Shown in pieces: positions 1 to 64,000 of a DNA stretch of 64,000 nucleotides. Origin of the DNA: an uncultured delta proteobacterium. Its GTDB lineage: Bacteria > Myxococcota_A > Polyangia > Polyangiales > Polyangiaceae. Where the stretch lies: contig CAVSWE010000003.1 of NCBI GenBank assembly GCA_963731595.1, positions 172,948 through 236,947 of the forward strand, given 5' to 3'. Under the pieces are notes generated by a model, which searched no databases, was not told the origin of the DNA, and saw nothing but the letters and a program-made list of their open reading frames with translations. The translations under genes were made by a program, and so were the position numbers. Position 1 is the stretch's first letter. Each line of letters opens with the position of its first letter.

Positions 1-299
1 TCCTCGCGTGCGCGGTCGTCGCGTGCGGCGGCAGCGGAAACGGCTCGAAATGGCCGTCGCGGCCCGATGGTTGTACTGTGCAAGTATTTCAGCGCGCGCC
101 GACGACACAGACCGAAAACATCGGCGCGGTCACGTCGAGCTGCGACGACCAGAGCCCGACGTCCAAGACCGACTGCCTCCGCGAGCTCCAGGATCAAGTG
201 TGCAAGCTCGGCGGCGACGTCGTCTGGGGCGTCGACCCGGAGCCGGAGCACGAGGGCGGGAAGTGGAAGTTCTCCGGCCGCGCCGCGCACACGAAGTAG
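1..299 (+). CDS. Lipoprotein, 5'-truncated at window edge (C-terminal 98 aa).
   Basis: Frame 0 reads LACAVVACGGSGNGS (lipobox-like signal peptide end), then a Cys-containing mature region, to stop TAG at 297-299. It shares a frame with the 78..299 track ORF. The N-terminus lies outside the window. Confidence 0.5.
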   Translation, partial: LACAVVACGGSGNGSKWPSRPDGCTVQVFQRAPTTQTENIGAVTSSCDDQSPTSKTDCLRELQDQVCKLGGDVVWGVDPEPEHEGGKWKFSGRAAHTK

Positions 300-305
300 G
301 CTCGG

Positions 306-593
306 TCATTCCAAGCACTTCTCGAGCGCGTCGGCGCTCGTCGCCTTCATCGCGCAGTCGTAGTCGGCGGGCTGGACCTCCGACGCGCAGTTCTTGAACG
401 CGTCGTCGCCGTGCGCCTCGTTCTTCTCGCGCGCGCGCTCCTTCGCGATCGTCTCGGCCGACGCGTCCGGCATCGACTCCTTCACGACGAGCTCGGCGTA
501 GCGCTCGACGATGGCGTCGCACTGCGCCGTCGTCACCTTCTGCTTGCAGCCGCCGAGCGCGAGCGCGCCGACGGCGACCGCGCCCCACTTCAC
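306..593 (-). CDS. Small secreted lipoprotein (95 aa), paralog of the next gene.
   Basis: C-terminal part of track ORF 306..827. GTG start, then signal/lipobox VKWGAVAVGALALGGC. Shares CDAIVER and KCLE motifs with the upstream paralog. The upstream N-extension is Arg-rich and looks non-coding. The GTG overlaps the upstream stop (GTGA). Confidence 0.55.
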   Translation of the reverse strand: MKWGAVAVGALALGGCKQKVTTAQCDAIVERYAELVVKESMPDASAETIAKERAREKNEAHGDDAFKNCASEVQPADYDCAMKATSADALEKCLE

Positions 594-880
594 CGCAGAC
601 ACTTGATGATGGCTTCCTGCGTCTCGGCCTTCTGGATGCATTTCATCGCCGAGTCCGTGATGCGCTTGCCCACGCAGCCCGGGATGTCCGAGTCCGCGTC
701 CTTGCGGAGCTCGGCCTGCATCTTGGAGACGCTGTCCGGGTCGGTGATGTTTCGCTCCTTGAGCTTCACCACGACCATCCGATCGACGATGGCGTCGCAG
801 TCGGCCTGGGTGGCGCGACGGCCGCACGAAACCGCGCCGAGCGCGGCGAGGACGACCAGTACGAAACGACGCATCGCGAC
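590..880 (-). CDS. Small secreted lipoprotein (96 aa), tandem paralog.
   Basis: C-terminal part of track ORF 590..1675. MRRFVLVVLAALGAVSCG signal peptide and lipobox. Shares CDAIVDR and KCLR motifs with the 306..593 product. Confidence 0.55.
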   Translation of the reverse strand, partial: VAMRRFVLVVLAALGAVSCGRRATQADCDAIVDRMVVVKLKERNITDPDSVSKMQAELRKDADSDIPGCVGKRITDSAMKCIQKAETQEAIIKCLR

Positions 881-904
881 TTCGTCTAGCACGCTAGACT
901 GACG

Positions 905-1648
905 TTGGTGGCCAAAACGAGCCCGGAAGAGCTGCTCCACCGCGCGATGCAGGCGAAAGACGCCTCGTCGCGCGCGCGCCTCGCGCGCCGGGGCCTCGCG
1001 ACGCGCGCCCCGATCGATCGCACGACGCACGCGATGCTCCTTCGCCAGCTCTACGTCGCGCTCTTCGAGCAGCGCCGGTTTCGCGACGCCCTCGTCGTCG
1101 CCGAGTCCGCCGTCGACTTCGGCGTGATGCCGGACGTCATCCACCACGACGCCGCGCGCGCGGCCGCCGCGGCCGGCGACGTCGATTCCGCGATCGCGCA
1201 CCTTCGCAGCGCAGCGCGTCGCGCGCCCGCGTCGCGTCGCTCGTTTCACTGGTGGACGCTCGGCAGCACGCTGTTCCACGCACAGCGATACGGCGAATCT
1301 GCGGCCGCACTGGAACGCGCGGTGCGGTGGGCGGCGAGCGACAGGCCGCTCTACGAGGCGCAGCTCGCGCTCGTTCGCATCGCGGCGGGCGAGCGCGCGT
1401 CGTCGGATCTGCAGCGCACGATCGACGATCTCGCGGCCGCGCCGTGCGGCCAGGGCTACGGGCGCTTCGTCCTCGGCCACCTCGCGTACGCGGCGCGAGA
1501 ATTTCGTGCAGCGCGTCAGTACCTCGACGCGTTCGTCCGGCGCACCGAGTCCTCGCCGAAGCCCACCGCCATTGCGCTCGAGCCGGAGCTGCGAATGGCC
1601 AAGGCGACCCTCGCGAAGATGGCGGCCCCACGGACGGTGATGCAGTGA
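905..1648 (+). CDS. Hypothetical protein (247 aa), helical/TPR-like.
   Basis: Intact ORF with non-Arg-biased composition; no recognisable catalytic motif. Confidence 0.45.
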   Translation: MVAKTSPEELLHRAMQAKDASSRARLARRGLATRAPIDRTTHAMLLRQLYVALFEQRRFRDALVVAESAVDFGVMPDVIHHDAARAAAAAGDVDSAIAHLRSAARRAPASRRSFHWWTLGSTLFHAQRYGESAAALERAVRWAASDRPLYEAQLALVRIAAGERASSDLQRTIDDLAAAPCGQGYGRFVLGHLAYAAREFRAARQYLDAFVRRTESSPKPTAIALEPELRMAKATLAKMAAPRTVMQ

Positions 1649-1759
1649 TCCTGGATCCGGGACCAACCACCTCACTTTTCCCGCGGCTTTCTCGTGCTAG
1701 ACTGCACGCACTTTCGGGCCTGAGCCTTGCAGAAAGTCCAGCTCCAGTAGAGGTCACTG

Positions 1760-3052
1760 ATGATCGCGACACTCGCACTCGCTCTAGTCGGCGGACTGAT
1801 CCTCAACGTGATGCCGTGCGTCTTGCCGGTCCTCGCGCTGAAGGCAATGAGCGTCGTCGACCACGCGCGCCACGACGCGGCCAGGCGCCGCATGCACGGC
1901 ATCGCCTACACGATCGGCACGATGAGCTTGTTCATCGCGCTCGCGATCGTGATCGTCGTCGTGAAGGCGTCGGGCCACAGGCTCGGTTGGGGCATGCAGT
2001 TCCAACACCCGACCTTCGTCGCCGCGATGACCGCGATCGTCTTCGCGTTCGCGCTGAACTCGGTCGGCGTCTTCGAGATCAACATGTCGTCGGGCGCCGA
2101 GGGCGGCGACGACGACAAGTTCCTCGGCTCGGTCGTCAACGGTCTCTTCGCCGCGCTCCTCTCGACGCCGTGCTCGGCGCCCTTCCTCGGCACCGCCGCA
2201 GCCGTCGCGCTCGGCGCCGACGTCCCGGCGTGGAAGACGATCCTCATCTTCGCCGTAATCGGGATCGGCCTCGCGCTGCCGTATCTGATCATCACGTTCA
2301 TCCCGTCCTTCTCGAAGATCCTCCCGCGGCCCGGCCGGTGGATGGAGACGGTGAAGACGGTCATGGGCTTCGCCCTCTTCGGCACCGCGATTTGGCTCTT
2401 CCGCACGCTCCAAGTGCAGGTGACGCCCGCGTCGTCGAACTCGTTCCTCATCTTCTTGCTCGCGCTCGCCGTCGCGCTCTGGTTCGGCAACCGGTACGGC
2501 GGCGTCGCCGCGGAGCCGGCGCGTCGCTGGCTCGTGCGGGGCGTCCAGGTCGGCGGGCTCGTCCTCGTCGGGTACTGGTCGATCTCCTTCGTGAAGCCCA
2601 CGCAAGCCATCGCCGCCGACGCGCAAGTCGCCGCCGCCCCCGGCTCCAAAGATCCGCCGGTCATCGCCGACAACCACATCGTCTGGACGCCGTACGACGC
2701 GGCGCGCGTCAAGACCGAGGCGAAGCGCGGTCGCCCGGTGTTCCTCGACTTCACCGCCGAGTGGTGCGCGACCTGCAAGGCCAACGAGCACGCGTTCATC
2801 GAGACCGACACGGTGCGCGGCGCGTTCCAGCATACGAACATCCTGCCGATGCGCGCCGACATGACGAACGACAACGACGAGCTCTCGGCGCTCCTCGACA
2901 GCCTCGGCCGCACGGGCATCCCCGTCTACGTCATCGTGATGCCGGACGGCACGCGCGATCTGCTGCCGATCACCATCACCGCCGACATGGTCGCGACGCA
3001 CCTCGAAGACGCGTCGCACAAGTTCCCGTCCGAGAAGTTCGCGCGTAACTGA
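1760..3052 (+). CDS. DsbD-family thiol:disulfide interchange protein (CcdA-like transmembrane domain fused to a C-terminal thioredoxin).
   Basis: Multi-TM core with the conserved PCVLPVL and STPCSAPF cysteine motifs of DsbD-beta/CcdA. C-terminal thioredoxin fold with WCATC (CxxC). No N-terminal DsbD-alpha domain. Confidence 0.85.
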   Translation: MIATLALALVGGLILNVMPCVLPVLALKAMSVVDHARHDAARRRMHGIAYTIGTMSLFIALAIVIVVVKASGHRLGWGMQFQHPTFVAAMTAIVFAFALNSVGVFEINMSSGAEGGDDDKFLGSVVNGLFAALLSTPCSAPFLGTAAAVALGADVPAWKTILIFAVIGIGLALPYLIITFIPSFSKILPRPGRWMETVKTVMGFALFGTAIWLFRTLQVQVTPASSNSFLIFLLALAVALWFGNRYGGVAAEPARRWLVRGVQVGGLVLVGYWSISFVKPTQAIAADAQVAAAPGSKDPPVIADNHIVWTPYDAARVKTEAKRGRPVFLDFTAEWCATCKANEHAFIETDTVRGAFQHTNILPMRADMTNDNDELSALLDSLGRTGIPVYVIVMPDGTRDLLPITITADMVATHLEDASHKFPSEKFARN

Positions 3053-3058
3053 TCGCGC

Positions 3059-4315
3059 TCAGCACCCGCCGTCGGCGCCGCCCTCGGGCGCGCCGCCGTC
3101 GTAGCTCGGGTCGGCCGTCGACGCGCCGCACGCCTTCGCGGTCGACCAGCGGAAGTGGTCCATCAAGAGCTGCGAGTCGTAGATCGAGTCGTCGGTGTCG
3201 AAGATCGCGAAGCGGAGCTTGATCGTCTCGCCCGGCGTGACCGGCGCGGTCAGCGTCATCCACCCGGTGCCGCCGCCGGCGAGCTCGTTGCCGTTGCCGA
3301 GGAGCTCCATGCCCGTGCCTTGCAGGCTCTGCGCGTCGTTCAAGACGAGGTACGGGCTGTTGACCGACATGTGCCGGCCGCTCGAGTCCATCAAGAGGTC
3401 GCCGGTGAGCGACTTCGACTCGAGCATCACGAGCGCCTGATCGTCGTAGACCGAGCACTTCCACTCGGGCGCGTCGGTCGTGAGGTAATTCAAATCGATC
3501 GAGAACGAATGCGCGTTCGTCGGCACCTCGAGCTGCACGGCGAGCTCGGTGTAGTCGTTGACCGTCGTCGGGTCGGTCTGGTTTTGCGTCTGCCCCTGGC
3601 CGTCGACGCAGGTGAAGGGCTTGGGCACGAGCGGGTAGGCCGTCCCGGTCTTTCCGAAATTCGTGCCGGTCTGCGGCGCGACGTAGCCGGTGTCGTCTTC
3701 GTCGGCGGCGATGCCGTTCGAGATCGCGGCCATGCTGTCGCCGTACTGCACCTTGAAGGTGCCCCAGTCGGGCGCCACCTCGTGCGCGCGATCGTCGGCG
3801 AGCGTCGGGAAGCTCGCGGAGCCGACCCACGGGTCGCACATGTCCATCGCGTGGGCGAGGTCGGTCGCGTCCTTCGTGTCGCTCGCGATCTTCGCGTCGC
3901 ACGACGCGACGTCGTCGGTCTTCCCGTTGCAGTCGTCGTCCACGTTGTTGCCGGGGACGTCGAACGCGCCCGGGTTCACGTTCGGGTCGTTGTCATTGCA
4001 ATCGACGCACGCGTCGAAGCCGTCCTTGTCGGCGTCGACCTTGTCGCACGAGAGGCAGCTCCCCGCGACGCACTGATCCGTGCCCTTGCACGCGACGCCG
4101 CACGCGCCGCAGTTCTTCGCGTCGGTCGAGAGATCGAAGCACGCGCCCGCGCACATCGTCTGGCCTTGCGTGCAGTCGCCCGGCGCGTCGAGGGGCGTCG
4201 CGTCGGCGTTCGTGGGCGCGCCGTCGCCCGCGTCGAACAGGTCGCTCGGGCTCGCGCCGCTACAACGGACGAAAGCGAGCAGTGGAAAGGCAAGGACGAG
4301 GACGCGCGTCTTCAT
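3059..4315 (-). CDS. Secreted Cys-rich lipoprotein with the myxobacterial 'putative metal-binding motif' repeat.
   Basis: MKTRVLVLAFPLLAFVRCSG signal/lipobox. CxxCxxxxC repeats and DGFDACVDCNDNDPNVNPGAFDVPGNNVDDDCNG (Myxococcales Cys/Asp-rich metal-binding motif). The upstream part of the 1107-aa track ORF is Arg-rich artefact. Confidence 0.7.
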   Translation of the reverse strand: MKTRVLVLAFPLLAFVRCSGASPSDLFDAGDGAPTNADATPLDAPGDCTQGQTMCAGACFDLSTDAKNCGACGVACKGTDQCVAGSCLSCDKVDADKDGFDACVDCNDNDPNVNPGAFDVPGNNVDDDCNGKTDDVASCDAKIASDTKDATDLAHAMDMCDPWVGSASFPTLADDRAHEVAPDWGTFKVQYGDSMAAISNGIAADEDDTGYVAPQTGTNFGKTGTAYPLVPKPFTCVDGQGQTQNQTDPTTVNDYTELAVQLEVPTNAHSFSIDLNYLTTDAPEWKCSVYDDQALVMLESKSLTGDLLMDSSGRHMSVNSPYLVLNDAQSLQGTGMELLGNGNELAGGGTGWMTLTAPVTPGETIKLRFAIFDTDDSIYDSQLLMDHFRWSTAKACGASTADPSYDGGAPEGGADGGC

Positions 4316-4347
4316 GCAAGAACCCCGCGAAGGTGTCGCGCTCCATA

Positions 4348-5160
4348 CTACGGATTGAAGTCGTCGCCACCTCCCCCTTGAGGCTGCGGTTTCGGCTTGG
4401 GCTTCGGTTTCGGCGCGACGACCGCCGCTTCGCCGGTCTGCGCGGGCCTCGGGTGGGCGTGCTGGACGGCCACGGGCGGCGCGGCCTGCACCGTCTCGCC
4501 CGGGCCGTCGTCGACCGCACGCGCGAGATCCGCGATGAAATCCTCCGTCTCGCGGCGCTCGAGGCGCGAGGTCTTCGAGAGCTGCGCCAGCACGTCGAAC
4601 GACGCTTCGATCTCGTCGTGGACGTCGGCCATCATCGTGCCGCCCTGCCGGAAGAAGTCGTCCTTCACGTGCGGCTCGAGATCGCGGCCCGCCTTCGAGA
4701 GCTCGTCGCACTTCTGCGGAACGTCGCGCAGCTCGCGCTTGCGCTTCATCTCGCCGTCGAGCGTCGCTCGCAGCGCGGTGATGAAGTCGCGCGTCGGGCC
4801 GTCGGCGCGGCCCTCGCCTGGGACGACGAGCTTGGCCTCGTCCTCGCGGAGAGCGAGGTGCGTGCCGCCGACCACGTGCGTGGCGGCGACCATGCGCTCG
4901 TGCGTCGCCTCGATGATGGTCACGTCGGCCGCGTCGGTCGCGATCTTCAGGGCGTCGATCAGATTTCGGCGCGTGGCCTTCTTCTCGTCGGACCAGCTCG
5001 CGGCCGCGACTTGGAGCGTGTGCACCTTGCCGAAATAGTCGTCGTACTGCGCTTGGCCGGTCGCGAACGGCTGACCGGCGCGGATCTTCGACTGCGGCTC
5101 GAAGAGCGCGCACCCGGCGGCGAGCAGCGTCACGGCGAGAAAGAAGCGTGTATGTTGCAT
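4348..5160 (-). CDS. Lipoprotein, hypothetical (270 aa).
   Basis: MQHTRFFLAVTLLAAGC signal/lipobox; charged helical body; C-terminal PKPKPKPKPQPQGGGG low-complexity tail. Confidence 0.65.
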   Translation of the reverse strand: MQHTRFFLAVTLLAAGCALFEPQSKIRAGQPFATGQAQYDDYFGKVHTLQVAAASWSDEKKATRRNLIDALKIATDAADVTIIEATHERMVAATHVVGGTHLALREDEAKLVVPGEGRADGPTRDFITALRATLDGEMKRKRELRDVPQKCDELSKAGRDLEPHVKDDFFRQGGTMMADVHDEIEASFDVLAQLSKTSRLERRETEDFIADLARAVDDGPGETVQAAPPVAVQHAHPRPAQTGEAAVVAPKPKPKPKPQPQGGGGDDFNP

Positions 5161-6774
5161 CTATTTCTCCGTGCAGTGGATGGGCGCCGCGTGGACCTCG
5201 AAGACGTGCCTTCCCGCGGCGGCGAGGAACGCGACGACGCCGCGCCCGTCGGGGAGCACGGCCGCTTGGCCTTGTCCCGCGTTGACGCCGTCGGTGGACG
5301 CGGTGAACGGCGCGCTGGTCGAGCCGTCGGCGTCGAAGACCACGCCGCGCACCTGGCAGCCGCCCTCCGGGCACGTGGTCCAGACGAAGAGGAAGCGCCC
5401 GGCGCCGAGCGAGGCGAGCGCCGGCGACATCGCGCGCTCGGGCGCGCCGCCCTCGAGCGAGAACGTCTTCGCCTGCGCGCTCGCGTCGCTCGGGTGAAAG
5501 AACGCGTAGCGCACCGACCACGGATCTTCCTTGCTCGCGCGATCGGCCCACGCGACCATGATGCGATCGCCGCTCGCGGCGATCGCGGGAGAGCCGATCT
5601 TCGGGCCGAGGCCGTCGACGTGGAGGAGCCCGCCGAGCGGCGCGGGAGGCGTGCCGCCGAACGCGCCGAACCAGATCGCGCCGGCGTGCCGAAAGGCGAC
5701 CGCGAAGCCGGCGTCGTTCGGGAGCGGCTCGCCGCGTAGCGCCTCGACGGGCTCGTCCGGAGTGGGCAGCGACCACAGCTTCACCCATTTGTCGCTCGCG
5801 AGCGGCGCCCACGCGAGACCGTCGGCGGTCGCGCCGAGATCGATCGGCGTCGCGGCGCGAAGCGTGCGGCGGCCTTGCAGCGGATCGCCCTTGCGATCGA
5901 GGTCGACCGCCATCTTGTTCGCGTCGAGCCCGACGACGCGACGGACCCTCGCCGGCTCGGGGAGATGCAGCGACCCGAGCGACGCGACCGTCGCGGCGTC
6001 GAGGATCTCGAGCGTCGCTTCCTTCGGAGCCGCGGCGAATCCGAGCGCGATTTTCCCGCCGACGTCGGCGACCTCCACGCCGCTCGCGACGAGCGCCTTG
6101 GGCGCGACGGTCCGCGGAGCGCCCGCGGTCGTGCACTGCATCGGTCGCGCGGGCGCGGGCGCCACGACCGTCGCGCTCGCCGTCGGCTCCGACGAAGGCG
6201 TCGGTCGCGTCGCGGCGCTCGACGCCGACGCGCTCGCGGCGCTCGACCCGCTCGACCCTGCGTTCGCGATCGCGCGGATCCCGGCGGCGAAGAGGATCAG
6301 CACGACGAACGCCGAGGTCCCCGCGACCACCGGCAAGACCCACCGGGGTTTGTCCTTGGTGCGCTCGCGCAGATCCGCCCACGCGCGCTGCGCGCCCGCC
6401 ACGACGCCCTGCGCGCGCGCCGCCGCGAGCGCCCGCAAGTCATGGAGCTTCGCGCCGCTCGCCGACGGAATCGGCGCCGCAGGTCCGGTCGGCTCCGGCT
6501 CGGGCGCCTCCTCCGTCTGCGCGGGCCACTTCGTGGTCGATGCGACGTCGCTCGCCGAGAGCGGCGCCGGCGGCGGCGACTCTTGTTTGCCGGTCGCCTT
6601 TTCGAGCCTCGCGCGATTGTCGGCGAGCGCGTCGGGGCCGATGCCGAGCATCGTCGAGTGCGGGCGCTCGGCGGGCGCGAGCGGCGTCGCCTTCACTACC
6701 TCGAGCCGCCCCTCCGACGTGAGAATCCGACGAGCTGAGCTCCATCGGCCGCGGCGCTTCCGACGGCCGCTCAC
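5161..6774 (-). CDS. Membrane-anchored protein with a C-terminal extracytoplasmic domain. Possibly the 3' portion of the upstream DUF4339 gene, separated by a frame shift.
   Basis: TM segment WVLPVVAGTSAFVVLILFAAGI followed by a ~350 aa Gly/Ala-rich domain. Good coding composition begins near 6774, where the upstream ORF's frame degenerates into Arg-rich sequence. Confidence 0.55.
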   Translation of the reverse strand: MSGRRKRRGRWSSARRILTSEGRLEVVKATPLAPAERPHSTMLGIGPDALADNRARLEKATGKQESPPPAPLSASDVASTTKWPAQTEEAPEPEPTGPAAPIPSASGAKLHDLRALAAARAQGVVAGAQRAWADLRERTKDKPRWVLPVVAGTSAFVVLILFAAGIRAIANAGSSGSSAASASASSAATRPTPSSEPTASATVVAPAPARPMQCTTAGAPRTVAPKALVASGVEVADVGGKIALGFAAAPKEATLEILDAATVASLGSLHLPEPARVRRVVGLDANKMAVDLDRKGDPLQGRRTLRAATPIDLGATADGLAWAPLASDKWVKLWSLPTPDEPVEALRGEPLPNDAGFAVAFRHAGAIWFGAFGGTPPAPLGGLLHVDGLGPKIGSPAIAASGDRIMVAWADRASKEDPWSVRYAFFHPSDASAQAKTFSLEGGAPERAMSPALASLGAGRFLFVWTTCPEGGCQVRGVVFDADGSTSAPFTASTDGVNAGQGQAAVLPDGRGVVAFLAAAGRHVFEVHAAPIHCTEK

Positions 6775-7819
6775 CTCCGACCGCGGGCACGGCCGGCGAC
6801 CGCGGGATGGTCGTGTCCATCTCGACGGCGCCCTCGCCCCAAGGCGGCGGGCGCGTGACCGCGTTGGTGACCGCGCTCGGCTCGGGCGGCGGAACGACGA
6901 TCGGCGGCGCCTCCTCGGTGGCCTCGTCGTTCGTCGGCGGTGGCGGCAGGGCGCTCGGCGCCTCGTCGAACATGACCAGCGTCGGAAACTTGCTGCTCGG
7001 CTCTTTCGGTGGCGGCTCGCGCGCCGGCGGAAGCGGATCGAGCTTCGGCATCGGCGGCGGCGCGGGCGCGACCTGCAGCGTCGTTCGGCCCGACGGCGGC
7101 AGCGACTCGGGCGGCGGCGCGACGCCCGCGGGCGGCCTTTGCGTGTGCTTGAACGCGCTCGGCTGCTGCGCGTGCGGCAGAGGCGCGGTCTTCGTGAGGT
7201 TCGTCTTCGCGACCGCGGGCGGCGCGGGCGTTACCTTCGGCGGCGAGGGCGTCGCCTTCATCGGAGCGGGCGTGGGCTTCTTCGGCGCGCCCGACGACGG
7301 CAGGGTGCGCTTCGCCGCGGCGGGGAGCGGCGGCGGCATGCTGCTCTTCTTCGCGGCGGCGCGCGCGGCGGGCGGAAGCGGCGGCGGCGCCTTCGTCGCG
7401 GGCTTCGCGGGCGGAGGCTTCGGGCTCGGCGCGATCGCGTCGAGCTTCGTGTCGGACCCGGCGGGCGCGGGGATCTGCGGCTGCGTGCTGGGCGCGGCGG
7501 GGACGTACCGCGGCGGAGGCGGCGGCTCGGCGGGCCCGGCGGGCCCGGCGGGCGGCGGCGCAGGCTTCCCTTCGAACGCGTCCTGCGCGGCGACGACGAA
7601 GGTCGGCGGCGGCGGCACGTCTCCGTTCGTCGCCGCGGCGATTTTGCCCGTCAATTCAGGGACTTCGTGCGCCGGCTTCCAACCATTCCAGCCGCGCGTC
7701 CAGACGGGTGCGTTCGCCGGGATCACGCCCGTCTTCAGCGCAGCACGCAGCTCGTCTTCTCGGACGAGACGCTGCTGTCCGGCAGGATCCGCCCACCGCC
7801 ATTCGGTCTGGTTGCTCAC
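6440..7819 (-). CDS. DUF4339 (GYF-like) domain protein with an extreme Pro-rich linker.
   Basis: N-terminal NQTEWRWADPAGQQRLVREDELRAALKTGVIPANAPVWTRGWNGWKPAHEVPEL matches the DUF4339 pattern. About 300 aa of Pro/Ala/Lys-rich PPxP repeats follow. GTG start inferred at 7819. The last ~100 aa of this frame are Arg-rich, so a frame shift into 5161..6774 is suspected. Confidence 0.6.
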   Translation of the reverse strand: MSNQTEWRWADPAGQQRLVREDELRAALKTGVIPANAPVWTRGWNGWKPAHEVPELTGKIAAATNGDVPPPPTFVVAAQDAFEGKPAPPPAGPAGPAEPPPPPRYVPAAPSTQPQIPAPAGSDTKLDAIAPSPKPPPAKPATKAPPPLPPAARAAAKKSSMPPPLPAAAKRTLPSSGAPKKPTPAPMKATPSPPKVTPAPPAVAKTNLTKTAPLPHAQQPSAFKHTQRPPAGVAPPPESLPPSGRTTLQVAPAPPPMPKLDPLPPAREPPPKEPSSKFPTLVMFDEAPSALPPPPTNDEATEEAPPIVVPPPEPSAVTNAVTRPPPWGEGAVEMDTTIPRSPAVPAVGGERPSEAPRPMELSSSDSHVGGAARGSEGDAARARRAPALDDARHRPRRARRQSREARKGDRQTRVAAAGAALGERRRIDHEVARADGGGARAGADRTCGADSVGERREAP

Positions 7820-7835
7820 GGGTCGAGGTGTTGAT

Positions 7836-8447
7836 CTAAGGGTAAGCGATCGCCGGCGCGATGGCGAGAACGAGCCAATCGACCTGCCGCGAGCCCGCCG
7901 CGCGCAGCGCGTCGGCACATGCGTTTTGGGTGGCGCCGGTCGTGCGGACGTCGTCGATCAGGAGCACGCGCTCGAGGAGCGGTTTTCGGGCCCGAAACGC
8001 GCCGGCCACGTTCGCGAGGCGTGCGCTGCGGTCGAGCTCGGCCTGGTGCGGGGTCGGGCGCGTCCGCGCGAGGGCGCGCGCGCGGAGCGGCACCCCGAGC
8101 GCTCGCGCGACCGGCCGCGCGAGCAGCGCCGCTTGGTTGAAGCCGCGCTCGAAGAGCCGGCTCGGGTGGAGCGGAACCGGGACGACGACGTCGACGTCGA
8201 AGCCGCGCCGGCGCGCTTCGCCGGCGAGGAGCTCGCCGAGCGGCCGCGCGAGCTCCGGCACCGGACCGTATTTGAAGCGCGTGATCGCTCGAGACATCGC
8301 CCCGCCGTAGAGAAACGGCGCGCCGGGCTCGCTCGAGCGCTCGACCGTGGCCGCGCAGCTCGGACAAAACACCGCGTCGGGCCGCGCCGGCTCGTCGCAG
8401 GCGGCGCACCGGCTCGGCGCGAGGATCGAGAGGATCACGCAGCCCAT
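7836..8447 (-). CDS. ComF/GntX-family phosphoribosyltransferase-domain protein.
   Basis: N-terminal double zinc ribbon (CAACDEP...CPSCAA) and C-terminal PRTase motif VLLIDDVRTTGAT. Confidence 0.8.
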   Translation of the reverse strand: MGCVILSILAPSRCAACDEPARPDAVFCPSCAATVERSSEPGAPFLYGGAMSRAITRFKYGPVPELARPLGELLAGEARRRGFDVDVVVPVPLHPSRLFERGFNQAALLARPVARALGVPLRARALARTRPTPHQAELDRSARLANVAGAFRARKPLLERVLLIDDVRTTGATQNACADALRAAGSRQVDWLVLAIAPAIAYP

Positions 8448-8460
8448 CGGCCGGGCGCGC

Positions 8461-8943
8461 CTACGGTTGCGCGTTTCGCTCGAGGTTCGCGCTCGCCGCG
8501 CGGCCCGGCGCGGTCCAGTTCCAGCGCAGCGTGCCGTCGTCGATCGGCGCGACGATCACGTGACCGTGGCGCGGGCAGCGGTTGAACGGGTCGACGAGGA
8601 CGTTCTCTTCGCCGGCCCACTGCTGCTGCTCGCCGCGCCGGAGGCGCCACTCGGCGCGACAGTGCTGATCCGGGTAGTGCACGCGCCCGATCACGTCGTT
8701 GCCGCGCGTCTCGAAGGTGACCGTCACCGGAAAAGACGCGTTGCCGGTCTGCCAGGCGCGACCCGTCCACGCGCCGTCGAACCGCGGGGCCGGCGTCTCG
8801 TCGCTCGTCGCGTCGGCGTCGTCGTCGGCGCTCGCGGCGGCCGGCGCGCGCGCGACCGGGACCGACGAGAGCATCGGCGCGGCGACCAGGTTCGGCCCCA
8901 CGACGCACGCGCTGCAAAAGACGGCCGCGAGCGCGCGCCTCAC
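8461..8943 (-). CDS. Secreted hypothetical protein (~160 aa).
   Basis: C-terminal part of track ORF 8461..9714. The likely GTG start gives signal peptide RRALAAVFCSACVVGPNLVAAP. The GTG overlaps the hydrolase stop (GTGA). No recognised domain. Confidence 0.45.
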   Translation of the reverse strand: MRRALAAVFCSACVVGPNLVAAPMLSSVPVARAPAAASADDDADATSDETPAPRFDGAWTGRAWQTGNASFPVTVTFETRGNDVIGRVHYPDQHCRAEWRLRRGEQQQWAGEENVLVDPFNRCPRHGHVIVAPIDDGTLRWNWTAPGRAASANLERNAQP

Positions 8944-9730
8944 GCGGCCTCGAGCTCTCGGAGGGCGTCGGCAATCGCGTCCGGCGCGAGCAGCGAGACG
9001 GCGTGCGCGACGCCCGGGAGCATGACGAGGCGCGCGCGCGGGAGCAGGCGCGCGAGCCGCCGTCCGTTCTCCGGCGGCACCAGGATGTCCTCCGCGCCGT
9101 GAATCACGACGGTCGGCTGCTCGACGCGACCGAGGCCGGCGCCGGTCCAGTTCGTCATCACGGCGAAGAAGTGCCGCCCGAACGTCTGCATCGAGAGCGG
9201 GTCCTGCTCGAGCGCCGCGGGCCAGCGGGCGAGGTGGACGTCGGCGCGATCGAGCTCGGCCTCCGGCAAGAGGAGGCGATTGAAACGACGCGTCGCGGCC
9301 TCGTCGTGACGCGCGCGGGGCGCGGTCAAGAGGAGGCGCAGCGTGCTCGGCGCCGGGAGCTTGGCGTGAGGGTGGCCCGGCGTCGTCGCGAGCAGGACGA
9401 GCGAGCGCACGTCGCGCGGGTGCCGCATCGCGACGTGCTGCGCGATCATGCCGCCCATCGAGATCCCGACGACGATAGCGGGGCCCGCGCCGGCCTCGCG
9501 GATCACGCGCGCGACGTCGTCGGCCATCTGCGGCAGACGGTACGGCCGACGAGGCTTGTCGCTGCGCCCCGTGCCGCGGTTGTCGAGCACGATCACACGC
9601 GGCACGCCGCGCGCGAGGAGCCGCTCCGGCTGGTCGAACCAAAAGCGCGACGAGAGCCCGAGCCCTTGCACGAGCACGACCGCGGGCCCGCTCGACGCGC
9701 CGCGCGACTCCCAATGAATCCCGACCTGCA

Positions 9731-9731
<1 letters not shown>
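8940..9731 (-). CDS. Alpha/beta-hydrolase fold protein (263 aa).
   Basis: MQVGIHWESRG start, HGxG oxyanion region (VVLVQGLGLS), nucleophile elbow GISMGG, C-terminal His region. Its ATG overlaps the stop of the upstream gene. Confidence 0.8.
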
Positions 9732-10990
<1,259 letters not shown>

Positions 10991-11040
10991 GGGGATCGTT
11001 ATAGCACCGGGGCGGCTCCCCCCGCTCGTGGTCGGGCGCC

Positions 11041-12918
11041 TTACGCCGGCGGGTTCTCTTCGCCGCCCTCGGCCGGTCCGTACATCTTCTCCGCGATGGC
11101 GAACACCATCGCCTCGAGCGTCTGGTGCGCCTCGCGGATGTTCGCGACTTCGCCGCCGTTGTCGAGGAGGTTGCGGAGGTGCGCGGCCTGTTTGCGCGCG
11201 CCGTCGAGCACGTCGGCTTCGACGAGGTCCGCGTAGCCGTCGAGCGCGGCGCTCGTCGTGTAGAGGAGCGTCTCGGCCTGGTTCTTCAGCTCGGCGAGCT
11301 CGCGGCGCATGTCGTCCGCCTGGCGGAATTCTTCGCCGTCGGCGACGAGGCGGCTCACGTCGTCTTGCGAGAGACCGCTCGTCGCGGTGATCTTCATCGT
11401 CTGCACGCGGTTGGTGCCGAGGTCCTTGGCCTCGATCGAGACGACGCCGTTGGCGTCGATCTTGAAGGTCACCTGAATCTTCGGGACGCCGCGCGGCGCG
11501 GGCGGGATGCCGGTGAGCTCGAAGTGGGCGAGCGAGCGGTTGTCGGCGGCCATCGTGCGCTCGCCTTGCAGGATGTGGATCGGCACGAACGACTGGTTGT
11601 CGACGCTCGTCGTGAAGATCTCGCTCTTCTCCGTCGGGATGGTCGTGTTGCGTCCGATGAGCGGCGTGAAGACGCCGCCGCCGGTCTCGACGCCGAGCGA
11701 GAGCGGCGTCACGTCGAGGAGGAGCACCTCCACGTTGCCCTCGCCCTGGAGCACCGCGCCTTGGAGCGCTGCGCCCGCCGCGACGACCTCGTCCGGGTTC
11801 ACGCCCTTGTGCGGCTCCTTGCCGAAGAACTCTTTGACCGCCTTCTGCACCGCCGGCATGCGCGTCATGCCGCCGACCAGCACGATGTTGTGGATGTCGG
11901 ACGGCGTGAGCTTCGCGTCGGCGAGCGCGCGCCTGCAGGGCTCGAGCGTCGCGTCGATCAGGTCCTGCGTGAGGAGCTCGAAGTCGGTGCGCGTCAGCGT
12001 CCGCACGACGTGGAGCGGCTCTCCCTTGGTGCTCGTCGCCACGAAAGGCAGATTGATTTCAGTCTCCAGCGACGACGAAAGCTCGTGTTTGGCCTTCTCC
12101 GACGCTTCCTTCAAACGCTGAAGTGCCATGCGGTCTTTGCGCAAATCGACGCCGTTCTCTTTTTCGAACGTCTCGGCGATCGCGTCGATCAGCCGCTGGT
12201 CGAAATCCTCGCCGCCGAGGTGCGTGTCGCCGTTGGTCGCCTTGACCGAGAAGACGCCGCTCTGGATCTCGAGGATCGAGATGTCGAACGTGCCGCCGCC
12301 GAGGTCGTACACCGCGACGCGCTCCGTCTGCTTCTTCTCGAGGCCGTACGCGAGCGCGGCCGCCGTGGGCTCGTTGATGATTCGTTTGACGTCGAGGCCC
12401 GCGATCTTGCCGGCGTCCTTCGTCGCCTGGCGCTGCGCGTCGTCGAAATACGCGGGGACCGTCACGACGGCGTCGGTGACCGGCTCGCCGAGAAACGCCT
12501 CGGCGATCTCCTTCATCTTCGCGAGGATGTACGACGAGACCTCGGGCGGCGACATCTCGCGGCCGCCGAGCGCCACCCACGCATCCCCGTTGGGTGCTTC
12601 GATGATTCGAAAGGGCGCGAGTTTGAGCTGCCGCTGGACCTCCTCGTCGCCGAACTTACGGCCCATGAGACGCTTCACCGCGTAGACGGTGTTGGTCGCG
12701 TTGGTGACCGCCTGACGCTTGGCCGCCTGCCCGACGAGACGCTCGCCGCTCACCGGAAATCCGACGACCGACGGCGTCGTCCGCGCGCCCTCCGCGTTCG
12801 GGATGATGCGCACCTCGAGCTTGGCCGGTTGAGATTTCGCACCCGCCGCGACGTGTGTCTCCACGACCGCGACGCACGAGTTCGTGGTCCCGAGGTCGAT
12901 GCCGATGATCTTCCCCAT
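11041..12918 (-). CDS. dnaK: Molecular chaperone DnaK (Hsp70).
   Basis: [26 protein letters not shown] and [11 protein letters not shown] signatures; 625 aa full length. Confidence 0.98.
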
Positions 12919-12933
12919 CGCGGGCTTACAGTA

Positions 12934-13476
12934 TCAGCTCGACTTGGGCTTTGCGACGACGACCATGGCCGCACGCACCAGGCGCTCGCCCTCCCGATAG
13001 CCGGGCTGCACCTCGGCCACGACGGTGCCGGGCGGGTGCTCGTCGGTCTCGATCTGCTGAATCGCCTCGTGCATCGACGGGTCGAACATCGCGCCCACCG
13101 TCGCGACACGCGCGATTCCCGCGCGGCCGAGCGTGTTGTCGAACTGCTTGAGGACCATCGCGATGCCGTCCGACACGGCCTTCACGTCGGTCGCCTTTTG
13201 CGCGCTCTGGATGGCGCGCTCGAGGTTGTCGAAGACCGGCAGGAGGTCCTTCAAGAGGTCGTCGCGGCCGCCACGGCGCGCGTCGTCGAGCTCGCGCTTG
13301 GTGCGCTTTCGGAAATTGTCGAAGTCGGCCGCCGTGCGGACGAGCATGTCCTTCAGCTTGGCCGCCTCCTCGAGCGCCTTCTCCAGCTCGTTGGGCGCAG
13401 GTAGGTCCGGCGGGGGCTCGCCCGACTCGGCGGCCTCGGCCTCTTGGTCCGTAGTCGTGTCCTGCGGATCGCTCAT
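12934..13476 (-). CDS. grpE: Nucleotide exchange factor GrpE.
   Basis: C-terminal 180 aa of the track ORF. Acidic N-terminus, coiled-coil FDNFRKRTKRE, and a C-terminal beta-domain typical of GrpE. Lies 15 nt upstream of dnaK. Confidence 0.9.
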   Translation of the reverse strand: MSDPQDTTTDQEAEAAESGEPPPDLPAPNELEKALEEAAKLKDMLVRTAADFDNFRKRTKRELDDARRGGRDDLLKDLLPVFDNLERAIQSAQKATDVKAVSDGIAMVLKQFDNTLGRAGIARVATVGAMFDPSMHEAIQQIETDEHPPGTVVAEVQPGYREGERLVRAAMVVVAKPKSS

Positions 13477-14177
13477 GTGTCGGACAGGGTAAGTACGCTC
13501 TCGGCCTTCTGCACAGAAAAATACAACCCGCGGGCGTAGAGGCGCCGGCGATCGCGCTCCGACAAGTCGCCGCGGCGCGCGCGGACGGCGTGGTCGAGGA
13601 GGATCGCTGCCGTGACGCTCACGTTCAGGCTGTCGACGAACCCGCGCATGGGGACGCGCACGCGGTGCGTGCACGCGGCCTCGAGCTCGGCCGTGATTCC
13701 GTCGCGCTCGTTGCCGAGGACGAGCGCAAAGCGCGGGATCGAGGCCAAATCCTCGGGCAAGAGCTCGCCCGCGGGGTGTGCGCCGACGAGCGCCATGCCG
13801 CTCGCGCGGAGCGTCGCGATGGCCTCGGAGGATGACGCGTGGCGGACGACGTCGACCCACTTCTGCGCGCCGCGGGCCACCGAGCTCGCCGCCAAGAACT
13901 GCTCTTTTCGCTCGACGACGTGGACGGTCTGAACGCCGAACGCCTCGCACGATCGCACGACGGCGGCGCCGTTGAACGGGTCGTGGGGGGCGTCGAACAA
14001 GACGGTGACGCTCTCGAGACGCGAGTCGATGACGCCGAGGAGCCGCTCGCGACGCCGGTCGAGGACAAGCGGTTCGAGCACGCGGATCACGCGCTCGGGA
14101 TCGTGCCGTTCGAGGCGCGCGATTCGCAAAGGGACGAGGGCGTCGGCGTCGATGACGCCGGCGGTGCTTCTACGCAT
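13473..14177 (-). CDS. SpoU/TrmH-family RNA 2'-O-methyltransferase.
   Basis: SpoU motifs LVLGNERDGIT and VPMRGFVDSLNVSVTAAILL. Its stop overlaps the grpE start (ATGA). Confidence 0.85.
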   Translation of the reverse strand: MRRSTAGVIDADALVPLRIARLERHDPERVIRVLEPLVLDRRRERLLGVIDSRLESVTVLFDAPHDPFNGAAVVRSCEAFGVQTVHVVERKEQFLAASSVARGAQKWVDVVRHASSSEAIATLRASGMALVGAHPAGELLPEDLASIPRFALVLGNERDGITAELEAACTHRVRVPMRGFVDSLNVSVTAAILLDHAVRARRGDLSERDRRRLYARGLYFSVQKAESVLTLSDT

Positions 14178-14276
14178 GGGGTCGTTCGTAAAGAGATTAC
14201 CAAATCCCTGAAATTGTGGCCTGCTGGGGGTTCGGCGCTACGCTTTTTCGGGCGCCTCCGTCCAACGCTCAGGCCC

Positions 14277-17200
14277 ATGACGCGCGTTTCGCTTGCACCC
14301 TCGTCCAGCCTCCCGGCGCCCCCGCGCCGGCGGCGCCGAGGTCCACGCGTCGGGCGCGCCCTCGCGCGCGCGCTGTCGCTCGTTTTGGCGCTCGCGGGCG
14401 TCCTTCCGCTCGCGGCGATCGGCTTCGTTCGCTCGGCCTACGCGCGCGAGTGGGCGATGCGCGAGACCGCCAAGGCGCTCCGCGAGCAGGGGATCGTGGC
14501 GCGTTTCGACGTCGTGCCGCATTTGTGGCCGCTCTCGCTCGAGCTCGCGAACGTGCGCATCGACTCGTCCGACGGCGGCGGTCCGGCGCTCACGGCGCGC
14601 AAGGCCACGGTGCACCCGCGCTTTTTCGCCCTGATGAGCGGCAAGCTGCTCATCCAGCAGATCGACATCGAGGCGCCCCATGCGCGCATCGTTCTCGCGC
14701 ACGGCGAGCTCCGGAATCTCGCCGTCAAGCTGCCGGAGTCGAAGCAGAAGTCGTCCGGACCTCTGCATCTGCCGTTCGACGGCTTTTCGATCACCGACGG
14801 CGACGTCGACCTGACCATCGACGACGTCCGCGTCCAGGCGCACCAGCTCGATCTCGACGTGCAGAACGAGGACGACGCCGAGCGCGGGTCGTCGCTCGAG
14901 ATTGCGCTGCGCGCCGGCGAGAGCTACGTCGTGCGACACCGCGGCACGGACGGCGCGGGCGCGTTCGACGAGGACGCGATTCTGCTCGCTCGACGCGCGC
15001 GTGCGGCTCACGCCCGACGAGGTCGCGGTGCGCCGCCTCGAGCTCCACGGCGCCGCCGACCTGGACCCGGGCGCGAACACGACGCCCGCGTGCCGCCTCG
15101 CCGCCGACGACCCGCGCCGCGTGGAGCTCGAGCTGAACCACGCGCGCATGCGCCTGCCGAAGGACGGCAACCCGCCGGACGACGCGAGCGGTCACGTACG
15201 CGCGCGCGCGCCGATCGCGATCGCCTCGCGCTTCGCGAAGACTCCGAGCATCGGCGGCTGGGCGGGGATCGACGCCGACGTCCGCCTCGCGCCAGGCATG
15301 CAGCTCCCCGAGGTGACCGGCAAGATCACCGCGGGCGACGTGCGCGTCGAGCAGTTCCACTTCGCCGACTCGGTCGACGCCGAGATCGCGATCGCGAACA
15401 ACGTCGTCCGGAGCTCGAGCACGATCGTCAAGCTCGCCGGCGGCACGGTGCGGCTGAAGGGCGTGCACGTCGAGCCGCTCGCGATGACGCTCGGGGCGTC
15501 GGCGGACATCGACTCGATTGACTTCGCCGAGCTCATGCGCGCGCTCGGCGTCGCCGACCACCCGCACGTCGCCTGGGACGTCGTCGACATCCACATGCCG
15601 AATTTCGGCGGGTCGCTCTCGCCGCTCAAGCTCGACGGCGACTTCACGACGACGACGCGCAACTTCGCGGTGTTCGATCGATGGCTGAAGGACCCCGCGC
15701 GGCAGCGGGTCATCGGGTTCAACGAGGCCAAGCTCTCCGCGCACCTCGCGGTGCGTCCCGACTCGGTGCAGTTCAAGAACGCGCGCGGGGACACGGGCCG
15801 GACGCACGTCGAGGGCGGGTTCGTGCTCCTCGGGTTCCACAACGATCTCCGCGTCGACGTGCCGAAGGCGCACGTCGATCTCGCCGACATCACGCCGCTC
15901 GCGGGCACGTCAATCGCGGGCATCGCGGACGTGAAGGTCGCCGTCGGCCCGAAGATGAACGACCCGAAGGTGACCGGAGAAGGCAGCGTCAACGGGTTCT
16001 CGATCGCCGACATGGCGTTCGGAAACGTCACGCAGCTCAAAGCCGAGGTGACGCGCGCCGGCGAGGCGCAGGTGCTCGCGCTCTCGGACGTGAAGGCGAC
16101 GAAGAACAAGAGCACGTACGAGATGCCGCAGGGGCGCGTGCAGTTCGGCGGCGACGCGAGCATGAAGATGGACGCGTCGGTGCACGCGACCGTGCTGAAC
16201 CTCCGCGACCTGCTCGACGTCTTCAAGCTGAGCGACGACCCGCGCTTCGACGGCATCGACGGCAACCTCTCGGGCGACACGACGCTCCACTTCGTGCTCG
16301 GCGGGCCCGAGGACAAATGCGGCGGCGGCGCGATCTCCGCTGCACGCGAGCCCGCACCTCTCGGCGGTCGATCTCTTCGGCGAGAAATTCGACGACGGCG
16401 ACGCGGACCTCGACTTGCGCTGGCGCGACCGGCTCGCGGGCTTCCAGGGCGCCGATCTCGACGTGCACGCGTTCACGCTCCACAAAGTGCGGCGCGAGCG
16501 CGACGGCACGACGTTCGGCTCGCTCCTCGGGTCGGCGACGATCAAACCGGGCGGGATCCTGCGCGGGAACGTGGTCCTCGAGGGCGTGCCGCTCTCGCGT
16601 CTCCAGACGCTCGGCAAGATCGCCCCGGAGCTCGAGGGCACGGTCTCGGGGCTCGCGCAGGTGAGCGGGACGCTCGACGCGTTCACGGCGGACGCCGACG
16701 TCGACGTCTCGCCCATCCACGTGCGGAGCGCGGACCTCGGCGCGTCGAAGCTCCACCTCACGATGACGCAGCTCCCGTCGAAGGCGCGGATCGTGGGGCA
16801 CACGACGTGCGGCGGGCCGATCGGCGCGCAGTTCGACAAGGACGCGTACGTGAAGGACACGTCGTCGCACGGCGACTACGTCGTGAGCGGCGATCTCTTC
16901 GGCGGGCAGGTGCACCTCGATCGCGTCACGGCGTCGCGCGCCAGGCAAATGGAGATCTCCGGCGCGGTCAAGCTGCGTGACTTCGCGATCGCCTCGATCG
17001 TGAAGGCGCTGGGCAAGAACGAGGGCTCGCTCGCGAAGCTCACCGGGCAGCTCTCCGGCGACGTCACGATCGACCGGTTGCGTCAGGGCGACTACGCGTC
17101 GGCCTCGGCGAGATTCGTCCCGGCGTCGCTCTCGATCGAGCAGGACGGCAAGAAGCTCGTGCTGAAGCCGACGGGCGCGCCGATCGTGCTCGGCGGCGGC

Positions 17201-18703
17201 AAGGTGACCGTGCCGCCGCTCGAGCTCGATCTCTCCGCGGGCGAGGGCGTGACCGGCGCCGTCACGGTGCAGGGCGGCGTGCGCGATCCGTTCGGCGATC
17301 CGACGCTCGATCTCCGCGCCGATCTCGCGCCGGTGGATTTGTCGGTGCTCGCGGGCGTCGTTCCGAAGCTCGATCGCGCGAGCGGCTCGCTCTCGGGCAG
17401 CGTGCGCGTGACCGGGCGCGCGGGAGATCCCCAGGTCGACGGCGCGGCGAGCGTGCGCGCGAGCGAGCTCGCGATTCGCGGCATGCCCTCGCCGGTCAAC
17501 GACGTCGCGGTCGATCTGCGCGCCGACGCGTCCGAGGTGCGGGTGGCGCGCGGCACGGCGAAATTCGCCGGCGGCACGCTGGTGCTCGGCGGGCGCGTGC
17601 CGATCCGCAACCTCGGGCTCGGCAACGTCGAGCTGACGCTCGCGGCGCGCAACGTCCGCCTCGCGCCCGCGCAGGGCATCACCGCGGCGCTCGACGCCGA
17701 TCTCCAGCTCGCCTTCGAGGACAGCGGCCTCGACAAGCGGAAGCTCCCGCACCTCACCGGCGACGTCGTCGTCGCGTCGCTCGAGTACACGAGGCCGATC
17801 AACGTCGTCGGCGATCTCGGGTCGTTCGGCTCCGCGAAGCGCACCGACATCGAGACGTACGATCCGTCGCTCGACGCGATCACGATGGATCTCCGCGTCC
17901 GGGCGAAGACGCCGCTCCGCATCAAGAACAACCTGGTCGAGGCGCAGATCGCGCTCGACAACGCGCTCGTCGTCTCCGGCACGAACCAGCGCTTCGGCTT
18001 GCGCGGCGAGATGCACGCGCTGCCCGGCGGGCGGCTGCGGCTGCCGTTCGGGACGAGCGTGTTCGACATCCAGCAGGCGATCATCCGGCTCGACGACCCG
18101 ACGCGCATCGCGCCGCACGTCGACATCCAGGCGACGACCGAGTACCGCCGCACCTCGGCGCAGAGCTCGAGCGGCTCGAGCTCGACCGGCAGCGCGACGG
18201 GCTCGACGTGGCGCATCGCGCTCCACGCCTACGGCGACACGAACGATCTCAAGATCGATCTCACGAGCGACCCGTCGCTCCAGCAGGAGGACATCGTGCT
18301 CCTCCTGACGGTCGGCATCACGCGCGCCGAGGCGGACCAGATCCAGGCCGGGACGCTCGGCGCCGGCATCGCGCTCGAGGCGCTCTCGACCATCACGAAC
18401 GCGTCGACGGCGGTGAAACAGGCCGTCCCCGTGATCGACGACTTCGGCTTCGGCAGCGCGTACTCGCCGCGCACCGGGCGCAACGAGCCGACGGTCACGG
18501 TCGGCAAACGCATCACGAGGAACGTGAGCGCGAACGTCTCGACGACGGTCTCCGGAACCAACGAGCTCTACGCCAACGTCATGTGGAGGCTCGGGAAGAA
18601 TTTCAGCGTCAACGGCTCATACGACAACGTGAACAATCAAGTAACATCCAGCGCGGTCGGGAACCTCGGCGTCGACTTGCGGTGGAGAGTTGAATTCCAA
18701 TAG
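14277..18703 (+). CDS. TamB-like translocation and assembly module protein (AsmA-like N-terminus, DUF490 C-terminus), with two apparent +1 frame shifts.
   Basis: N-terminal TM anchor (LSLVLALAGVLPLAAIGFV), long beta-rich repetitive body, C-terminal DUF490-like region. The reading frame moves 0 to 1 near 14950-15000 and 1 to 2 near 16320-16340 (a GGCGGCGGCG tract). All three segments have good coding composition. Confidence 0.8.
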
Positions 18704-21700
18704 AGCGCTGCTGATCCTCGCAGTCGCGATCGCGATCCTGATCGACGGGGGACGTGCGCGCGCCGGCGCGCCGATCAGCGTGACGCCGCTCGAGGTCCCG
18801 CCGGTCCCGAGGCTGAACCTGGGCGCGCCGCGGACGCCCCCGGCGCCGCCGGATTTGACCGCGTTCGTGGGCAAGCCGGTGCGTGGCGTCGACGTCGTGC
18901 AAGAGAACGATCCGTGGGACGACATCCCGCCGCCGGCGCTGAAGTCGGTGCGGGTCGGCGAGCCGTTTCGCGTCGATCTCGCGCGGGCGGCGCTCGTCGA
19001 GGCGCTCGCCACCGGGCTCTTCGGCGAGGCGCGGGTGGAGGTGCTCCCCGAGGGCGACGGCGTGCGGGTCCGCGTGCGCGCGGTCCCGCGTCGCATCATC
19101 GACTCGCTCCGCGTGGACGTGCACCGCGCGCCCGTCGACCGCGAGGAGATCCTCCACGAGGCGCAGCTCGAGGAGGGCGGCGAGCTGCTCGGAGACGAGA
19201 TCGTCCTACGAAAGCGACGGATCCGCGCGCTGCTCGCGCGACGCGGCTTCCCCGACTCGCGCGTGGACATCACGACGCGCCAGACCGACAAGCCGACGCG
19301 CGTGCTCGTCTTGCTCGACGTGGGCGCTGGCGAGCCGCGCAAGGTCGGACGGCGCGTCTTCTACGTGTTCGGCGCCAAGCCGGACGACCTCGCGCAGCAC
19401 ACCAAGACGTACGAGGTCGACGCCGGCGATCGCGCCGACGAGACCGCGCTCCAGCAAGCCGACGTCGCGCTCGAGGCGCGCCTCCGCGCGGCCGGCTACT
19501 ACGACGCGGCGGTCAAGCACGACCTCGTCCTCGCGCGCTATGCGGTCGCCGGATTCTTCTGGAGGCGGCGAGTCGGTGGTCACGCTGCGCGTCCGGGTCG
19601 ACAGCGGCCCGCGCTACTTCACGCGCTTCGAAGGCAACGAGCGCTACGACGCCGGCACCTTGCAGACGGCGCTCGGTCTCGACAGCGATCCCGACACCGG
19701 CGAGCAGCACCTCGCGGAGAAGCTCCGTCGCTACTACGTCTCGCGCGGTTTCCTCGACGTGCAGATCGCCTACGAGCTCCGCGGGCGGAGCACCGATCCG
19801 ACGCGCTACCTCGTCTTTCGCGTGCGCGAGGGTCATCGCGTGGTCGTCTCGACGCGCGACTACCCGTGCGTGCACCCGCAAGACATCGCGCACCTGAGCG
19901 CCGGCGGCCCGTCGTCGGCGTCCGCGATCGGGCACGAGATCGACAGCTTCCTCGACGAGGATCTCCCCGGCGCGGATTTCCTCGCCGACCCGGACCCGCG
20001 GATCGTCGACCACGACCTCGGCGGCGGGAGCGGCTCGCGGGCGGTGCCGATCGATCTCGACCCCAACGCGACGTTCGCGCCCGACACGTACGACAAGGGC
20101 GTCGCGCACGTGCAGGATCTCTACCGAAACGAAGGCTTCTTGGGCGCGCTCGTCGGGCCGGTCCAGGTGCTGCGCCGGCGCTGCGATCCGCGCTCGCCGC
20201 CCGGCCGCTGCGTGCCCGTGGCGTTCAGTCAGCCGCTCCCGGACGCGTGCACCTTCGATCACAGCGGGCTGCCGCTCGCCGTCGCGCCGCTGGATCCGAG
20301 CTTCACGTGCGTGCCCGACCCCGCGCGCGGCGTCGAGTGCGAGCCTCGCGTTCGGCTGCGCATCCCCATCAAGCTCGGCCCGCGCACGTCGCTGCGAGAC
20401 ATCGCATTTTTCGGGGCGAAGTCGATCAGCGAGACGGAGCTCGCCGAGGCGGCGGACTTGAAGCCGGGGACGCCGGTGAGCGCGCTCGAGATCGACGAAG
20501 CGCGCCGTCGCATCGCCGACCGCTACCGCGAAGACGGCTTCTTCTACGCCGACGTGAAGTACACGCTCGAGCGCTCGCTCGACAACACGCAAGCGCGCGC
20601 GCGGTTCGACGTGATCGAGGGCGAGCGCGTCCTCGTCGGGCAAATCGTCATCCAGGGAAACGCGATCACCAACGAGTCGGTGATCCGCCGGCGCATCGCG
20701 CTCGAGGTGGGCAAGCCGTACCGCACGAGCGACGTGCGAAAGACGCAAGAGCGCATCGCGACGCTCAACGTCTTCACGAGCGTGAGCGTCGCCCTCCAAG
20801 ACCCGCAAGTGCCGCAGCACGAGAAGACGGTGATCATCACGGTCACCGAGAAGCCGACGCAGTACATCGAGCCGTCGCTCGGCTTCTCGAGCGGCGAAGG
20901 CGCGCGCGGCGCGCTCGAATACGGCTACACGAACCTGTTCGGCAGCGCGATCAGCGCGGTCGTCCGCGCGCGCGTGTCGTACCTGCCGGACTTTCTGATC
21001 TCGGACCCGACGATCCTCGCGAACTTCCAGAAGCTCAGCGTCGGCGAGCGCATCGCCTACCGGCTCACGCTGTCGCTCGGCTTCCCCGACATCGGGCTCG
21101 GGCCGACGGCGCGCGGCAACTTCGACGCGGCGTTCCTGCAGGACGTCGAGCGCTACTTCGTGATCCTGAAGGGCGCGCTCATCCCGACGGTGTACTTCCG
21201 TCCGAGCCGGCAGCACGCCTTCTCCGCGACGGCGAGCTTCGAGTACAACAACCTCAACGTCTTCAACAACCAGACGCCCGCCGAGGTCGTCGCGCTGAAC
21301 AACAACAACCTCGACGTCGTGCGACTGCTCCGCGCGCCCGAGGGCCAGAGCGCCGTCTTCTCGCAGCGCATCTCCTGGACCTGGGACCGCCGCGACAACG
21401 CGTTCAACGCGCACACCGGCACGTTCTTCAGCGTGAGCGCCGAGCACGTGAATTGGTTCCCGCTGGAGCTCCTGCCCAACCAGGCGGTGTGCGCGACCTG
21501 CCTCATGCTCCCGCCACCGAACCAGCCGCCGCCCAACGTGTCGCAGAGCGAGGCGCCGCTCGGCGGGCACTTCCTCAAGCTCGCGACGACGATTTCAGGC
21601 TATTTCCCGCTGCCGTTCCTGAAGAGCGTCACCTTCGCCGCCGAGCTCCGCGTCGGAGCGATCATCCAGCTCCAGTCGAGCTCGACCACGTACCCCGATC

Positions 21701-22092
21701 GTTTCTTCTTCATGGGCGGCATCGACTCGATGCGCAGCTTCCAGCAAGACAGCATGCTGCCGCAGGACGCCGTCGATCTGATCGCCCAGGGAAAGCTCAC
21801 CGCCGCGCAGGTCGCGATCCGCGGCGGCAACCTGCTCGTCAATCCGCGCGCCGAGCTTCGCATCCCGATCTCAGGGCCGTTCGAGACGGTGCTCTTCGTG
21901 GACGCGGGCAACCTCTGGCAGGACGCGACGTATCCGCTCGACCACGGGATCTCGCTGCGCGTCGCCGCGGGGACGGGCGTTCGTCTGCAGACGCCCGTCG
22001 GCCCGCTCGCGCTCGACTGGGGCTTCAACCTGACGCGCCACGATCAGTACGAGGACATCGGCGCGCTGAACTTCGCGATCGGTTTATTCTGA
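18690..22092 (+). CDS. Omp85/BamA-family outer-membrane protein (TamA/BamA-like, multiple POTRA domains plus beta-barrel), with one apparent +1 frame shift near 19550.
   Basis: Signal peptide RALLILAVAIAILIDG. POTRA-like repeats (VTLRVRVDSGPRYFTRFEGNERY). C-terminal barrel ending ...ALNFAIGLF (aromatic terminal residue). The TTG start overlaps the tamB stop region. Confidence 0.85.
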
Positions 22093-22225
22093 CGCTCCAC
22101 GGCCGACGACTCGCGCTGTGTTGTGCAAGCGAGCGGCAGCGTGAAGTCGCGGCCAGGCCGCCGCCGTGCGCCATCGGTCGCCCATTGACGCGAGGCGTCC
22201 GGCGATCTCACGAGTTAGGCCTGTT

Positions 22226-22588
22226 CTAAGCCGGCTGCGCGTGCACGCCGTTGGCGCCGACGGGGCGCGCCTTCTCGCGAATCTGGTAGATGCGCTTCTT
22301 CGTGAGGAGCTCGACCCACTCGACCGTGACCCACACGGGGCCGATCGCGAGGTACTTGAGGTCGCGCGTGAACGACGGCTTCTTGCCCTCGAAGAAGTGA
22401 CCGACGAACTGGAACGTCCAACCGGTGCCGAACATCCCGAGGCCGACGGGAGGCGCGAGCGGAATGACCGGGAGCGACGCGACGATCATCGGAATGCCGA
22501 TCATGTGGCAGACCTTGTTGATCGGGTTCTGGTGGTCCTCGCCGTATTGGCGCATGTAATCGTGGAACGTCATTTTCTCGTCGGGCAT
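22226..22588 (-). CDS. DUF962 (Mpo1-like) membrane protein.
   Basis: YGEDHQNPINKVCHMIGIPMIV motif and TM segments typical of the DUF962 family; 120 aa. Confidence 0.7.
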   Translation of the reverse strand: MPDEKMTFHDYMRQYGEDHQNPINKVCHMIGIPMIVASLPVIPLAPPVGLGMFGTGWTFQFVGHFFEGKKPSFTRDLKYLAIGPVWVTVEWVELLTKKRIYQIREKARPVGANGVHAQPA

Positions 22589-22656
22589 GGCGAGTACGAA
22601 TTTACCACGGGAAAAACCCGCTTGGCACGCGCCATTCGGCCGGCGAAGCTCTCGCC

Positions 22657-24234
22657 GTGCGTTTTCGCCGTCGCTCGTTTCTCGGAGGTGCCGCGTCGGT
22701 CGCGGTCGAGGCGTGCGTGCCCCCGAGGCCGCCGGCGGCTCCGGCCCTTCGCGTCGAGGACGTGCTCGGCGCGGCGCTCGACGCGGCCAAGCGCGCGGGC
22801 GCGGCGTACGCCGACGCGCGGGTCGTCACGCGGCGCGACCAGCACGTCGGGACGCGCGAGGACCACGTCGTGGACGTTGGCGACGACGAGTCGTACGGCG
22901 TCGGCGTCCGCGTGCTCGTCGTCGCGCCCGCGCTCGGCGGCGGGGCGACGCAGTCGTGGGGGTTCGCGGCGTCGGCGCGCGTGGACGAGGCGAGCGCCGC
23001 GCTCGCGGCCGAGCGCGCCGTCGCGATCGCGCGGGCCGACGCCGGGCCGCGCAAGCGTCCGATCGTCCTCGCGCCGGTCGCGCGCTACCGCGACCGCTGG
23101 TCGACGCCGCTCGCGATCGATCCGTTCGACGTCTCGATCGCCGAGAAGGCCGCGCTTTTGCGGGACGCGTGGGCGGCGGCGCGCGCCGTGAAGGGTGTAA
23201 AGTACATGGACGGCGGCGCGCGCGCGCTCGCCGAGGAGAAGACGTTCGCGTCGACCGAGGGCTCGCTGATCGCGCAGCGCATCGTGCGCGTCGAGGCTGG
23301 CTACACGGTGACGGCGACCGACGACGCCGGCGACGCGGTGACACGCGCGCACGAGCTGCCGCCGAGGCAAGCGGGCTGGGAGCACGTGGCGCGCTCGACG
23401 CTCCGGGCGGACGCGCGAAAAATCGCCGAGGACGCGGTCGAGAAGCTTCGCGCCCCGCGCCTCGCGCCGGGCAAGCGCGATCTCGTGCTCGCGCCGAGCA
23501 ACCTCTGGCTCGTCATCCACGAGTCGATCGGGCACTCGACCGAGCTCGATCGCGCGCTCGGCTACGAGGCGAACTTCGCGGGGACGAGCTTCGCGACGCC
23601 CGACCAGATCGGCAAGCTCGAGATCGCGCGGGACACGCTCGACTTCGTCGCCGACAAGACCACGCCGGGCGGGCTCGCGACCTCGGGGTACGACGACGAC
23701 GGCGAAAAGACGCAGCGGTGGAAGCTCGTCGAGCGCGGCAAGCTCGCGGCGTTCCAAACGACGCGCGAGCAGGCGGCTTGGATCGGCGAGAAGCGCTCGC
23801 GCGGCTGCTCGTACGCCGAGGACTGGCGCTCGGTGCCGTTTCAGCGGATGCCGAACGTGTCGCTCGCGCCGGCCGAGCGCGACGTGTCGCTGGAAGACTT
23901 GATCGCGGGAGTCGACGACGGCGTGCTCGTGAGCGGCGACGGGTCGTGGTCGATCGATCACCAGCGCTACAATTTTCAGTTCGGTGGGCAGACGTTTCAT
24001 GCGATCCGCGGCGGCAAGCTCGCGGGCGCGCTGCGCGACGTGGCCTACCAGTCGAACACGATCGACTTCTGGCACGCGTGCGACGCGGTGGGCGGCGCGC
24101 GGCACGTCGAGCTCCACGGGACGATGGTCGACGGGAAAGGCGAGCCCGAGCAGTCGAACCCGGTGAGCCACGGCTGTCCGCCGGCGCGTTTCCGCGGGAT
24201 TCAGGTGCTGGACACGAGCGGGAAGAAGCCGTGA
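22657..24234 (+). CDS. tldD: TldD-family zinc metalloprotease with an N-terminal Tat-type signal.
   Basis: HESIGHSTELD zinc motif. 525 aa. N-terminus MRFRRRSFLGGAASVAV resembles a twin-arginine signal. Confidence 0.9.
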   Translation: MRFRRRSFLGGAASVAVEACVPPRPPAAPALRVEDVLGAALDAAKRAGAAYADARVVTRRDQHVGTREDHVVDVGDDESYGVGVRVLVVAPALGGGATQSWGFAASARVDEASAALAAERAVAIARADAGPRKRPIVLAPVARYRDRWSTPLAIDPFDVSIAEKAALLRDAWAAARAVKGVKYMDGGARALAEEKTFASTEGSLIAQRIVRVEAGYTVTATDDAGDAVTRAHELPPRQAGWEHVARSTLRADARKIAEDAVEKLRAPRLAPGKRDLVLAPSNLWLVIHESIGHSTELDRALGYEANFAGTSFATPDQIGKLEIARDTLDFVADKTTPGGLATSGYDDDGEKTQRWKLVERGKLAAFQTTREQAAWIGEKRSRGCSYAEDWRSVPFQRMPNVSLAPAERDVSLEDLIAGVDDGVLVSGDGSWSIDHQRYNFQFGGQTFHAIRGGKLAGALRDVAYQSNTIDFWHACDAVGGARHVELHGTMVDGKGEPEQSNPVSHGCPPARFRGIQVLDTSGKKP

Positions 24235-25566
24235 GCGCGAAGGGCTTCGCGATCGGCGACGAGCTGCTCGAGCTCGCGGCGCGCGCGGGCGCCGACGCGG
24301 TCGTGTCGGTGCGCGAGGTGCGCGAAGGAAACGTGCGCTTCGCGGCGGGCGAAATCACGACGGCCGGGGAGAGCGCGACGACCGAGATCTCGCTGTCGCT
24401 CGGGTTCGGGCAGCGTCACGCGAGCGCGTCGACCAATCGAGTCGATCGTGAGTCGCTGCGCGCGCTCTCGGACCGCACGGCGCGGATCGCCCGCGGCGCG
24501 CCGGAGGACCCCGAGCACCTGCCGCCGCTCGCGCCGCAGCGCTACCCGCGAAACCCGCGCGCCTGGGACGAAGCGACGAGCGCGCTCGATCCCGCGTGGC
24601 GCGCGGCGGCGGCGCGCGCGGCGATCGCGCGGGCGGAGGAGAAGTCGCTCGTCGCGTCGGGCTTCGTCCACGCTCGCGCCGTCGAGGCGACGCTCGCGAC
24701 GAGCACGGGGCTGCGCGCCGAGCACCGCGCGACGTGGGCGCGCATGACGACGACCGCGCGCACGCCCGACGGAAAAGGCTCGGGATGGGCCGGCGCCGAG
24801 GCGACGCGCGCCTGCGGAGATCGACGCCGGCGCGCTCGCGCGCGTCGCGGCCGATCGCGCCGAACGCTCGCGCGGAGCCACGAAGCTCGACCCGGGCCGC
24901 TACACGGTCGTGCTCGAGCCCGCCGCCGTCGCCGATCTCCTCTCCTTCTTGCTCGACGCGCTCGACGCGCGCGCCGCGGACCAAGGCCGCTCGTTCTTCT
25001 CCGGCGCGCACGGCAACCGCGTCGGCGAGACGCTCTTCGACCCGCGCGTCGTCCTTCGCTCGGACCCGCTCGACCCCGCGACGCCGGGTTGCCCGTGGGA
25101 CGGCGACGGCCTGCCGCTCGACCCTGTCACCTGGATCGACCGCGGCACTCTGACGAGCTTGTATTATGCACGTTACTGGGCGCGCAAAACCGGGCGAAAA
25201 CCGACGGGCGCGCACGCGACCTTCAGCCTCTCGTCGGCTACGCCCGGCGCGGCCACGCCCGCCGCGCTCACGCTCGGTGTCCACCGCGGCCTGCTCGTCA
25301 CGCGCTTCTGGTACACGCGCTGGCTCGACCCGAAGCAGCTCCTCGTGACCGGCCTCACGCGCGACGGCGTCTTTCTCATCGAGGACGGGCGCGTCGGTCG
25401 CCCGGTGAACAACTTCCGCTTCAACGACTCTCCCGCGAAGATGCTCGCGCGCCTCGTGGGCATGAGCGCGCAGACGTTCCGCGCGCCGGTCGGCGGCTCG
25501 ATCGTGCGCGTGCCTGTCGTCGCCTGCGACGACTTCGAGATGGCCAGCGTGAGCGACGCGGTCTGA
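24231..25566 (+). CDS. PmbA/TldE-family protein (TldD partner), with an apparent +1 frame shift near 24810.
   Basis: The GTG start overlaps the tldD stop. N-terminal PmbA-like region in frame 0 and C-terminal region (GRYTVVLEPAAVADLL...FWYTRW...) in frame 1. The switch sits at a CGCGCGCC tract. Confidence 0.75.
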
Positions 25567-25589
25567 CGACCTGCGGTATTCTGGACCTC

Positions 25590-26510
25590 ATGCGACACAC
25601 GGCGATCTTCGCGCTCGCTTGCGCCGCGGCGTGCGCGTCGGGCCGCTCCGAGCACGCGCCGCCGACCGTCGCGATGCTCGTCCCCGCGGGACACACGCGC
25701 TTCGTCGTCGGAGGCGACTCTCGTCAAGACGCGGCGCACGTCCTCCCGTGGGCGTTTCGCGAGGCCAAGGCGCGCGGCGCGAGCGCCTTTCTCTTCCTCG
25801 GCGACATGGAGCTCACGCCGTCGTTCGACGCGCACTTCCGCTCGGAGCTCGGCGAGCTCGGCGGCGTCCCGTTTTATCCGGTGCTCGGCAACCACGAGGT
25901 CCAGCTCTTCGGGTTCTTCGATCTCGGTCACGACGCCGCGGAGCGCAGCTTTCGAGCGCACTTCCTCGGAAACGAGCAGACCCCCATCGAGAGCTCGCTG
26001 CCCGGCAAGATCGTCTACTCGGTGAACCTGCCCGGCCACGTCCACTTCGTCGCGCTCGACAACGTCAGCCAGAAGGGCTTCGGAAAAGACCAGCTCGCCT
26101 GGCTCGCGGCGGATCTCGACCGAGCGCGCAGCGACCCGAACGTTCGCCACGTCTTCGTCGGCATGCACAAGCCTCTCGCGCACAACGGCTACACCACGCA
26201 CGGCATGGAAGAAGACGGCGACGCCGCCGCCGCCGAATCCGACGCGGCGCTCCAGCTCTTCGAGCACGCGCGCGTCGAGCTCATCCTCGCGAGCCACCTC
26301 CACGCGTTCGCTCGCTTCTACCAAGCCGGCATCCGCAGCTACATCACGGGCGGCCTCGGCGCGCCGCTCGTGAAATCCGCGGGCGACCGCGCGTTCCACC
26401 ACTTCCTCGTCGTCGACGTCGCCGGCGACGCGGTCACGGTCGACGTCGTCCCCTTCGACGGGAAACCGGCCCTTGCCTCCGACGACGTCGCCGACGATCC
26501 CGGCGACTGA
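25590..26510 (+). CDS. Exported calcineurin-like metallophosphoesterase (lipoprotein).
   Basis: MRHTAIFALACAAACASG signal/lipobox. Metallophosphatase motifs GDSRQD, FLGDME and GNHE. Confidence 0.75.
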   Translation: MRHTAIFALACAAACASGRSEHAPPTVAMLVPAGHTRFVVGGDSRQDAAHVLPWAFREAKARGASAFLFLGDMELTPSFDAHFRSELGELGGVPFYPVLGNHEVQLFGFFDLGHDAAERSFRAHFLGNEQTPIESSLPGKIVYSVNLPGHVHFVALDNVSQKGFGKDQLAWLAADLDRARSDPNVRHVFVGMHKPLAHNGYTTHGMEEDGDAAAAESDAALQLFEHARVELILASHLHAFARFYQAGIRSYITGGLGAPLVKSAGDRAFHHFLVVDVAGDAVTVDVVPFDGKPALASDDVADDPGD

Positions 26511-26514
26511 AGCC

Positions 26515-27315
26515 TCACTTCGCGCAGCGGACGCCGACGATGACGGTTCGGTCCGTCGTGAGGTTGCCGTTGCGGGTGGCGGCGGTCGTCGTCTTGTCGG
26601 TGTACCAGCCGCCGCCGCGGTACATCCGGTAGCGGCTGCCGCACGTGTGCGACGGGTAATAACAGTAAGGACTCGAGGTCCACTCGTAGACGTTGCCGGC
26701 CATGTCGAGGACGCCGAACGGCGAGGCGCCGTACGGAAACGAGCCGACCGGCGCGGTCTCTTCGTAGCCGTCGCTGCCGTGGTAGAGCGCGGTCTTCGTC
26801 TCGTGGTGCTTGCGCGTCGCGTACGACGCGCACTCGTCGCCGCACTCGTTGAGCAGGTGCCGGTTCGGCGGCTGGTTTCCCCACGGGTATTTGCGACCGT
26901 CGGTGCCGCGCGCCGCGTACTCCCACTCGACCTCGGTCGGCAGGCGCGCGCCGATCGACGCGCAGTAGGCGGTCGCCTGGTTCCAGTCGACGCAGTTGAT
27001 CGGGTGCTGCGCGCGGCCCGCGATCGTCGCGTTGCACATCGCGTCGGTGCCCGCGGGCGTGCACTTGCCGCCCGCGACGCAGCCTTGGTAGTCCGCGACG
27101 GTGACCTCGAGCCGCTGCATGCAGAATCCGGCGACGGTCATCGAGTGCTGCGGGTGCTCGTCGGACGCGCCTTCGGTGTCGGGCGAGCCCATCATGAAGG
27201 TGCCCGACGGGATGCGCACGAACCCCGTGGGGCACGGCAAATCGGCGCGCGTCGTCGAAGTGACCGCCGCGACCCCGGCGACGACGAACCCGACCGCGAA
27301 AATGCGCGCACGCAC
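26515..27315 (-). CDS. Formylglycine-generating-enzyme (FGE/SUMF1)-family protein.
   Basis: Signal peptide; MGSPDTEGASDEHPQHSMTVAGFCMQ...RLPTEVEWEYAARG...GNVYEWT motifs of the FGE-sulfatase domain. Confidence 0.85.
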   Translation of the reverse strand: MRARIFAVGFVVAGVAAVTSTTRADLPCPTGFVRIPSGTFMMGSPDTEGASDEHPQHSMTVAGFCMQRLEVTVADYQGCVAGGKCTPAGTDAMCNATIAGRAQHPINCVDWNQATAYCASIGARLPTEVEWEYAARGTDGRKYPWGNQPPNRHLLNECGDECASYATRKHHETKTALYHGSDGYEETAPVGSFPYGASPFGVLDMAGNVYEWTSSPYCYYPSHTCGSRYRMYRGGGWYTDKTTTAATRNGNLTTDRTVIVGVRCAK

Positions 27316-27372
27316 GAGCTGACGCTACCACGAATCGGGCCGAACGCAGCCCGTCGCGCGCCGCCCGCTCGA

Positions 27373-29415
27373 TCAGAGATTCACGCCGTAGATCGTCGCG
27401 TCCGCCTGGTGCAGCTCGACGAGGTGATCCGCCGGGACGTTCTTCCACGTGTCGACGGCGTGCGCGGCGTTCGCCCAGCGGACCTGGATCTCGTCGACGG
27501 CGCCGCACGCGCCGAGCCCGAAGAAGAGGACGCCGGGATCGTCGCTCTCGGAGCCGATGCCGTGCGCGCCGAGCATCTGCTGCGTCTGCGTGACGCCGTT
27601 CACGGTGACCGTCACGGTCGCGCCGAGCCCCATGCGGTTCGACGTGCCGTCCTCGGCGACGAGGCGAAGCTCGAGCCATCGACCGTGCGTCGAGGCGTCG
27701 TTGGTGAAGACGTGGACCTCGTTCGTCTTGTAGCCGGCGAAGCCCGGGTCCTTCCCCGGGAGCGCCGCCCAGCCCGTCGCGCAGTCGCGGAACAGACTGC
27801 CGCGCACGACGACGTCGAGATCGCCGTCGCAATCGAAATCGGCGACCGCGAGCCCGTCCATGCACGGAAAGCTCATGCCCCAGGCCTGCGCGAGATCTTG
27901 GAACGTGCCGTCGGTTTGCTGGATGAAGAGATGACCGTACTGGTACGCGTAGTCGCTGCCGCCGAGCAGGACGTCGGTGCGCCCGTCGTTGTCCATGTCG
28001 GCGAGCGTCGCCTGCTGGATGCCCTCGTTCCAGCCGAGCGGGTCGAGGTGCGGGAAGGCGATGCCGTCCTTGGCGGGGTCGACGCGCTCGAAATGGATCG
28101 CGCCGCCGGGCTGCGTCTGGTTGAGGAGCAGCTGCGGCGGGTCGGTCGCGTTCCCCGCCCACCAGTGACGGATCGTTCCCTGGAAGAGGTCCGGCTTGCC
28201 GTCGCCGTCGACGTCGCCGCACGCCGCCGAGAAATTGTTCCCGTTCGCCATCGCCGGCGAGTCGCTCACGCCCACTTGCCAGTTCGCCTCGACGGGTTGC
28301 GGGCACTGGATCTTCGGCGTCGCCGCGCCCGCGCAGTACGCGTCGCTCGCGTGCGCGGTGCAGTAACAGAGGTAGTACTGGTTGTCGTGGTAGTCGACGA
28401 CGGCGTCGCCGTCGTAGCCGCCCGGCTGCAGCGTGCGCGTGAAATTGCCGGCGCCGTCGTTGTGCCAGAGCACGTTCGACATTCCGCCGTACGAGCTCAC
28501 GAGGAGCTCCGGGTAGCCGTCGCCGTCGACGTCGCACGCGACCGTGCCGAACGACGGGCGTGAGCTCGTGCCGGCGAGGATGCTCTTCGTCGAGCCGGTG
28601 TTGTCCATCTGCAAGCCCGCGGCCTGCGTGATCGCGCTGAAGGTGCCGTCGCCGTTTCCGCGATAGAGCTGCGCCTGCGAGCCGATCGGGCTCGTCTTCG
28701 TGTTTTTGTACCAATACGTGAGGAGCAGATCGAGCGCGCCGTCGTCGTCCACGTCGGTGAAGACCGCCTGCGTGTCCGACGACTCCAGGTTCGCGCTCGG
28801 GTCCGACTGCGGCGCGAACCCGAAGTGGCCGTGGCCGTCGTTGAGCATGATCTCGTTCCGATCGGCGTTGAACGGCGAGGTCGTGTCGGCGTTGTTCGGG
28901 TCGTAATCGACGCCGCTGAAGACGTCGAGGTTGCCGTCGTTGTCGACGTCGGCGATCGAGACGAGCTGCGCCATGCGGTACTCGGTCGTCGAGCCGTCGC
29001 GCGTCTGGAAGAGGCCGCTCTCGGCGGTCGCGTCGACGAACGTGCGTCCGCCGCCGGGCGCGGGGCGGTTCATCAAGACGAGCACGTCGGGCGTCGCCGA
29101 GCCGACCGTGCCGCGTCTGTCCTGCGCGCCGGAGAGCATCACGAAATCCGGGTAGCCGTCGTGATCGAGGTCGGCCGCGTAGAAGCCGCCCATCGCGACG
29201 TTCGACAAGCCCATGGCGGCGGTCGAGTCGGTGAAGTGCGCCGGCTGCTCGGCGTGGACGTCGCATGCGCCCGCGGTCGCCGGGGCGAGCACCGTGAGCT
29301 TGTAGTTGCCCTCGTCGACGAGCGTGCCGGGCGCCGGCCCCGACGGCGGCGTCGGCGCGCTCGAACAGGCGAAGAGAAGGCAGAGCGCGAGCGCCGACGC
29401 GGCGGTCTTGAGCAT
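27373..29415 (-). CDS. CRTAC1-like lipoprotein (FG-GAP/VCBS repeats plus a C-terminal ASPIC/UnbV domain).
   Basis: MLKTAASALALCLLFACSS lipobox. Repeated DVDxDGxxD FG-GAP-like loops. C-terminal ...RWLELRLVAEDGTSNRMGLGATVTVTVNGVTQTQ... ASPIC/UnbV-like. Confidence 0.8.
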   Translation of the reverse strand: MLKTAASALALCLLFACSSAPTPPSGPAPGTLVDEGNYKLTVLAPATAGACDVHAEQPAHFTDSTAAMGLSNVAMGGFYAADLDHDGYPDFVMLSGAQDRRGTVGSATPDVLVLMNRPAPGGGRTFVDATAESGLFQTRDGSTTEYRMAQLVSIADVDNDGNLDVFSGVDYDPNNADTTSPFNADRNEIMLNDGHGHFGFAPQSDPSANLESSDTQAVFTDVDDDGALDLLLTYWYKNTKTSPIGSQAQLYRGNGDGTFSAITQAAGLQMDNTGSTKSILAGTSSRPSFGTVACDVDGDGYPELLVSSYGGMSNVLWHNDGAGNFTRTLQPGGYDGDAVVDYHDNQYYLCYCTAHASDAYCAGAATPKIQCPQPVEANWQVGVSDSPAMANGNNFSAACGDVDGDGKPDLFQGTIRHWWAGNATDPPQLLLNQTQPGGAIHFERVDPAKDGIAFPHLDPLGWNEGIQQATLADMDNDGRTDVLLGGSDYAYQYGHLFIQQTDGTFQDLAQAWGMSFPCMDGLAVADFDCDGDLDVVVRGSLFRDCATGWAALPGKDPGFAGYKTNEVHVFTNDASTHGRWLELRLVAEDGTSNRMGLGATVTVTVNGVTQTQQMLGAHGIGSESDDPGVLFFGLGACGAVDEIQVRWANAAHAVDTWKNVPADHLVELHQADATIYGVNL

Positions 29416-29449
29416 GACTCAGCGTAGCCTCGAGCCGCGCGCGCGGACG

Positions 29450-32286
29450 TTACTTCGGGTTACTTGCAGCGCACACCAGCGTGAACGGCTCGCCGCCGAG
29501 CGAGTACGCGGCGGGCCCCAGAACGATGCGCTCGGGGCGTTGTGGATCGTCCTCGACGAGAGCCCGGAGCCGATGGAGCGTCACGCGGATTCGGTTCCCG
29601 TCGTGGAGCGGGTGAAACGCGCGACGCTGCCAGACCTCGCGCGCGAGCTCCTCGAACGTGGCGACGCCGTCGTGGCGCGCGAGCACCTCGAGCACGCGCG
29701 CGAGGAGCGCGTGCCGCGCGAACGAGACGCGCCGCCCGTCCGGGAGCCACGCCGTTCCCCGTCGCAGATCGAGACCCCAACCGCGCCGGTGCGGCGCTCC
29801 AGCGCGCACGCGCACGAGGTCGATCGACGCGCGCGCGCGGGCGGCCGCGAGGACGCGCTCGTCGGCGGCGTCGAGCGAGGCGGAGTCGTTCGCGAGCAGC
29901 GCGCGCGCGCGGCGCGAGGCCTGTGGCGCGACGTCTTCCGAGACGGCGAGCTCCTCGAGCGTCGCCGCGTCGATCGGCGGCTCGTCGACGAGCGCGACCA
30001 GCGCGCGCGCCTCGGATTCGAAGCGCGCCGAGGTCATCGTCGACGCTTTGCGTGCGACGTTTCGCGCCTCGACGAGCGCGCGCCGCGGCTCGCCGCCGAC
30101 GAGCAGCGCCTCCGCCAGGAGAAGTCGCGCCTCGCACTCGCGGACGCCCCAGCCGTGCGTCGCGGCGACGTCGACCGCGGCGCGCGCGTCCTCGATCGCG
30201 TCGCGTCCGGCCACGAGCGCGTCGGTCGCGAGCACGAGCGAGCGCACGATGCGTCCCTCGACGTCGAGCGGGTCGGGCAAGTCGTGCGGCTCTCCCCAGC
30301 GCGCGCGCCGGAGCGCCCGGCGAAGGGCGAGCAGGCTGCGCGCGACCGAACCGACCGGCGACCCGTCGAGCTCGAGCGGGAGCTCCTCGCGCGACGCGCG
30401 CAGGATCGCGAGCCGCTCGCGCGTGTCGAGGCACCAGCCGTGAACGAGCGGATTTTCGGCGCGCGTCGTCGCGAGCAGGTCCTCGAGCGCGCGCGGCACG
30501 TCGGCGAGCGCGCCCGCCGCGATGCGTCGCTCGAGGTCGAGGAGCCGCGCGATGATCGCGTACGTGCCGCCCGACGGCGAGCCGCGCAGCAGGCGCCCGA
30601 GCGTCTGCTCCGCTTCGTCGAGCTTCCCCCGCGCGATGGAGAGGTTCGCGATGCCGTCGAGCTGCACGTACGACGCGTGGAGCTGATCGTTGGTGTCGAG
30701 CGTCGCGCGTCCGGCGGTGAGCTCGTCGTGCGCGCGCTCGAGGTGCCGCACTCCATGAACGCGGCCATGCGGTAGTAGCGCACGAAAAAATCGAGCGGTC
30801 CGCCGAGGATCTCGTCGGCGAGCGCGGCCTTCTGCGGCGCCCCGCGCGCCAGGGCCGAGCGCTCGAGCGTTCGGATCGCCTCGTCGACGCGCCCGACCTC
30901 GGCGAGCCAGAAAGAGCGCAGCGCGGCGACGATCGCGCGCGTCGCGGGCTCCGCCGGCGCGGCGTCGTCGAGGAGCTCGAGCCCGCGCTCGGGGCCCGCG
31001 TGGACGCGCGAGGCCATCGCGCGCTCGAGCGCGGCCCAGAACGCGATGGTCTCGTCGCCGCTCCGCTTCGCGGTCTCCCAGAGCGACTCGGCCGCGGCGG
31101 CGGCCTCGGGCAGCTTCGACTCGACGTAGAGCGCGCGAACCCAGAGCAGCCGATCGCGGAGCGCGCCCGGGGGCGGCTCGTCGAGCAGGGCCGTGACCTT
31201 CACGCCGGCGAGCTGCATCGCCGCGCGCAGCTTGAACGCGCTCCACGCGTCGCCCTCGCGGCTCGCGAGGAGCTTCCACAGCGCCGCGGCGTGGCCCGCG
31301 GCGAGCATCGCGTCGAACGAGCGCTCGCACACGGCGAGGGCGCGCGCTTCGTCGCCGCCCTTCAGCGCGAGCCGCAGCGCCTCGAGCGCGTCGGCGTCGC
31401 CGCCCGACGCGAGCGCCGCGATCGTGCGCGTGCTCTCCCGCTCGCCGCCGACGAGCGCCGAGACGGCCGTCCGCGCTTCCTCGTGCAGCCGGTAGCCACC
31501 CGCGACTGCCTCGACGAGCCCGCGACGAACGAGGTCGTCGACCGCGTCTCCGGGGTCGGCGCCGATCGCGCCCGCGAGCGCGCCGGTCGAGATGGGCCGC
31601 TCGACGACCGAGAGCGTCGCGAGCAGCGACTTGCCGGCGTCGCCGACGCGCGCGCTGCTCCGCTCGCTCGCGAGCATTCGCGCCTTCCACGGCGAGCCTG
31701 CCGCCTCGCGCGCGATGCGCGCCGCGTCCGACGCGGGGATCTTCGGGTCGACGATGCGCGCGAGCTTGGCGAGGTGTCTCTCGCCGAGCGGCACGAGTCG
31801 AACGATCTGCCCGGCGAGCTCCGGCGCGTCGGGCTCCACGCGGCTCGTCGCGAGCCAAACCGCGCGCCGCGCGTAGCGCGCGACGGCGGCGAGCACGGGG
31901 GTCGCTTCGGCGAGCGCGTGATGCACGTCGTCGAGCAAGACGAGCGCGCGCCGCGCCTCGGCGAGATCGATCGCGACGAGGCCGAGGTCCGCGTCGGCGC
32001 GCGGCTCGGCGTGCCCCAGCGCGCGGACCACGTCGGCGAGCGCCTGCCGAAACGGCTCGCCGGCGCGCGCGCTCACCATGACCGCGGGTCCCGCGCGCTC
32101 CGCGAAGAGCTCGCGCACCGCGGCCGACGCGAGCGCAGTCTTGCCGAGCCCGCCCGGGCCCGCGAGCACGACCACCGGCCCGCGCGCGTGCGCCCGCGCG
32201 ATCGCGCGCAGCTCGTCGCGCCGCCCGACGAAGGTCGCAGGCGCGTTCGGCACACGCCAGGCGAGCGGCACCGTGGCTCTCCGCAT
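29450..32286 (-). CDS. Large transcriptional regulator (AAA+/NB-ARC-like ATPase, TPR-like helical region, C-terminal OmpR/PhoB-type winged helix), with an apparent frame shift near 30745.
   Basis: Walker A VVVLAGPGGLGKTA near the N-terminus (track ORF 30034..32286). C-terminal ATFEELAREVWQRRAFHPLHDGNRIRVTLHRLRALVEDDPQRPERIV (trans_reg_C-like) in track ORF 29450..32617. The two frames join at about 30745. Confidence 0.7.
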
Positions 32287-32336
32287 GTAACTCAGTGTAA
32301 CGACCTCGGCCGGCCTCTGCGCGATATGTACGCAGC

Positions 32337-32789
32337 GTGGCCTTCCGCAGCTTCGAGCACTGGACGAGCCCCGAGCCGCGCAGCCGGGCGCGGCGCGTCG
32401 TCGTGCGCCTGCGGTGCATCGGCCCGCTCGACCCGTCGGACATCGAGGAGATCCGCGCGATGCAGCACCTCCGTGAGCTCGTGCTCGAGGGCGTCGAAGC
32501 GCTCCCGGAGGCCCTCTGCGATCTCCCGGACCTGCGAGCGCTCACGCTCAACAAGCGCGGAGAGGACGGCCTCGCGCGCGTTCCCGACGCGGTGCGTGGG
32601 CTCGTGTCGCTGCGCACGCTGCGCCTCCGCGCGCGCCGCGCGACGTCGCTCCCCGACGCGCTCCTCGAGCTCGTCGAGTTGGTCGAGCTCGACCTCCGTC
32701 ACAGCGGAGTCCGTCGCTTGCCGGAGCGCATCTTGGAGCTCCCGAAGCTGCGGCGGATTGCGCTGGGATGTCGAGCCGAACCGCTCTGA
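32337..32789 (+). CDS. Small leucine-rich-repeat (LRR) protein.
   Basis: LxxLxLxxN/CxL repeats (LRELVLEGVEALPEALCDLPDLRALTLNK...LVSLRTLRLR...LVELVELDLRHSGVRRLPERILELPKLRRIAL). Confidence 0.6.
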   Translation: MAFRSFEHWTSPEPRSRARRVVVRLRCIGPLDPSDIEEIRAMQHLRELVLEGVEALPEALCDLPDLRALTLNKRGEDGLARVPDAVRGLVSLRTLRLRARRATSLPDALLELVELVELDLRHSGVRRLPERILELPKLRRIALGCRAEPL

Positions 32790-33023
32790 CGCTTGGGGGC
32801 GATCAGGTCGCTTGGGAAACGGCTCGGTCGGGACGAACGTCGCGCGCGCATGGCCGAGCCGCCGCGCGCGCGGAAACGGCGAGAACCGGCGCCTCCGGCG
32901 AATTCGACGTGTACGGCGTACGCACCTCCCGCCAGCCCTCCCGCGGCGGACTCGGCGTCGAGTCGTCGAGCTCGATGCGGATCGTGAGGGGTAGCCCGAT
33001 ACGAGCGGTGTACTTGTGGTGGG

Positions 33024-34666
33024 ATGATGCGTCGCGACGGCATTTGGCGCGCGGGCGGCTGGTTTGCGATTCCGGCCGGCGCCGCGCTCTTCGCAAAGAC
33101 GCTGGCGACGCCGCTCTTCCGCGACGATCTGCTGCAGCGCGCGATGTCGCTCGGAGCGTACCCCGCGCCCCGCGGCGCGTTCGACCTCTACGACTTCGTG
33201 CGCCCCGGCGAGCGCGCGGGCTTCGTCGCGTCAGGCGCGCTGCCTTGGTGGGCCGCAGACGATTTCAGCGTGAGGTTCTTTCGGCCGCTCTCGTCGGCGA
33301 TGCTCTTCGTGGAGCATCGCTTCGTTGGCTCGCCGCTCCTCATGCACCTCCTCTCTCGATTTGGTGGGCGGCCGCGGTCAGCGCCGCGCGGTGGCTCTTT
33401 CGAATGGTGCTCCACGAGCGCGCCGCGACCGTCGCGACATGGATCTTCGCTCTCGCGCCATGTCACGCTTTGTCGCTGGCGATGCTCGCCCAACGCGACG
33501 TACTCGTGGCGACGACCTTCAGCGCGCTCGGCATCGCCTTCACCGTGAGGCCCAAGGGGGCCGCCCGGATCGTGTCGGCTGCATTCTTCGCGGTCGCGCT
33601 TGCTGCGGGCGAGTACGCGCTCTGCTTCGGCGGGTACGTCGTCGTCTGGGCACTCGCGCAGCCGACTGCGGCCGCGCGCGCGCGCGCGGCGCTGCCCTTC
33701 GCCCTCCCCGCGACGATCTACCTCGTACTGCGCACCGCTCTCGGCTACGGAGCCATCGGCACGGGTTTTTATCGCGATCCGTTTCATTCGCCGCGACAGT
33801 TCTTCGTGCACGCGCCACGTTCGCTCCTCGTCCTGTGGGCCGACGCGTGGACATCGTTCGACGCCTCGCTTTGGCCGCTCCTCGGGCTCATCGCCGTCGG
33901 GGCAGCGCTGCTCGGATTGGTGTGGCTCGTTCCTCGACAGGCGCGCTGGCTGGCGGCCGGCTCCCTCGTCGCGGCGCTTCCTCTGGTCGCCTCCACGCCC
34001 GGGCAGAGGCTCACCGCGCCCTTGCTCGTCGGAGTTGCAGGCACGCTCGGGTGGCTCGTCGACGCGGCGATCGCAAAGCCCGTGCGACTGCGCTTCGCGG
34101 CGGCTGCGGCGGCCGGCATCGTGCTGGACGGCGCGTTCGCCGCGCGGTCGTCTCTGCAGGAAAGCGCGACGTATCGAGGGCAGGGCGAGAGAGGCCGGTC
34201 ACGCGCCGCGTCGCTCGAGGAGCAGCTCCGCAAACACGACCCGAGTACCGTCATCGTCGCGCTCGGCAGCTGGGAGTCCGCGTTCTTCGGGCTCGTGCTC
34301 GCCTCGCCGTCGACGCCGCGGCACATCCCGTGGCGAGTGCTCGTGACCGCTCGCCATGCGCTCGTGCTCCGCGTCGACGATCGCACCGCGGACGTCATCG
34401 TCCCGATGGGTCAAGGTTTTTTTCCTCTCGGTGCGGACGATATCTTCCGAAGCGAAGACGACGCGCTGCACGCCGGCGACGTGCGCGAGGTACCCGGAAT
34501 GCGCGCGGAGGTCCTCTCCGACGGTACGACGACGGCCCCGCGGGTTCGCTTCAGCTTCGCGCGCTCGCTCGACGACCCATCTTTCCTTTTGCTCTCCGAA
34601 TCACGCGCCGCCTACCGGCCCTTTCCTGCTCCGGCGCAGGGCTTTGGCAGGCCGCTTTCGCCATAG
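33024..34666 (+). CDS. Polytopic membrane protein (putative glycosyltransferase-like), with an apparent -1 frame shift near 33350.
   Basis: N-terminus in frame 0 (...PWWAADDFSVRFFRPLSSAMLFVEHRF...). The rest is in frame 2, with more than 8 predicted TM helices and a C-terminal soluble domain. Confidence 0.55.
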
Positions 34667-34702
34667 ACGCCTCCCGGGTGAGGCCGCTAGGCTGCCGCGC
34701 GC

Positions 34703-35488
34703 ATGGACGAACCCGCGAAGCTCGCGGAGGCCTTCGCGGAAGCCGTCGCCCACTGGGTGGATCTGCAATGGTCGCTCATGGTCGCACACCTTCGCAAGGT
34801 CGCGCCGCAGGCCCACGGACGCCTGCTGGACGTTGGCTGCGGGCAGAAGCCCTACTACGAGATCTTCGAGCCGCACGTCGAGGAGTACGTCGGCATCGAA
34901 TACGCGTCTGCGTTCGCCGAGACGGCGTCTTCGGCGAAGGGCAAGCGCGGTCCAGACATCGTCTACGAAGGCGATCGCATGCCGCTGCCGGACGAGTCGT
35001 TCGACACGATCATGTGCATTCAGGTTCTCGAGCACACGCCCAAGCCGCAGGCGCTCCTCGACGACATCGCTCGCGTGCTCCGACCGGGAGGGCTCCTCAT
35101 CGTTTCGGTGCCGTTTTCATTCCGACTTCACGAGGAGCCGAACGACTACTTTCGCTACACGCCGCACGGTCTGCGCGCGATGCTGGAGGTCGCTGGCCTC
35201 GAGGTCACGGCGACGATGCAACAAGGTGGCTTCTGGAGCGTGCTCGGCCACAAATTCAACACGTTCCTCGCCTTTCGCGTGGGCCGACTTCAAGGGACCG
35301 CCCAGCGTCTCGGCAAGCTCGGCCACGAGAAGATCGCCGCGCGTGACATCTTCCCGTTGCGCGGAATGCTGGTGAGCCCGTTGCTGCCCGTCGTCGCCGG
35401 CGCGGCGCGCGTGCTCGATCGGGTGGCGCCGGACCCGACCGAGATGCTCAGCGTCTTCATGACGGCCACCAAACGCCCGCAGCGCTGA
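34703..35488 (+). CDS. Class I SAM-dependent methyltransferase.
   Basis: LLDVGCGQKPY (motif I) and LRPGGLLIVSVP (post-II) of Methyltransf_11-type enzymes. Confidence 0.8.
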   Translation: MDEPAKLAEAFAEAVAHWVDLQWSLMVAHLRKVAPQAHGRLLDVGCGQKPYYEIFEPHVEEYVGIEYASAFAETASSAKGKRGPDIVYEGDRMPLPDESFDTIMCIQVLEHTPKPQALLDDIARVLRPGGLLIVSVPFSFRLHEEPNDYFRYTPHGLRAMLEVAGLEVTATMQQGGFWSVLGHKFNTFLAFRVGRLQGTAQRLGKLGHEKIAARDIFPLRGMLVSPLLPVVAGAARVLDRVAPDPTEMLSVFMTATKRPQR

Positions 35489-35507
35489 CCTTCGCGAAGT
35501 TCTGGGG

Positions 35508-35580
35508 TGGGCGAACCGGGACTTGAACCCGGAGCCAACGGATTAAGAGTCCGCTGCTCTACCAATTGAGCTATTCGCCC
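35508..35580 (-). tRNA. tRNA-Lys (anticodon CTT).
   Basis: Reverse complement GGGCGAATAGCTCAATTGGTAGAGCAGCGGACTCTTAATCCGTTGGCTCCGGGTTCAAGTCCCGGTTCGCCCA folds as a cloverleaf. It has a 7-bp acceptor stem, a D-arm GCTC/GAGC, the anticodon loop CTCTTAA, and a T-arm CCGGG/CCCGG with a TTCAAGT loop. Confidence 0.85.
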
Positions 35581-35675
35581 GAGAAGCGTCGCGTAGGTAT
35601 ACGCGGCGTCGGGTGATGTCAAGGAGCGACGGTCACGGAGGCGGTCCCTGACATCGATGTGGTAGACTCGGGTGC

Positions 35676-36377
35676 GTGCGACAGGCAGTGATCCTCGCGG
35701 GCGGGCTCGCGACGCGGATGCGGCCTCGGACGCTCAGCGTGCCCAAATTCCTGCTCGACGTGGCGGGTCGGCCGTTCGCGGATTGGCAGCTCGAGATGCT
35801 TGCAAACTGCAAGTACGACGACGTCGTCGTCTGCATCGCCCACCTCGGGGAGGAGGTGCGCGCCCACGTTGGCGACGGTGCGCGGTTCGGCCTGCGTGTC
35901 CGTTACGCGGAGGAGGGGCCGAAGCTGCTCGGCACGGGCGGCGCGCTCCGCGCCGCGGCGTCGCTACTCGACGAGAGCTTCCTCGTGACCTACGGCGACA
36001 GCTATTTGCCGTTCGATTACGGGGCGCCGCTGGACGAGCTGCGCGCTCACGACGACTGCGACGGCGTGATGAGCGTCTTCAAGAACGACGGCAAGTGGGA
36101 CGCCTCGAACGTGCGGACCGACGGGGTCTGGGTGCTCGCCTACGAGAAGGGTACGCACGAACGGGCGTTCGACCACATCGACTACGGCGCGATCGCCCTG
36201 CGCCGCGCGGCCGTGCTCGAGCTGCCGGAGGCGACGCCGTGCGGGCTCGACCAGCTCCAGACGAAGCTGGCCGCCGCTCGGCGCTTGCGGGCGCACGTCG
36301 CGCGTGAGAGGTTCTACGAGATCGGCTCGCCGGAAGGGCTTGCCGCGCTCGAGCTACGTTTGCAGGAAACGCGATGA
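35676..36377 (+). CDS. hddC: D-glycero-alpha-D-manno-heptose 1-phosphate guanylyltransferase (HddC-like sugar-phosphate nucleotidyltransferase).
   Basis: N-terminal AVILAGGLATRMRP...LLGTGGAL NTP-transferase signature. About 230 aa. First gene of a four-gene string with overlapping stops and starts. Confidence 0.8.
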   Translation: MRQAVILAGGLATRMRPRTLSVPKFLLDVAGRPFADWQLEMLANCKYDDVVVCIAHLGEEVRAHVGDGARFGLRVRYAEEGPKLLGTGGALRAAASLLDESFLVTYGDSYLPFDYGAPLDELRAHDDCDGVMSVFKNDGKWDASNVRTDGVWVLAYEKGTHERAFDHIDYGAIALRRAAVLELPEATPCGLDQLQTKLAAARRLRAHVARERFYEIGSPEGLAALELRLQETR

Positions 36378-37369
36378 TCGTCTCACGTGCGCCGGTGCGC
36401 TTCTCTCTCGGTGGTGGCGGCACCGATTTACCCAGCTACTCGCGGGAGCACGGCGGGTTTCTCGTCGCCGCTGCGATCGACAAGTACGTCAGCTTGTGCG
36501 TCGCCCAGCGATTCCACGAGAACTATCGCCTCGCGTACTCGAAGACCGAGCAGGTCGAGTCCGTCGACGCGATCGAGCACCGCATCTTCCGCGAGGCGAT
36601 CCGCTTCATGAAGCCGGGCCGATTCCTCGAGCTGCACAGCCTCGCGGACATACCCTCCAACACCGGGCTCGGCAGCTCCTCCAGCTTCACGGTGGCGCTC
36701 CTCAACGGCCTGCACGCGTTCAAGCGCGACTACGTGAGCGCGCGGCAGCTCGCCGACGAGGCGTGCGGCATCGAGATCGACGTGCTCAAAGAGCCGATCG
36801 GCAAGCAGGACCAGTACATCGCGGCGTTCGGCGGCATCACGGCGTTCACGTTCGAGAAGGACGGATCGGTCGGCGTCGAGCGTCTGCCGGTGAAGGAGGA
36901 GGTCATCGACGAGCTCGAGGCGCGTCTGCTCGTGTTCTACTCGGGCGTGGAGCGCGCCGCGTCGAAGGTGCTCGCCGAGCAGGCCAAGATGGTCACGACG
37001 AACAAGAACGACGCCGTCGCGAGGATGCACCGCATCAAAGAGATGGGCTACGAGACGAAGAAGCTCCTGCTCGACGGCGACCTCGATCGCTACGGCGATC
37101 TCTTGCACGAGCACTGGATGAACAAGCGCAAGCTTGCGTCGAGCATGACCGACTCGGTCATCGACGAGCACTACGAGACCGCGCGCAGAGCGGGGGCGCT
37201 CGGCGGCAAGCTGATGGGCGCTGGCGGGGGCGGCTTCTTCGTCTTCTACGTGCGGCCGACCGAACGCCGTTCGGTCTACGAGACCATGCTCGGACGCGGC
37301 TTGCGGCCCTTGCGGTTCCGCTTCGACTTCGACGGCGCGCGCATCGTCGCCAACTTCCATCGTTCCTGA
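36374..37369 (+). CDS. hddA: D-glycero-alpha-D-manno-heptose 7-phosphate kinase (HddA, GHMP kinase).
   Basis: MIVSRAPVRFSLGGGGTDLPSY N-terminus and GHMP motif PSNTGLGSSSS. The ATG overlaps the hddC stop (ATGA). Confidence 0.85.
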   Translation: MIVSRAPVRFSLGGGGTDLPSYSREHGGFLVAAAIDKYVSLCVAQRFHENYRLAYSKTEQVESVDAIEHRIFREAIRFMKPGRFLELHSLADIPSNTGLGSSSSFTVALLNGLHAFKRDYVSARQLADEACGIEIDVLKEPIGKQDQYIAAFGGITAFTFEKDGSVGVERLPVKEEVIDELEARLLVFYSGVERAASKVLAEQAKMVTTNKNDAVARMHRIKEMGYETKKLLLDGDLDRYGDLLHEHWMNKRKLASSMTDSVIDEHYETARRAGALGGKLMGAGGGGFFVFYVRPTERRSVYETMLGRGLRPLRFRFDFDGARIVANFHRS

Positions 37370-37376
37370 GGTCGCC

Positions 37377-37976
37377 ATGTCTTCGTTCACTCAAACGTTC
37401 CTCGCGGAGACGGCGCAGATCGTCTCCACCATCGACGCCGACGCGATCGAAGCCGTCGCCGACGGCCTCGCCGCGGTGCGCGCGGGCGGGGGCCGCCTCT
37501 TCATCCTCGGCGTCGGCGGCTCGGCCGGCCACGCGAGCCACGCGGTCAACGACTTCCGGAAGATCTGCGGCTTCGAGGCCTACGCCCCGACGGACAACGT
37601 GTCCGAGCTCACGGCGCGTACGAACGACGAGGGATGGGACACGACGTTCATCGAGTGGCTGAAGACCTCGCGCCTCGGGAGCGAGGACGCGCTCTTCATC
37701 TTCTCCGTCGGCGGCGGCAACAAGGAGAAGAACGTCTCGGTGAACCTCGTGCGCGCGATCGATCTCGCGAAGGAGCGCGGCGCGAAAGTGTTCGGCGTCG
37801 TCGGTCGCGACGGCGGGCACACCAAGCGCAGCGCCGACGCGTGCGTGCTCGTGCCGGTCGTCGCCGACGCGCGTATCACGCCGCACACCGAGGGGTTCGC
37901 CGCGGTCGTCTGGCACCTGCTCGTCAGTCACCCGAAGCTGCAGATCGCGGCGACCAAGTGGGAAAGCACGAAGTGA
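37377..37976 (+). CDS. gmhA: Sedoheptulose 7-phosphate isomerase (GmhA, SIS domain).
   Basis: SIS-domain motifs LFILGVGGSAGHASH and DALFIFSVGG; 199 aa. Confidence 0.9.
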   Translation: MSSFTQTFLAETAQIVSTIDADAIEAVADGLAAVRAGGGRLFILGVGGSAGHASHAVNDFRKICGFEAYAPTDNVSELTARTNDEGWDTTFIEWLKTSRLGSEDALFIFSVGGGNKEKNVSVNLVRAIDLAKERGAKVFGVVGRDGGHTKRSADACVLVPVVADARITPHTEGFAAVVWHLLVSHPKLQIAATKWESTK

Positions 37977-38575
37977 CGAAAGGGGTCATCCTCGACCGCG
38001 ACGGTACGCTCGTGGACGTCGTGCGCGACGAGGAGACCGGCGTCATCACGACGGCGTTTCATCCGTCGCAGCTTCGCCTCCTGCCGGGCGCGCTCGAAGG
38101 ACTGCAGAAGCTCCAATCCGCTGGGTTCGTGCTCGCCATCGCGAGCAATCAACCAGGGCCGGCGAAGGGCCATTTCTCTCGCGACGCCGTGACGAAGACC
38201 AACGCCGCGCTCGTCGCGATGCTCGCGCGCGAAAACGTGCAGATTGCAAAGGTCGTCGTGTGCATGCACCACCCGATCGGCGGCCCGGGCGGCGACGCGT
38301 CGCTCGTGGGGCCGTGCGCGTGCCGCAAGCCCAAGCCCGGCATGCTCCTCGAGATCGCGGAGGCTCTCGAGCTCGACCTCGAGCGTTCGTGGATCGTGGG
38401 CGACACGTCCTCGGACGTCGCGGCGGGTCGCGCCGCCGGGGTCCGCTCTGCGCTCGTGTTCGACCGGAACCGTTGCGAGCTCTGCCCGCTCCGCGGCGGC
38501 CCAGGCGTTTTGCCCGACGCGCAAGGCGCGACGGTGGCGGCGGTCGCGGACGAAATCACTCGTTTGGCGTGCTAG
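37973..38575 (+). CDS. gmhB: D-glycero-D-manno-heptose 1,7-bisphosphate phosphatase (GmhB, HAD family).
   Basis: HAD motif ILDRDGTL, GmhB zinc motif CMHHP...CACRKPKPGML, and WIVGDTSSD. The GTG overlaps the gmhA stop. Confidence 0.85.
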   Translation: MTKGVILDRDGTLVDVVRDEETGVITTAFHPSQLRLLPGALEGLQKLQSAGFVLAIASNQPGPAKGHFSRDAVTKTNAALVAMLARENVQIAKVVVCMHHPIGGPGGDASLVGPCACRKPKPGMLLEIAEALELDLERSWIVGDTSSDVAAGRAAGVRSALVFDRNRCELCPLRGGPGVLPDAQGATVAAVADEITRLAC

Positions 38576-38586
38576 TGTCCGCGCGC

Positions 38587-40767
38587 ATGAGCGGAAAACG
38601 CCGCGTCGAGCGCGTGGCCGATGCCCTCGCGTTTGCGGCGACGGCCTGGTTCGCGTTCACGGCATTTTGGGGAATCAACGCTCAACCCCATGCGGGCCAC
38701 ATCGGCTCCGCGGGCGCCGCGATCGCCATGACCGCGGAGAATTCGATCCGCTGGCACTCGTGGTATCCGCTCTCCGATTATTACGGCACGACCAACCCGT
38801 TTCCTCAGGGTGCGTACTGCCATCACCCGTTCGGCTGTTTCTGGATCAGTGAGATCGCGGTTCGGCTCTTCGGCCACGCCGACTTCGTCGCGAATCTTCC
38901 GTCCGCGATCATGAGCGCGCTCACGCCGCCGCTGCTTTATTGGACCGGCAAGCGCGCGTGGGGCCCGCTCCCCGGCGCCGCCGCGGCGATCGCGTTCGTG
39001 ACGCTGCCCATCACCGTGGGTTTTTCGATCTTCCACAACCTGGAAGTGATGACGATCTTCGGCGCCGTCCTGTTCTTCTGGGGCCACGGCAAGTTCCTCG
39101 AGACGCGGCGCGGGCGCGATCTCGCGTGGTCCCTCGTCGGCGCCTCGATTGCCGTGTCCGGCGACTGGGTCGGGTACGTCATCCTGGCCGGCCTCCTCGG
39201 CTGGGCTTTCCTTCGAGCGTTCGTCCTGCCGGCGTGGATGACGCCGCCTGTTCGCGTGGCGCAGTACCACCGCTGGTGGGCGCTCTCGGTCGCGCTCGCG
39301 GTGGGCTCGCTCGTGCTCTGGATCGCGATGTTCCAGCACGCCGACAAGCTCACCGACTGGATTGCCTCGGCGCAGGGCAGAAGCGGCGGCGCGGACGAGA
39401 AGCTCTCGGCCGTGTTGGAGGCGCGAAAGACCTGGATCGATTTCTCCTTCACGCCGTACGCGATCCTCGTCGGCAAGCTCGCCGCGCCGCTCGCCATCGT
39501 CCGTCTCGTCTACTTTCGCCGCGACGCCGAGATGTACTCGGTGGCGATGCTGTTCGGCGCGACGGTGCAGTATCTCGTCTTCAAGCAGGGCGCGGACATT
39601 CACATTTTCTGGCCGCACTATTTCGGCGCTTATTACGCGTACGCGTGCGCGCAGCTCGTTGCCACGGCCGGTGGGGTGACGCGCTGGGCCGCCCGGCGCT
39701 TCGCGCCGAATGCGGTTCGAAGCCCTGAGGTCGCCGTCTCGCTCTGCGCGCTCTTCCTCGCGACCGCGCCGCAGACACCCGACGCCGTCCGATCCCTGCG
39801 CGTGTGGCGCGAGTCGGCCGGGAGGTACGACGAGAAGGGTGTGCTCTATCGTAGCCACGCCGACCTCCTCTTCGTCGTGAAGAAGGTGCTCCGGCCCGAG
39901 ATCCATCGAGGCGAAAAGCTCGGCGTCGAGCCCGGAGTCAGCTGGGGCTGGGAGCACCAATGGGCGCTCGAAGGCATGGCCGAGACGGCGTCGTCGCCGT
40001 CGAACGCCCATCCCTATTGGCTCGCGCGCGCCAGCGCGTTGGGCGCCGATCAGCTCAAGACGTTGGCGCAGAAATACCATCTTCGCATCTACGGCGACGC
40101 GGTGATCGTGAAGCGCGGAGAACGTCAAGCGCCGGTCGACGCGTACGCGATCGAGGAGCGCGAGCCCGGCTGGATCGGCTGGATGTTCACGTACAACACC
40201 GAGCCGGTTCGCACGATTTCGGAGCAGCCCGACCCATTCGAGACGTGGGAGTGGCGGTATCATCTCGGCCAGCCGGCGGAGCGGCCGACGCAGAAGCCTC
40301 ACACGCTCGAACAGATCCGCATCGGTTACAACGCCGCGGTCGCGAGTCACGACGACCCCGCCGCTGCCAAGCTCCTCGAGGCCCTCCGCGACGGCATCGA
40401 TCGCACTGTCGAGGCTCATTTCGACGAGGGCAACGAGCTGATGGGCGTCCGCTTGGTGCACGGCGTCCGCCCGCGGATCGAGGTTTATTTTCAGGCGGGC
40501 GGCCCCACGGCCTCCGACACCAAGCTCACGATTCGCTCGGACGTCGTAGCCAAAGCCAAGCTCAGCCTGATTCCCCCGAGCCCGGTCGAGTGCGATCTCG
40601 CGTATCCACCCTCGCTGTCGACCAAGCTCTGGCAGCGTGGTTTCGTGTACAAGTTCGTAGCGCCGCTCCACCACCGCATCGGAGAGGAGCGGTATTGGGC
40701 TGCATGGGCCGGCGGACCACGTCGTCTGCACGGAGACCCGAAGATCGATTTGGCTTACGTGGAATGA
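38587..40767 (+). CDS. Large polytopic membrane protein with a C-terminal ~350 aa soluble domain (GT-C-like architecture; putative lipid-linked-sugar glycosyltransferase).
   Basis: About 11 N-terminal TM helices, with acidic/aromatic residues in the first loop, then a hydrophilic domain (726 aa). No exact family assignable by eye. Confidence 0.6.
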   Translation: MSGKRRVERVADALAFAATAWFAFTAFWGINAQPHAGHIGSAGAAIAMTAENSIRWHSWYPLSDYYGTTNPFPQGAYCHHPFGCFWISEIAVRLFGHADFVANLPSAIMSALTPPLLYWTGKRAWGPLPGAAAAIAFVTLPITVGFSIFHNLEVMTIFGAVLFFWGHGKFLETRRGRDLAWSLVGASIAVSGDWVGYVILAGLLGWAFLRAFVLPAWMTPPVRVAQYHRWWALSVALAVGSLVLWIAMFQHADKLTDWIASAQGRSGGADEKLSAVLEARKTWIDFSFTPYAILVGKLAAPLAIVRLVYFRRDAEMYSVAMLFGATVQYLVFKQGADIHIFWPHYFGAYYAYACAQLVATAGGVTRWAARRFAPNAVRSPEVAVSLCALFLATAPQTPDAVRSLRVWRESAGRYDEKGVLYRSHADLLFVVKKVLRPEIHRGEKLGVEPGVSWGWEHQWALEGMAETASSPSNAHPYWLARASALGADQLKTLAQKYHLRIYGDAVIVKRGERQAPVDAYAIEEREPGWIGWMFTYNTEPVRTISEQPDPFETWEWRYHLGQPAERPTQKPHTLEQIRIGYNAAVASHDDPAAAKLLEALRDGIDRTVEAHFDEGNELMGVRLVHGVRPRIEVYFQAGGPTASDTKLTIRSDVVAKAKLSLIPPSPVECDLAYPPSLSTKLWQRGFVYKFVAPLHHRIGEERYWAAWAGGPRRLHGDPKIDLAYVE

Positions 40768-41408
40768 ACCAACACATGGACCGAGAGAAGTCGTTCGGAC
40801 AGTACGCCGAGCCCAACGCCGTCGACCGCTTCGGCATCGCGCTCTCGCGCGCTCGAATTCGCCGCTCCGTCGGCAAGTTCGCTGGCAAGCGCATCGCGGA
40901 CATCGGCTGCGGTTTCCACGCGCTCGTCGTGCGCGGGTTCCTCGGCGAGGTCGAGTCGGCGACGCTGATCGACCTCGCGATCTCCGACGAGCTCAAGGCG
41001 CACACGCGTGTTCACGCCATCGAAGGCGAGCTGCCCGGCGTGCTCGAGCAGATCCCCGACGGGAGCCTCGACGTCGTCGTCTGCAACAACGTGCTCGAGC
41101 ACCTGTGGGACCCCGCCGTTGCCGTACGACATTTCCGCCGCATGCTGCGACCCGAAGGGGTCGCGCTGCTCAATGTCCCCTCGTGGCGCGGGAAGTACTT
41201 CCTCGAGCTCGCTTCATTCAAGTTGAACGTGGTCCCGCGGATCGAGATCGACGACCACAAGCACTATTACTCGCCGCACGAGCTCTGGACGCTGCTCGTG
41301 CAGGGCGGTTTTCGCCCGAGCGAGATCAAGAGCTGCCACACGCACAAGTTCGGCCTGAACACGTACGCCGAGTGCCGGGCGAGCGCGGACGTCGCGGCCA
41401 AGCCGTAG
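40764..41408 (+). CDS. Class I SAM-dependent methyltransferase (214 aa).
   Basis: IADIGCGFHALV (motif I) and VLEHLWDP...LRPEGVALLNVP. The ATG overlaps the upstream stop (ATGA). Confidence 0.75.
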   Translation: MNQHMDREKSFGQYAEPNAVDRFGIALSRARIRRSVGKFAGKRIADIGCGFHALVVRGFLGEVESATLIDLAISDELKAHTRVHAIEGELPGVLEQIPDGSLDVVVCNNVLEHLWDPAVAVRHFRRMLRPEGVALLNVPSWRGKYFLELASFKLNVVPRIEIDDHKHYYSPHELWTLLVQGGFRPSEIKSCHTHKFGLNTYAECRASADVAAKP

Positions 41409-41416
41409 CCCGTGCT

Positions 41417-42550
41417 ATGGAGCGGCCGATGAACGCCTTGACACGCTTGTTGCGCGCGTCGTGGGGACGGCCACGGCACGTGCTCGGCATCGGAAACCTC
41501 GACTGGTCCCAGCTCGACGGCGTCACGGCCGTCGACGACGAGAAGCTCGCCGCGACGAAGGGGAACTTCGACGCTGCGGTCGTCGAGCTGCCTGCGTCCG
41601 ACGAGGGCGCGCTCGAGCGACTGCGCGCGTGCGTCGGCCGTCTCTCGGACGGAGGACACGTGCTTCTTCCGGTCGCGCACCCGGTGTCATTCGCCGAAGG
41701 ACAACGCTTGCGCCGCGCCTTCGACCGCGCGCGCGAGCGAACGGTTCGCCTCGCCGAGGCCGCGGGCCTCGAGGTCTTGCGCGTCGACGTGCGATTGCAC
41801 GCCGCGGTCGTCGTCGCCCGCACCGCGCCGAAGCCCGGCAAGCTCTCGCTCACCGTCGGCATGCTCACGTTGAACGAGCAGCAAAGCGTCGAGCGGATGA
41901 TGGACGAGATCCATCAATACGCGCCCGACGCGAGCATCCTGCTCGTGGACAGCTCGAGCGACGAGACGCCGAACCTCGCGCGCGCCAAAGGCGCCGAGGT
42001 GATTCGGCAACTGCCGGCGCGCGGCCACGGTCCGGCGATGGAGCAGCTCATGTACGCGGCCGCCGATCGCAGCGACGCGCTCGTCTACATCGACTGCGAC
42101 TTCACCTACCCGACCGAATACATCCCGCGCATCCGCGAGCTCCTCGAGCAAGGCGCCGACGTCGTCAACGCGACGCGCACGCACAAATACCCGAAGGCGA
42201 TGCCCGTGCCGAACTTCATCGCGAACCGCGTGTTCGCCGCGACGGCTCAGATCGTCCACGGGATCCCAACGACCGACTTGCACAGCGGCCTGCGCGGGTA
42301 TCGCTCCTCGGTGATCAGAGCGTTTTCGTTCAGCGGGGAACAGGACGCGCTGCCGGTGACGACCTTGATCCTGCCGGCGCGTTCGAGCTACCGCGTCGTC
42401 GACCTTCCCATCCCCTACGCCGAGCGGGAGGGCATCTCCAAGCTGGCGAAGTTTCGGGGCACCGCGTGGACGTTCGCGCGCGTCGCAACGAGCCTCGGTC
42501 ACGGCCGGCGCGTGCGCCGCGGGCGCAACTACTCACACGTTGGACGCTGA
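41417..42550 (+). CDS. GT2-family glycosyltransferase (DPM1/polyprenol-phosphate sugar synthase-like) with a ~130 aa N-terminal extension.
   Basis: LTVGMLTLNEQQSV...ILLVDSSSDETPNLA...DCDFTYP (GT2 DxD region). Confidence 0.75.
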   Translation: MERPMNALTRLLRASWGRPRHVLGIGNLDWSQLDGVTAVDDEKLAATKGNFDAAVVELPASDEGALERLRACVGRLSDGGHVLLPVAHPVSFAEGQRLRRAFDRARERTVRLAEAAGLEVLRVDVRLHAAVVVARTAPKPGKLSLTVGMLTLNEQQSVERMMDEIHQYAPDASILLVDSSSDETPNLARAKGAEVIRQLPARGHGPAMEQLMYAAADRSDALVYIDCDFTYPTEYIPRIRELLEQGADVVNATRTHKYPKAMPVPNFIANRVFAATAQIVHGIPTTDLHSGLRGYRSSVIRAFSFSGEQDALPVTTLILPARSSYRVVDLPIPYAEREGISKLAKFRGTAWTFARVATSLGHGRRVRRGRNYSHVGR

Positions 42551-43489
42551 CCCGAAGATCTCGCCGGCGATTTCACGCACCGCGCGCTCGACGGCTTGAT
42601 CGGAGGTGTTGTGCATCCGAAAGCCGAGGGCCGCCAGCTTGTCGGGTCGCAGTCGCGAGCGGGCGACGTCGCCCGGCCACCCCTGGGCGCTCGTGCCGAA
42701 GGCGATGCGGGCGCCCGGGTTGGGCGAGCTGGCGACGCACAGCTCGGCGATGCGACGCACGGAGGTCGTGTCCGGCGGCGCGAGGTTGTAGATCGCGGGG
42801 TTCTCGCCGCTCGCGTGGTCGAGGACGAAGAGGATCGCCTCGGTGCAGTCGCTGACGTGGAGGTACGGCTTGCTCTGCCGGCCGTCGCCGAGGACGTCGA
42901 GGCAATCGGGCTTCTGCTGGAGCTTCTTGCAGAAGTCGACGATCGCGCCGTGCGTTCCCCGCGCACCCACCACGTTTCCGAATCGGCAGATGTAAGATCC
43001 GAGGCCGAAGCACTCCGAATAGGCCGCGATGAGCGCCTCGCCCGCGAACTTGCTCGCCCCGTAGAGCGAGATCGGCAAATGTCCGAGATCGGCCTCGCCG
43101 CACGGCTGATCGGTGTTGCCGTACACGGTTCCGCTCGAGGAGAAGACGAACTTGCCGACGTGCGTGAGCCGCGCAGCCTCGAGCGAGTTGTACGTCGCGA
43201 TGGTGCCTTGCTCGAGGTCGAGGCGCGTTCGCTCGAGCCCCCAGCGGGCCTCGGGGTTCGCCGCGAGGTGAAATACGACGTCATGGCCGGCCATCGCCGC
43301 CTGGAGCGCGTCGAGCTCGAGCGCGTCGCCGACGACCAACTTGGCCGCGCCGCTCGCGAGGTGTGCCGCTACGAATTCCCTCTTGCCGATCGACAGATTG
43401 TCGAAGATCGTCACCGGGCCGCGGGCGACGAGCCGGTCGACCAAGTGGCTTCCGATGAACCCTGCACCGCCGACGACGAACGACCGCAT
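42533..43489 (-). CDS. NAD-dependent epimerase/dehydratase (extended SDR; nucleotide-sugar epimerase-like).
   Basis: MRSFVVGGAGFIGSHLV Rossmann motif and catalytic YGASK (YxxxK). Confidence 0.8.
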   Translation of the reverse strand: MRSFVVGGAGFIGSHLVDRLVARGPVTIFDNLSIGKREFVAAHLASGAAKLVVGDALELDALQAAMAGHDVVFHLAANPEARWGLERTRLDLEQGTIATYNSLEAARLTHVGKFVFSSSGTVYGNTDQPCGEADLGHLPISLYGASKFAGEALIAAYSECFGLGSYICRFGNVVGARGTHGAIVDFCKKLQQKPDCLDVLGDGRQSKPYLHVSDCTEAILFVLDHASGENPAIYNLAPPDTTSVRRIAELCVASSPNPGARIAFGTSAQGWPGDVARSRLRPDKLAALGFRMHNTSDQAVERAVREIAGEIFGSASNV

Positions 43490-44366
43490 GGATGAGGGAG
43501 CGGAACATAGTGCGAAACCGGGCGCCTTGCGAGCGTTCGTCGCCGGCCTCCGTGAGGTCATGTTGCTGCGTGGGGCGCACGCCGTCGTCGCGGGGTACGG
43601 CCCCGCGACGCTGGCCGCGATCCGCGAGCACAAACGTGCCGCCTCCGCGCGACTGCGCGCGTCGCGCCGACTCTCGAACCCTCGCCTCGCCGTCGAGCTG
43701 CTCGCCGCGGCGCGCACGCACGCGGTGCTCGCGGCGGCCGCGGCAGGGCGCGCGGCGCCGCCGCCGATGGACGCCGTCGGTCTCGACGCGCTGCCCTTCG
43801 CCGATCTCGAGACCCTGCGCGATCGACTCGAGCTCGAGATCGGCGAGATCCTGGCTTCGATCGAGTCGCGCACGCCGACGGAGCTCCGTGGCCTCGTCTA
43901 CGGCCGGTTCGCGGCGATCGCCCTGGCCGTCTGCGCGGCCCTCTGGGCCGAGAGCAAGCCGTACCGAATCCACGACGTCGCGCTCGGCAAGCCGGTGACC
44001 ACGAGCCCGCTGCTCGCTCCTCCGGCGACGCCCGAGGGGATCGTGGACGGCCGCACGCGCGGCACGTTCGGGCTGCAGACGACCCGAGGGCGCGCGCCTT
44101 TCGTGACCATCGACCTCGAGCGCACGTACCTGATTCGTCGCATCGCGATCTACAACCGCGCCGACGGCTGGTACGACGAGATCCTGCCGCTGTCCCTCGA
44201 GGTCTCCGCCGACGGCATCACCTTCGAGCACGTCGCGACGCGGACCGAGCACTTCACCGTGTGGGACTTGCGCTTCGACGCCGGGCTCAACGCGCGCTGG
44301 GTCCGCGTCTCCAAGGACAACGGCTACATCGCCCTGAACGAAATCGAAGTCTATGCCCGCAACTGA
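43488..44366 (+). CDS. Type II membrane-anchored F5/8 type C (discoidin/CBM32-like) domain protein.
   Basis: About 150 aa cytoplasmic N-region, TM RFAAIALAVCAALWA, and a C-terminal discoidin signature ...FVTIDLERTYLIRRIAIYNRADGWYD...SADGITFEHV...WVRVSKDNGYIALNEIEVYA. The ATG forms a CATG overlap with the divergent epimerase start, so the start is uncertain. Confidence 0.65.
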   Translation: MDEGAEHSAKPGALRAFVAGLREVMLLRGAHAVVAGYGPATLAAIREHKRAASARLRASRRLSNPRLAVELLAAARTHAVLAAAAAGRAAPPPMDAVGLDALPFADLETLRDRLELEIGEILASIESRTPTELRGLVYGRFAAIALAVCAALWAESKPYRIHDVALGKPVTTSPLLAPPATPEGIVDGRTRGTFGLQTTRGRAPFVTIDLERTYLIRRIAIYNRADGWYDEILPLSLEVSADGITFEHVATRTEHFTVWDLRFDAGLNARWVRVSKDNGYIALNEIEVYARN

Positions 44367-46194
44367 CGCTCCCAAGCGCGACTGGTCGCGAATCGGCCGT
44401 ATCGCGCTCGAAGTGTTCACCTGGCTCCTCGCGCTCGGGATGCTGGCGCTCGTCGTCGCGCCCGTCTTCATCCACACCGACACGTACGGAGTCCACGACT
44501 GGGACCAGATGGAAGCGCACCGCTACCTCGCGGTGAAGACCATCAAGCGCTACCACCAGTTCCCGTTCTGGAACCCGTATAGCTGCGGCGGCCACACGTG
44601 GTGGGGCGGGCTCGAGAGCGGCACGTCGCTCGTGTCTCCTTGGCTGCCGATCTACCTGCTCGCGCCGTTCACCTGGGCGCTGCGGCTCGAGATCGTCGGC
44701 GCGGCGCTCTTGTCGGTGGTCGGTACGTGGCTCTTCGCCGGTCGCTTCACGCGGAGCCCCGGGCTGCGCCTGCTCGCGATTGCGGCGTTCGCGCTCGACG
44801 GCCGATTCACGCTCCAAACCTCGGTCGGCCACACGTGGCACCTCTATTACGCTTGGACGCCATGGGCGCTCTACTTCCTCGACCGCGCGATCGCGATCGC
44901 GCCCGGCGCGTCGCGCAAGACCGCTTTTCGCGACGTCGTGTTCCTCGGCGCGACGCTCGCGATGATGGTCTACACGGGCGGCATCTACCCGCTGCCCCAG
45001 ACGATCGTCATGATCGCGATCTATTCGATCACGTGCGCCGTCGTGACTCGCTCGACCCGGCCGGTGACGCTGGCGGTCGCCGGCGGGCTCTTGTCGTTCG
45101 CCTTCTCGGCGCCGCGGCTCCTGCCGATCATCGAGATGCTCCGGCACTACCCGCGCCTCGTCGACTCTCCCGAGTCGATGGATCTCGGCGCGCTCATCGG
45201 GGTCTTCACGGCGAAGGAGAGCGAGCCTCGCCCCTCGCTCGGCCCGTGGGGCTGGCACGAGTTCGGGATCTACGTCGGGTGGGTGCCGTTCGCGATGATG
45301 CTGTTCGCGCTCGCGGTCGGCGGCCGCGCGCGGGAGCGCGCGCTGCGTCTCGCAGGCGCCTTCGCGCTCGTCTGCGGGCTCGGGCGCTTCCACAAGTACT
45401 CGCCGTGGGGGCTCATGCATGACCACCTGCCGATCTTCGAGTCGCAGCACGTGCCCTCGCGCTGGCTCTACCCCGCCGCGCTGATGCTCGTCGTCGCGGC
45501 CGTCGCGGTCGTGGAGCGCTGGCTCGCGCACCGGAGGCGGCGAGGCTTGCTCGAGGTCGCGGTGATGTCACTCGCCGCGTACGTCGCGCTCGACGTGGGC
45601 CTCGAGGCGCAGCGGCCGCTGGTCGGCGCGTTCGCCTACCATTTGCGCCCGCTCGTCGACAGCGTCGGCGAATTTCATCAAGAGCGCACGGCGCCGCCCG
45701 AGCTTCGTTACGACGGCTCCGATTGGGCACCCCCGAACATGCCGTCGATGATCGCGAACGTCGGCGTGCTCGCGTGCGGCACCTTTCCCGGCTTCGACTC
45801 CTATTACCGCGACGCTCACGACCACTCGCCGGGCATGGGGGCAAAGGCCCGTGGAGACGCTGACTATCGCGGCGAGGTCTACTTCCCGTCGGGTCACGGC
45901 CGAGCTTCGATCACGTCGTGGTCTCCGAACGCGGTCACCGTCTCGTACAGCGACGCGCAGCCCGGCGATCTGCTCGTCTTGAACGAGAACTGGGACTCCG
46001 GCTGGCATGCGAGCGGAGGCCGCGTCGAGGCGCACGCCGACGCGATCGGCGTACGCGTCGGCGCGAGCGAAGGCGTCGTCCGCTTCCGCTATACGCCGCC
46101 TTTCTTCTGGCTCGGCTGTTGGATCTTCGCCTCGACGGTCGCGGGCCTGGTGCTCTTGAAACGGCGAAACGTGGTAAAACGAGCGGAAACTTAG
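44353..46194 (+). CDS. Polytopic membrane protein (613 aa), GT-C-like; overlaps the stop of the upstream discoidin gene.
   Basis: At least 11 TM helices, a first loop HTDTYGVHDWDQMEAHRY rich in acidic residues, and a C-terminal ~180 aa soluble domain. Confidence 0.6.
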   Translation: MPATDAPKRDWSRIGRIALEVFTWLLALGMLALVVAPVFIHTDTYGVHDWDQMEAHRYLAVKTIKRYHQFPFWNPYSCGGHTWWGGLESGTSLVSPWLPIYLLAPFTWALRLEIVGAALLSVVGTWLFAGRFTRSPGLRLLAIAAFALDGRFTLQTSVGHTWHLYYAWTPWALYFLDRAIAIAPGASRKTAFRDVVFLGATLAMMVYTGGIYPLPQTIVMIAIYSITCAVVTRSTRPVTLAVAGGLLSFAFSAPRLLPIIEMLRHYPRLVDSPESMDLGALIGVFTAKESEPRPSLGPWGWHEFGIYVGWVPFAMMLFALAVGGRARERALRLAGAFALVCGLGRFHKYSPWGLMHDHLPIFESQHVPSRWLYPAALMLVVAAVAVVERWLAHRRRRGLLEVAVMSLAAYVALDVGLEAQRPLVGAFAYHLRPLVDSVGEFHQERTAPPELRYDGSDWAPPNMPSMIANVGVLACGTFPGFDSYYRDAHDHSPGMGAKARGDADYRGEVYFPSGHGRASITSWSPNAVTVSYSDAQPGDLLVLNENWDSGWHASGGRVEAHADAIGVRVGASEGVVRFRYTPPFFWLGCWIFASTVAGLVLLKRRNVVKRAET

Positions 46195-46208
46195 GAGGGA
46201 ACTCCCCA

Positions 46209-46865
46209 ATGGCGATCTTCATCGACAGCTCCGACCCGAAGGAAATCAAAGACCTCTTCGCGTGGGGCGTGCTCTCCGGCGTCACGACGAACCCCCTCAT
46301 CATCTCGAAGGAGAGGCCCGACGCGGACCTCGGCGAGATTGTCCGCGAGATCCTCGCGGTGAGCTGGGGCGACGTTTCGGTCGAGCTCACGACCGAGACC
46401 GAAAGCGAGATGCTCGCGGAAGCGTCCGGGTATCACGCGTGGGATCCGCAGCGCATCACCATCAAGGTGCCGATGAGCGAGGCGGGCCTTCGCGTGCTCC
46501 ACCAGCTCTCGAAGAAGGGCGTGAAGACGAACGTCACGTGCCTCATGTCGATGAACCAGGCTTATCTAGCTGCGCTCGCAGGCGCGACCTACGTCAGCAT
46601 CTTCTCCGGTCGCGTCCGCGACATGGGCTACGACGTGAAGCCGATCATCGCCGCGACCCGCAACGTGCTCGACCGCGAGAATCTGCCGTCGAAGATCATC
46701 GTCGGCTCGATGCGTCACATGATGGACGTGAACGAGGCGCTCGAAGCCGGCGCTCACGTGCCCACGATCACGCCGACCATCTTGCGCAAGATGGTCTGGA
46801 ATCCGCGGACGATCGAGACCATCAACGAGTTCAACACCGCGTGGAGAAACCGCGGCAAAAAGTAG
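46209..46865 (+). CDS. Transaldolase/fructose-6-phosphate aldolase family protein (TalC/FSA-like, 218 aa).
   Basis: GVTTNPLII motif and a KVP Schiff-base lysine region. A strong GGAGGG RBS sits 8-9 nt upstream. Confidence 0.85.
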   Translation: MAIFIDSSDPKEIKDLFAWGVLSGVTTNPLIISKERPDADLGEIVREILAVSWGDVSVELTTETESEMLAEASGYHAWDPQRITIKVPMSEAGLRVLHQLSKKGVKTNVTCLMSMNQAYLAALAGATYVSIFSGRVRDMGYDVKPIIAATRNVLDRENLPSKIIVGSMRHMMDVNEALEAGAHVPTITPTILRKMVWNPRTIETINEFNTAWRNRGKK

Positions 46866-46880
46866 GCTCGCGGTCGAGCG

Positions 46881-47867
46881 ATGTCCAAGCGCGCGCTGAT
46901 CACCGGAATCACGGGTCAAGATGGCTCGTACCTCGCCGAGCTACTGCTCGAGAAAGGCTACGAGGTGCACGGCCTCGTGCGTCGTTCCAGCTCGCTCAAC
47001 CGAAGCCGCATCGACCACATCTTCAACGCCGATCTCTCGCACCGGCGACACTTGCACTATGGCGATCTCACCGACGGCTCCTCCGTAAACCGCTTGCTCC
47101 GCGCGATCCGGCCGGACGAGATCTACAACCTCGGCGCGCAGAGCCACGTCAAGGTGAGCTTCGAGATCCCCGAGTACACCGCCGAGACGGCCGGGCTCGG
47201 CGCGCTTCGTTTCCTCGAGGGCATTCGCGAGACGGATCTCGTCACGCGATTTTACCAGGCGGGCTCGTCCGAGATGTTCGGCTCCGCGGCGGCGCCGCAG
47301 TCCGAGCTCACGCCGTTCCACCCGCGATCGCCCTACGCCGCAGCGAAGGTGTACGCGCACACGATCGCGGTGAACTACCGCGAAGCGTACGGGATGTTCG
47401 TCTGCAACGGCATCCTCTTCAACCACGAGTCCCCGCGGCGCGGGGAGAACTTCGTGACGCGCAAGATCACGCGCGGCGTCGCGGCGATCAAGCTCGGCCA
47501 GCAGAAGCAGCTCGCGCTCGGCAACCTCGACGCGCAGCGCGATTGGGGCTACGCGAAGGACTACGTCGTCGCGATGTGGCAGATGCTCCAGTGCGACCAG
47601 CCCGACGACTACGTCGTCGCTACGGGCGAGACCCACACCGTCCGCGAGTTCTGCGAGGTTGCGTTCGCTCACGCCGGGCTCGACTACCGCAAGCACGTCG
47701 TCATCGACCCGAGCTACTTCCGCCCGACCGAGGTGGACGTGCTGCAGGGCGACGCCCGCAAAGCTCACGCCGCGTTCGGGTGGAAGCCCACCGTGAAGTT
47801 CGAGGAGCTCGCGAAGCTCATGGTCGACGCCGACCTCGACGCTCTCCGCAGCGGGCACGCCCAATGA
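46881..47867 (+). CDS. gmd: GDP-mannose 4,6-dehydratase family (Gmd/DmhA-like).
   Basis: [36 protein letters not shown] catalytic motif, 328 aa. Confidence 0.9.
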
Positions 47868-49105
47868 GCTACCGCGGGATCGCGGAGTGCCGCATCTGCG
47901 GCGGCTCGAACCTCGTCACGGTCCTCGATCTCGGCCAGCAAGCGCTGACGGGCGTCTTCCCGGACGCGAAGAACCCCGAGGTCGAAGTCGCGCCGCTCGA
48001 CCTCGTGAAATGCGACGGGCCTGGCTCGTGCGGGCTCGTGCAGCTGCGGCACACGTGCGAGCCGTCGCAAATGTATGGAGCGAACTACGGCTACCGCTCG
48101 GGGCTCAATCTCTCCATGGTCGAGCACTTGCGCGCCAAGGTCGCGCGCCTCGTCGAGCTCGCGCCGCTGGCCCCTGGCGACGTCGTGCTCGACATCGGCA
48201 GCAACGACGGGACGACGCTCTCGTCGTATCCGAGCACGGCGAAGCTCGTCGGCATCGACCCCACGGCGGCGAAATTCCGCCAGTATTACCCCGAGCACGT
48301 CACCGTCGTGCCGGACTTCTTCTCGTCCGCTCGCTTCCTCGATGCGAGCGGCGGCGCGCGCGCGAAGATCGTCACGTCGATCGCGATGTTCTACGACCTC
48401 GAGCGCCCGATGGACTTCATGCGCGACGTGTTTGCCTCGCTCGCCGACGACGGCGTCTGGCACTTCGAGCAGAGCTATCTCCCGTCGATGCTCGACGCGC
48501 TCTCGTACGACACGATCTGCCACGAGCACCTCGAGTACTACGCGCTCGCGCAGATCCAGTGGATGGCCGAGCGCGTCGGTTTTCGGATCGTCGACGTCGA
48601 GCTCAACGACGTCAACGGCGGCTCGTTCGCGATCACCGCGCGGAAAGGTCGCAACGGCGCCGCTTCGCCGCGCGTCGCGGAGCTCGCGGCCGCGGAGAGG
48701 ATGCGCGCGCTCGACACCCTCGCGCCCTACGAGAAATTCGCGTCCGACGTCGCGCACCACCGCGACGAGCTGCGCGCCCTCCTCGGGCGTCTGCGCGACG
48801 ACGGCAAGCGCGTCTTCGGCCTCGGCGCGTCGACGAAGGGCAACGTCCTCTTGCAGTATTGCGGCTTCGGCGTGCGCGAGCTCGCATGCATCGCCGAGGT
48901 CAACCCCGACAAGTTCGGCCACGTCACCCCCGGCACGAACATCCCGATCGTATCCGAGGCGGACGCGCTCGCGCGCGCCCCGGATTATTTCATGGCGCTC
49001 CCGTGGCATTTTCGGAGCACGCTGCTCCGCGCGCACGCGAGCTTCCTCGAGCGCGGCGGCAAGATGATCTTTCCGTTGCCGCGTCTCGAGATCGTCGGGG
49101 CATGA
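47864..49105 (+). CDS. Sugar C-methyltransferase (TylCIII/NovU-like: zinc ribbon, SAM methyltransferase domain, C-methyltransferase C-terminal domain).
   Basis: N-terminal CRICGG...C...C zinc-binding region. [10 protein letters not shown] (motif I). A C-terminal domain typical of NDP-hexose 3-C-methyltransferases. ATGA overlaps at both ends. Confidence 0.8.
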
Positions 49106-49993
49106 AGCGAGCGGCCGTCATCGGCTGCGCGGGGCAAGACGGACGCCTCCTCCGCGAGCGCCTCTCGAAGGAAGCGGAGGTCGTCGGCGTGGATCTCGGC
49201 GACGTCGACCTCGCGGAATCCGGCGGCGACGACCGCGTGGATCGAGCGCATCGCGCCGGACGAGCTCTACTACCTGGCCGCGCACCATCACTCGGCCGAG
49301 GCTCTTCCGGACGACGCGAGCGAGCTCCGCGCGTGCACCGCCGTACACGTGACGTCCTGGGTGAACGTGCTCGACGCGCTCCGGCGGCACGCGCCCGCGT
49401 GCCGCGCGTTCTACGCCGGCTCGTCGCACATGTTCGGCCGTCCCGCGGTTTCGCCTCAAAACGAGACGACGCCGTTCGCACCACGAAGCCCGTACGCGAT
49501 CACGAAGGTCGCGGGCGCGCACGTCGCCGCGCTCTACCGTGACCGCGGGATGCACGTTTCGGTCGGCATCCTCTACAATCACGAGTCGGCGCTTCGCGGC
49601 CCGCAGTTCGTCTCGCAACGAATCGTCCGCGGTGCGAAGCGCGCGGCAAACGATCGCACCTTCGAGCTCGTGCTCGGCGACCTGTCCGCCGTAGTCGACT
49701 GGGGCTGGGCGCCCGACTATGTCGACGCGATGGTTCGCATTCTCGCGCAGCCGGCTCCGGACGATTACGTCGTCGCCACCGGGACGCCGCACTCCGTCCA
49801 GGACTTCGTGGCGAGCGCGTTCGCCTGCGCGGGCGTCGACTGGCGTTCGCGGGTGGTGGAGGATCCGACCATCGTCAAGACGAAGGCGCTCCCACTCGTC
49901 GGCGACTCGACGAAGCTCCGCGCACGTACCGCCTGGGCGCCTACGGTGACGTTCGAGGAAATGGTGAAGCAGCTCGTGCAAGGTGGGCAGTGA
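49105..49993 (+). CDS. GDP-4-keto-6-deoxy-sugar reductase/dehydratase family (Rmd/DmhB-like), with an apparent +1 frame shift near 49235.
   Basis: N-terminal [17 protein letters not shown] in frame 1. The rest is in frame 2 (...PDELYYLAAHHHSAE...SPYAITKVAG...). Confidence 0.75.
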
Positions 49994-50964
49994 CGTGAAC
50001 CTCGATCGGGTGGCGAGCGTGGCGACCGAGTGGCTCCTCCAGAAGGACGCGGAGACACGTGCGAGGGCGCGCGAGAGCAATCCGGAGCACGCGCGCTTGG
50101 TCCAGCTATGTCTCCGTGGCGCTGACGAACGACTCGACCTCCTCGGCGACGTCACGGAGCCCGTAGTCGCGCTCGCGTCATCCGCCGCGTTGCGCGAGGC
50201 GACGCTGCTGCTGCTCGAAGCGACGGGTTCGCGGAGCGGGCCGCTCGACGCCGTCGCAGAGCTCCGTCGCACCTGCGAAGAGCTCGCCGTTCCCGCGGGG
50301 ACATGCAGCGCAGCAGCGCGCTTGCTCGTCGACGACCCGCTCGCGCTCTCGGGTCTGGCGTCAGCGGATTTCGGTCCGTTCTGCGCTCGCCCTCGAGCAC
50401 GTCGCACGCGCGCTCCGCGCGCACCTCGACGGCCGAACCGCGTCGCGCATCGTGCGTTCGCGGCGCTTGCGCGTGGCGCTCCTCGCGGCGCTGGCCCTGT
50501 ACGGCGTCTTCGCGCTCGGGCTCGCCGTGTTCGGGCGCAAGAACATCGCACGCGGCAAGCCCGTCCTCATGAGCAGCGTCGACGGGGCCAGTGCCCCACC
50601 GCAGATGCTCGTCGACGGCGTTCGGTCCGCCGACACCAAGCCGGGCTCCCCGAAGCCGGACGTCGTCTACACGCGCCACGAGGCGCATCCCTGGGCGCTC
50701 GTCGATCTCGGGCGCGAATACAACATCCGGGAGGTGCGCCTGTACAATCGCGACGACGGAGGCTTCGACGACGGCCTCCCGTACATCGTCGAGTTCTCGT
50801 TCGACGGCCACACGTTCTGGGAAGTCGGCCGCTGCGAGACGCACTTCGGGAGTTGGTGGATCGACCCGCCCTGCCGTGTGCCGTGCGACCGGCGCACCAC
50901 GCGCTTCGTCCGCGTCAGCGCGACGGGTTACCTCGCGCTCAGCGAGATCGAGGTGTTCCCTTGA
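49983..50964 (+). CDS. Second membrane-anchored F5/8 type C (discoidin) domain protein, paralog of 43488..44366, with an apparent +1 frame shift near 50395.
   Basis: GTG start overlapping the upstream stop. N-terminal ~135 aa in frame 0. TM LRVALLAALALYGVFALGLAVFG plus discoidin ...WALVDLGREYNIREVRLYNRDDGG...FSFDGHTFWEV...RFVRVSATGYLALSEIEVFP in frame 1. Confidence 0.55.
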
Positions 50965-52715
50965 ACCGCCTCCGGCTCGCCGAGTGGCAGCGTCCTTTGC
51001 TCGCCATCTTTCTGACGCTGCTCACGCTGCGCATCACGGCCTATTTCTTCGCGATCCTGAACGACAACTTTCTCCACGCCGGCCTCGAGTACGACGAGAG
51101 CTATTTCGTGTGGTGCGGGTGGATGATCAACAAGGGCTTCGCGCCGTACCGCGACTTCCTCGAATTCAAGCCGCCGATGACGTTCATCACGCACGCCATG
51201 GCGCTGAAGCTCTTCGGGTTTCATGAGTTCGGCTACCGGAAGTTCTTCGCCTATTTTCCGCTGGGGTCCCTCCTCGCGCTGCAGCTCGCGATGTTGTCGC
51301 GCCGAATCGACCGGTGGCTCGCGCTCGCCCTCACGATCGCGTTCATCCAGATCTGGCTGAACCCCACCTTTCACGACGTGGCGCTCTCGGACTCGGAGTC
51401 GATCGGGCTCGCGTACTACCTGCTCGGGGTCGCCTGCCTGTTCGCGCGCACGCGCTTTCGAACGACGCTCCAGTGGTTGGGTGGGGCGATGTTCGCCTGC
51501 TCGATCTTTTCGAAGGAGCCGTTCTTGCCGTGCGTGGGCATGACGTGGATCAGCCTTTTCCTGCTGGGGGACGAGCCCGGGACGTTCGCCGTGCGTGCGC
51601 GCCGCTACGCGGGCCGGACGATCGGCGGCGGGCTCGTCGTGCTCGCCCTGCTGTGCGCTTACATGATCCCGAGCGGCGCGATGCGCGCGTACCTCGACGT
51701 CCTGCACCGGTACTTCCACTTCTACCGCGACGTGAAGGAGTCGTATTGCGTCGTCCTCGGGCGCTTTCATCCGACGGTGCCGTTGAACGACCTCCACATG
51801 CAGTGGCGGCAGGCGCGCGCCTCGTTCGCGAACTCGACGAACCTCGGCTTCCTCGCGCCGTTCGCCGCAGCCTCGATCGTGTTCATCTGGAAGCGCTCGC
51901 GCGTCCTGTTCGCGACCGTGCTCATCGGCGTAGGTTCGGCGCTCTGGGCCGTGACGGCGAGCAACTGCCAGTGGGCGCACTACTACACGATGACGATGAG
52001 CGGTCTCTTCTTCGCGCTCGTCGTGGGCCTCGATTCGCTCACGCCGCATTTCCGCGCGATGAGCCGCGCGTCGCGGGTGTTTCTCTCGATCGCCATGCTC
52101 GGCACCGTGCTCCTGCACGACTGGGTTCGCTTCGACGCCGAACGCGACAAGTACGGCACGCGGACGGCGCAGGAGTTCAAATCGAAGGAGCCCGTCCCCG
52201 GCGTGTTCGAGGCCGTGCAGCGGTACACGACGCCGGCGGAACGCATCGTCACGACCGGTGCGCCGAGCCTGTACATGCAAGTCGATCGGATCGACGGCAT
52301 GCGCGAATCCACCACCGACGACGAGGTGCTCGGCTTCTACAGTGGCGCCACGGACGAGGAAAAGCTCAGCAGCGTTAGAGCCGAGCTACTTCGTAGCCGC
52401 CCCAAGCTGATCATCCTCGACTCGTCGCCTTCCGGCGACGGGCGCAAGCGCCGCTGGCGCGCCGCGCTGTGGGACCCCTTCTTGCACGACTTCCATTATC
52501 GCGAGATCAAACCTCGCATTTACGTCCGACCGGATCTGATCAGTCCGGTCGGCGCGCGACGACGACGGCCTGCACGAAGAAATCCTTCGGCCCGAAGTCG
52601 TACGAGACGAGCTCGAGGCCGCCCGAGGCGAGGAGCTTCGAAGCCTCGCTCTTGGAGTGCACCAGCGACGGCTCCGGCGGGTGCAGTCGGACGTTCTTCG
52701 CGAGCACGTCGTTGA
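50961..52715 (+). CDS. GT-C-fold glycosyltransferase (ArnT/PMT-like, GT39/GT83 family); 3' end uncertain.
   Basis: TTG start overlapping the discoidin stop. First periplasmic loop LEYDESYFVWCGWMINKGFAPYRDFLEFKPPMTFI (DE motif and EFKPP, as in ArnT/PMT). More than 10 TM helices. The last ~60 aa are Arg-rich, so the true stop may lie nearer 52530. Confidence 0.7.
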   Translation: MNRLRLAEWQRPLLAIFLTLLTLRITAYFFAILNDNFLHAGLEYDESYFVWCGWMINKGFAPYRDFLEFKPPMTFITHAMALKLFGFHEFGYRKFFAYFPLGSLLALQLAMLSRRIDRWLALALTIAFIQIWLNPTFHDVALSDSESIGLAYYLLGVACLFARTRFRTTLQWLGGAMFACSIFSKEPFLPCVGMTWISLFLLGDEPGTFAVRARRYAGRTIGGGLVVLALLCAYMIPSGAMRAYLDVLHRYFHFYRDVKESYCVVLGRFHPTVPLNDLHMQWRQARASFANSTNLGFLAPFAAASIVFIWKRSRVLFATVLIGVGSALWAVTASNCQWAHYYTMTMSGLFFALVVGLDSLTPHFRAMSRASRVFLSIAMLGTVLLHDWVRFDAERDKYGTRTAQEFKSKEPVPGVFEAVQRYTTPAERIVTTGAPSLYMQVDRIDGMRESTTDDEVLGFYSGATDEEKLSSVRAELLRSRPKLIILDSSPSGDGRKRRWRAALWDPFLHDFHYREIKPRIYVRPDLISPVGARRRRPARRNPSARSRTRRARGRPRRGASKPRSWSAPATAPAGAVGRSSRARR

Positions 52716-54009
52716 GCATCCAGTGAGCGAGGCCGAGCACCTTGACGCTCGTGGCCTGCGCGTGCGGCCAGAAGACGACCATCTTGCCGCCCGGCTTGAG
52801 CACGCGCCGGATCTCGCCGAACGCGCGACCCAGCTCCTCGTGCGTGAAGTGCTCGACCACGCCGAGGTTGTATGCGCCGTCGAAGGTGGCCTCCTCGAAG
52901 GGCAGGTCGAAGATGCTCGCGTGCGTCACCTGCGCCTCCGGGTTCTCGCGCAGATACGTGCGGAGAGCCGACTCGGAGATGTCCACGGCGACGATGTCCG
53001 CGCGATCGTGCAGGTCCACGTCGACCTGCCCGCTGCCGCAGCCCGCGTGGAGAAGGCGCGAGCCCTGGCCAAACTCGCGCTCGATGGTTTCCTGCAGGCG
53101 ACGCTTGATGACCGTGTTGCGGTAGAGCGTGGCGATGACGTCGTACGTGGCCGCGGTCGCGCGCTCTTTCTTGTCCCAGTATTCGTTCCAGTTCTGCACG
53201 TCGACGAGCTCGGAATTTATCTCCGGAGCGCCCGCCAGCCTGAAGCGAGACGGCGACGTCACGTTGGTGAGCCAGAGCGAGCCGAGCGTCTTCACGCTGC
53301 GCGCGACCTCGACCGCGCTCATCTTGGAGCTGCCGTACGTTCGCGCCGGCAGCGCGAGCGGCACCTCGGCGATCGAGAAGCCGTTGTTGTGGAGGATGAA
53401 CAGGCTCTCGAAGAAGAACGCGTACCCGCGCGACCGCACGAGATCGAACACCGCCCGCGGGATCGTCTCGAGGTTGTAGACGCGGAACGCGCCCGTCGCG
53501 TCCTGCGGCATCCCGAGGACGTTCTTCGTGAGTGCGTGGCCGAGCGTCGTCAGTGATTTGCGGAAGAGCGTCCAGCCCGGCAAGCTGTTCTCGGCGAGGT
53601 AACGCGAGCCGACGACGGCGTCCGAGGTCTCTGCGCGCGCGAGAAACATCGGGATGGCGTCGGGCGAGTGCGTGAAGTCGCCGTCGAGCGTGACCAGCCG
53701 ATGGTAACCGTGATCGTACGCGTAAGCGATGCCGGCGACGTGGGCGCTGCCGATGCCGCTCTTCGCCGGGCGATGAATGACCGACAGCCGCGCGTGCTTG
53801 CGCGCGAGCTGGTCGAGGAGCTCCCCGGTCCCGTCCGGCGACGAGTCATCCATGAAGACGATGTCGGCATCGAGGCCGAGCGCGAAGAGCTGATTGCACA
53901 TCGGCTCCACGTTGTTCCGCTCGTTGTAAGTGGGAATGAAGATGAGTGTTTTCTTCGCGCTGACCAAGCCGGACCTCGCCCGAAGGTGGAGCTTACGACG
54001 ACCGCACAA
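52540..54009 (-). CDS. Bifunctional GT2 (DPM1-like polyprenol-phosphate glycosyltransferase) and class I SAM methyltransferase fusion.
   Basis: N-terminus LIFIPTYNERNNV...VFMDDSSPDGT...TLDGDFTHSP (GT2). C-terminus LLHAGCGSGQVDV...VLKPGGKMVVFWP (methyltransferase). Confidence 0.8.
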   Translation of the reverse strand: MCGRRKLHLRARSGLVSAKKTLIFIPTYNERNNVEPMCNQLFALGLDADIVFMDDSSPDGTGELLDQLARKHARLSVIHRPAKSGIGSAHVAGIAYAYDHGYHRLVTLDGDFTHSPDAIPMFLARAETSDAVVGSRYLAENSLPGWTLFRKSLTTLGHALTKNVLGMPQDATGAFRVYNLETIPRAVFDLVRSRGYAFFFESLFILHNNGFSIAEVPLALPARTYGSSKMSAVEVARSVKTLGSLWLTNVTSPSRFRLAGAPEINSELVDVQNWNEYWDKKERATAATYDVIATLYRNTVIKRRLQETIEREFGQGSRLLHAGCGSGQVDVDLHDRADIVAVDISESALRTYLRENPEAQVTHASIFDLPFEEATFDGAYNLGVVEHFTHEELGRAFGEIRRVLKPGGKMVVFWPHAQATSVKVLGLAHWMLNDVLAKNVRLHPPEPSLVHSKSEASKLLASGGLELVSYDFGPKDFFVQAVVVARRPD

Positions 54010-54031
54010 CGCGAGCCAGCGTCAGAATCGA

Positions 54032-54562
54032 TCAGCAAAAGACGTGGATCGTCACCGTGAAATCGCCGCTGTTGTCCCCGAAGGCCTGCCTCTGATCGTT
54101 GAATCCAAGGAAGAGGCGGCCGCTCGTCGACGCAATCTCGTCGTACGACGTCCCCACGAAGCCTGGACCGTCGCCGCTCGTGCCCTCGGCGACCGGAACG
54201 CCCGTGTCGAGGGCTGCCGTGCCGCCGACCTTGCCGATGAGGCTGACGATGACGGCGTCGGGCAGCACCGCCGTCGGGAAGAATCGTTGGCCGTCGAAAT
54301 TGCCCCCGTTCGCGTCGCAGGACTGACTGCCCATGTCGCCGTAACGCACCGTACCGGACGCCGCGAGGACGAGCCGCTCTCCCGCGACCACGTCGAGGCC
54401 GGTGTCGACCCAGGGCGCCTCCGACGACACTTGCAGCGTGATCTCGCGCGTCTCGCACGCGCCGTCGGCGCCAGCCTCCGACGACAGGCGACCGCCGAGC
54501 TCGGTTCGGGCGCCGCACGCCGACGCAGCGGCGAAGAACGCGATGGTCAGTGCGCGCAGCAT
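54032..54562 (-). CDS. Small secreted lipoprotein (176 aa), hypothetical.
   Basis: MLRALTIAFFAAASACGARTEL signal/lipobox; Gly/Asp-rich beta-type composition. Confidence 0.55.
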   Translation of the reverse strand: MLRALTIAFFAAASACGARTELGGRLSSEAGADGACETREITLQVSSEAPWVDTGLDVVAGERLVLAASGTVRYGDMGSQSCDANGGNFDGQRFFPTAVLPDAVIVSLIGKVGGTAALDTGVPVAEGTSGDGPGFVGTSYDEIASTSGRLFLGFNDQRQAFGDNSGDFTVTIHVFC

Positions 54563-54613
54563 GCTCGGAGCTTACCGTGGCGGCGCGTGCTGCCAAGCCA
54601 TACGCTGGACGAC

Positions 54614-55180
54614 GTGCCGCGCTTACGGACCGTCGTCGCGCTGTCGGTGCTCGGATGCGGGGCGAGGACCGAGCTCGATGTGCCGGGCGCCGGCGACGCC
54701 GCGCTCGCCGAGGCCCAGGCCCCACGCGACGCAAGCCAGGACGTGGCGCTCGACGCGCCCGCCGCCTGCGATTTCGGGAACATCACCAGCAATCCCTTCG
54801 GCGCCACCGTCTCTTGGAACGGCGGCGCCCCGCTCCCCGCCGGGCACTACCGCGTGACGTACGTCGACGGGTGCATGAAGTATTCGAACGGCCAGGGTTG
54901 GACCGTGAACGCTTACGCGAACGGGCCCGACACGCTCTGGGTCGTCGGCAGCGGAGCGCGGCTCGCGCCGGCTCCCGGCACCGTCGGCTTTCTCGTCGGG
55001 CAGGGTGGGTTCGCGAGCTTCGACGCGTGCGTCGCGGCGAACGTCTCGCAAGACGCGCCGCTCGAGCTCGACTTCGCCGGCGGGGCGCTGGGCCTCGAGC
55101 TCGCCGACGATCCGTACGCCGACAACGTCGCCGGCGAGAGCGGCCGAAGCCCCACGTATCGCCTCTCGTCGTGCCCCTGA
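54614..55180 (+). CDS. Small secreted lipoprotein, divergent paralog of 54032..54562.
   Basis: Inferred GTG start gives MPRLRTVVALSVLGCGARTEL. It shares the CGARTEL post-lipobox motif with the divergent neighbour. C-terminal part of track ORF 53930..55180. Confidence 0.5.
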   Translation: MPRLRTVVALSVLGCGARTELDVPGAGDAALAEAQAPRDASQDVALDAPAACDFGNITSNPFGATVSWNGGAPLPAGHYRVTYVDGCMKYSNGQGWTVNAYANGPDTLWVVGSGARLAPAPGTVGFLVGQGGFASFDACVAANVSQDAPLELDFAGGALGLELADDPYADNVAGESGRSPTYRLSSCP

Positions 55181-55199
55181 GCGGTGTAACCTCGGCGGC

Positions 55200-56609
55200 A
55201 TGATCCGCATCGAGTTCGTCGGCGCCGCGCAGACCGTCACCGGGAGCAAGCACCTCGTCCACACCAAGCACGCGACCGTGCTCCTCGACTGCGGGCTCTT
55301 CCAGGGGCGGCGGCGCGAGTCGTACGACGTGAACAAGAACCTCGGGTTCCGCGCGAGCGACGTCGACGTCGCGGTGCTCTCGCACGCGCACATCGACCAC
55401 TCGGGCGCGCTGCCGATGCTCTGCAAGAGCGGGTTCGACGGGACGATCTACGCGACGCCCGCGACCCGCGACCTCTGCGCGGTGATGCTCGAGGACGCCG
55501 CGGCCATCCAAGAACAAGATGCAGATTACATCAATCGCGCCATCGAGAAGGAGCACGCCCAGATGGAGCGCGTCGAGCCGCTCTACGAGGCGCAAGACGT
55601 CGTGCGCGTGCTCGAGCGGATGATCTCGGTGCCGTACGCGCGCACCGTGCCCATCGCCGACGGCGTGAAGATCACCTTCCACGACGCGGGCCACGTGCTC
55701 GGGAGCGCCATCACGGTGCTGGACATCGAGGACGAGGGGACGAAGAAGCGGATTCTCTTTACCGGCGATCTCGGGCGAAATCACATCCCGATCCTGCGCG
55801 ATCCGGAGAACGCCGACGGCGTGAGCGTGCTCGTCAGCGAGAGCACGTACGGCGACCGCCTGCACCCGCCGCTCGAGGCGATGGACGAGGCGCTCGTCGA
55901 TCTCATCGGGCGCGTCTCGAAGCGCGGCGGCAAGATCATCATGCCGTCCTTCGCGCTCGAGCGCGCGCAGGAGATCGTCTACGCGATCAAGCGCCTCCGC
56001 GTGAAGGGCCTGATCCCGAACATGCCCGGTCTACGTCGACTCGCCGCTCACGGTGAAGATCACCGACGTCTTCAAGATGCACCCCGAGTGCTTCGACGAG
56101 GAGACGCGCGCGCTCATCGCGAGCCGCGAGTCGCCCTTCGAGTTCGAGAACCTCCGCTACGTCTCGGAGCGAGAGGACAGCAAGGCGATCGACGCGAGCC
56201 ACGAGCCGTGCATCATCATCTCGGCGAGCGGGATGTGCGAGGCGGGGCGCGTCGCTCCATCACCTGAAGGCGAGCGTCGAGGACCCGAAGAACGCCGTCT
56301 GCATCGTCGGCTTCCAGGCGCCGCACACGCTCGGCAGGCGAATCGTCGAGCGGCGGCAGCGCGTGAAGATCTTCGGCGTCGAGCGCGATCTCCGCGCCGA
56401 GGTCGTCGTGATGAACGGCTTCTCCGCGCACGCCGATCAAAAGGACCTGGTCGCGTACGCCGAGCACACGCGCGACACCGGTCAGCTCGAATCAGGTCAT
56501 CTTGGTCCACGGCGAGCCGGGCCCGCAGCGCACGCTGAAAGAGAAGCTCGCCGAGCGCGGAATCAAGAAGGTGAGCAACCCCGCGCCGGGCGACGTCATC
56601 GAGGTGTGA
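55200..56609 (+). CDS. MBL-fold metallo-hydrolase of the RNA-metabolising beta-CASP family (RNase J/CPSF-like), with three apparent +1 frame shifts.
   Basis: HAHIDHSGALP (HxHxDH), DAGHVLGSA, and the beta-CASP C-terminus ...GFSAHADQKDL...VLVHGEP. The frame moves 0 to 1 (~56030), 1 to 2 (~56300) and 2 to 0 (~56490). Confidence 0.75.
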
Positions 56610-57180
56610 GCTCGCGGAGGAGCTCGATCATCCGGTACGTCAGGCCCCAAACGACGCCGCCCTCGACGTCGAACGCGGGCAAATCGAACGTGACGCCGTC
56701 GCGCACGAAGCGGAAGGTCGTCGCGCCGTCGCCGCGCAAAATCGGGTCGAGCGGGGACCACACGGCGGCCGCGACCTCTTCGTTCAGCGCGAGCGTCGCG
56801 TCGCGCTCGAGCGCGAAGAGGAACGCCGTGACGGTCAGCGGATGCGGCATGCGCGAGTAGGGCATCACGTCGGGCAAGCGCGCGACGGGGCGCGCGAGCG
56901 CGTGTAAGTCGAGGCCGACCTCTTCGAGCGTCTCGCGCGCGGCCGTGTCGAGCAGCGTCGCGTCGCTCGCTTCGCGCCGTCCGCCGGGAAACGCCATGTG
57001 CCCCGACCAAGGATCGCCCTCTCGCTCGGCGCGCTTGATGAAGAGGAGCTCGTCGCCCGACGCGCCCGGCCGAACAATCGCGGCGACGGCGGCGCGGAGG
57101 CCGCTCGCGTCGTCGGGCCGCGCCGCGCGCAGCTCCTCGGGCGGGAATCGTCCGGCGAGGCGTTCGACGAGAGAGCCCAT
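56596..57180 (-). CDS. NUDIX hydrolase (CoA pyrophosphatase NudL-like).
   Basis: Nudix box GHMAFPGGRREASDATLLDTAARETLEEVG. The start is chosen at an internal Met and is uncertain. Confidence 0.75.
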   Translation of the reverse strand: MGSLVERLAGRFPPEELRAARPDDASGLRAAVAAIVRPGASGDELLFIKRAEREGDPWSGHMAFPGGRREASDATLLDTAARETLEEVGLDLHALARPVARLPDVMPYSRMPHPLTVTAFLFALERDATLALNEEVAAAVWSPLDPILRGDGATTFRFVRDGVTFDLPAFDVEGGVVWGLTYRMIELLRELTPR

Positions 57181-57235
57181 GACGACTCGATAACACGCGC
57201 GCGGCGTGCTTTCCAAAACGCGGTATGCTCGAGCC

Positions 57236-57724
57236 ATGAAGCGACGGACCCTCGTCACCATCGCAATCTTGTCGGCCGCGTGCAGCAGCACTCCGACGAA
57301 TTTCGCGGGCTCTTACGCCGTGACCGTCGTCGAAGGCGCGAACAACTGCGGCTCGTCGGGCTGGACCGCGGGCAGCTCGACGAACCTGACTGCGCAGATC
57401 ACCCAAGACGGGCAGATCGCGCAATTCACGATTCCGTCGAACACGGTGCCCGGCGCCTATTTGCTGCTCGTCCTCGGCACGAACACATTTTCGGGCACGG
57501 TCACGGCGAACGAGTTCACCGCGACCTACCTCGGGACGAAGCAGAGCACGCAGGGCACGTGCACGGCCACGGTCAACACGACGCTCGACGTGAAGCTCGA
57601 CGCGAACAGCGTGCTGAGCGGGACGCTCACGTTCACCCCGGTCACCAACGGCGACCCTTCGTGCGGCGTGCTCAATCAATGCACGAACACCGACACCATT
57701 TCGGGCTCGCGCACCGGCCCCTGA
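57236..57724 (+). CDS. Small Thr/Gly-rich lipoprotein, hypothetical.
   Basis: MKRRTLVTIAILSAACSS lipobox; Thr/Ser/Gly-rich beta-type body. Confidence 0.55.
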   Translation: MKRRTLVTIAILSAACSSTPTNFAGSYAVTVVEGANNCGSSGWTAGSSTNLTAQITQDGQIAQFTIPSNTVPGAYLLLVLGTNTFSGTVTANEFTATYLGTKQSTQGTCTATVNTTLDVKLDANSVLSGTLTFTPVTNGDPSCGVLNQCTNTDTISGSRTGP

Positions 57725-57733
57725 AAAAATCGA

Positions 57734-57772
57734 CCAACTCACAAGTTTCACACAGGCTTGTGCACAAGTTGG
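57734..57772. promoter_or_regulatory. Hairpin/perfect 12-bp palindrome CTTGTGCACAAG in the lipoprotein-to-hypothetical intergenic region (terminator or operator).
   Basis: CCAACTCACAAG ... CTTGTG(CACA)AGTTGG forms a 12-bp stem. It is locally AT-rich within a 70% GC genome and sits 10 nt after the stop at 57724. Confidence 0.3.
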
Positions 57773-57812
57773 TGTCTTGCGGCCCGCGCGGCGCGTTCGT
57801 AAGAGCGCCGGC

Positions 57813-58448
57813 ATGGTGAAGACCAAGCTGGATGCCGAGCTCGCCGAAGCCGAGCGCGCTCACGGAAACGACCCCGAACGCGCCGAGCTCATCGCGCGCA
57901 CGCGCCGCTTCAAGGCGAGCTGGCTCGAGCTCGCCGAAGCGCTGATGCACGTCCGCAAGAACGACACGTGGAAGGGTTGGGGCTTCGAGTCGTTCGAGCA
58001 ATACGCGTCGCGCGAGCTGCGGCTTCGCCAGGAGACGGTCGACAAGCTGACCGGGTCGTATTCGTTCTTGCAGCGCCGCGCGCCCGCGGTGCTCCAGCGC
58101 GACGGCGTCGTCGACGCGATCCCGAGCTATCAGGCCGTCGATTTCCTGCGGCGCGCCGAGGAGCGAGAGGACGCGCCGCAGGAGGCCGTCGTCGAGATCC
58201 GCAAGAAGGTGCTCGACGAGGGCGTGCCCCTCCCGTCGGTCGCGCGCGAGTACCGCGACGTCGTCTTTCCGATCGACGACGAGACGAAGGACAAGCGCGA
58301 GAAGGCGGCGCTCAAGCTCGCCGCGACGCGGCTCCGCGACATGCTCGCGTCGAGCCGCGCCGTGTCGCAACGCCTCGCGGGCGACGTGACAGAAAAGCTC
58401 GACGAGCTCATCGTCGCGCTCGCCGATTCGAAAAAGCGTGCGGCGTGA
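57813..58448 (+). CDS. Conserved hypothetical protein (helical, charged).
   Basis: ORF with good composition; start chosen at MVKTK. No motif recognised. Confidence 0.45.
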   Translation: MVKTKLDAELAEAERAHGNDPERAELIARTRRFKASWLELAEALMHVRKNDTWKGWGFESFEQYASRELRLRQETVDKLTGSYSFLQRRAPAVLQRDGVVDAIPSYQAVDFLRRAEEREDAPQEAVVEIRKKVLDEGVPLPSVAREYRDVVFPIDDETKDKREKAALKLAATRLRDMLASSRAVSQRLAGDVTEKLDELIVALADSKKRAA

Positions 58449-58472
58449 TTTCGTCGTGATAGTGGGAAGCGC

Positions 58473-59264
58473 GTGAGCCTCTGGATCGCGCTTCTCCTCG
58501 GGGTGGTCGAGGGCCTGACGGAGTACCTGCCGGTCTCGTCGACCGGGCACCTCGTCCTCGTGGCGCACGCGCTCGGGCAGCAGGCCGGCGCGTTCGAGAT
58601 CGTGATCCAGCTCGGCGCGATCCTCGCGGTCGTCGTGCATTACCGCGCGCTCTTCGCCAGGCACGGACGCGGCCTTCTCGCGTGGCAGCCCGAGTCGGTG
58701 CAGCTCGCGAAGGCGCTGGCGCTCGGGTTCGTGCCGGTCGCGATCGTCGGCAAGCTCGTGGGGCACGCGATCAAGGATCGCCTCTTCAAGCCGCTCCCGA
58801 TCGCGATCGCGCTCGCCGTGGGCGGCGTCGTGATGATCGTGGTCGAGCGCGTGCGAGCCGCGCGGAAGGTGAGCGGCGAGGTCGGGCTCGACAAAGTCAC
58901 GCCCGCGCGCGCGCTCGCGATCGGCATCGCCCAGTGCTTCGCGCTCTTCCCCGGCACGTCGCGATCGATGACCACGATCGTCGGCGGGCAGCTCGTCGGT
59001 CTCTCCACGGCGACCGCCGCCGAGTTCGCCTTCTTGCTCGGCGTGCCGACGCTCGGCGCCGCGACGATTTACGAAGGCTTCAAGGAGCGTCACGAGCTCA
59101 TGACCCAGTCCGGCGGCGCGGCCCTCGCGGTGGGGCTCGTGACGTCGTTCTTCGTCGCGTGGGCGGTCGTCGCGAGCTTCCTCCGGTATCTCCAGCGTCG
59201 CGGGCTCGAGCCCTTCGGCTGGTATCGCCTCGCGCTCGCCGCCGCGGTTTGGCGCTGGATGTGA
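58473..59264 (+). CDS. uppP: Undecaprenyl-diphosphate phosphatase (UppP/BacA).
   Basis: GLTEYLPVSSTGHL and FPGTSRSMTTIVGG signatures; 8 TM helices; 263 aa. Confidence 0.9.
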   Translation: MSLWIALLLGVVEGLTEYLPVSSTGHLVLVAHALGQQAGAFEIVIQLGAILAVVVHYRALFARHGRGLLAWQPESVQLAKALALGFVPVAIVGKLVGHAIKDRLFKPLPIAIALAVGGVVMIVVERVRAARKVSGEVGLDKVTPARALAIGIAQCFALFPGTSRSMTTIVGGQLVGLSTATAAEFAFLLGVPTLGAATIYEGFKERHELMTQSGGAALAVGLVTSFFVAWAVVASFLRYLQRRGLEPFGWYRLALAAAVWRWM

Positions 59265-59363
59265 GCGCCGGAACTTACGGTCGCGTCGCGTGTCGATAAC
59301 GCAGAACCCACCTTGCAGCGATCTCGTCTTGCCCCGGCGCGCAAATCTAGAAGCGGCAGCGTA

Positions 59364-59389
59364 GAACGCGCGGCCGGGCCGCCGACGTG
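59364..59389 (+). promoter_or_regulatory. Candidate ECF-type promoter (GAAC-N16-GACGT) upstream of the sigma/anti-sigma pair.
   Basis: GAAC at about 59364, a 16-nt spacer, then GACGT. It resembles AAC-N16-CGT autoregulated ECF promoters but lies ~155 nt from the start, so it is weak. Confidence 0.2.
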
Positions 59390-59542
59390 CGCTCACCAAA
59401 ACGGGGCTGCGGCGAGCTCCTGGCCGCAGATGGCGACGGCGAGCAACGTCGCGCCGGTGGCCGGTTTCGTCCCGCCGCCGCTTGTCGGCGCGGGGGCGCG
59501 GGAGCACCGGCTCGGCTGGGCCCGCGAAGTTGCCGTGATTTC

Positions 59543-60190
59543 GTGATCGACGAGACGCTCGCTTGGCGCGACAGTGGCGAATACGACGTGGAAGGCGCCG
59601 AGCTCGAAGCCAAACTGATCGAGCGGCTCGTCGCCCGCGACGAGCGCGCGTTCAACGAGCTCGTCCGCAATTACGAGCGCCGCGTCTTCGCGCTCGTCTT
59701 TCGCATGCTCTCCTCGCGCGCCGAGGCCGAGGACCTCACGCAGGAGGTCTTCGTCCAGGTCTTCAAGGCCATCGGGACGTTCCGCGGCGAGTCGAAGCTG
59801 TCGACCTGGATTTATCGCATCGCGGTGAACCTCTGTAAGAATCGCGCCAAGTACCTCAAGGTGCGCCACACCGGCGAGCAGGACCACATCGACGACGTCG
59901 CCGAGCGCCTGCCGCCTCGGCAGGCGCGCCACGCGAACGTGGCTCAGGTCGATCGACCAGACGAGGCGATGGCCGGCCGGCAGGTCGAGGAGATCGTCCG
60001 GCAGGCCATCGCCGAGGTCGACGAGAACTTCCGCGAGTGCTTGATCCTCTGCGACGTGGAAGAATTGTCGTACGAGGAAATCGCGGAAATCACGCGGCTG
60101 CCGGCCGGCACGGTGAAGAGCCGTATCTTCCGCGCGCGCGCGCAGCTGCGCGAGATCGTGGAGCGCAAGCTCGGAGAGAAGATTGGATGA
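59543..60190 (+). CDS. ECF (sigma-70 family, group 4) RNA polymerase sigma factor.
   Basis: Region 2 ...DLTQEVFVQVFKAIGTFRGESKLSTWIYRIAVN... and region 4 ...LSYEEIAEITRLPAGTVKSRIFRARAQLRE. GTG start inferred. Confidence 0.8.
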   Translation: MIDETLAWRDSGEYDVEGAELEAKLIERLVARDERAFNELVRNYERRVFALVFRMLSSRAEAEDLTQEVFVQVFKAIGTFRGESKLSTWIYRIAVNLCKNRAKYLKVRHTGEQDHIDDVAERLPPRQARHANVAQVDRPDEAMAGRQVEEIVRQAIAEVDENFRECLILCDVEELSYEEIAEITRLPAGTVKSRIFRARAQLREIVERKLGEKIG

Positions 60191-60438
60191 GCGAGGAGGA
60201 ACGACAAGACGAGGCCATGCGCGCGCTCCTCCGCCGGTCGCTCTCGAGCGGCGCGCCGGCGCCCCCGCCGGTCTTGCGCGAGGTGCAGCGCAAAATTCGT
60301 CAGCGCTCGAAGGGAAAATTTTTCTCCGACGGCTGGAGCACCTCGCAAGCGCGCGTGAGCTATGCGCTCGTCGCCGTCGTCATGCTGCTCGTCGTCGCGA
60401 TCGCGTATTTCGCGTTGGGCCCGACGGGCGTGCGCTGA
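60187..60438 (+). CDS. Putative anti-sigma factor (84 aa, single C-terminal TM).
   Basis: Its ATG overlaps the sigma-factor stop (ATGA). TM segment ALVAVVMLLVVAIAYFAL. Confidence 0.55.
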   Translation: MSEEERQDEAMRALLRRSLSSGAPAPPPVLREVQRKIRQRSKGKFFSDGWSTSQARVSYALVAVVMLLVVAIAYFALGPTGVR

Positions 60439-60444
60439 CGCCCA

Positions 60445-60929
60445 GTGGTCGCTCGAGTGACCACTTTTCGAACCGATCATCGTTGCTATGCTCGTGTCGT
60501 GGCCCTCGGACACCACACCTGCGCCGACTGCAAGACTCTGTCGCCCGAGACGGAGCTGACGTACTCGCTGCTCGGCCTAGCGGGTTGGCGCGAGCAGCGG
60601 AAGACCGACGCGAGCGGCGCCGTCACCGTCGAGTGGCGATGCCCCACGTGCTGGGCCGACCACAAGAAGCGCACGCGCGCCAAGACGCAAATCAACCTGC
60701 CGTCGATCGGCTGCTGCGGGAGCTTCCTAAGCTGGACGCCAAATCGCTACAAGGCGCCGACCTCCTGAGGTGGTGTCAGTCGCACGGGCTCATTCCCGAA
60801 GCAGCCATTTCTGTTGCTGCTTTCAGCAGCGCGATGTGGCGCTACCAGAAGCACTTCCAGCTGTTGCGCGATCACCGACCGGGCACCGTCCATGCCCCTC
60901 TATCGTTGCTGGTGGTCCGGCGGCTCTAG
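60445..60929 (+). CDS. Small zinc-ribbon protein, possibly continuing into a helical C-terminal part through a -1 frame shift near 60700.
   Basis: Frame 1 has CADC...(36)...CPTC. Frame 0 downstream has protein-like ...LLRELPKLDAKSLQGADLLRWCQSHGLIPEAAISVAAFSSAMWRYQKHFQLL. GC falls from here on. Confidence 0.3.
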
Positions 60930-61116
60930 TCCAGGGAGCTATTGGTCGAAGTACACCAAAGGAGATAAGCAGGGATCAGGTGGTTGGAGTGGACGCATTG
61001 CACATGGGCGATTTGACCCCCGCACATCGAGGTGATTGCGGGCGGAATTGCGATCAATGCTTGGATACAATAGAATCGAACGAAAAAACCAGAGGTAGTA
61101 GGGAGACGGACTGCAA

Positions 61117-61383
61117 ATGGAATCCGTTGATCACAACACCAAGCGTGGCGTCGATTTGCGGAACGTTGCCATGGACGCCTGGACCAAGGTCTTGGGGGTC
61201 GAGGCTGGTCCGAGCGACGACTTCTTTGCGCTGGGTGGCGACTCCATCGCCGCGGTTCAAGTGATGTATCCGATCTCTCAACTAGTCGGCACCGAGATTC
61301 CTCCCACGCTGATTTACGCGCATACTACCCTTGAGCAGCTCGCGGTCGAGGTCGAGCGGTTGCTGAAGAGCCGCCAGAAATAG
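61117..61383 (+). CDS. Stand-alone peptidyl/acyl carrier protein (PCP-like).
   Basis: FFALGGDSIAAVQV phosphopantetheine-attachment motif (LGGDS). 88 aa. A GGGAGACGG RBS lies 8 nt upstream. Confidence 0.7.
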   Translation: MESVDHNTKRGVDLRNVAMDAWTKVLGVEAGPSDDFFALGGDSIAAVQVMYPISQLVGTEIPPTLIYAHTTLEQLAVEVERLLKSRQK

Positions 61384-61590
61384 GGATAGTGCCGTCGGGC
61401 TCGTCCTGATCCGGAGTCGTCAGGAGAGAAGATCCGATGCCTGTTTGATACTCCGTAGCTGGAAACGGATCCTCGATCGGCCCCTGGACTGCTTCCATCT
61501 GAGCCCTGAAAACGAAAACGCCCCCACTCCGAGCAATGGACTGAGATTGCGGCGGAGGCGACGCAGAACCGGCACCGCGTAGCCGAGAAT

Positions 61591-62052
61591 GTGCTGCAGA
61601 TGCTGCGCTCGCTCGCATCGCTCACGGAGGGTTTCCCAGTCAACCAGCTCGTGCACTCCTTGCAGGCAGCGGCCCGCGCTGAGTCCGCGGGAGCTGACGA
61701 TGAGATGGTCGTCGCGGCGCTCTGTCACGACCTGGGCAACCTGATCGAACCGAGCAATCATGCGATGATCGCGGCGGAAATCCTAAGGCCGTTTGTACGG
61801 AAAGAAGTCTATTGGGTAGTCCGCGTGCATCAGGAGTTTCAAGGCAGATACTACTTCCACTATTTCAACCTGGACCGAAACATCAGCGACCGGTACAAGG
61901 GCCACCCATCGTACGAGCTAGCGAGGCGCTTCTCCAGCGACTGGGACCAGATGGCCTTCGATCCCGACTACGAGACGCCGCCGCTTGAGCACTACGAGCC
62001 GTTGGTCCGAAAGCTCTTTTCGCGGACGAACGCGTTTACCGGGGGCGGATAA
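61591..62052 (+). CDS. HD-domain phosphohydrolase-like protein.
   Basis: H...HD motif (LVHSLQAA...ALCHDLGNL); 153 aa. Confidence 0.65.
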   Translation: MLQMLRSLASLTEGFPVNQLVHSLQAAARAESAGADDEMVVAALCHDLGNLIEPSNHAMIAAEILRPFVRKEVYWVVRVHQEFQGRYYFHYFNLDRNISDRYKGHPSYELARRFSSDWDQMAFDPDYETPPLEHYEPLVRKLFSRTNAFTGGG

Positions 62053-62074
62053 CGACCGGAACTGCAGCCACCGG

Positions 62075-63478
62075 TCAAAGGACTTTTCCTGGGTTCAGGA
62101 TCCCCAGAGGATCCATCACTCGCTTGAGTGCGCGCATGAGGTCGATCTCGGCCGCGCTGCGGGATTGGGCGAACCAGGCTTTCTTGAGCAGACCGATCCC
62201 GTGCTCGGCGCTGACGCCTCCCTGATGGGCGCGGACTAGATCGAACATCGCCGTGTCGAAGGCATGGCAGCGCGCGAGGAACGTCCGCTTGTCCAGCGCT
62301 TCGGGTTTTATGATCCTGACCTGGAGGGTCCCGTCGCCAACATGAGCGAAGAGGCACAGCTCCCAGTCGGAGTAGCTTTTCGCGTGCAGCGCCTCGAGTT
62401 CGGTGTAGAAAGCGTGAAAGCGCGAGATCGGAAGCGCAATGTTGTGCCCGTGCACGAGGCCGACAGCGTTGAGCGATTCATCGATACGCTGGCGGTAGCC
62501 CCACAACTCTTCGGCTTGTTGCGAGCTCCGGGCATGCGTGGCGGCGGCCACCAGGCCCGGCTCGAACAGCGACTCCAGCCATCCCTCGATGGCGCCGCGA
62601 TCAGCCTGGGTCACCTCGAGGAGCGCATAGTGGTTGGACGCCACGTCGAACGGCGGTTTGAGCTGGCGGTAGCGCATTACATGCGCAAGGCAGCGGTCCG
62701 TGAAGGATTCGAACGCCATCAAAGTGAATGGCGCTCCGCGGGCGCGCTCGAACACTTGGAGCACCGCTTCGAAGGAGGGCACGGCGAGAAGCAGGACGTC
62801 AACCTTGCCGGGGGGCAGGGTGAGCTTGAGCGTGGCTTCGGTAATGACGCCGAGGATTCCTTCGCTGTCGATGAAGAGCTGCCGTAGATCGATGCCCGCG
62901 TTGTTCTTCTCGAGGGCTCCGTTGAGCTGGAGCACTTCGCCGTTGGCGAGCACGACGGTCAAGCCAAGCACCCATTGCCGGGTCAGCCCGTAGCGGACGC
63001 CGCGCATTCCTCCGGCGTTGGTGGCGATACTGCCGCCAATCTGGCTGCCCGTGGAGTACAGCGCAATTGGCCACAACAGGCCCGCTTCCGCGCAGTGCTG
63101 ATGGACTGCTTCGATCACGGCTCCCGCCTGGACACGAAGTGTGCGACTGAGGGAATCGACAGGCTCCATGCGTCGCATCCGTTCGAGCGAGAGGATCAGC
63201 TCGCCACGCGTCGCCAGTGTGCCGCAGGCAAGGCCGGTGCGTCCGCCTGAGGGGATGACGGGGACGCGATGCTGCGTGCATAGCCGCATCAGGCGGGAAA
63301 CTTCGTCGGTGGTGCGTGGGCGGCACAGGATGCTCGCGTGCGGCGGAAACACTCTCGTCCAGTCTCGGCCGTAGGTCTCGAGGTCCGACGGCTCGATGGA
63401 CGCGAAGTGGATCGGAAACTCGCTTCTGATCGATTCGAGAAAGCCCAGAGGGAGCGCCGTCGCGGTTCCGACGCTCAT
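62075..63478 (-). CDS. FAD-linked oxidase (GlcD/D-lactate dehydrogenase family, PCMH-type FAD-binding).
   Basis: FAD-binding region IPSGGRTGLACG...GGSIATNAGG and a C-terminal VAO-type domain; 467 aa. Confidence 0.85.
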   Translation of the reverse strand: MSVGTATALPLGFLESIRSEFPIHFASIEPSDLETYGRDWTRVFPPHASILCRPRTTDEVSRLMRLCTQHRVPVIPSGGRTGLACGTLATRGELILSLERMRRMEPVDSLSRTLRVQAGAVIEAVHQHCAEAGLLWPIALYSTGSQIGGSIATNAGGMRGVRYGLTRQWVLGLTVVLANGEVLQLNGALEKNNAGIDLRQLFIDSEGILGVITEATLKLTLPPGKVDVLLLAVPSFEAVLQVFERARGAPFTLMAFESFTDRCLAHVMRYRQLKPPFDVASNHYALLEVTQADRGAIEGWLESLFEPGLVAAATHARSSQQAEELWGYRQRIDESLNAVGLVHGHNIALPISRFHAFYTELEALHAKSYSDWELCLFAHVGDGTLQVRIIKPEALDKRTFLARCHAFDTAMFDLVRAHQGGVSAEHGIGLLKKAWFAQSRSAAEIDLMRALKRVMDPLGILNPGKVL

Positions 63479-63650
63479 AGGGGAACCACCATGGTGTCGG
63501 CGGGAGGCGTTGGCTCACCCGACGCGGTGTCGCCTTTACCAAAATCCTCGACCCGACTCGGACTCATCGTAAGGCAGAGCGCCACCCGTGCCGCGCCCGG
63601 GGCGCAGTGTACGCCAGACCCCACGACAAATCTTGGTTCGGTCAGCGCGC

Positions 63651-64000
63651 TCACGGATTTGTTCGCCCGAAGACGTTCTGCATCGCGCTACGGATCACCT
63701 GTGCCAGTTCGACGATATGGCGCGTCACAAGCGTCCGGTGGTCGCCAGGAAGATCATGGATCTCCACCGTTGCCGCGAACCGGGACCAGCCTAGGTCGCG
63801 CGGCGGTTCGCTGCGCTCACGTGAACGCAGGAGCACGACGCGGCCGTTGTACGGGCCACCCGCGTACTTGTCCATTGCCTTTACATAGCGCAGTTGGGTC
63901 TCGCTCTCCGAGTCATGCGGCGCGAGGACGTGATATCCGCCGCCACGATCGAGGACAACGTACTCCTCATCCGCCCGCTCGGGCGCACCACGCGGCGCGC
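63651..64000 (-). CDS. Type II thioesterase (alpha/beta hydrolase), C-terminal fragment; the N-terminus is beyond the window edge.
   Basis: C-terminal ...GWSRFAATVEIHDLPGDHRTLV...ELAQVIRSAM matches the GxH region of NRPS/PKS type II thioesterases. The frame stays open to position 64000. Confidence 0.6.
   Translation of the reverse strand, partial: APRGAPERADEEYVVLDRGGGYHVLAPHDSESETQLRYVKAMDKYAGGPYNGRVVLLRSRERSEPPRDLGWSRFAATVEIHDLPGDHRTLVTRHIVELAQVIRSAMQNVFGRTNP

What the first reader, a model, noticed from the sequence alone, without database searches (positions are those of the whole stretch)
46209..46865. Dedicated transaldolase/FSA-family gene inside the heptose cluster
GmhA needs sedoheptulose 7-phosphate, which transaldolase makes. 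A small TalC/FSA-type aldolase with a strong GGAGGG RBS, placed directly upstream of the dehydratase operon, suggests a locus-encoded S7P supply. That is rare outside septacidin/hygromycin-type heptose pathways.
Basis: inference. Interest (0 to 1): 0.5.

Follow-up and report, generated by a model that had tools for sequence, protein, structure and literature searches.

The report
Pathway-dedicated transaldolase in sugar-nucleotide module
The gene is a real, catalytically intact small transaldolase that across many myxobacteria, an archaeon and many uncultured phages travels with an unusual "heptose-like" sugar-activation gene set, so it most likely makes that pathway's starting sugar, possibly an eight-carbon sugar as in lincomycin biosynthesis, rather than topping up an ordinary metabolite.

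Summary
Observation confirmed. Window 46209-46865(+) encodes a 218-aa TAL_FSA protein with an AGGAGGG ribosome-binding site. It has transaldolase-type residues (Asp6, Glu59, Lys86, Phe132), not FSA-type, and a confident transaldolase fold.

Interpretation partly supported. The gene is pathway-dedicated, but its conserved partners are the four heptose-like genes, not the gmd operon. In 23 of 41 related Polyangiaceae loci the order is hddC-hddA-gmhA-gmhB-tal. gmd and the C-methyltransferase co-occur in only 2-4 loci.

All four partners score far below the NCBIfam heptose equivalog cut-offs. The isomerase belongs to a distinct subgroup, here called GmhA-B, with altered phosphate and active-site loops.
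- 64 of 64 viral contigs with GmhA-B carry a transaldolase nearby.
- 0 of 80 viral contigs with canonical GmhA do.
- 15 of 19 metagenome loci with GmhA-B do.
- Two different transaldolase lineages fill the same slot.

This does not fit a top-up of ubiquitous sedoheptulose 7-phosphate. The architecture matches LmbR/N/P/K/O, the lincomycin GDP-octose pathway: CcbR is a 222-aa transaldolase, and the closest non-lincosamide matches of CcbN and CcbP are Sorangium proteins.

Best reading (about 0.5): a committed step that makes octulose 8-phosphate. S7P supply remains possible (about 0.3). Substrate, similarity to LmbR and a second tal gene could not be tested.

The parts
46209..46865 (+). Small class-I transaldolase (218 aa), TalC-like lineage, 'type B' variant. 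The gene in question.
   Evidence: Pfam TAL_FSA 7e-36. TIGR00875 scores 158 bits against a cut-off of 246. Asp6, Asn28, Glu59, Lys86, Asn108, Thr110, Phe132, Arg135, Ser167 and Arg169 are invariant in the clade. Model pLDDT 96.9 and TM 0.95 to T. acidophilum transaldolase.
46193..46199 (+). Shine-Dalgarno-like AGGAGGG, 9 nt before the ATG. It overlaps the stop codon of the upstream gene.
   Evidence: Read directly from the sequence.
35676..36377 (+). HddC-like sugar-1-phosphate nucleotidyltransferase (module step 5).
   Evidence: Pfam NTP_transferase 1.4e-16. NCBIfam HddC scores 56 bits against a cut-off of 300. Lies upstream of tal in 31 of 51 related loci.
36374..37369 (+). HddA-like GHMP anomeric kinase (module step 3).
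   Evidence: Pfam GHMP_kinases_N/C. NCBIfam HddA scores 166 bits against a cut-off of 600. PHROG 34407 scores 221 bits.
37377..37976 (+). GmhA-B: a non-canonical SIS-domain ketose/aldose phosphate isomerase (module step 2). It is the near-obligate partner of the transaldolase.
   Evidence: SIS_2 4.8e-10. TIGR00441 scores 52 bits against a cut-off of 209. Has HAVNDFRK, a phosphate loop SVGGGNKEKNVS in place of S[ST]SGxS, and a 5-aa insertion before TPHTE. A transaldolase is nearby in 64 of 64 viral and 15 of 19 metagenomic GmhA-B loci.
37973..38575 (+). GmhB-like HAD-IIIA sugar bisphosphate phosphatase (module step 4).
   Evidence: Pfam HAD hits. NF006506 scores 118 bits against a cut-off of 178. 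Lies directly upstream of tal in 27 of 41 loci.
42533..43491 (-). SDR sugar-nucleotide epimerase/dehydratase-family gene. A related SDR gene follows tal in the canonical operon.
   Evidence: Pfam Epimerase 2e-41. Start ATG at 43489-43491. SDR homologues occur next to tal in 35 loci and in L017.
44353..46194 (+). Upstream 613-aa protein with no Pfam family. A 39%-identical homologue carries a faint YfhO hit, so it may be a GT-C-type membrane glycosyltransferase. Its stop codon overlaps the tal ribosome-binding site.
   Evidence: No Pfam hit. The 39%-identical homologue next to tal in L001 carries the faint YfhO hit.
46881..47867 (+). GDP-mannose 4,6-dehydratase (context). First gene of an ordinary GDP-mannose-derived branch, not a conserved partner of tal.
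   Evidence: TIGR01472 scores 510 bits against a cut-off of 415. Near tal in only 4 of 54 loci, mostly at 25-29% identity.
47864..49105 (+). NDP-sugar C-methyltransferase with an N-terminal zinc-binding domain (context).
   Evidence: Pfam Methyltransf_14 1.3e-47, Methyltransf_13 1.7e-16.
49102..49993 (+). GDP-4-keto-6-deoxy-sugar reductase-like SDR gene carrying a frameshift in this window (context).
   Evidence: Pfam GDP_Man_Dehyd 5.9e-59 lacking the N-terminus. The N-terminus [14 protein letters not shown] lies in another frame. The gene is intact in syntenic L005.

Best explanation
The ORF encodes an active Schiff-base (class I) transaldolase. It is the first, pathway-committed enzyme of a five-gene sugar-activation module. 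The proposed route is transaldolase, then GmhA-B isomerase, then GHMP anomeric kinase, then HAD phosphatase, then nucleotidyltransferase.

Shown here:
- The catalytic residues and the fold are intact.
- The gene is co-inherited with the other four genes in Polyangiaceae.
- More distant transaldolases keep the same partners in other bacteria, a DPANN archaeon and phage-like contigs.
- The non-canonical isomerase GmhA-B nearly always comes with a transaldolase. Canonical GmhA never does in the viral sample.

Inferred:
- The enzyme transfers the dihydroxyacetone unit of fructose 6-phosphate (or S7P) onto an aldose phosphate. This makes a ketose phosphate that central metabolism does not supply.
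- By analogy with LmbR/LmbN of lincomycin biosynthesis, the acceptor is ribose 5-phosphate and the product is octulose 8-phosphate.
- The module would then convert it to an NDP-octose (probably GDP-octose). The GT2, GT-C and methyltransferase genes of the cluster would install and decorate it on a surface glycan.
- The adjacent gmd, C-methyltransferase and reductase genes form a separate GDP-mannose-derived branch.
For: 1. Catalytic machinery. Asp6, Asn28, Glu59, Lys86, Asn108, Thr110, Phe132, Arg135, Ser167 and Arg169 are invariant across 47 distinct clade sequences. Model pLDDT is 96.9 with TM 0.93-0.95 to solved small transaldolases.

2. Operon linkage. In 51 GTDB species-level loci, gmhB lies directly upstream on the same strand in 27 of 41 loci that have enough upstream sequence. 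All four partner genes lie within 3.3 kb upstream in 23 of 41. The transaldolase is the most conserved module protein: median 84% identity against 62-74% for the partners.

3. Deep conservation. Relatives at 42-58% identity keep SIS, HAD, GHMP-kinase and NTP-transferase neighbours. These include metagenome contigs L057-L061, the Micrarchaeota locus L062 (SDR-SIS-TAL-kinase) and the phage-like L064.

4. Dichotomy. 64 of 64 viral GmhA-B loci have a TAL_FSA ORF, with a median start 511 bp downstream. 0 of 80 canonical-GmhA viral loci do. 15 of 19 metagenome GmhA-B loci do.

5. Two unrelated transaldolase lineages occupy the same slot, one TalC-like and one TIGR02134 'Staph-type'. GmhA-B stays 62-74% identical to the window's throughout.

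6. The partners are not heptose equivalogs. HddC scores 56 against 300, HddA 166 against 600, GmhA 52 against 209 and GmhB 118 against 178. gmd passes its cut-off. GmhA-B has an insertion in the phosphate-binding loop and another before the catalytic C-terminal segment.

7. Precedent. LmbR is a transaldolase that makes octulose 8-phosphate from R5P plus F6P or S7P. LmbN, LmbP, LmbK and LmbO then give GDP-octose (PMC5854111, PMC4351081, PMC12945683). CcbR is 222 aa. The top non-lincosamide matches of the C8 isomerase CcbN and the C8 kinase CcbP are Sorangium cellulosum (Polyangiaceae) proteins.
Against: - No substrate was tested. All residues known to bind F6P, S7P and E4P in classical transaldolases are retained, so S7P formation remains fully possible.
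- I could not obtain the LmbR/CcbR or LmbN sequences. Relatedness to the octose enzymes rests on sizes and BLAST hits published in a 2015 supplement.
- The best NCBIfam hits of the partner enzymes are still the heptose enzymes, though sub-threshold.
- Four of 19 metagenome GmhA-B loci show no transaldolase within 6 kb.
- The 64 viral loci are probably few independent lineages, as many share one T4-like cassette.
- To my knowledge, no octose has been reported in a myxobacterial glycan.
Confidence: 0.5

Rival explanations
1. The transaldolase makes sedoheptulose 7-phosphate from fructose 6-phosphate and erythrose 4-phosphate. It acts as a private supply for the GmhA-like isomerase, and the module makes GDP-heptose.
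For: - The transaldolase-type active site is fully conserved.
- The closest solved structures are genuine S7P-forming transaldolases.
- The partner enzymes' best family hits are the GDP-D-glycero-D-manno-heptose enzymes.
- tal sits next to gmhA/gmhB, as expected for consecutive steps.
- Small-genome carriers (phage-like contigs, a Micrarchaeota archaeon) might lack a dependable S7P pool.
- Phage-encoded TalC is an established precedent for flux manipulation (own knowledge).
Against: - S7P is a universal pentose-phosphate intermediate, made chiefly by transketolase.
- Characterised GDP- and ADP-heptose operons have no transaldolase. Here, 0 of 80 viral loci with canonical GmhA carry one, against 64 of 64 with GmhA-B.
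- All four partners fall far below the heptose equivalog cut-offs, and GmhA-B has altered substrate loops.
- An extra equilibrium enzyme would not raise the S7P level in a cell that already has a transaldolase.
Confidence: 0.3
2. The transaldolase uses another acceptor or donor. It would make an unusual heptulose, another octulose (for example from arabinose 5-phosphate) or a nonulose phosphate. The module would then make a higher-carbon sugar that is neither the lincosamide octose nor D-glycero-D-manno-heptose.
For: - The same comparative evidence that a non-central ketose phosphate is needed applies here.
- Clade-invariant substitutions sit at otherwise conserved positions: Ser/Thr30 to Leu, Leu111 to Cys, Phe113 to Met, Pro131 to Ile, Asp137 to Arg, Ala166 to Gly.
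- Related loci hold varied tailoring genes: B12-radical SAM, Gfo/Idh/MocA, SDR and methyltransferases.
Against: No biochemical precedent exists for such products in this gene context. The only characterised transaldolase in a comparable module, LmbR, uses ribose 5-phosphate.
Confidence: 0.13
3. It is simply the organism's housekeeping pentose-phosphate transaldolase, and it happens to lie in a glycan cluster.
For: - It is very highly conserved, with 84-95% identity over more than 120 clusters.
- No second TAL_FSA ORF is seen in the 64-kb window or in any flank.
- A second tal elsewhere in the genome could not be checked.
Against: - The operon position after gmhB persists across dozens of species.
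- One MAG carries two copies, each in a glycan locus.
- Relatives sit in the same module in phage-like contigs and an archaeon.
- The score is far below the TalC equivalog cut-off, 158 against 246.
- Otherwise invariant positions are substituted.
Confidence: 0.05

Closest known systems
LmbR/CcbR transaldolase with LmbN, LmbP, LmbK and LmbO (the GDP-octose pathway of lincomycin and celesticetin, Streptomyces)
   Same: - The gene set is the same: a small transaldolase (CcbR 222 aa, here 218), a GmhA-like isomerase (CcbN 202, here 199), a GHMP kinase (CcbP 323, here 331), a HAD phosphatase and a nucleotidyltransferase (CcbO 232, here 233). An SDR epimerase and Gfo/Idh/MocA oxidoreductases lie nearby.
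- The closest non-lincosamide matches of CcbN and CcbP are Polyangiaceae (Sorangium) proteins.
   Different: - The module here sits in a glycosyltransferase and surface-glycan cluster of Myxococcota, and in phage-like contigs and an archaeon. It is not in an antibiotic gene cluster.
- No carrier-protein fusion on the isomerase, no aminotransferase and no mycothiol-related genes were detected.
- Sequence relatedness to LmbR was not tested. The product is unknown.
Classical small (type 3B, TalC-like) transaldolases: B. subtilis Tal (3R8R), T. acidophilum Tal (3S0C), T. maritima TM0295 (1VPX)
   Same: Same fold (TM 0.93-0.95). Same length. Same Asp/Glu/Lys/Phe catalytic set and Arg/Ser/Arg phosphate site.
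   Different: - Only 36-38% identical, and below the TIGR00875 cut-off (158 against 246).
- Clade-invariant changes at Thr/Ser30, Leu111, Phe113, Pro131, Asp137 and Ala166.
- Encoded inside a sugar-nucleotide operon rather than with pentose-phosphate genes.
E. coli fructose-6-phosphate aldolase (FSA / MipB / TalC group)
   Same: Same Pfam family and size. The Schiff-base lysine is conserved.
   Different: FSA has Gln59 and Tyr131. This protein has Glu59 and Phe132, the transaldolase signature. PDB scores to FSA are much lower, 54 against 136 bits.
GDP-D-glycero-alpha-D-manno-heptose pathway (GmhA, HddA, GmhB, HddC) of capsule, S-layer and O-antigen loci
   Same: Same four enzyme families, and probably the same reaction logic: ketose-P to aldose-P to 1,omega-bisphosphate to 1-phosphate to NDP-sugar.
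   Different: - All four proteins score far below the equivalog cut-offs.
- The isomerase has different substrate loops.
- A transaldolase is an integral member. It is absent from canonical modules such as Caulobacter phage Cr30, the faecal phage contigs L146 and L147, and 80 viral loci.
Cyanophage TalC auxiliary metabolic gene
   Same: A small TAL_FSA protein carried by phages. PHROG 440 'transaldolase' matches at 1.9e-52.
   Different: Most TAL_FSA genes recovered on viral contigs (GC about 0.40, 33-35% identical to this protein; probably the TalC type) show no heptose-like genes within the flanks. The module-linked phage transaldolases sit in a SIS-HAD-TAL-GT1-kinase cassette.

Membership tests
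TAL_FSA superfamily (class I aldolase TIM barrel, Pfam PF00923) | Significant profile match over the whole domain. | tested here: met
   E = 7e-36, 124.5 bits against a cut-off of 27, residues 3-206.
TAL_FSA superfamily (class I aldolase TIM barrel, Pfam PF00923) | Schiff-base lysine on strand beta-4 and an alpha/beta barrel fold. | tested here: met
   Lys86 is invariant. The model has pLDDT 96.9, alternating strand-helix units, and TM 0.95 to T. acidophilum transaldolase.
Transaldolase (as opposed to F6P aldolase) | Glu at the FSA Gln59 position and Phe at the FSA Tyr131 position. | tested here: met
   Glu59 and Phe132 are invariant in the clade. E. coli FSA has Gln and Tyr in the same alignment.
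Fructose-6-phosphate aldolase (FSA) | Gln59 and Tyr131 catalytic pair. | tested here: not met
   Glu59 and Phe132 instead.
NCBIfam TIGR00875 fsa_talC_mipB equivalog (housekeeping small Tal/FSA) | Score at or above the curated cut-off of 245.95 bits. | tested here: not met
   158.3 bits.
LmbR-type octulose-8-phosphate-forming transaldolase | Small (about 220 aa) transaldolase encoded with a GmhA-like isomerase, GHMP kinase, HAD phosphatase and nucleotidyltransferase. | tested here: met
   218 aa. All four partners are in the window, and they form a contiguous operon in 23 of 41 related loci. CcbR is 222 aa with the same partners.
LmbR-type octulose-8-phosphate-forming transaldolase | Closer in sequence to LmbR/CcbR than to housekeeping transaldolases. 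| not testable with these tools
   The LmbR (ABX00615) and CcbR sequences could not be retrieved. afdb50 was unavailable. No named Streptomyces member appeared in the cluster look-ups.
LmbR-type octulose-8-phosphate-forming transaldolase | Uses ribose 5-phosphate as acceptor to give octulose 8-phosphate. | not testable with these tools
   This needs an enzyme assay. Only indirect support exists, from the GmhA-B/transaldolase coupling.
GDP-D-glycero-alpha-D-manno-heptose pathway (GmhA/HddA/GmhB/HddC equivalogs) | Each enzyme reaches its NCBIfam equivalog cut-off. | tested here: not met
   HddC 56 against 300, HddA 166 against 600, GmhA 52 against 209, GmhB 118 against 178 or 63 against 250.
GDP-D-glycero-alpha-D-manno-heptose pathway (GmhA/HddA/GmhB/HddC equivalogs) | Canonical GmhA phosphate loop S[ST]SGxS and compact C-terminal catalytic segment. 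| tested here: not met
   The window protein has SVGGGNKEKNVS and a 5-residue insertion before TPHTE...H. Cr30, L146 and B. pseudomallei GmhA have the canonical form.

The most novel reading that the evidence does not exclude
The transaldolase plus GmhA-B module is a widespread, undescribed route to nucleotide-activated eight-carbon (or otherwise higher-carbon) sugars. On this reading, octose biosynthesis so far known only from lincosamide antibiotics is used for surface glycans in soil Myxococcota and other bacteria and in DPANN archaea. Many uncultured T4-like phages would carry it as a SIS-HAD-TAL-GT-kinase cassette.
Probability: 0.45. Interest if true: 0.85.

Novelty: new variant of a known kind. 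Interest (0 to 1): 0.65.

Why it matters
If the transaldolase is the committed step, this gene set is not a heptose pathway with a helper enzyme. It is a distinct pathway whose only characterised relative makes the octose of lincomycin.

The module is abundant. It also matched 276 viral contigs, and the transaldolase itself was found in 51 Polyangiaceae species-level genomes. Its product would therefore be a common but unrecognised component of environmental cell surfaces, or of phage-directed glycan modification.

It also gives annotators a simple rule. A GmhA-like gene with HAVNDFRK and SVGGG motifs next to a transaldolase should not be named sedoheptulose-7-phosphate isomerase without evidence.

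The hypothesis can be tested directly with five recombinant proteins and mass spectrometry.

Tried and rejected
- LmbR comparison failed. The two primary papers (PMC3486926, PMC3932030) are not held. The afdb50 fold library is not installed. Three cluster look-ups of 30 representative transaldolases gave only metagenomic or MAG members and no Streptomyces.
- Cultured relatives were not found. Searches with a divergent clade member (L051) and with the window's GmhA-B returned only uncultured Polyangiaceae-type proteins and no Sorangium.
- The source contig was not retrievable. The 100% GmhA-B match lies on a 345,914-bp contig, but it is not on record for look-up.
- The second housekeeping tal could not be tested. 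Only flanks of up to 10 kb can be read. No second TAL_FSA ORF lies in the window or in any flank.
- FSA identity was rejected on the catalytic residues.
- Functional coupling to gmd and the C-methyltransferase was rejected, because they rarely co-occur with tal.
- Cultured phages: INPHARED holds no GmhA-B. Caulobacter phage Cr30 and the faecal phage contigs carry canonical heptose genes without a transaldolase.
- Literature searches found nothing relevant for transaldolase with gmhA/hddA, with GHMP kinase and nucleotidyltransferase, or with phosphoheptose isomerase and phage.
Full report
**1. What is at the coordinates**

The ORF 46209-46865 (+) starts with ATG, ends with TAG and encodes 218 residues. 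The window is about 69% GC. This frame has third-position GC of 0.85-0.90, like the flanking genes. AGGAGGG lies at 46193-46199, 9 nt before the ATG. It overlaps the stop codon of the upstream 613-aa gene. The next gene starts 15 nt after the tal stop, so the gene sits in a tightly packed same-strand run.

The protein matches Pfam TAL_FSA at E = 7e-36. It matches solved small transaldolases of B. subtilis, T. acidophilum, T. thermophilus and T. maritima at E = 1e-34 to 1e-38. E. coli FSA scores far lower, about 54 bits. An AlphaFold model built on a 59-sequence alignment has mean pLDDT 96.9. It superposes on those transaldolases with TM 0.93-0.95 at 36-38% identity.

**2. Transaldolase or aldolase, housekeeping or not**

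I aligned 47 distinct clade sequences with B. subtilis Tal, T. acidophilum Tal and E. coli FSA. The following are invariant: Asp6, Asn28, Glu59, Lys86 (the Schiff base), Asn108, Thr110, Phe132, Arg135, Ser167 and Arg169.

Glu59 and Phe132 are the transaldolase signature. FSA has Gln and Tyr at these positions. So this is a transaldolase by residues, not an F6P aldolase.

It is nevertheless atypical. It scores 158 bits on the TalC/FSA equivalog TIGR00875, whose cut-off is 246. It also carries clade-invariant changes at positions that classical small transaldolases keep:
- Ser/Thr30 to Leu
- Leu111 to Cys
- Phe113 to Met
- Pro131 to Ile
- Asp137 to Arg
- Ala166 to Gly

. Among the 150 nearest 50%-identity representatives in a 1.8-billion-protein library, these changes define a broad 'type B' group, distinct from the canonical 'type A' pattern.

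**3. The neighbourhood in the window**

A same-strand run from about 33.3 to 52.4 kb holds the following (Pfam and NCBIfam):
- an NTP-transferase (35676-36377)
- a GHMP kinase (36374-37369)
- an SIS isomerase (37377-37976)
- a HAD phosphatase (37973-38575)
- a PMT_2-type GT-C
- a methyltransferase
- a GT2
- an SDR epimerase on the opposite strand (42533-43491)
- an F5/8-type-C protein
- the 613-aa protein with no Pfam hit
- the transaldolase
- gmd (46881-47867)
- a zinc-domain sugar C-methyltransferase (47864-49105)
- a reductase (49102-49993)

gmd passes its equivalog cut-off (510 against 415). The four 'heptose' proteins are far below theirs: HddC 56 against 300, HddA 166 against 600, GmhA 52 against 209, GmhB 118 against 178. 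So gmd, the C-methyltransferase and the reductase look like an ordinary GDP-mannose-derived 6-deoxy, C-methyl branch. The heptose-like set is divergent.

**4. What the transaldolase travels with**

Close homologues (70-95% identity) occur only in uncultured Polyangiaceae and Polyangiales MAGs. I searched 51 species-level loci from GTDB genomes with the window's proteins.
- The common arrangement is a contiguous operon: hddC-hddA-gmhA-gmhB-tal, then an SDR epimerase.
- gmhB lies directly upstream in 27 of the 41 loci with enough upstream sequence.
- All four genes lie within 3.3 kb upstream in 23 of 41.
- 40 of 51 loci have at least one of the four in the flanks.
- gmd, the C-methyltransferase and the reductase are near tal in only 2-4 loci.

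The position next to gmd in this window is therefore a local rearrangement. It is shared with the syntenic locus L005. The transaldolase is the most conserved protein of the module, with median 84% identity against 62-74% for the partners. A typical locus (L017) also has a convergent Gfo/Idh/MocA oxidoreductase and a methyltransferase-GT2 gene.

**5. Deeper conservation**

Type B transaldolases only 42-58% identical to this one keep the same company.
- L057-L059: Gfo/Idh/MocA, SIS, HAD, TAL, radical SAM.
- L060: PMT_2 and B12-radical SAM genes, then NTP-transferase, GHMP kinase, SIS, HAD, TAL.
- L061: TAL, then NTP-transferase, GHMP kinase, SIS.
- L062, a Micrarchaeota (DPANN) archaeon: SDR, SIS, TAL, GHMP kinase.
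- L064, a phage-like contig: NTP-transferase, GHMP kinase, SIS, TAL.

. Two other phage-like contigs place the transaldolase after a methyltransferase-GT2 fusion like the one at window 52540-54009.

**6. The isomerase is a distinct subgroup that comes with a transaldolase**

The SIS proteins linked to a transaldolase are 45-57% identical to the window's, even in the archaeon and in phage-like contigs. Compared with B. pseudomallei GmhA they share three features:
- the motif HAVNDFRK
- a lengthened phosphate-binding loop, SVGGGxxEKNxS instead of S[ST]SGxS
- a five-residue insertion before the catalytic TPHTE...H segment

I call this subgroup GmhA-B.

Heptose modules without a transaldolase have the canonical loops. 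Examples are Caulobacter phage Cr30 and two faecal phage contigs.

I then asked the reverse question.
- A scan of IMG/VR with a GmhA-B alignment found 276 viral contigs. Of the best 80, all 64 with at least 2.6 kb downstream carry a TAL_FSA ORF, with a median start 511 bp after the isomerase.
- The typical cassette is SIS, HAD, TAL_FSA, GT1, GHMP kinase, next to a T4-type RNase H.
- The control scan with canonical GmhA gave 0 of 80 loci with a TAL_FSA ORF, and 0 of 32 among loci of at least 11 kb.
Among loci with at least 3.5 kb on both sides (GC 0.37-0.72), 15 of 19 have a transaldolase within 6 kb.
- The four exceptions are unresolved. The window itself would count as an exception at that flank, because its tal lies 8.2 kb from gmhA.

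**7. Two transaldolase lineages in one slot**

In most non-Polyangiaceae modules the transaldolase is about 240 aa. It is only 25-31% identical to the window's protein but 39-49% identical to the phage cassette enzyme. It matches TIGR02134 ('Staph-type' transaldolase) at 257-263 bits against a cut-off of 282. Meanwhile the adjacent GmhA-B stays 62-74% identical to the window's.

These enzymes keep the catalytic Asp, Glu, Lys, Phe and Arg residues. They also share the Pro131-to-Ile change, giving 'SIF.GR'.

One transaldolase lineage has thus been replaced by another at the same operon position. That indicates the activity itself is required by the pathway.

**8. Mechanistic reading**

A module of SIS isomerase, anomeric GHMP kinase, HAD phosphatase and nucleotidyltransferase converts a terminal-phosphate ketose into an NDP-aldose. 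This is the established logic of the GDP-heptose pathway. The transaldolase supplies the ketose phosphate.

If that ketose were S7P, a ubiquitous intermediate made mainly by transketolase, a dedicated transaldolase should be dispensable. It is indeed dispensable in every canonical GmhA module examined.

The near-obligate coupling to a structurally altered isomerase fits better with a ketose phosphate that central metabolism does not provide. The only characterised case is lincomycin.
- LmbR transfers the C3 unit of F6P or S7P onto ribose 5-phosphate to give octulose 8-phosphate.
- LmbN isomerises it.
- LmbP, LmbK and LmbO convert it to GDP-octose.
- LmbM, LmbL and LmbZ (epimerase, dehydrogenase, oxidoreductase) modify it.

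(PMC5854111; PMC4351081; PMC12945683). The celesticetin homologues have matching sizes: CcbR 222, CcbN 202, CcbP 323, CcbO 232, CcbK 185 aa. The first non-lincosamide TBLASTN matches of CcbN and CcbP are Sorangium cellulosum proteins, that is, from Polyangiaceae (S1 Document of PMC4351081).

I therefore rate the readings as follows:
- about 0.5 for an LmbR-like committed step giving octulose 8-phosphate and an NDP-octose
- about 0.13 for another acceptor or product
- about 0.05 for a misplaced housekeeping gene

Shown: gene, residues, fold, linkage and the GmhA-B dichotomy. Inferred: acceptor, product, and the fate of the sugar through the cluster's GT2, GT-C and methyltransferase genes.

**9. 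Limits**

- No substrate was tested.
- LmbR, CcbR and LmbN sequences could not be obtained. The link to the octose enzymes rests on architecture, sizes and published BLAST hits.
- The viral loci are probably few independent lineages.
- A second tal in the same genomes could not be checked.
- The absence of literature reflects term searches of open-access text only.

**10. Verdict**

The gene is pathway-dedicated, but to the hddC/hddA/gmhA/gmhB-like module rather than to the dehydratase operon. It is probably a committed step, not a top-up of S7P.

It is a new variant of a known kind: a lincosamide-type transaldolase-dependent sugar-nucleotide module found outside antibiotic clusters. The module is widespread and apparently undescribed.

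Noticed in passing
window 49102-49993: The reductase gene after the C-methyltransferase is frameshifted. Its N-terminus ([14 protein letters not shown]..., ATG at 49102 overlapping the C-methyltransferase stop) lies in one frame. The remaining approx. 260 residues lie in the frame that opens at 49106. The syntenic locus L005 has one intact ORF. This is either a pseudogene or an assembly error.
   Followed up: yes
window 46881-49993: gmd, a zinc-domain NDP-sugar C-methyltransferase (Methyltransf_13/14) and a reductase would make a GDP-6-deoxy-C-methyl-hexose. This operon is rare next to tal elsewhere, but a similar gmd, reductase and C-methyltransferase trio appears on viral contig L139.
   Followed up: partly
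L148-L227 (IMG/VR viral contigs), e.g. L222 6001-9812 and L169 6004-9856: Uncultured T4-like phage contigs share a conserved cassette next to a T4-type RNase H: SIS (GmhA-B), HAD, TAL_FSA, GT1 glycosyltransferase, GHMP kinase. It usually has no nucleotidyltransferase. No cultured phage in INPHARED carries the GmhA-B gene.
   Followed up: partly
L308-L387 and L148-L227, compared with window 46209-46865: Two different transaldolase lineages occupy the slot after gmhB. One is TalC-like and about 218 aa. The other is TIGR02134 'Staph-type' and about 240 aa. The adjacent isomerase stays 62-74% identical to the window's, which suggests one lineage replaced the other.
   Followed up: partly
L056 8619-10678; L063 5614-8672; window 52540-54009 (-): A fused methyltransferase-GT2 gene recurs close to the transaldolase. 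It occurs in two phage-like contigs (with a GH25 lysozyme and many small unknown ORFs) and in Polyangiaceae loci. This hints at a second functional link besides the heptose-like genes.
   Followed up: no
L062 6474-9622 (GCA_028866775.1, Candidatus Micrarchaeota): A DPANN archaeon carries SDR epimerase, SIS, TAL and GHMP kinase as a block. Its isomerase is 53% identical to the myxobacterial one, which implies transfer of the module between domains.
   Followed up: partly
L006 and L007 (MAG MFD01872.bin.2.281, two contigs): The same 218-aa transaldolase protein is encoded on two contigs of one MAG, in two different glycan-gene contexts. One is beside a PA-IL-like protein and a beta-CASP gene. 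The other follows UDPG_MGDP_dh, Gfo/Idh/MocA and an epimerase. This may be a true duplication or strain mixing.
   Followed up: no
window 38572-40767, 43341-44366, 44353-46194, 50167-50964, 54032-54562: The cluster holds several large membrane proteins (one PMT_2, plus one with no Pfam family whose homologue has a faint YfhO hit). It also holds two F5/8-type-C (discoidin) proteins and a PA-IL-like lectin. This suggests extracytoplasmic glycosylation from a lipid-linked sugar plus secreted carbohydrate-binding proteins.
   Followed up: no
window 50961-52715 (+) and 52540-54009 (-): The long plus-strand ORF ending at 52715 overlaps the 3' end of the convergent GT2-methyltransferase gene by about 175 nt. 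The plus-frame codon signal fades near 52400, so the true end of that gene is unclear. It has no Pfam hit.
   Followed up: no
window 5161-8585: Four long overlapping ORFs on both strands all show high third-position GC and unusually high second-position GC (about 0.68). This suggests a low-complexity or repeat-rich (Gly/Ala/Pro-type) coding region whose true frame is ambiguous.
   Followed up: no
L052, L053, L055: The transaldolase gene is split over two or three frames in these long-read MAG contigs. These are probably sequencing frameshifts rather than decay.
   Followed up: no
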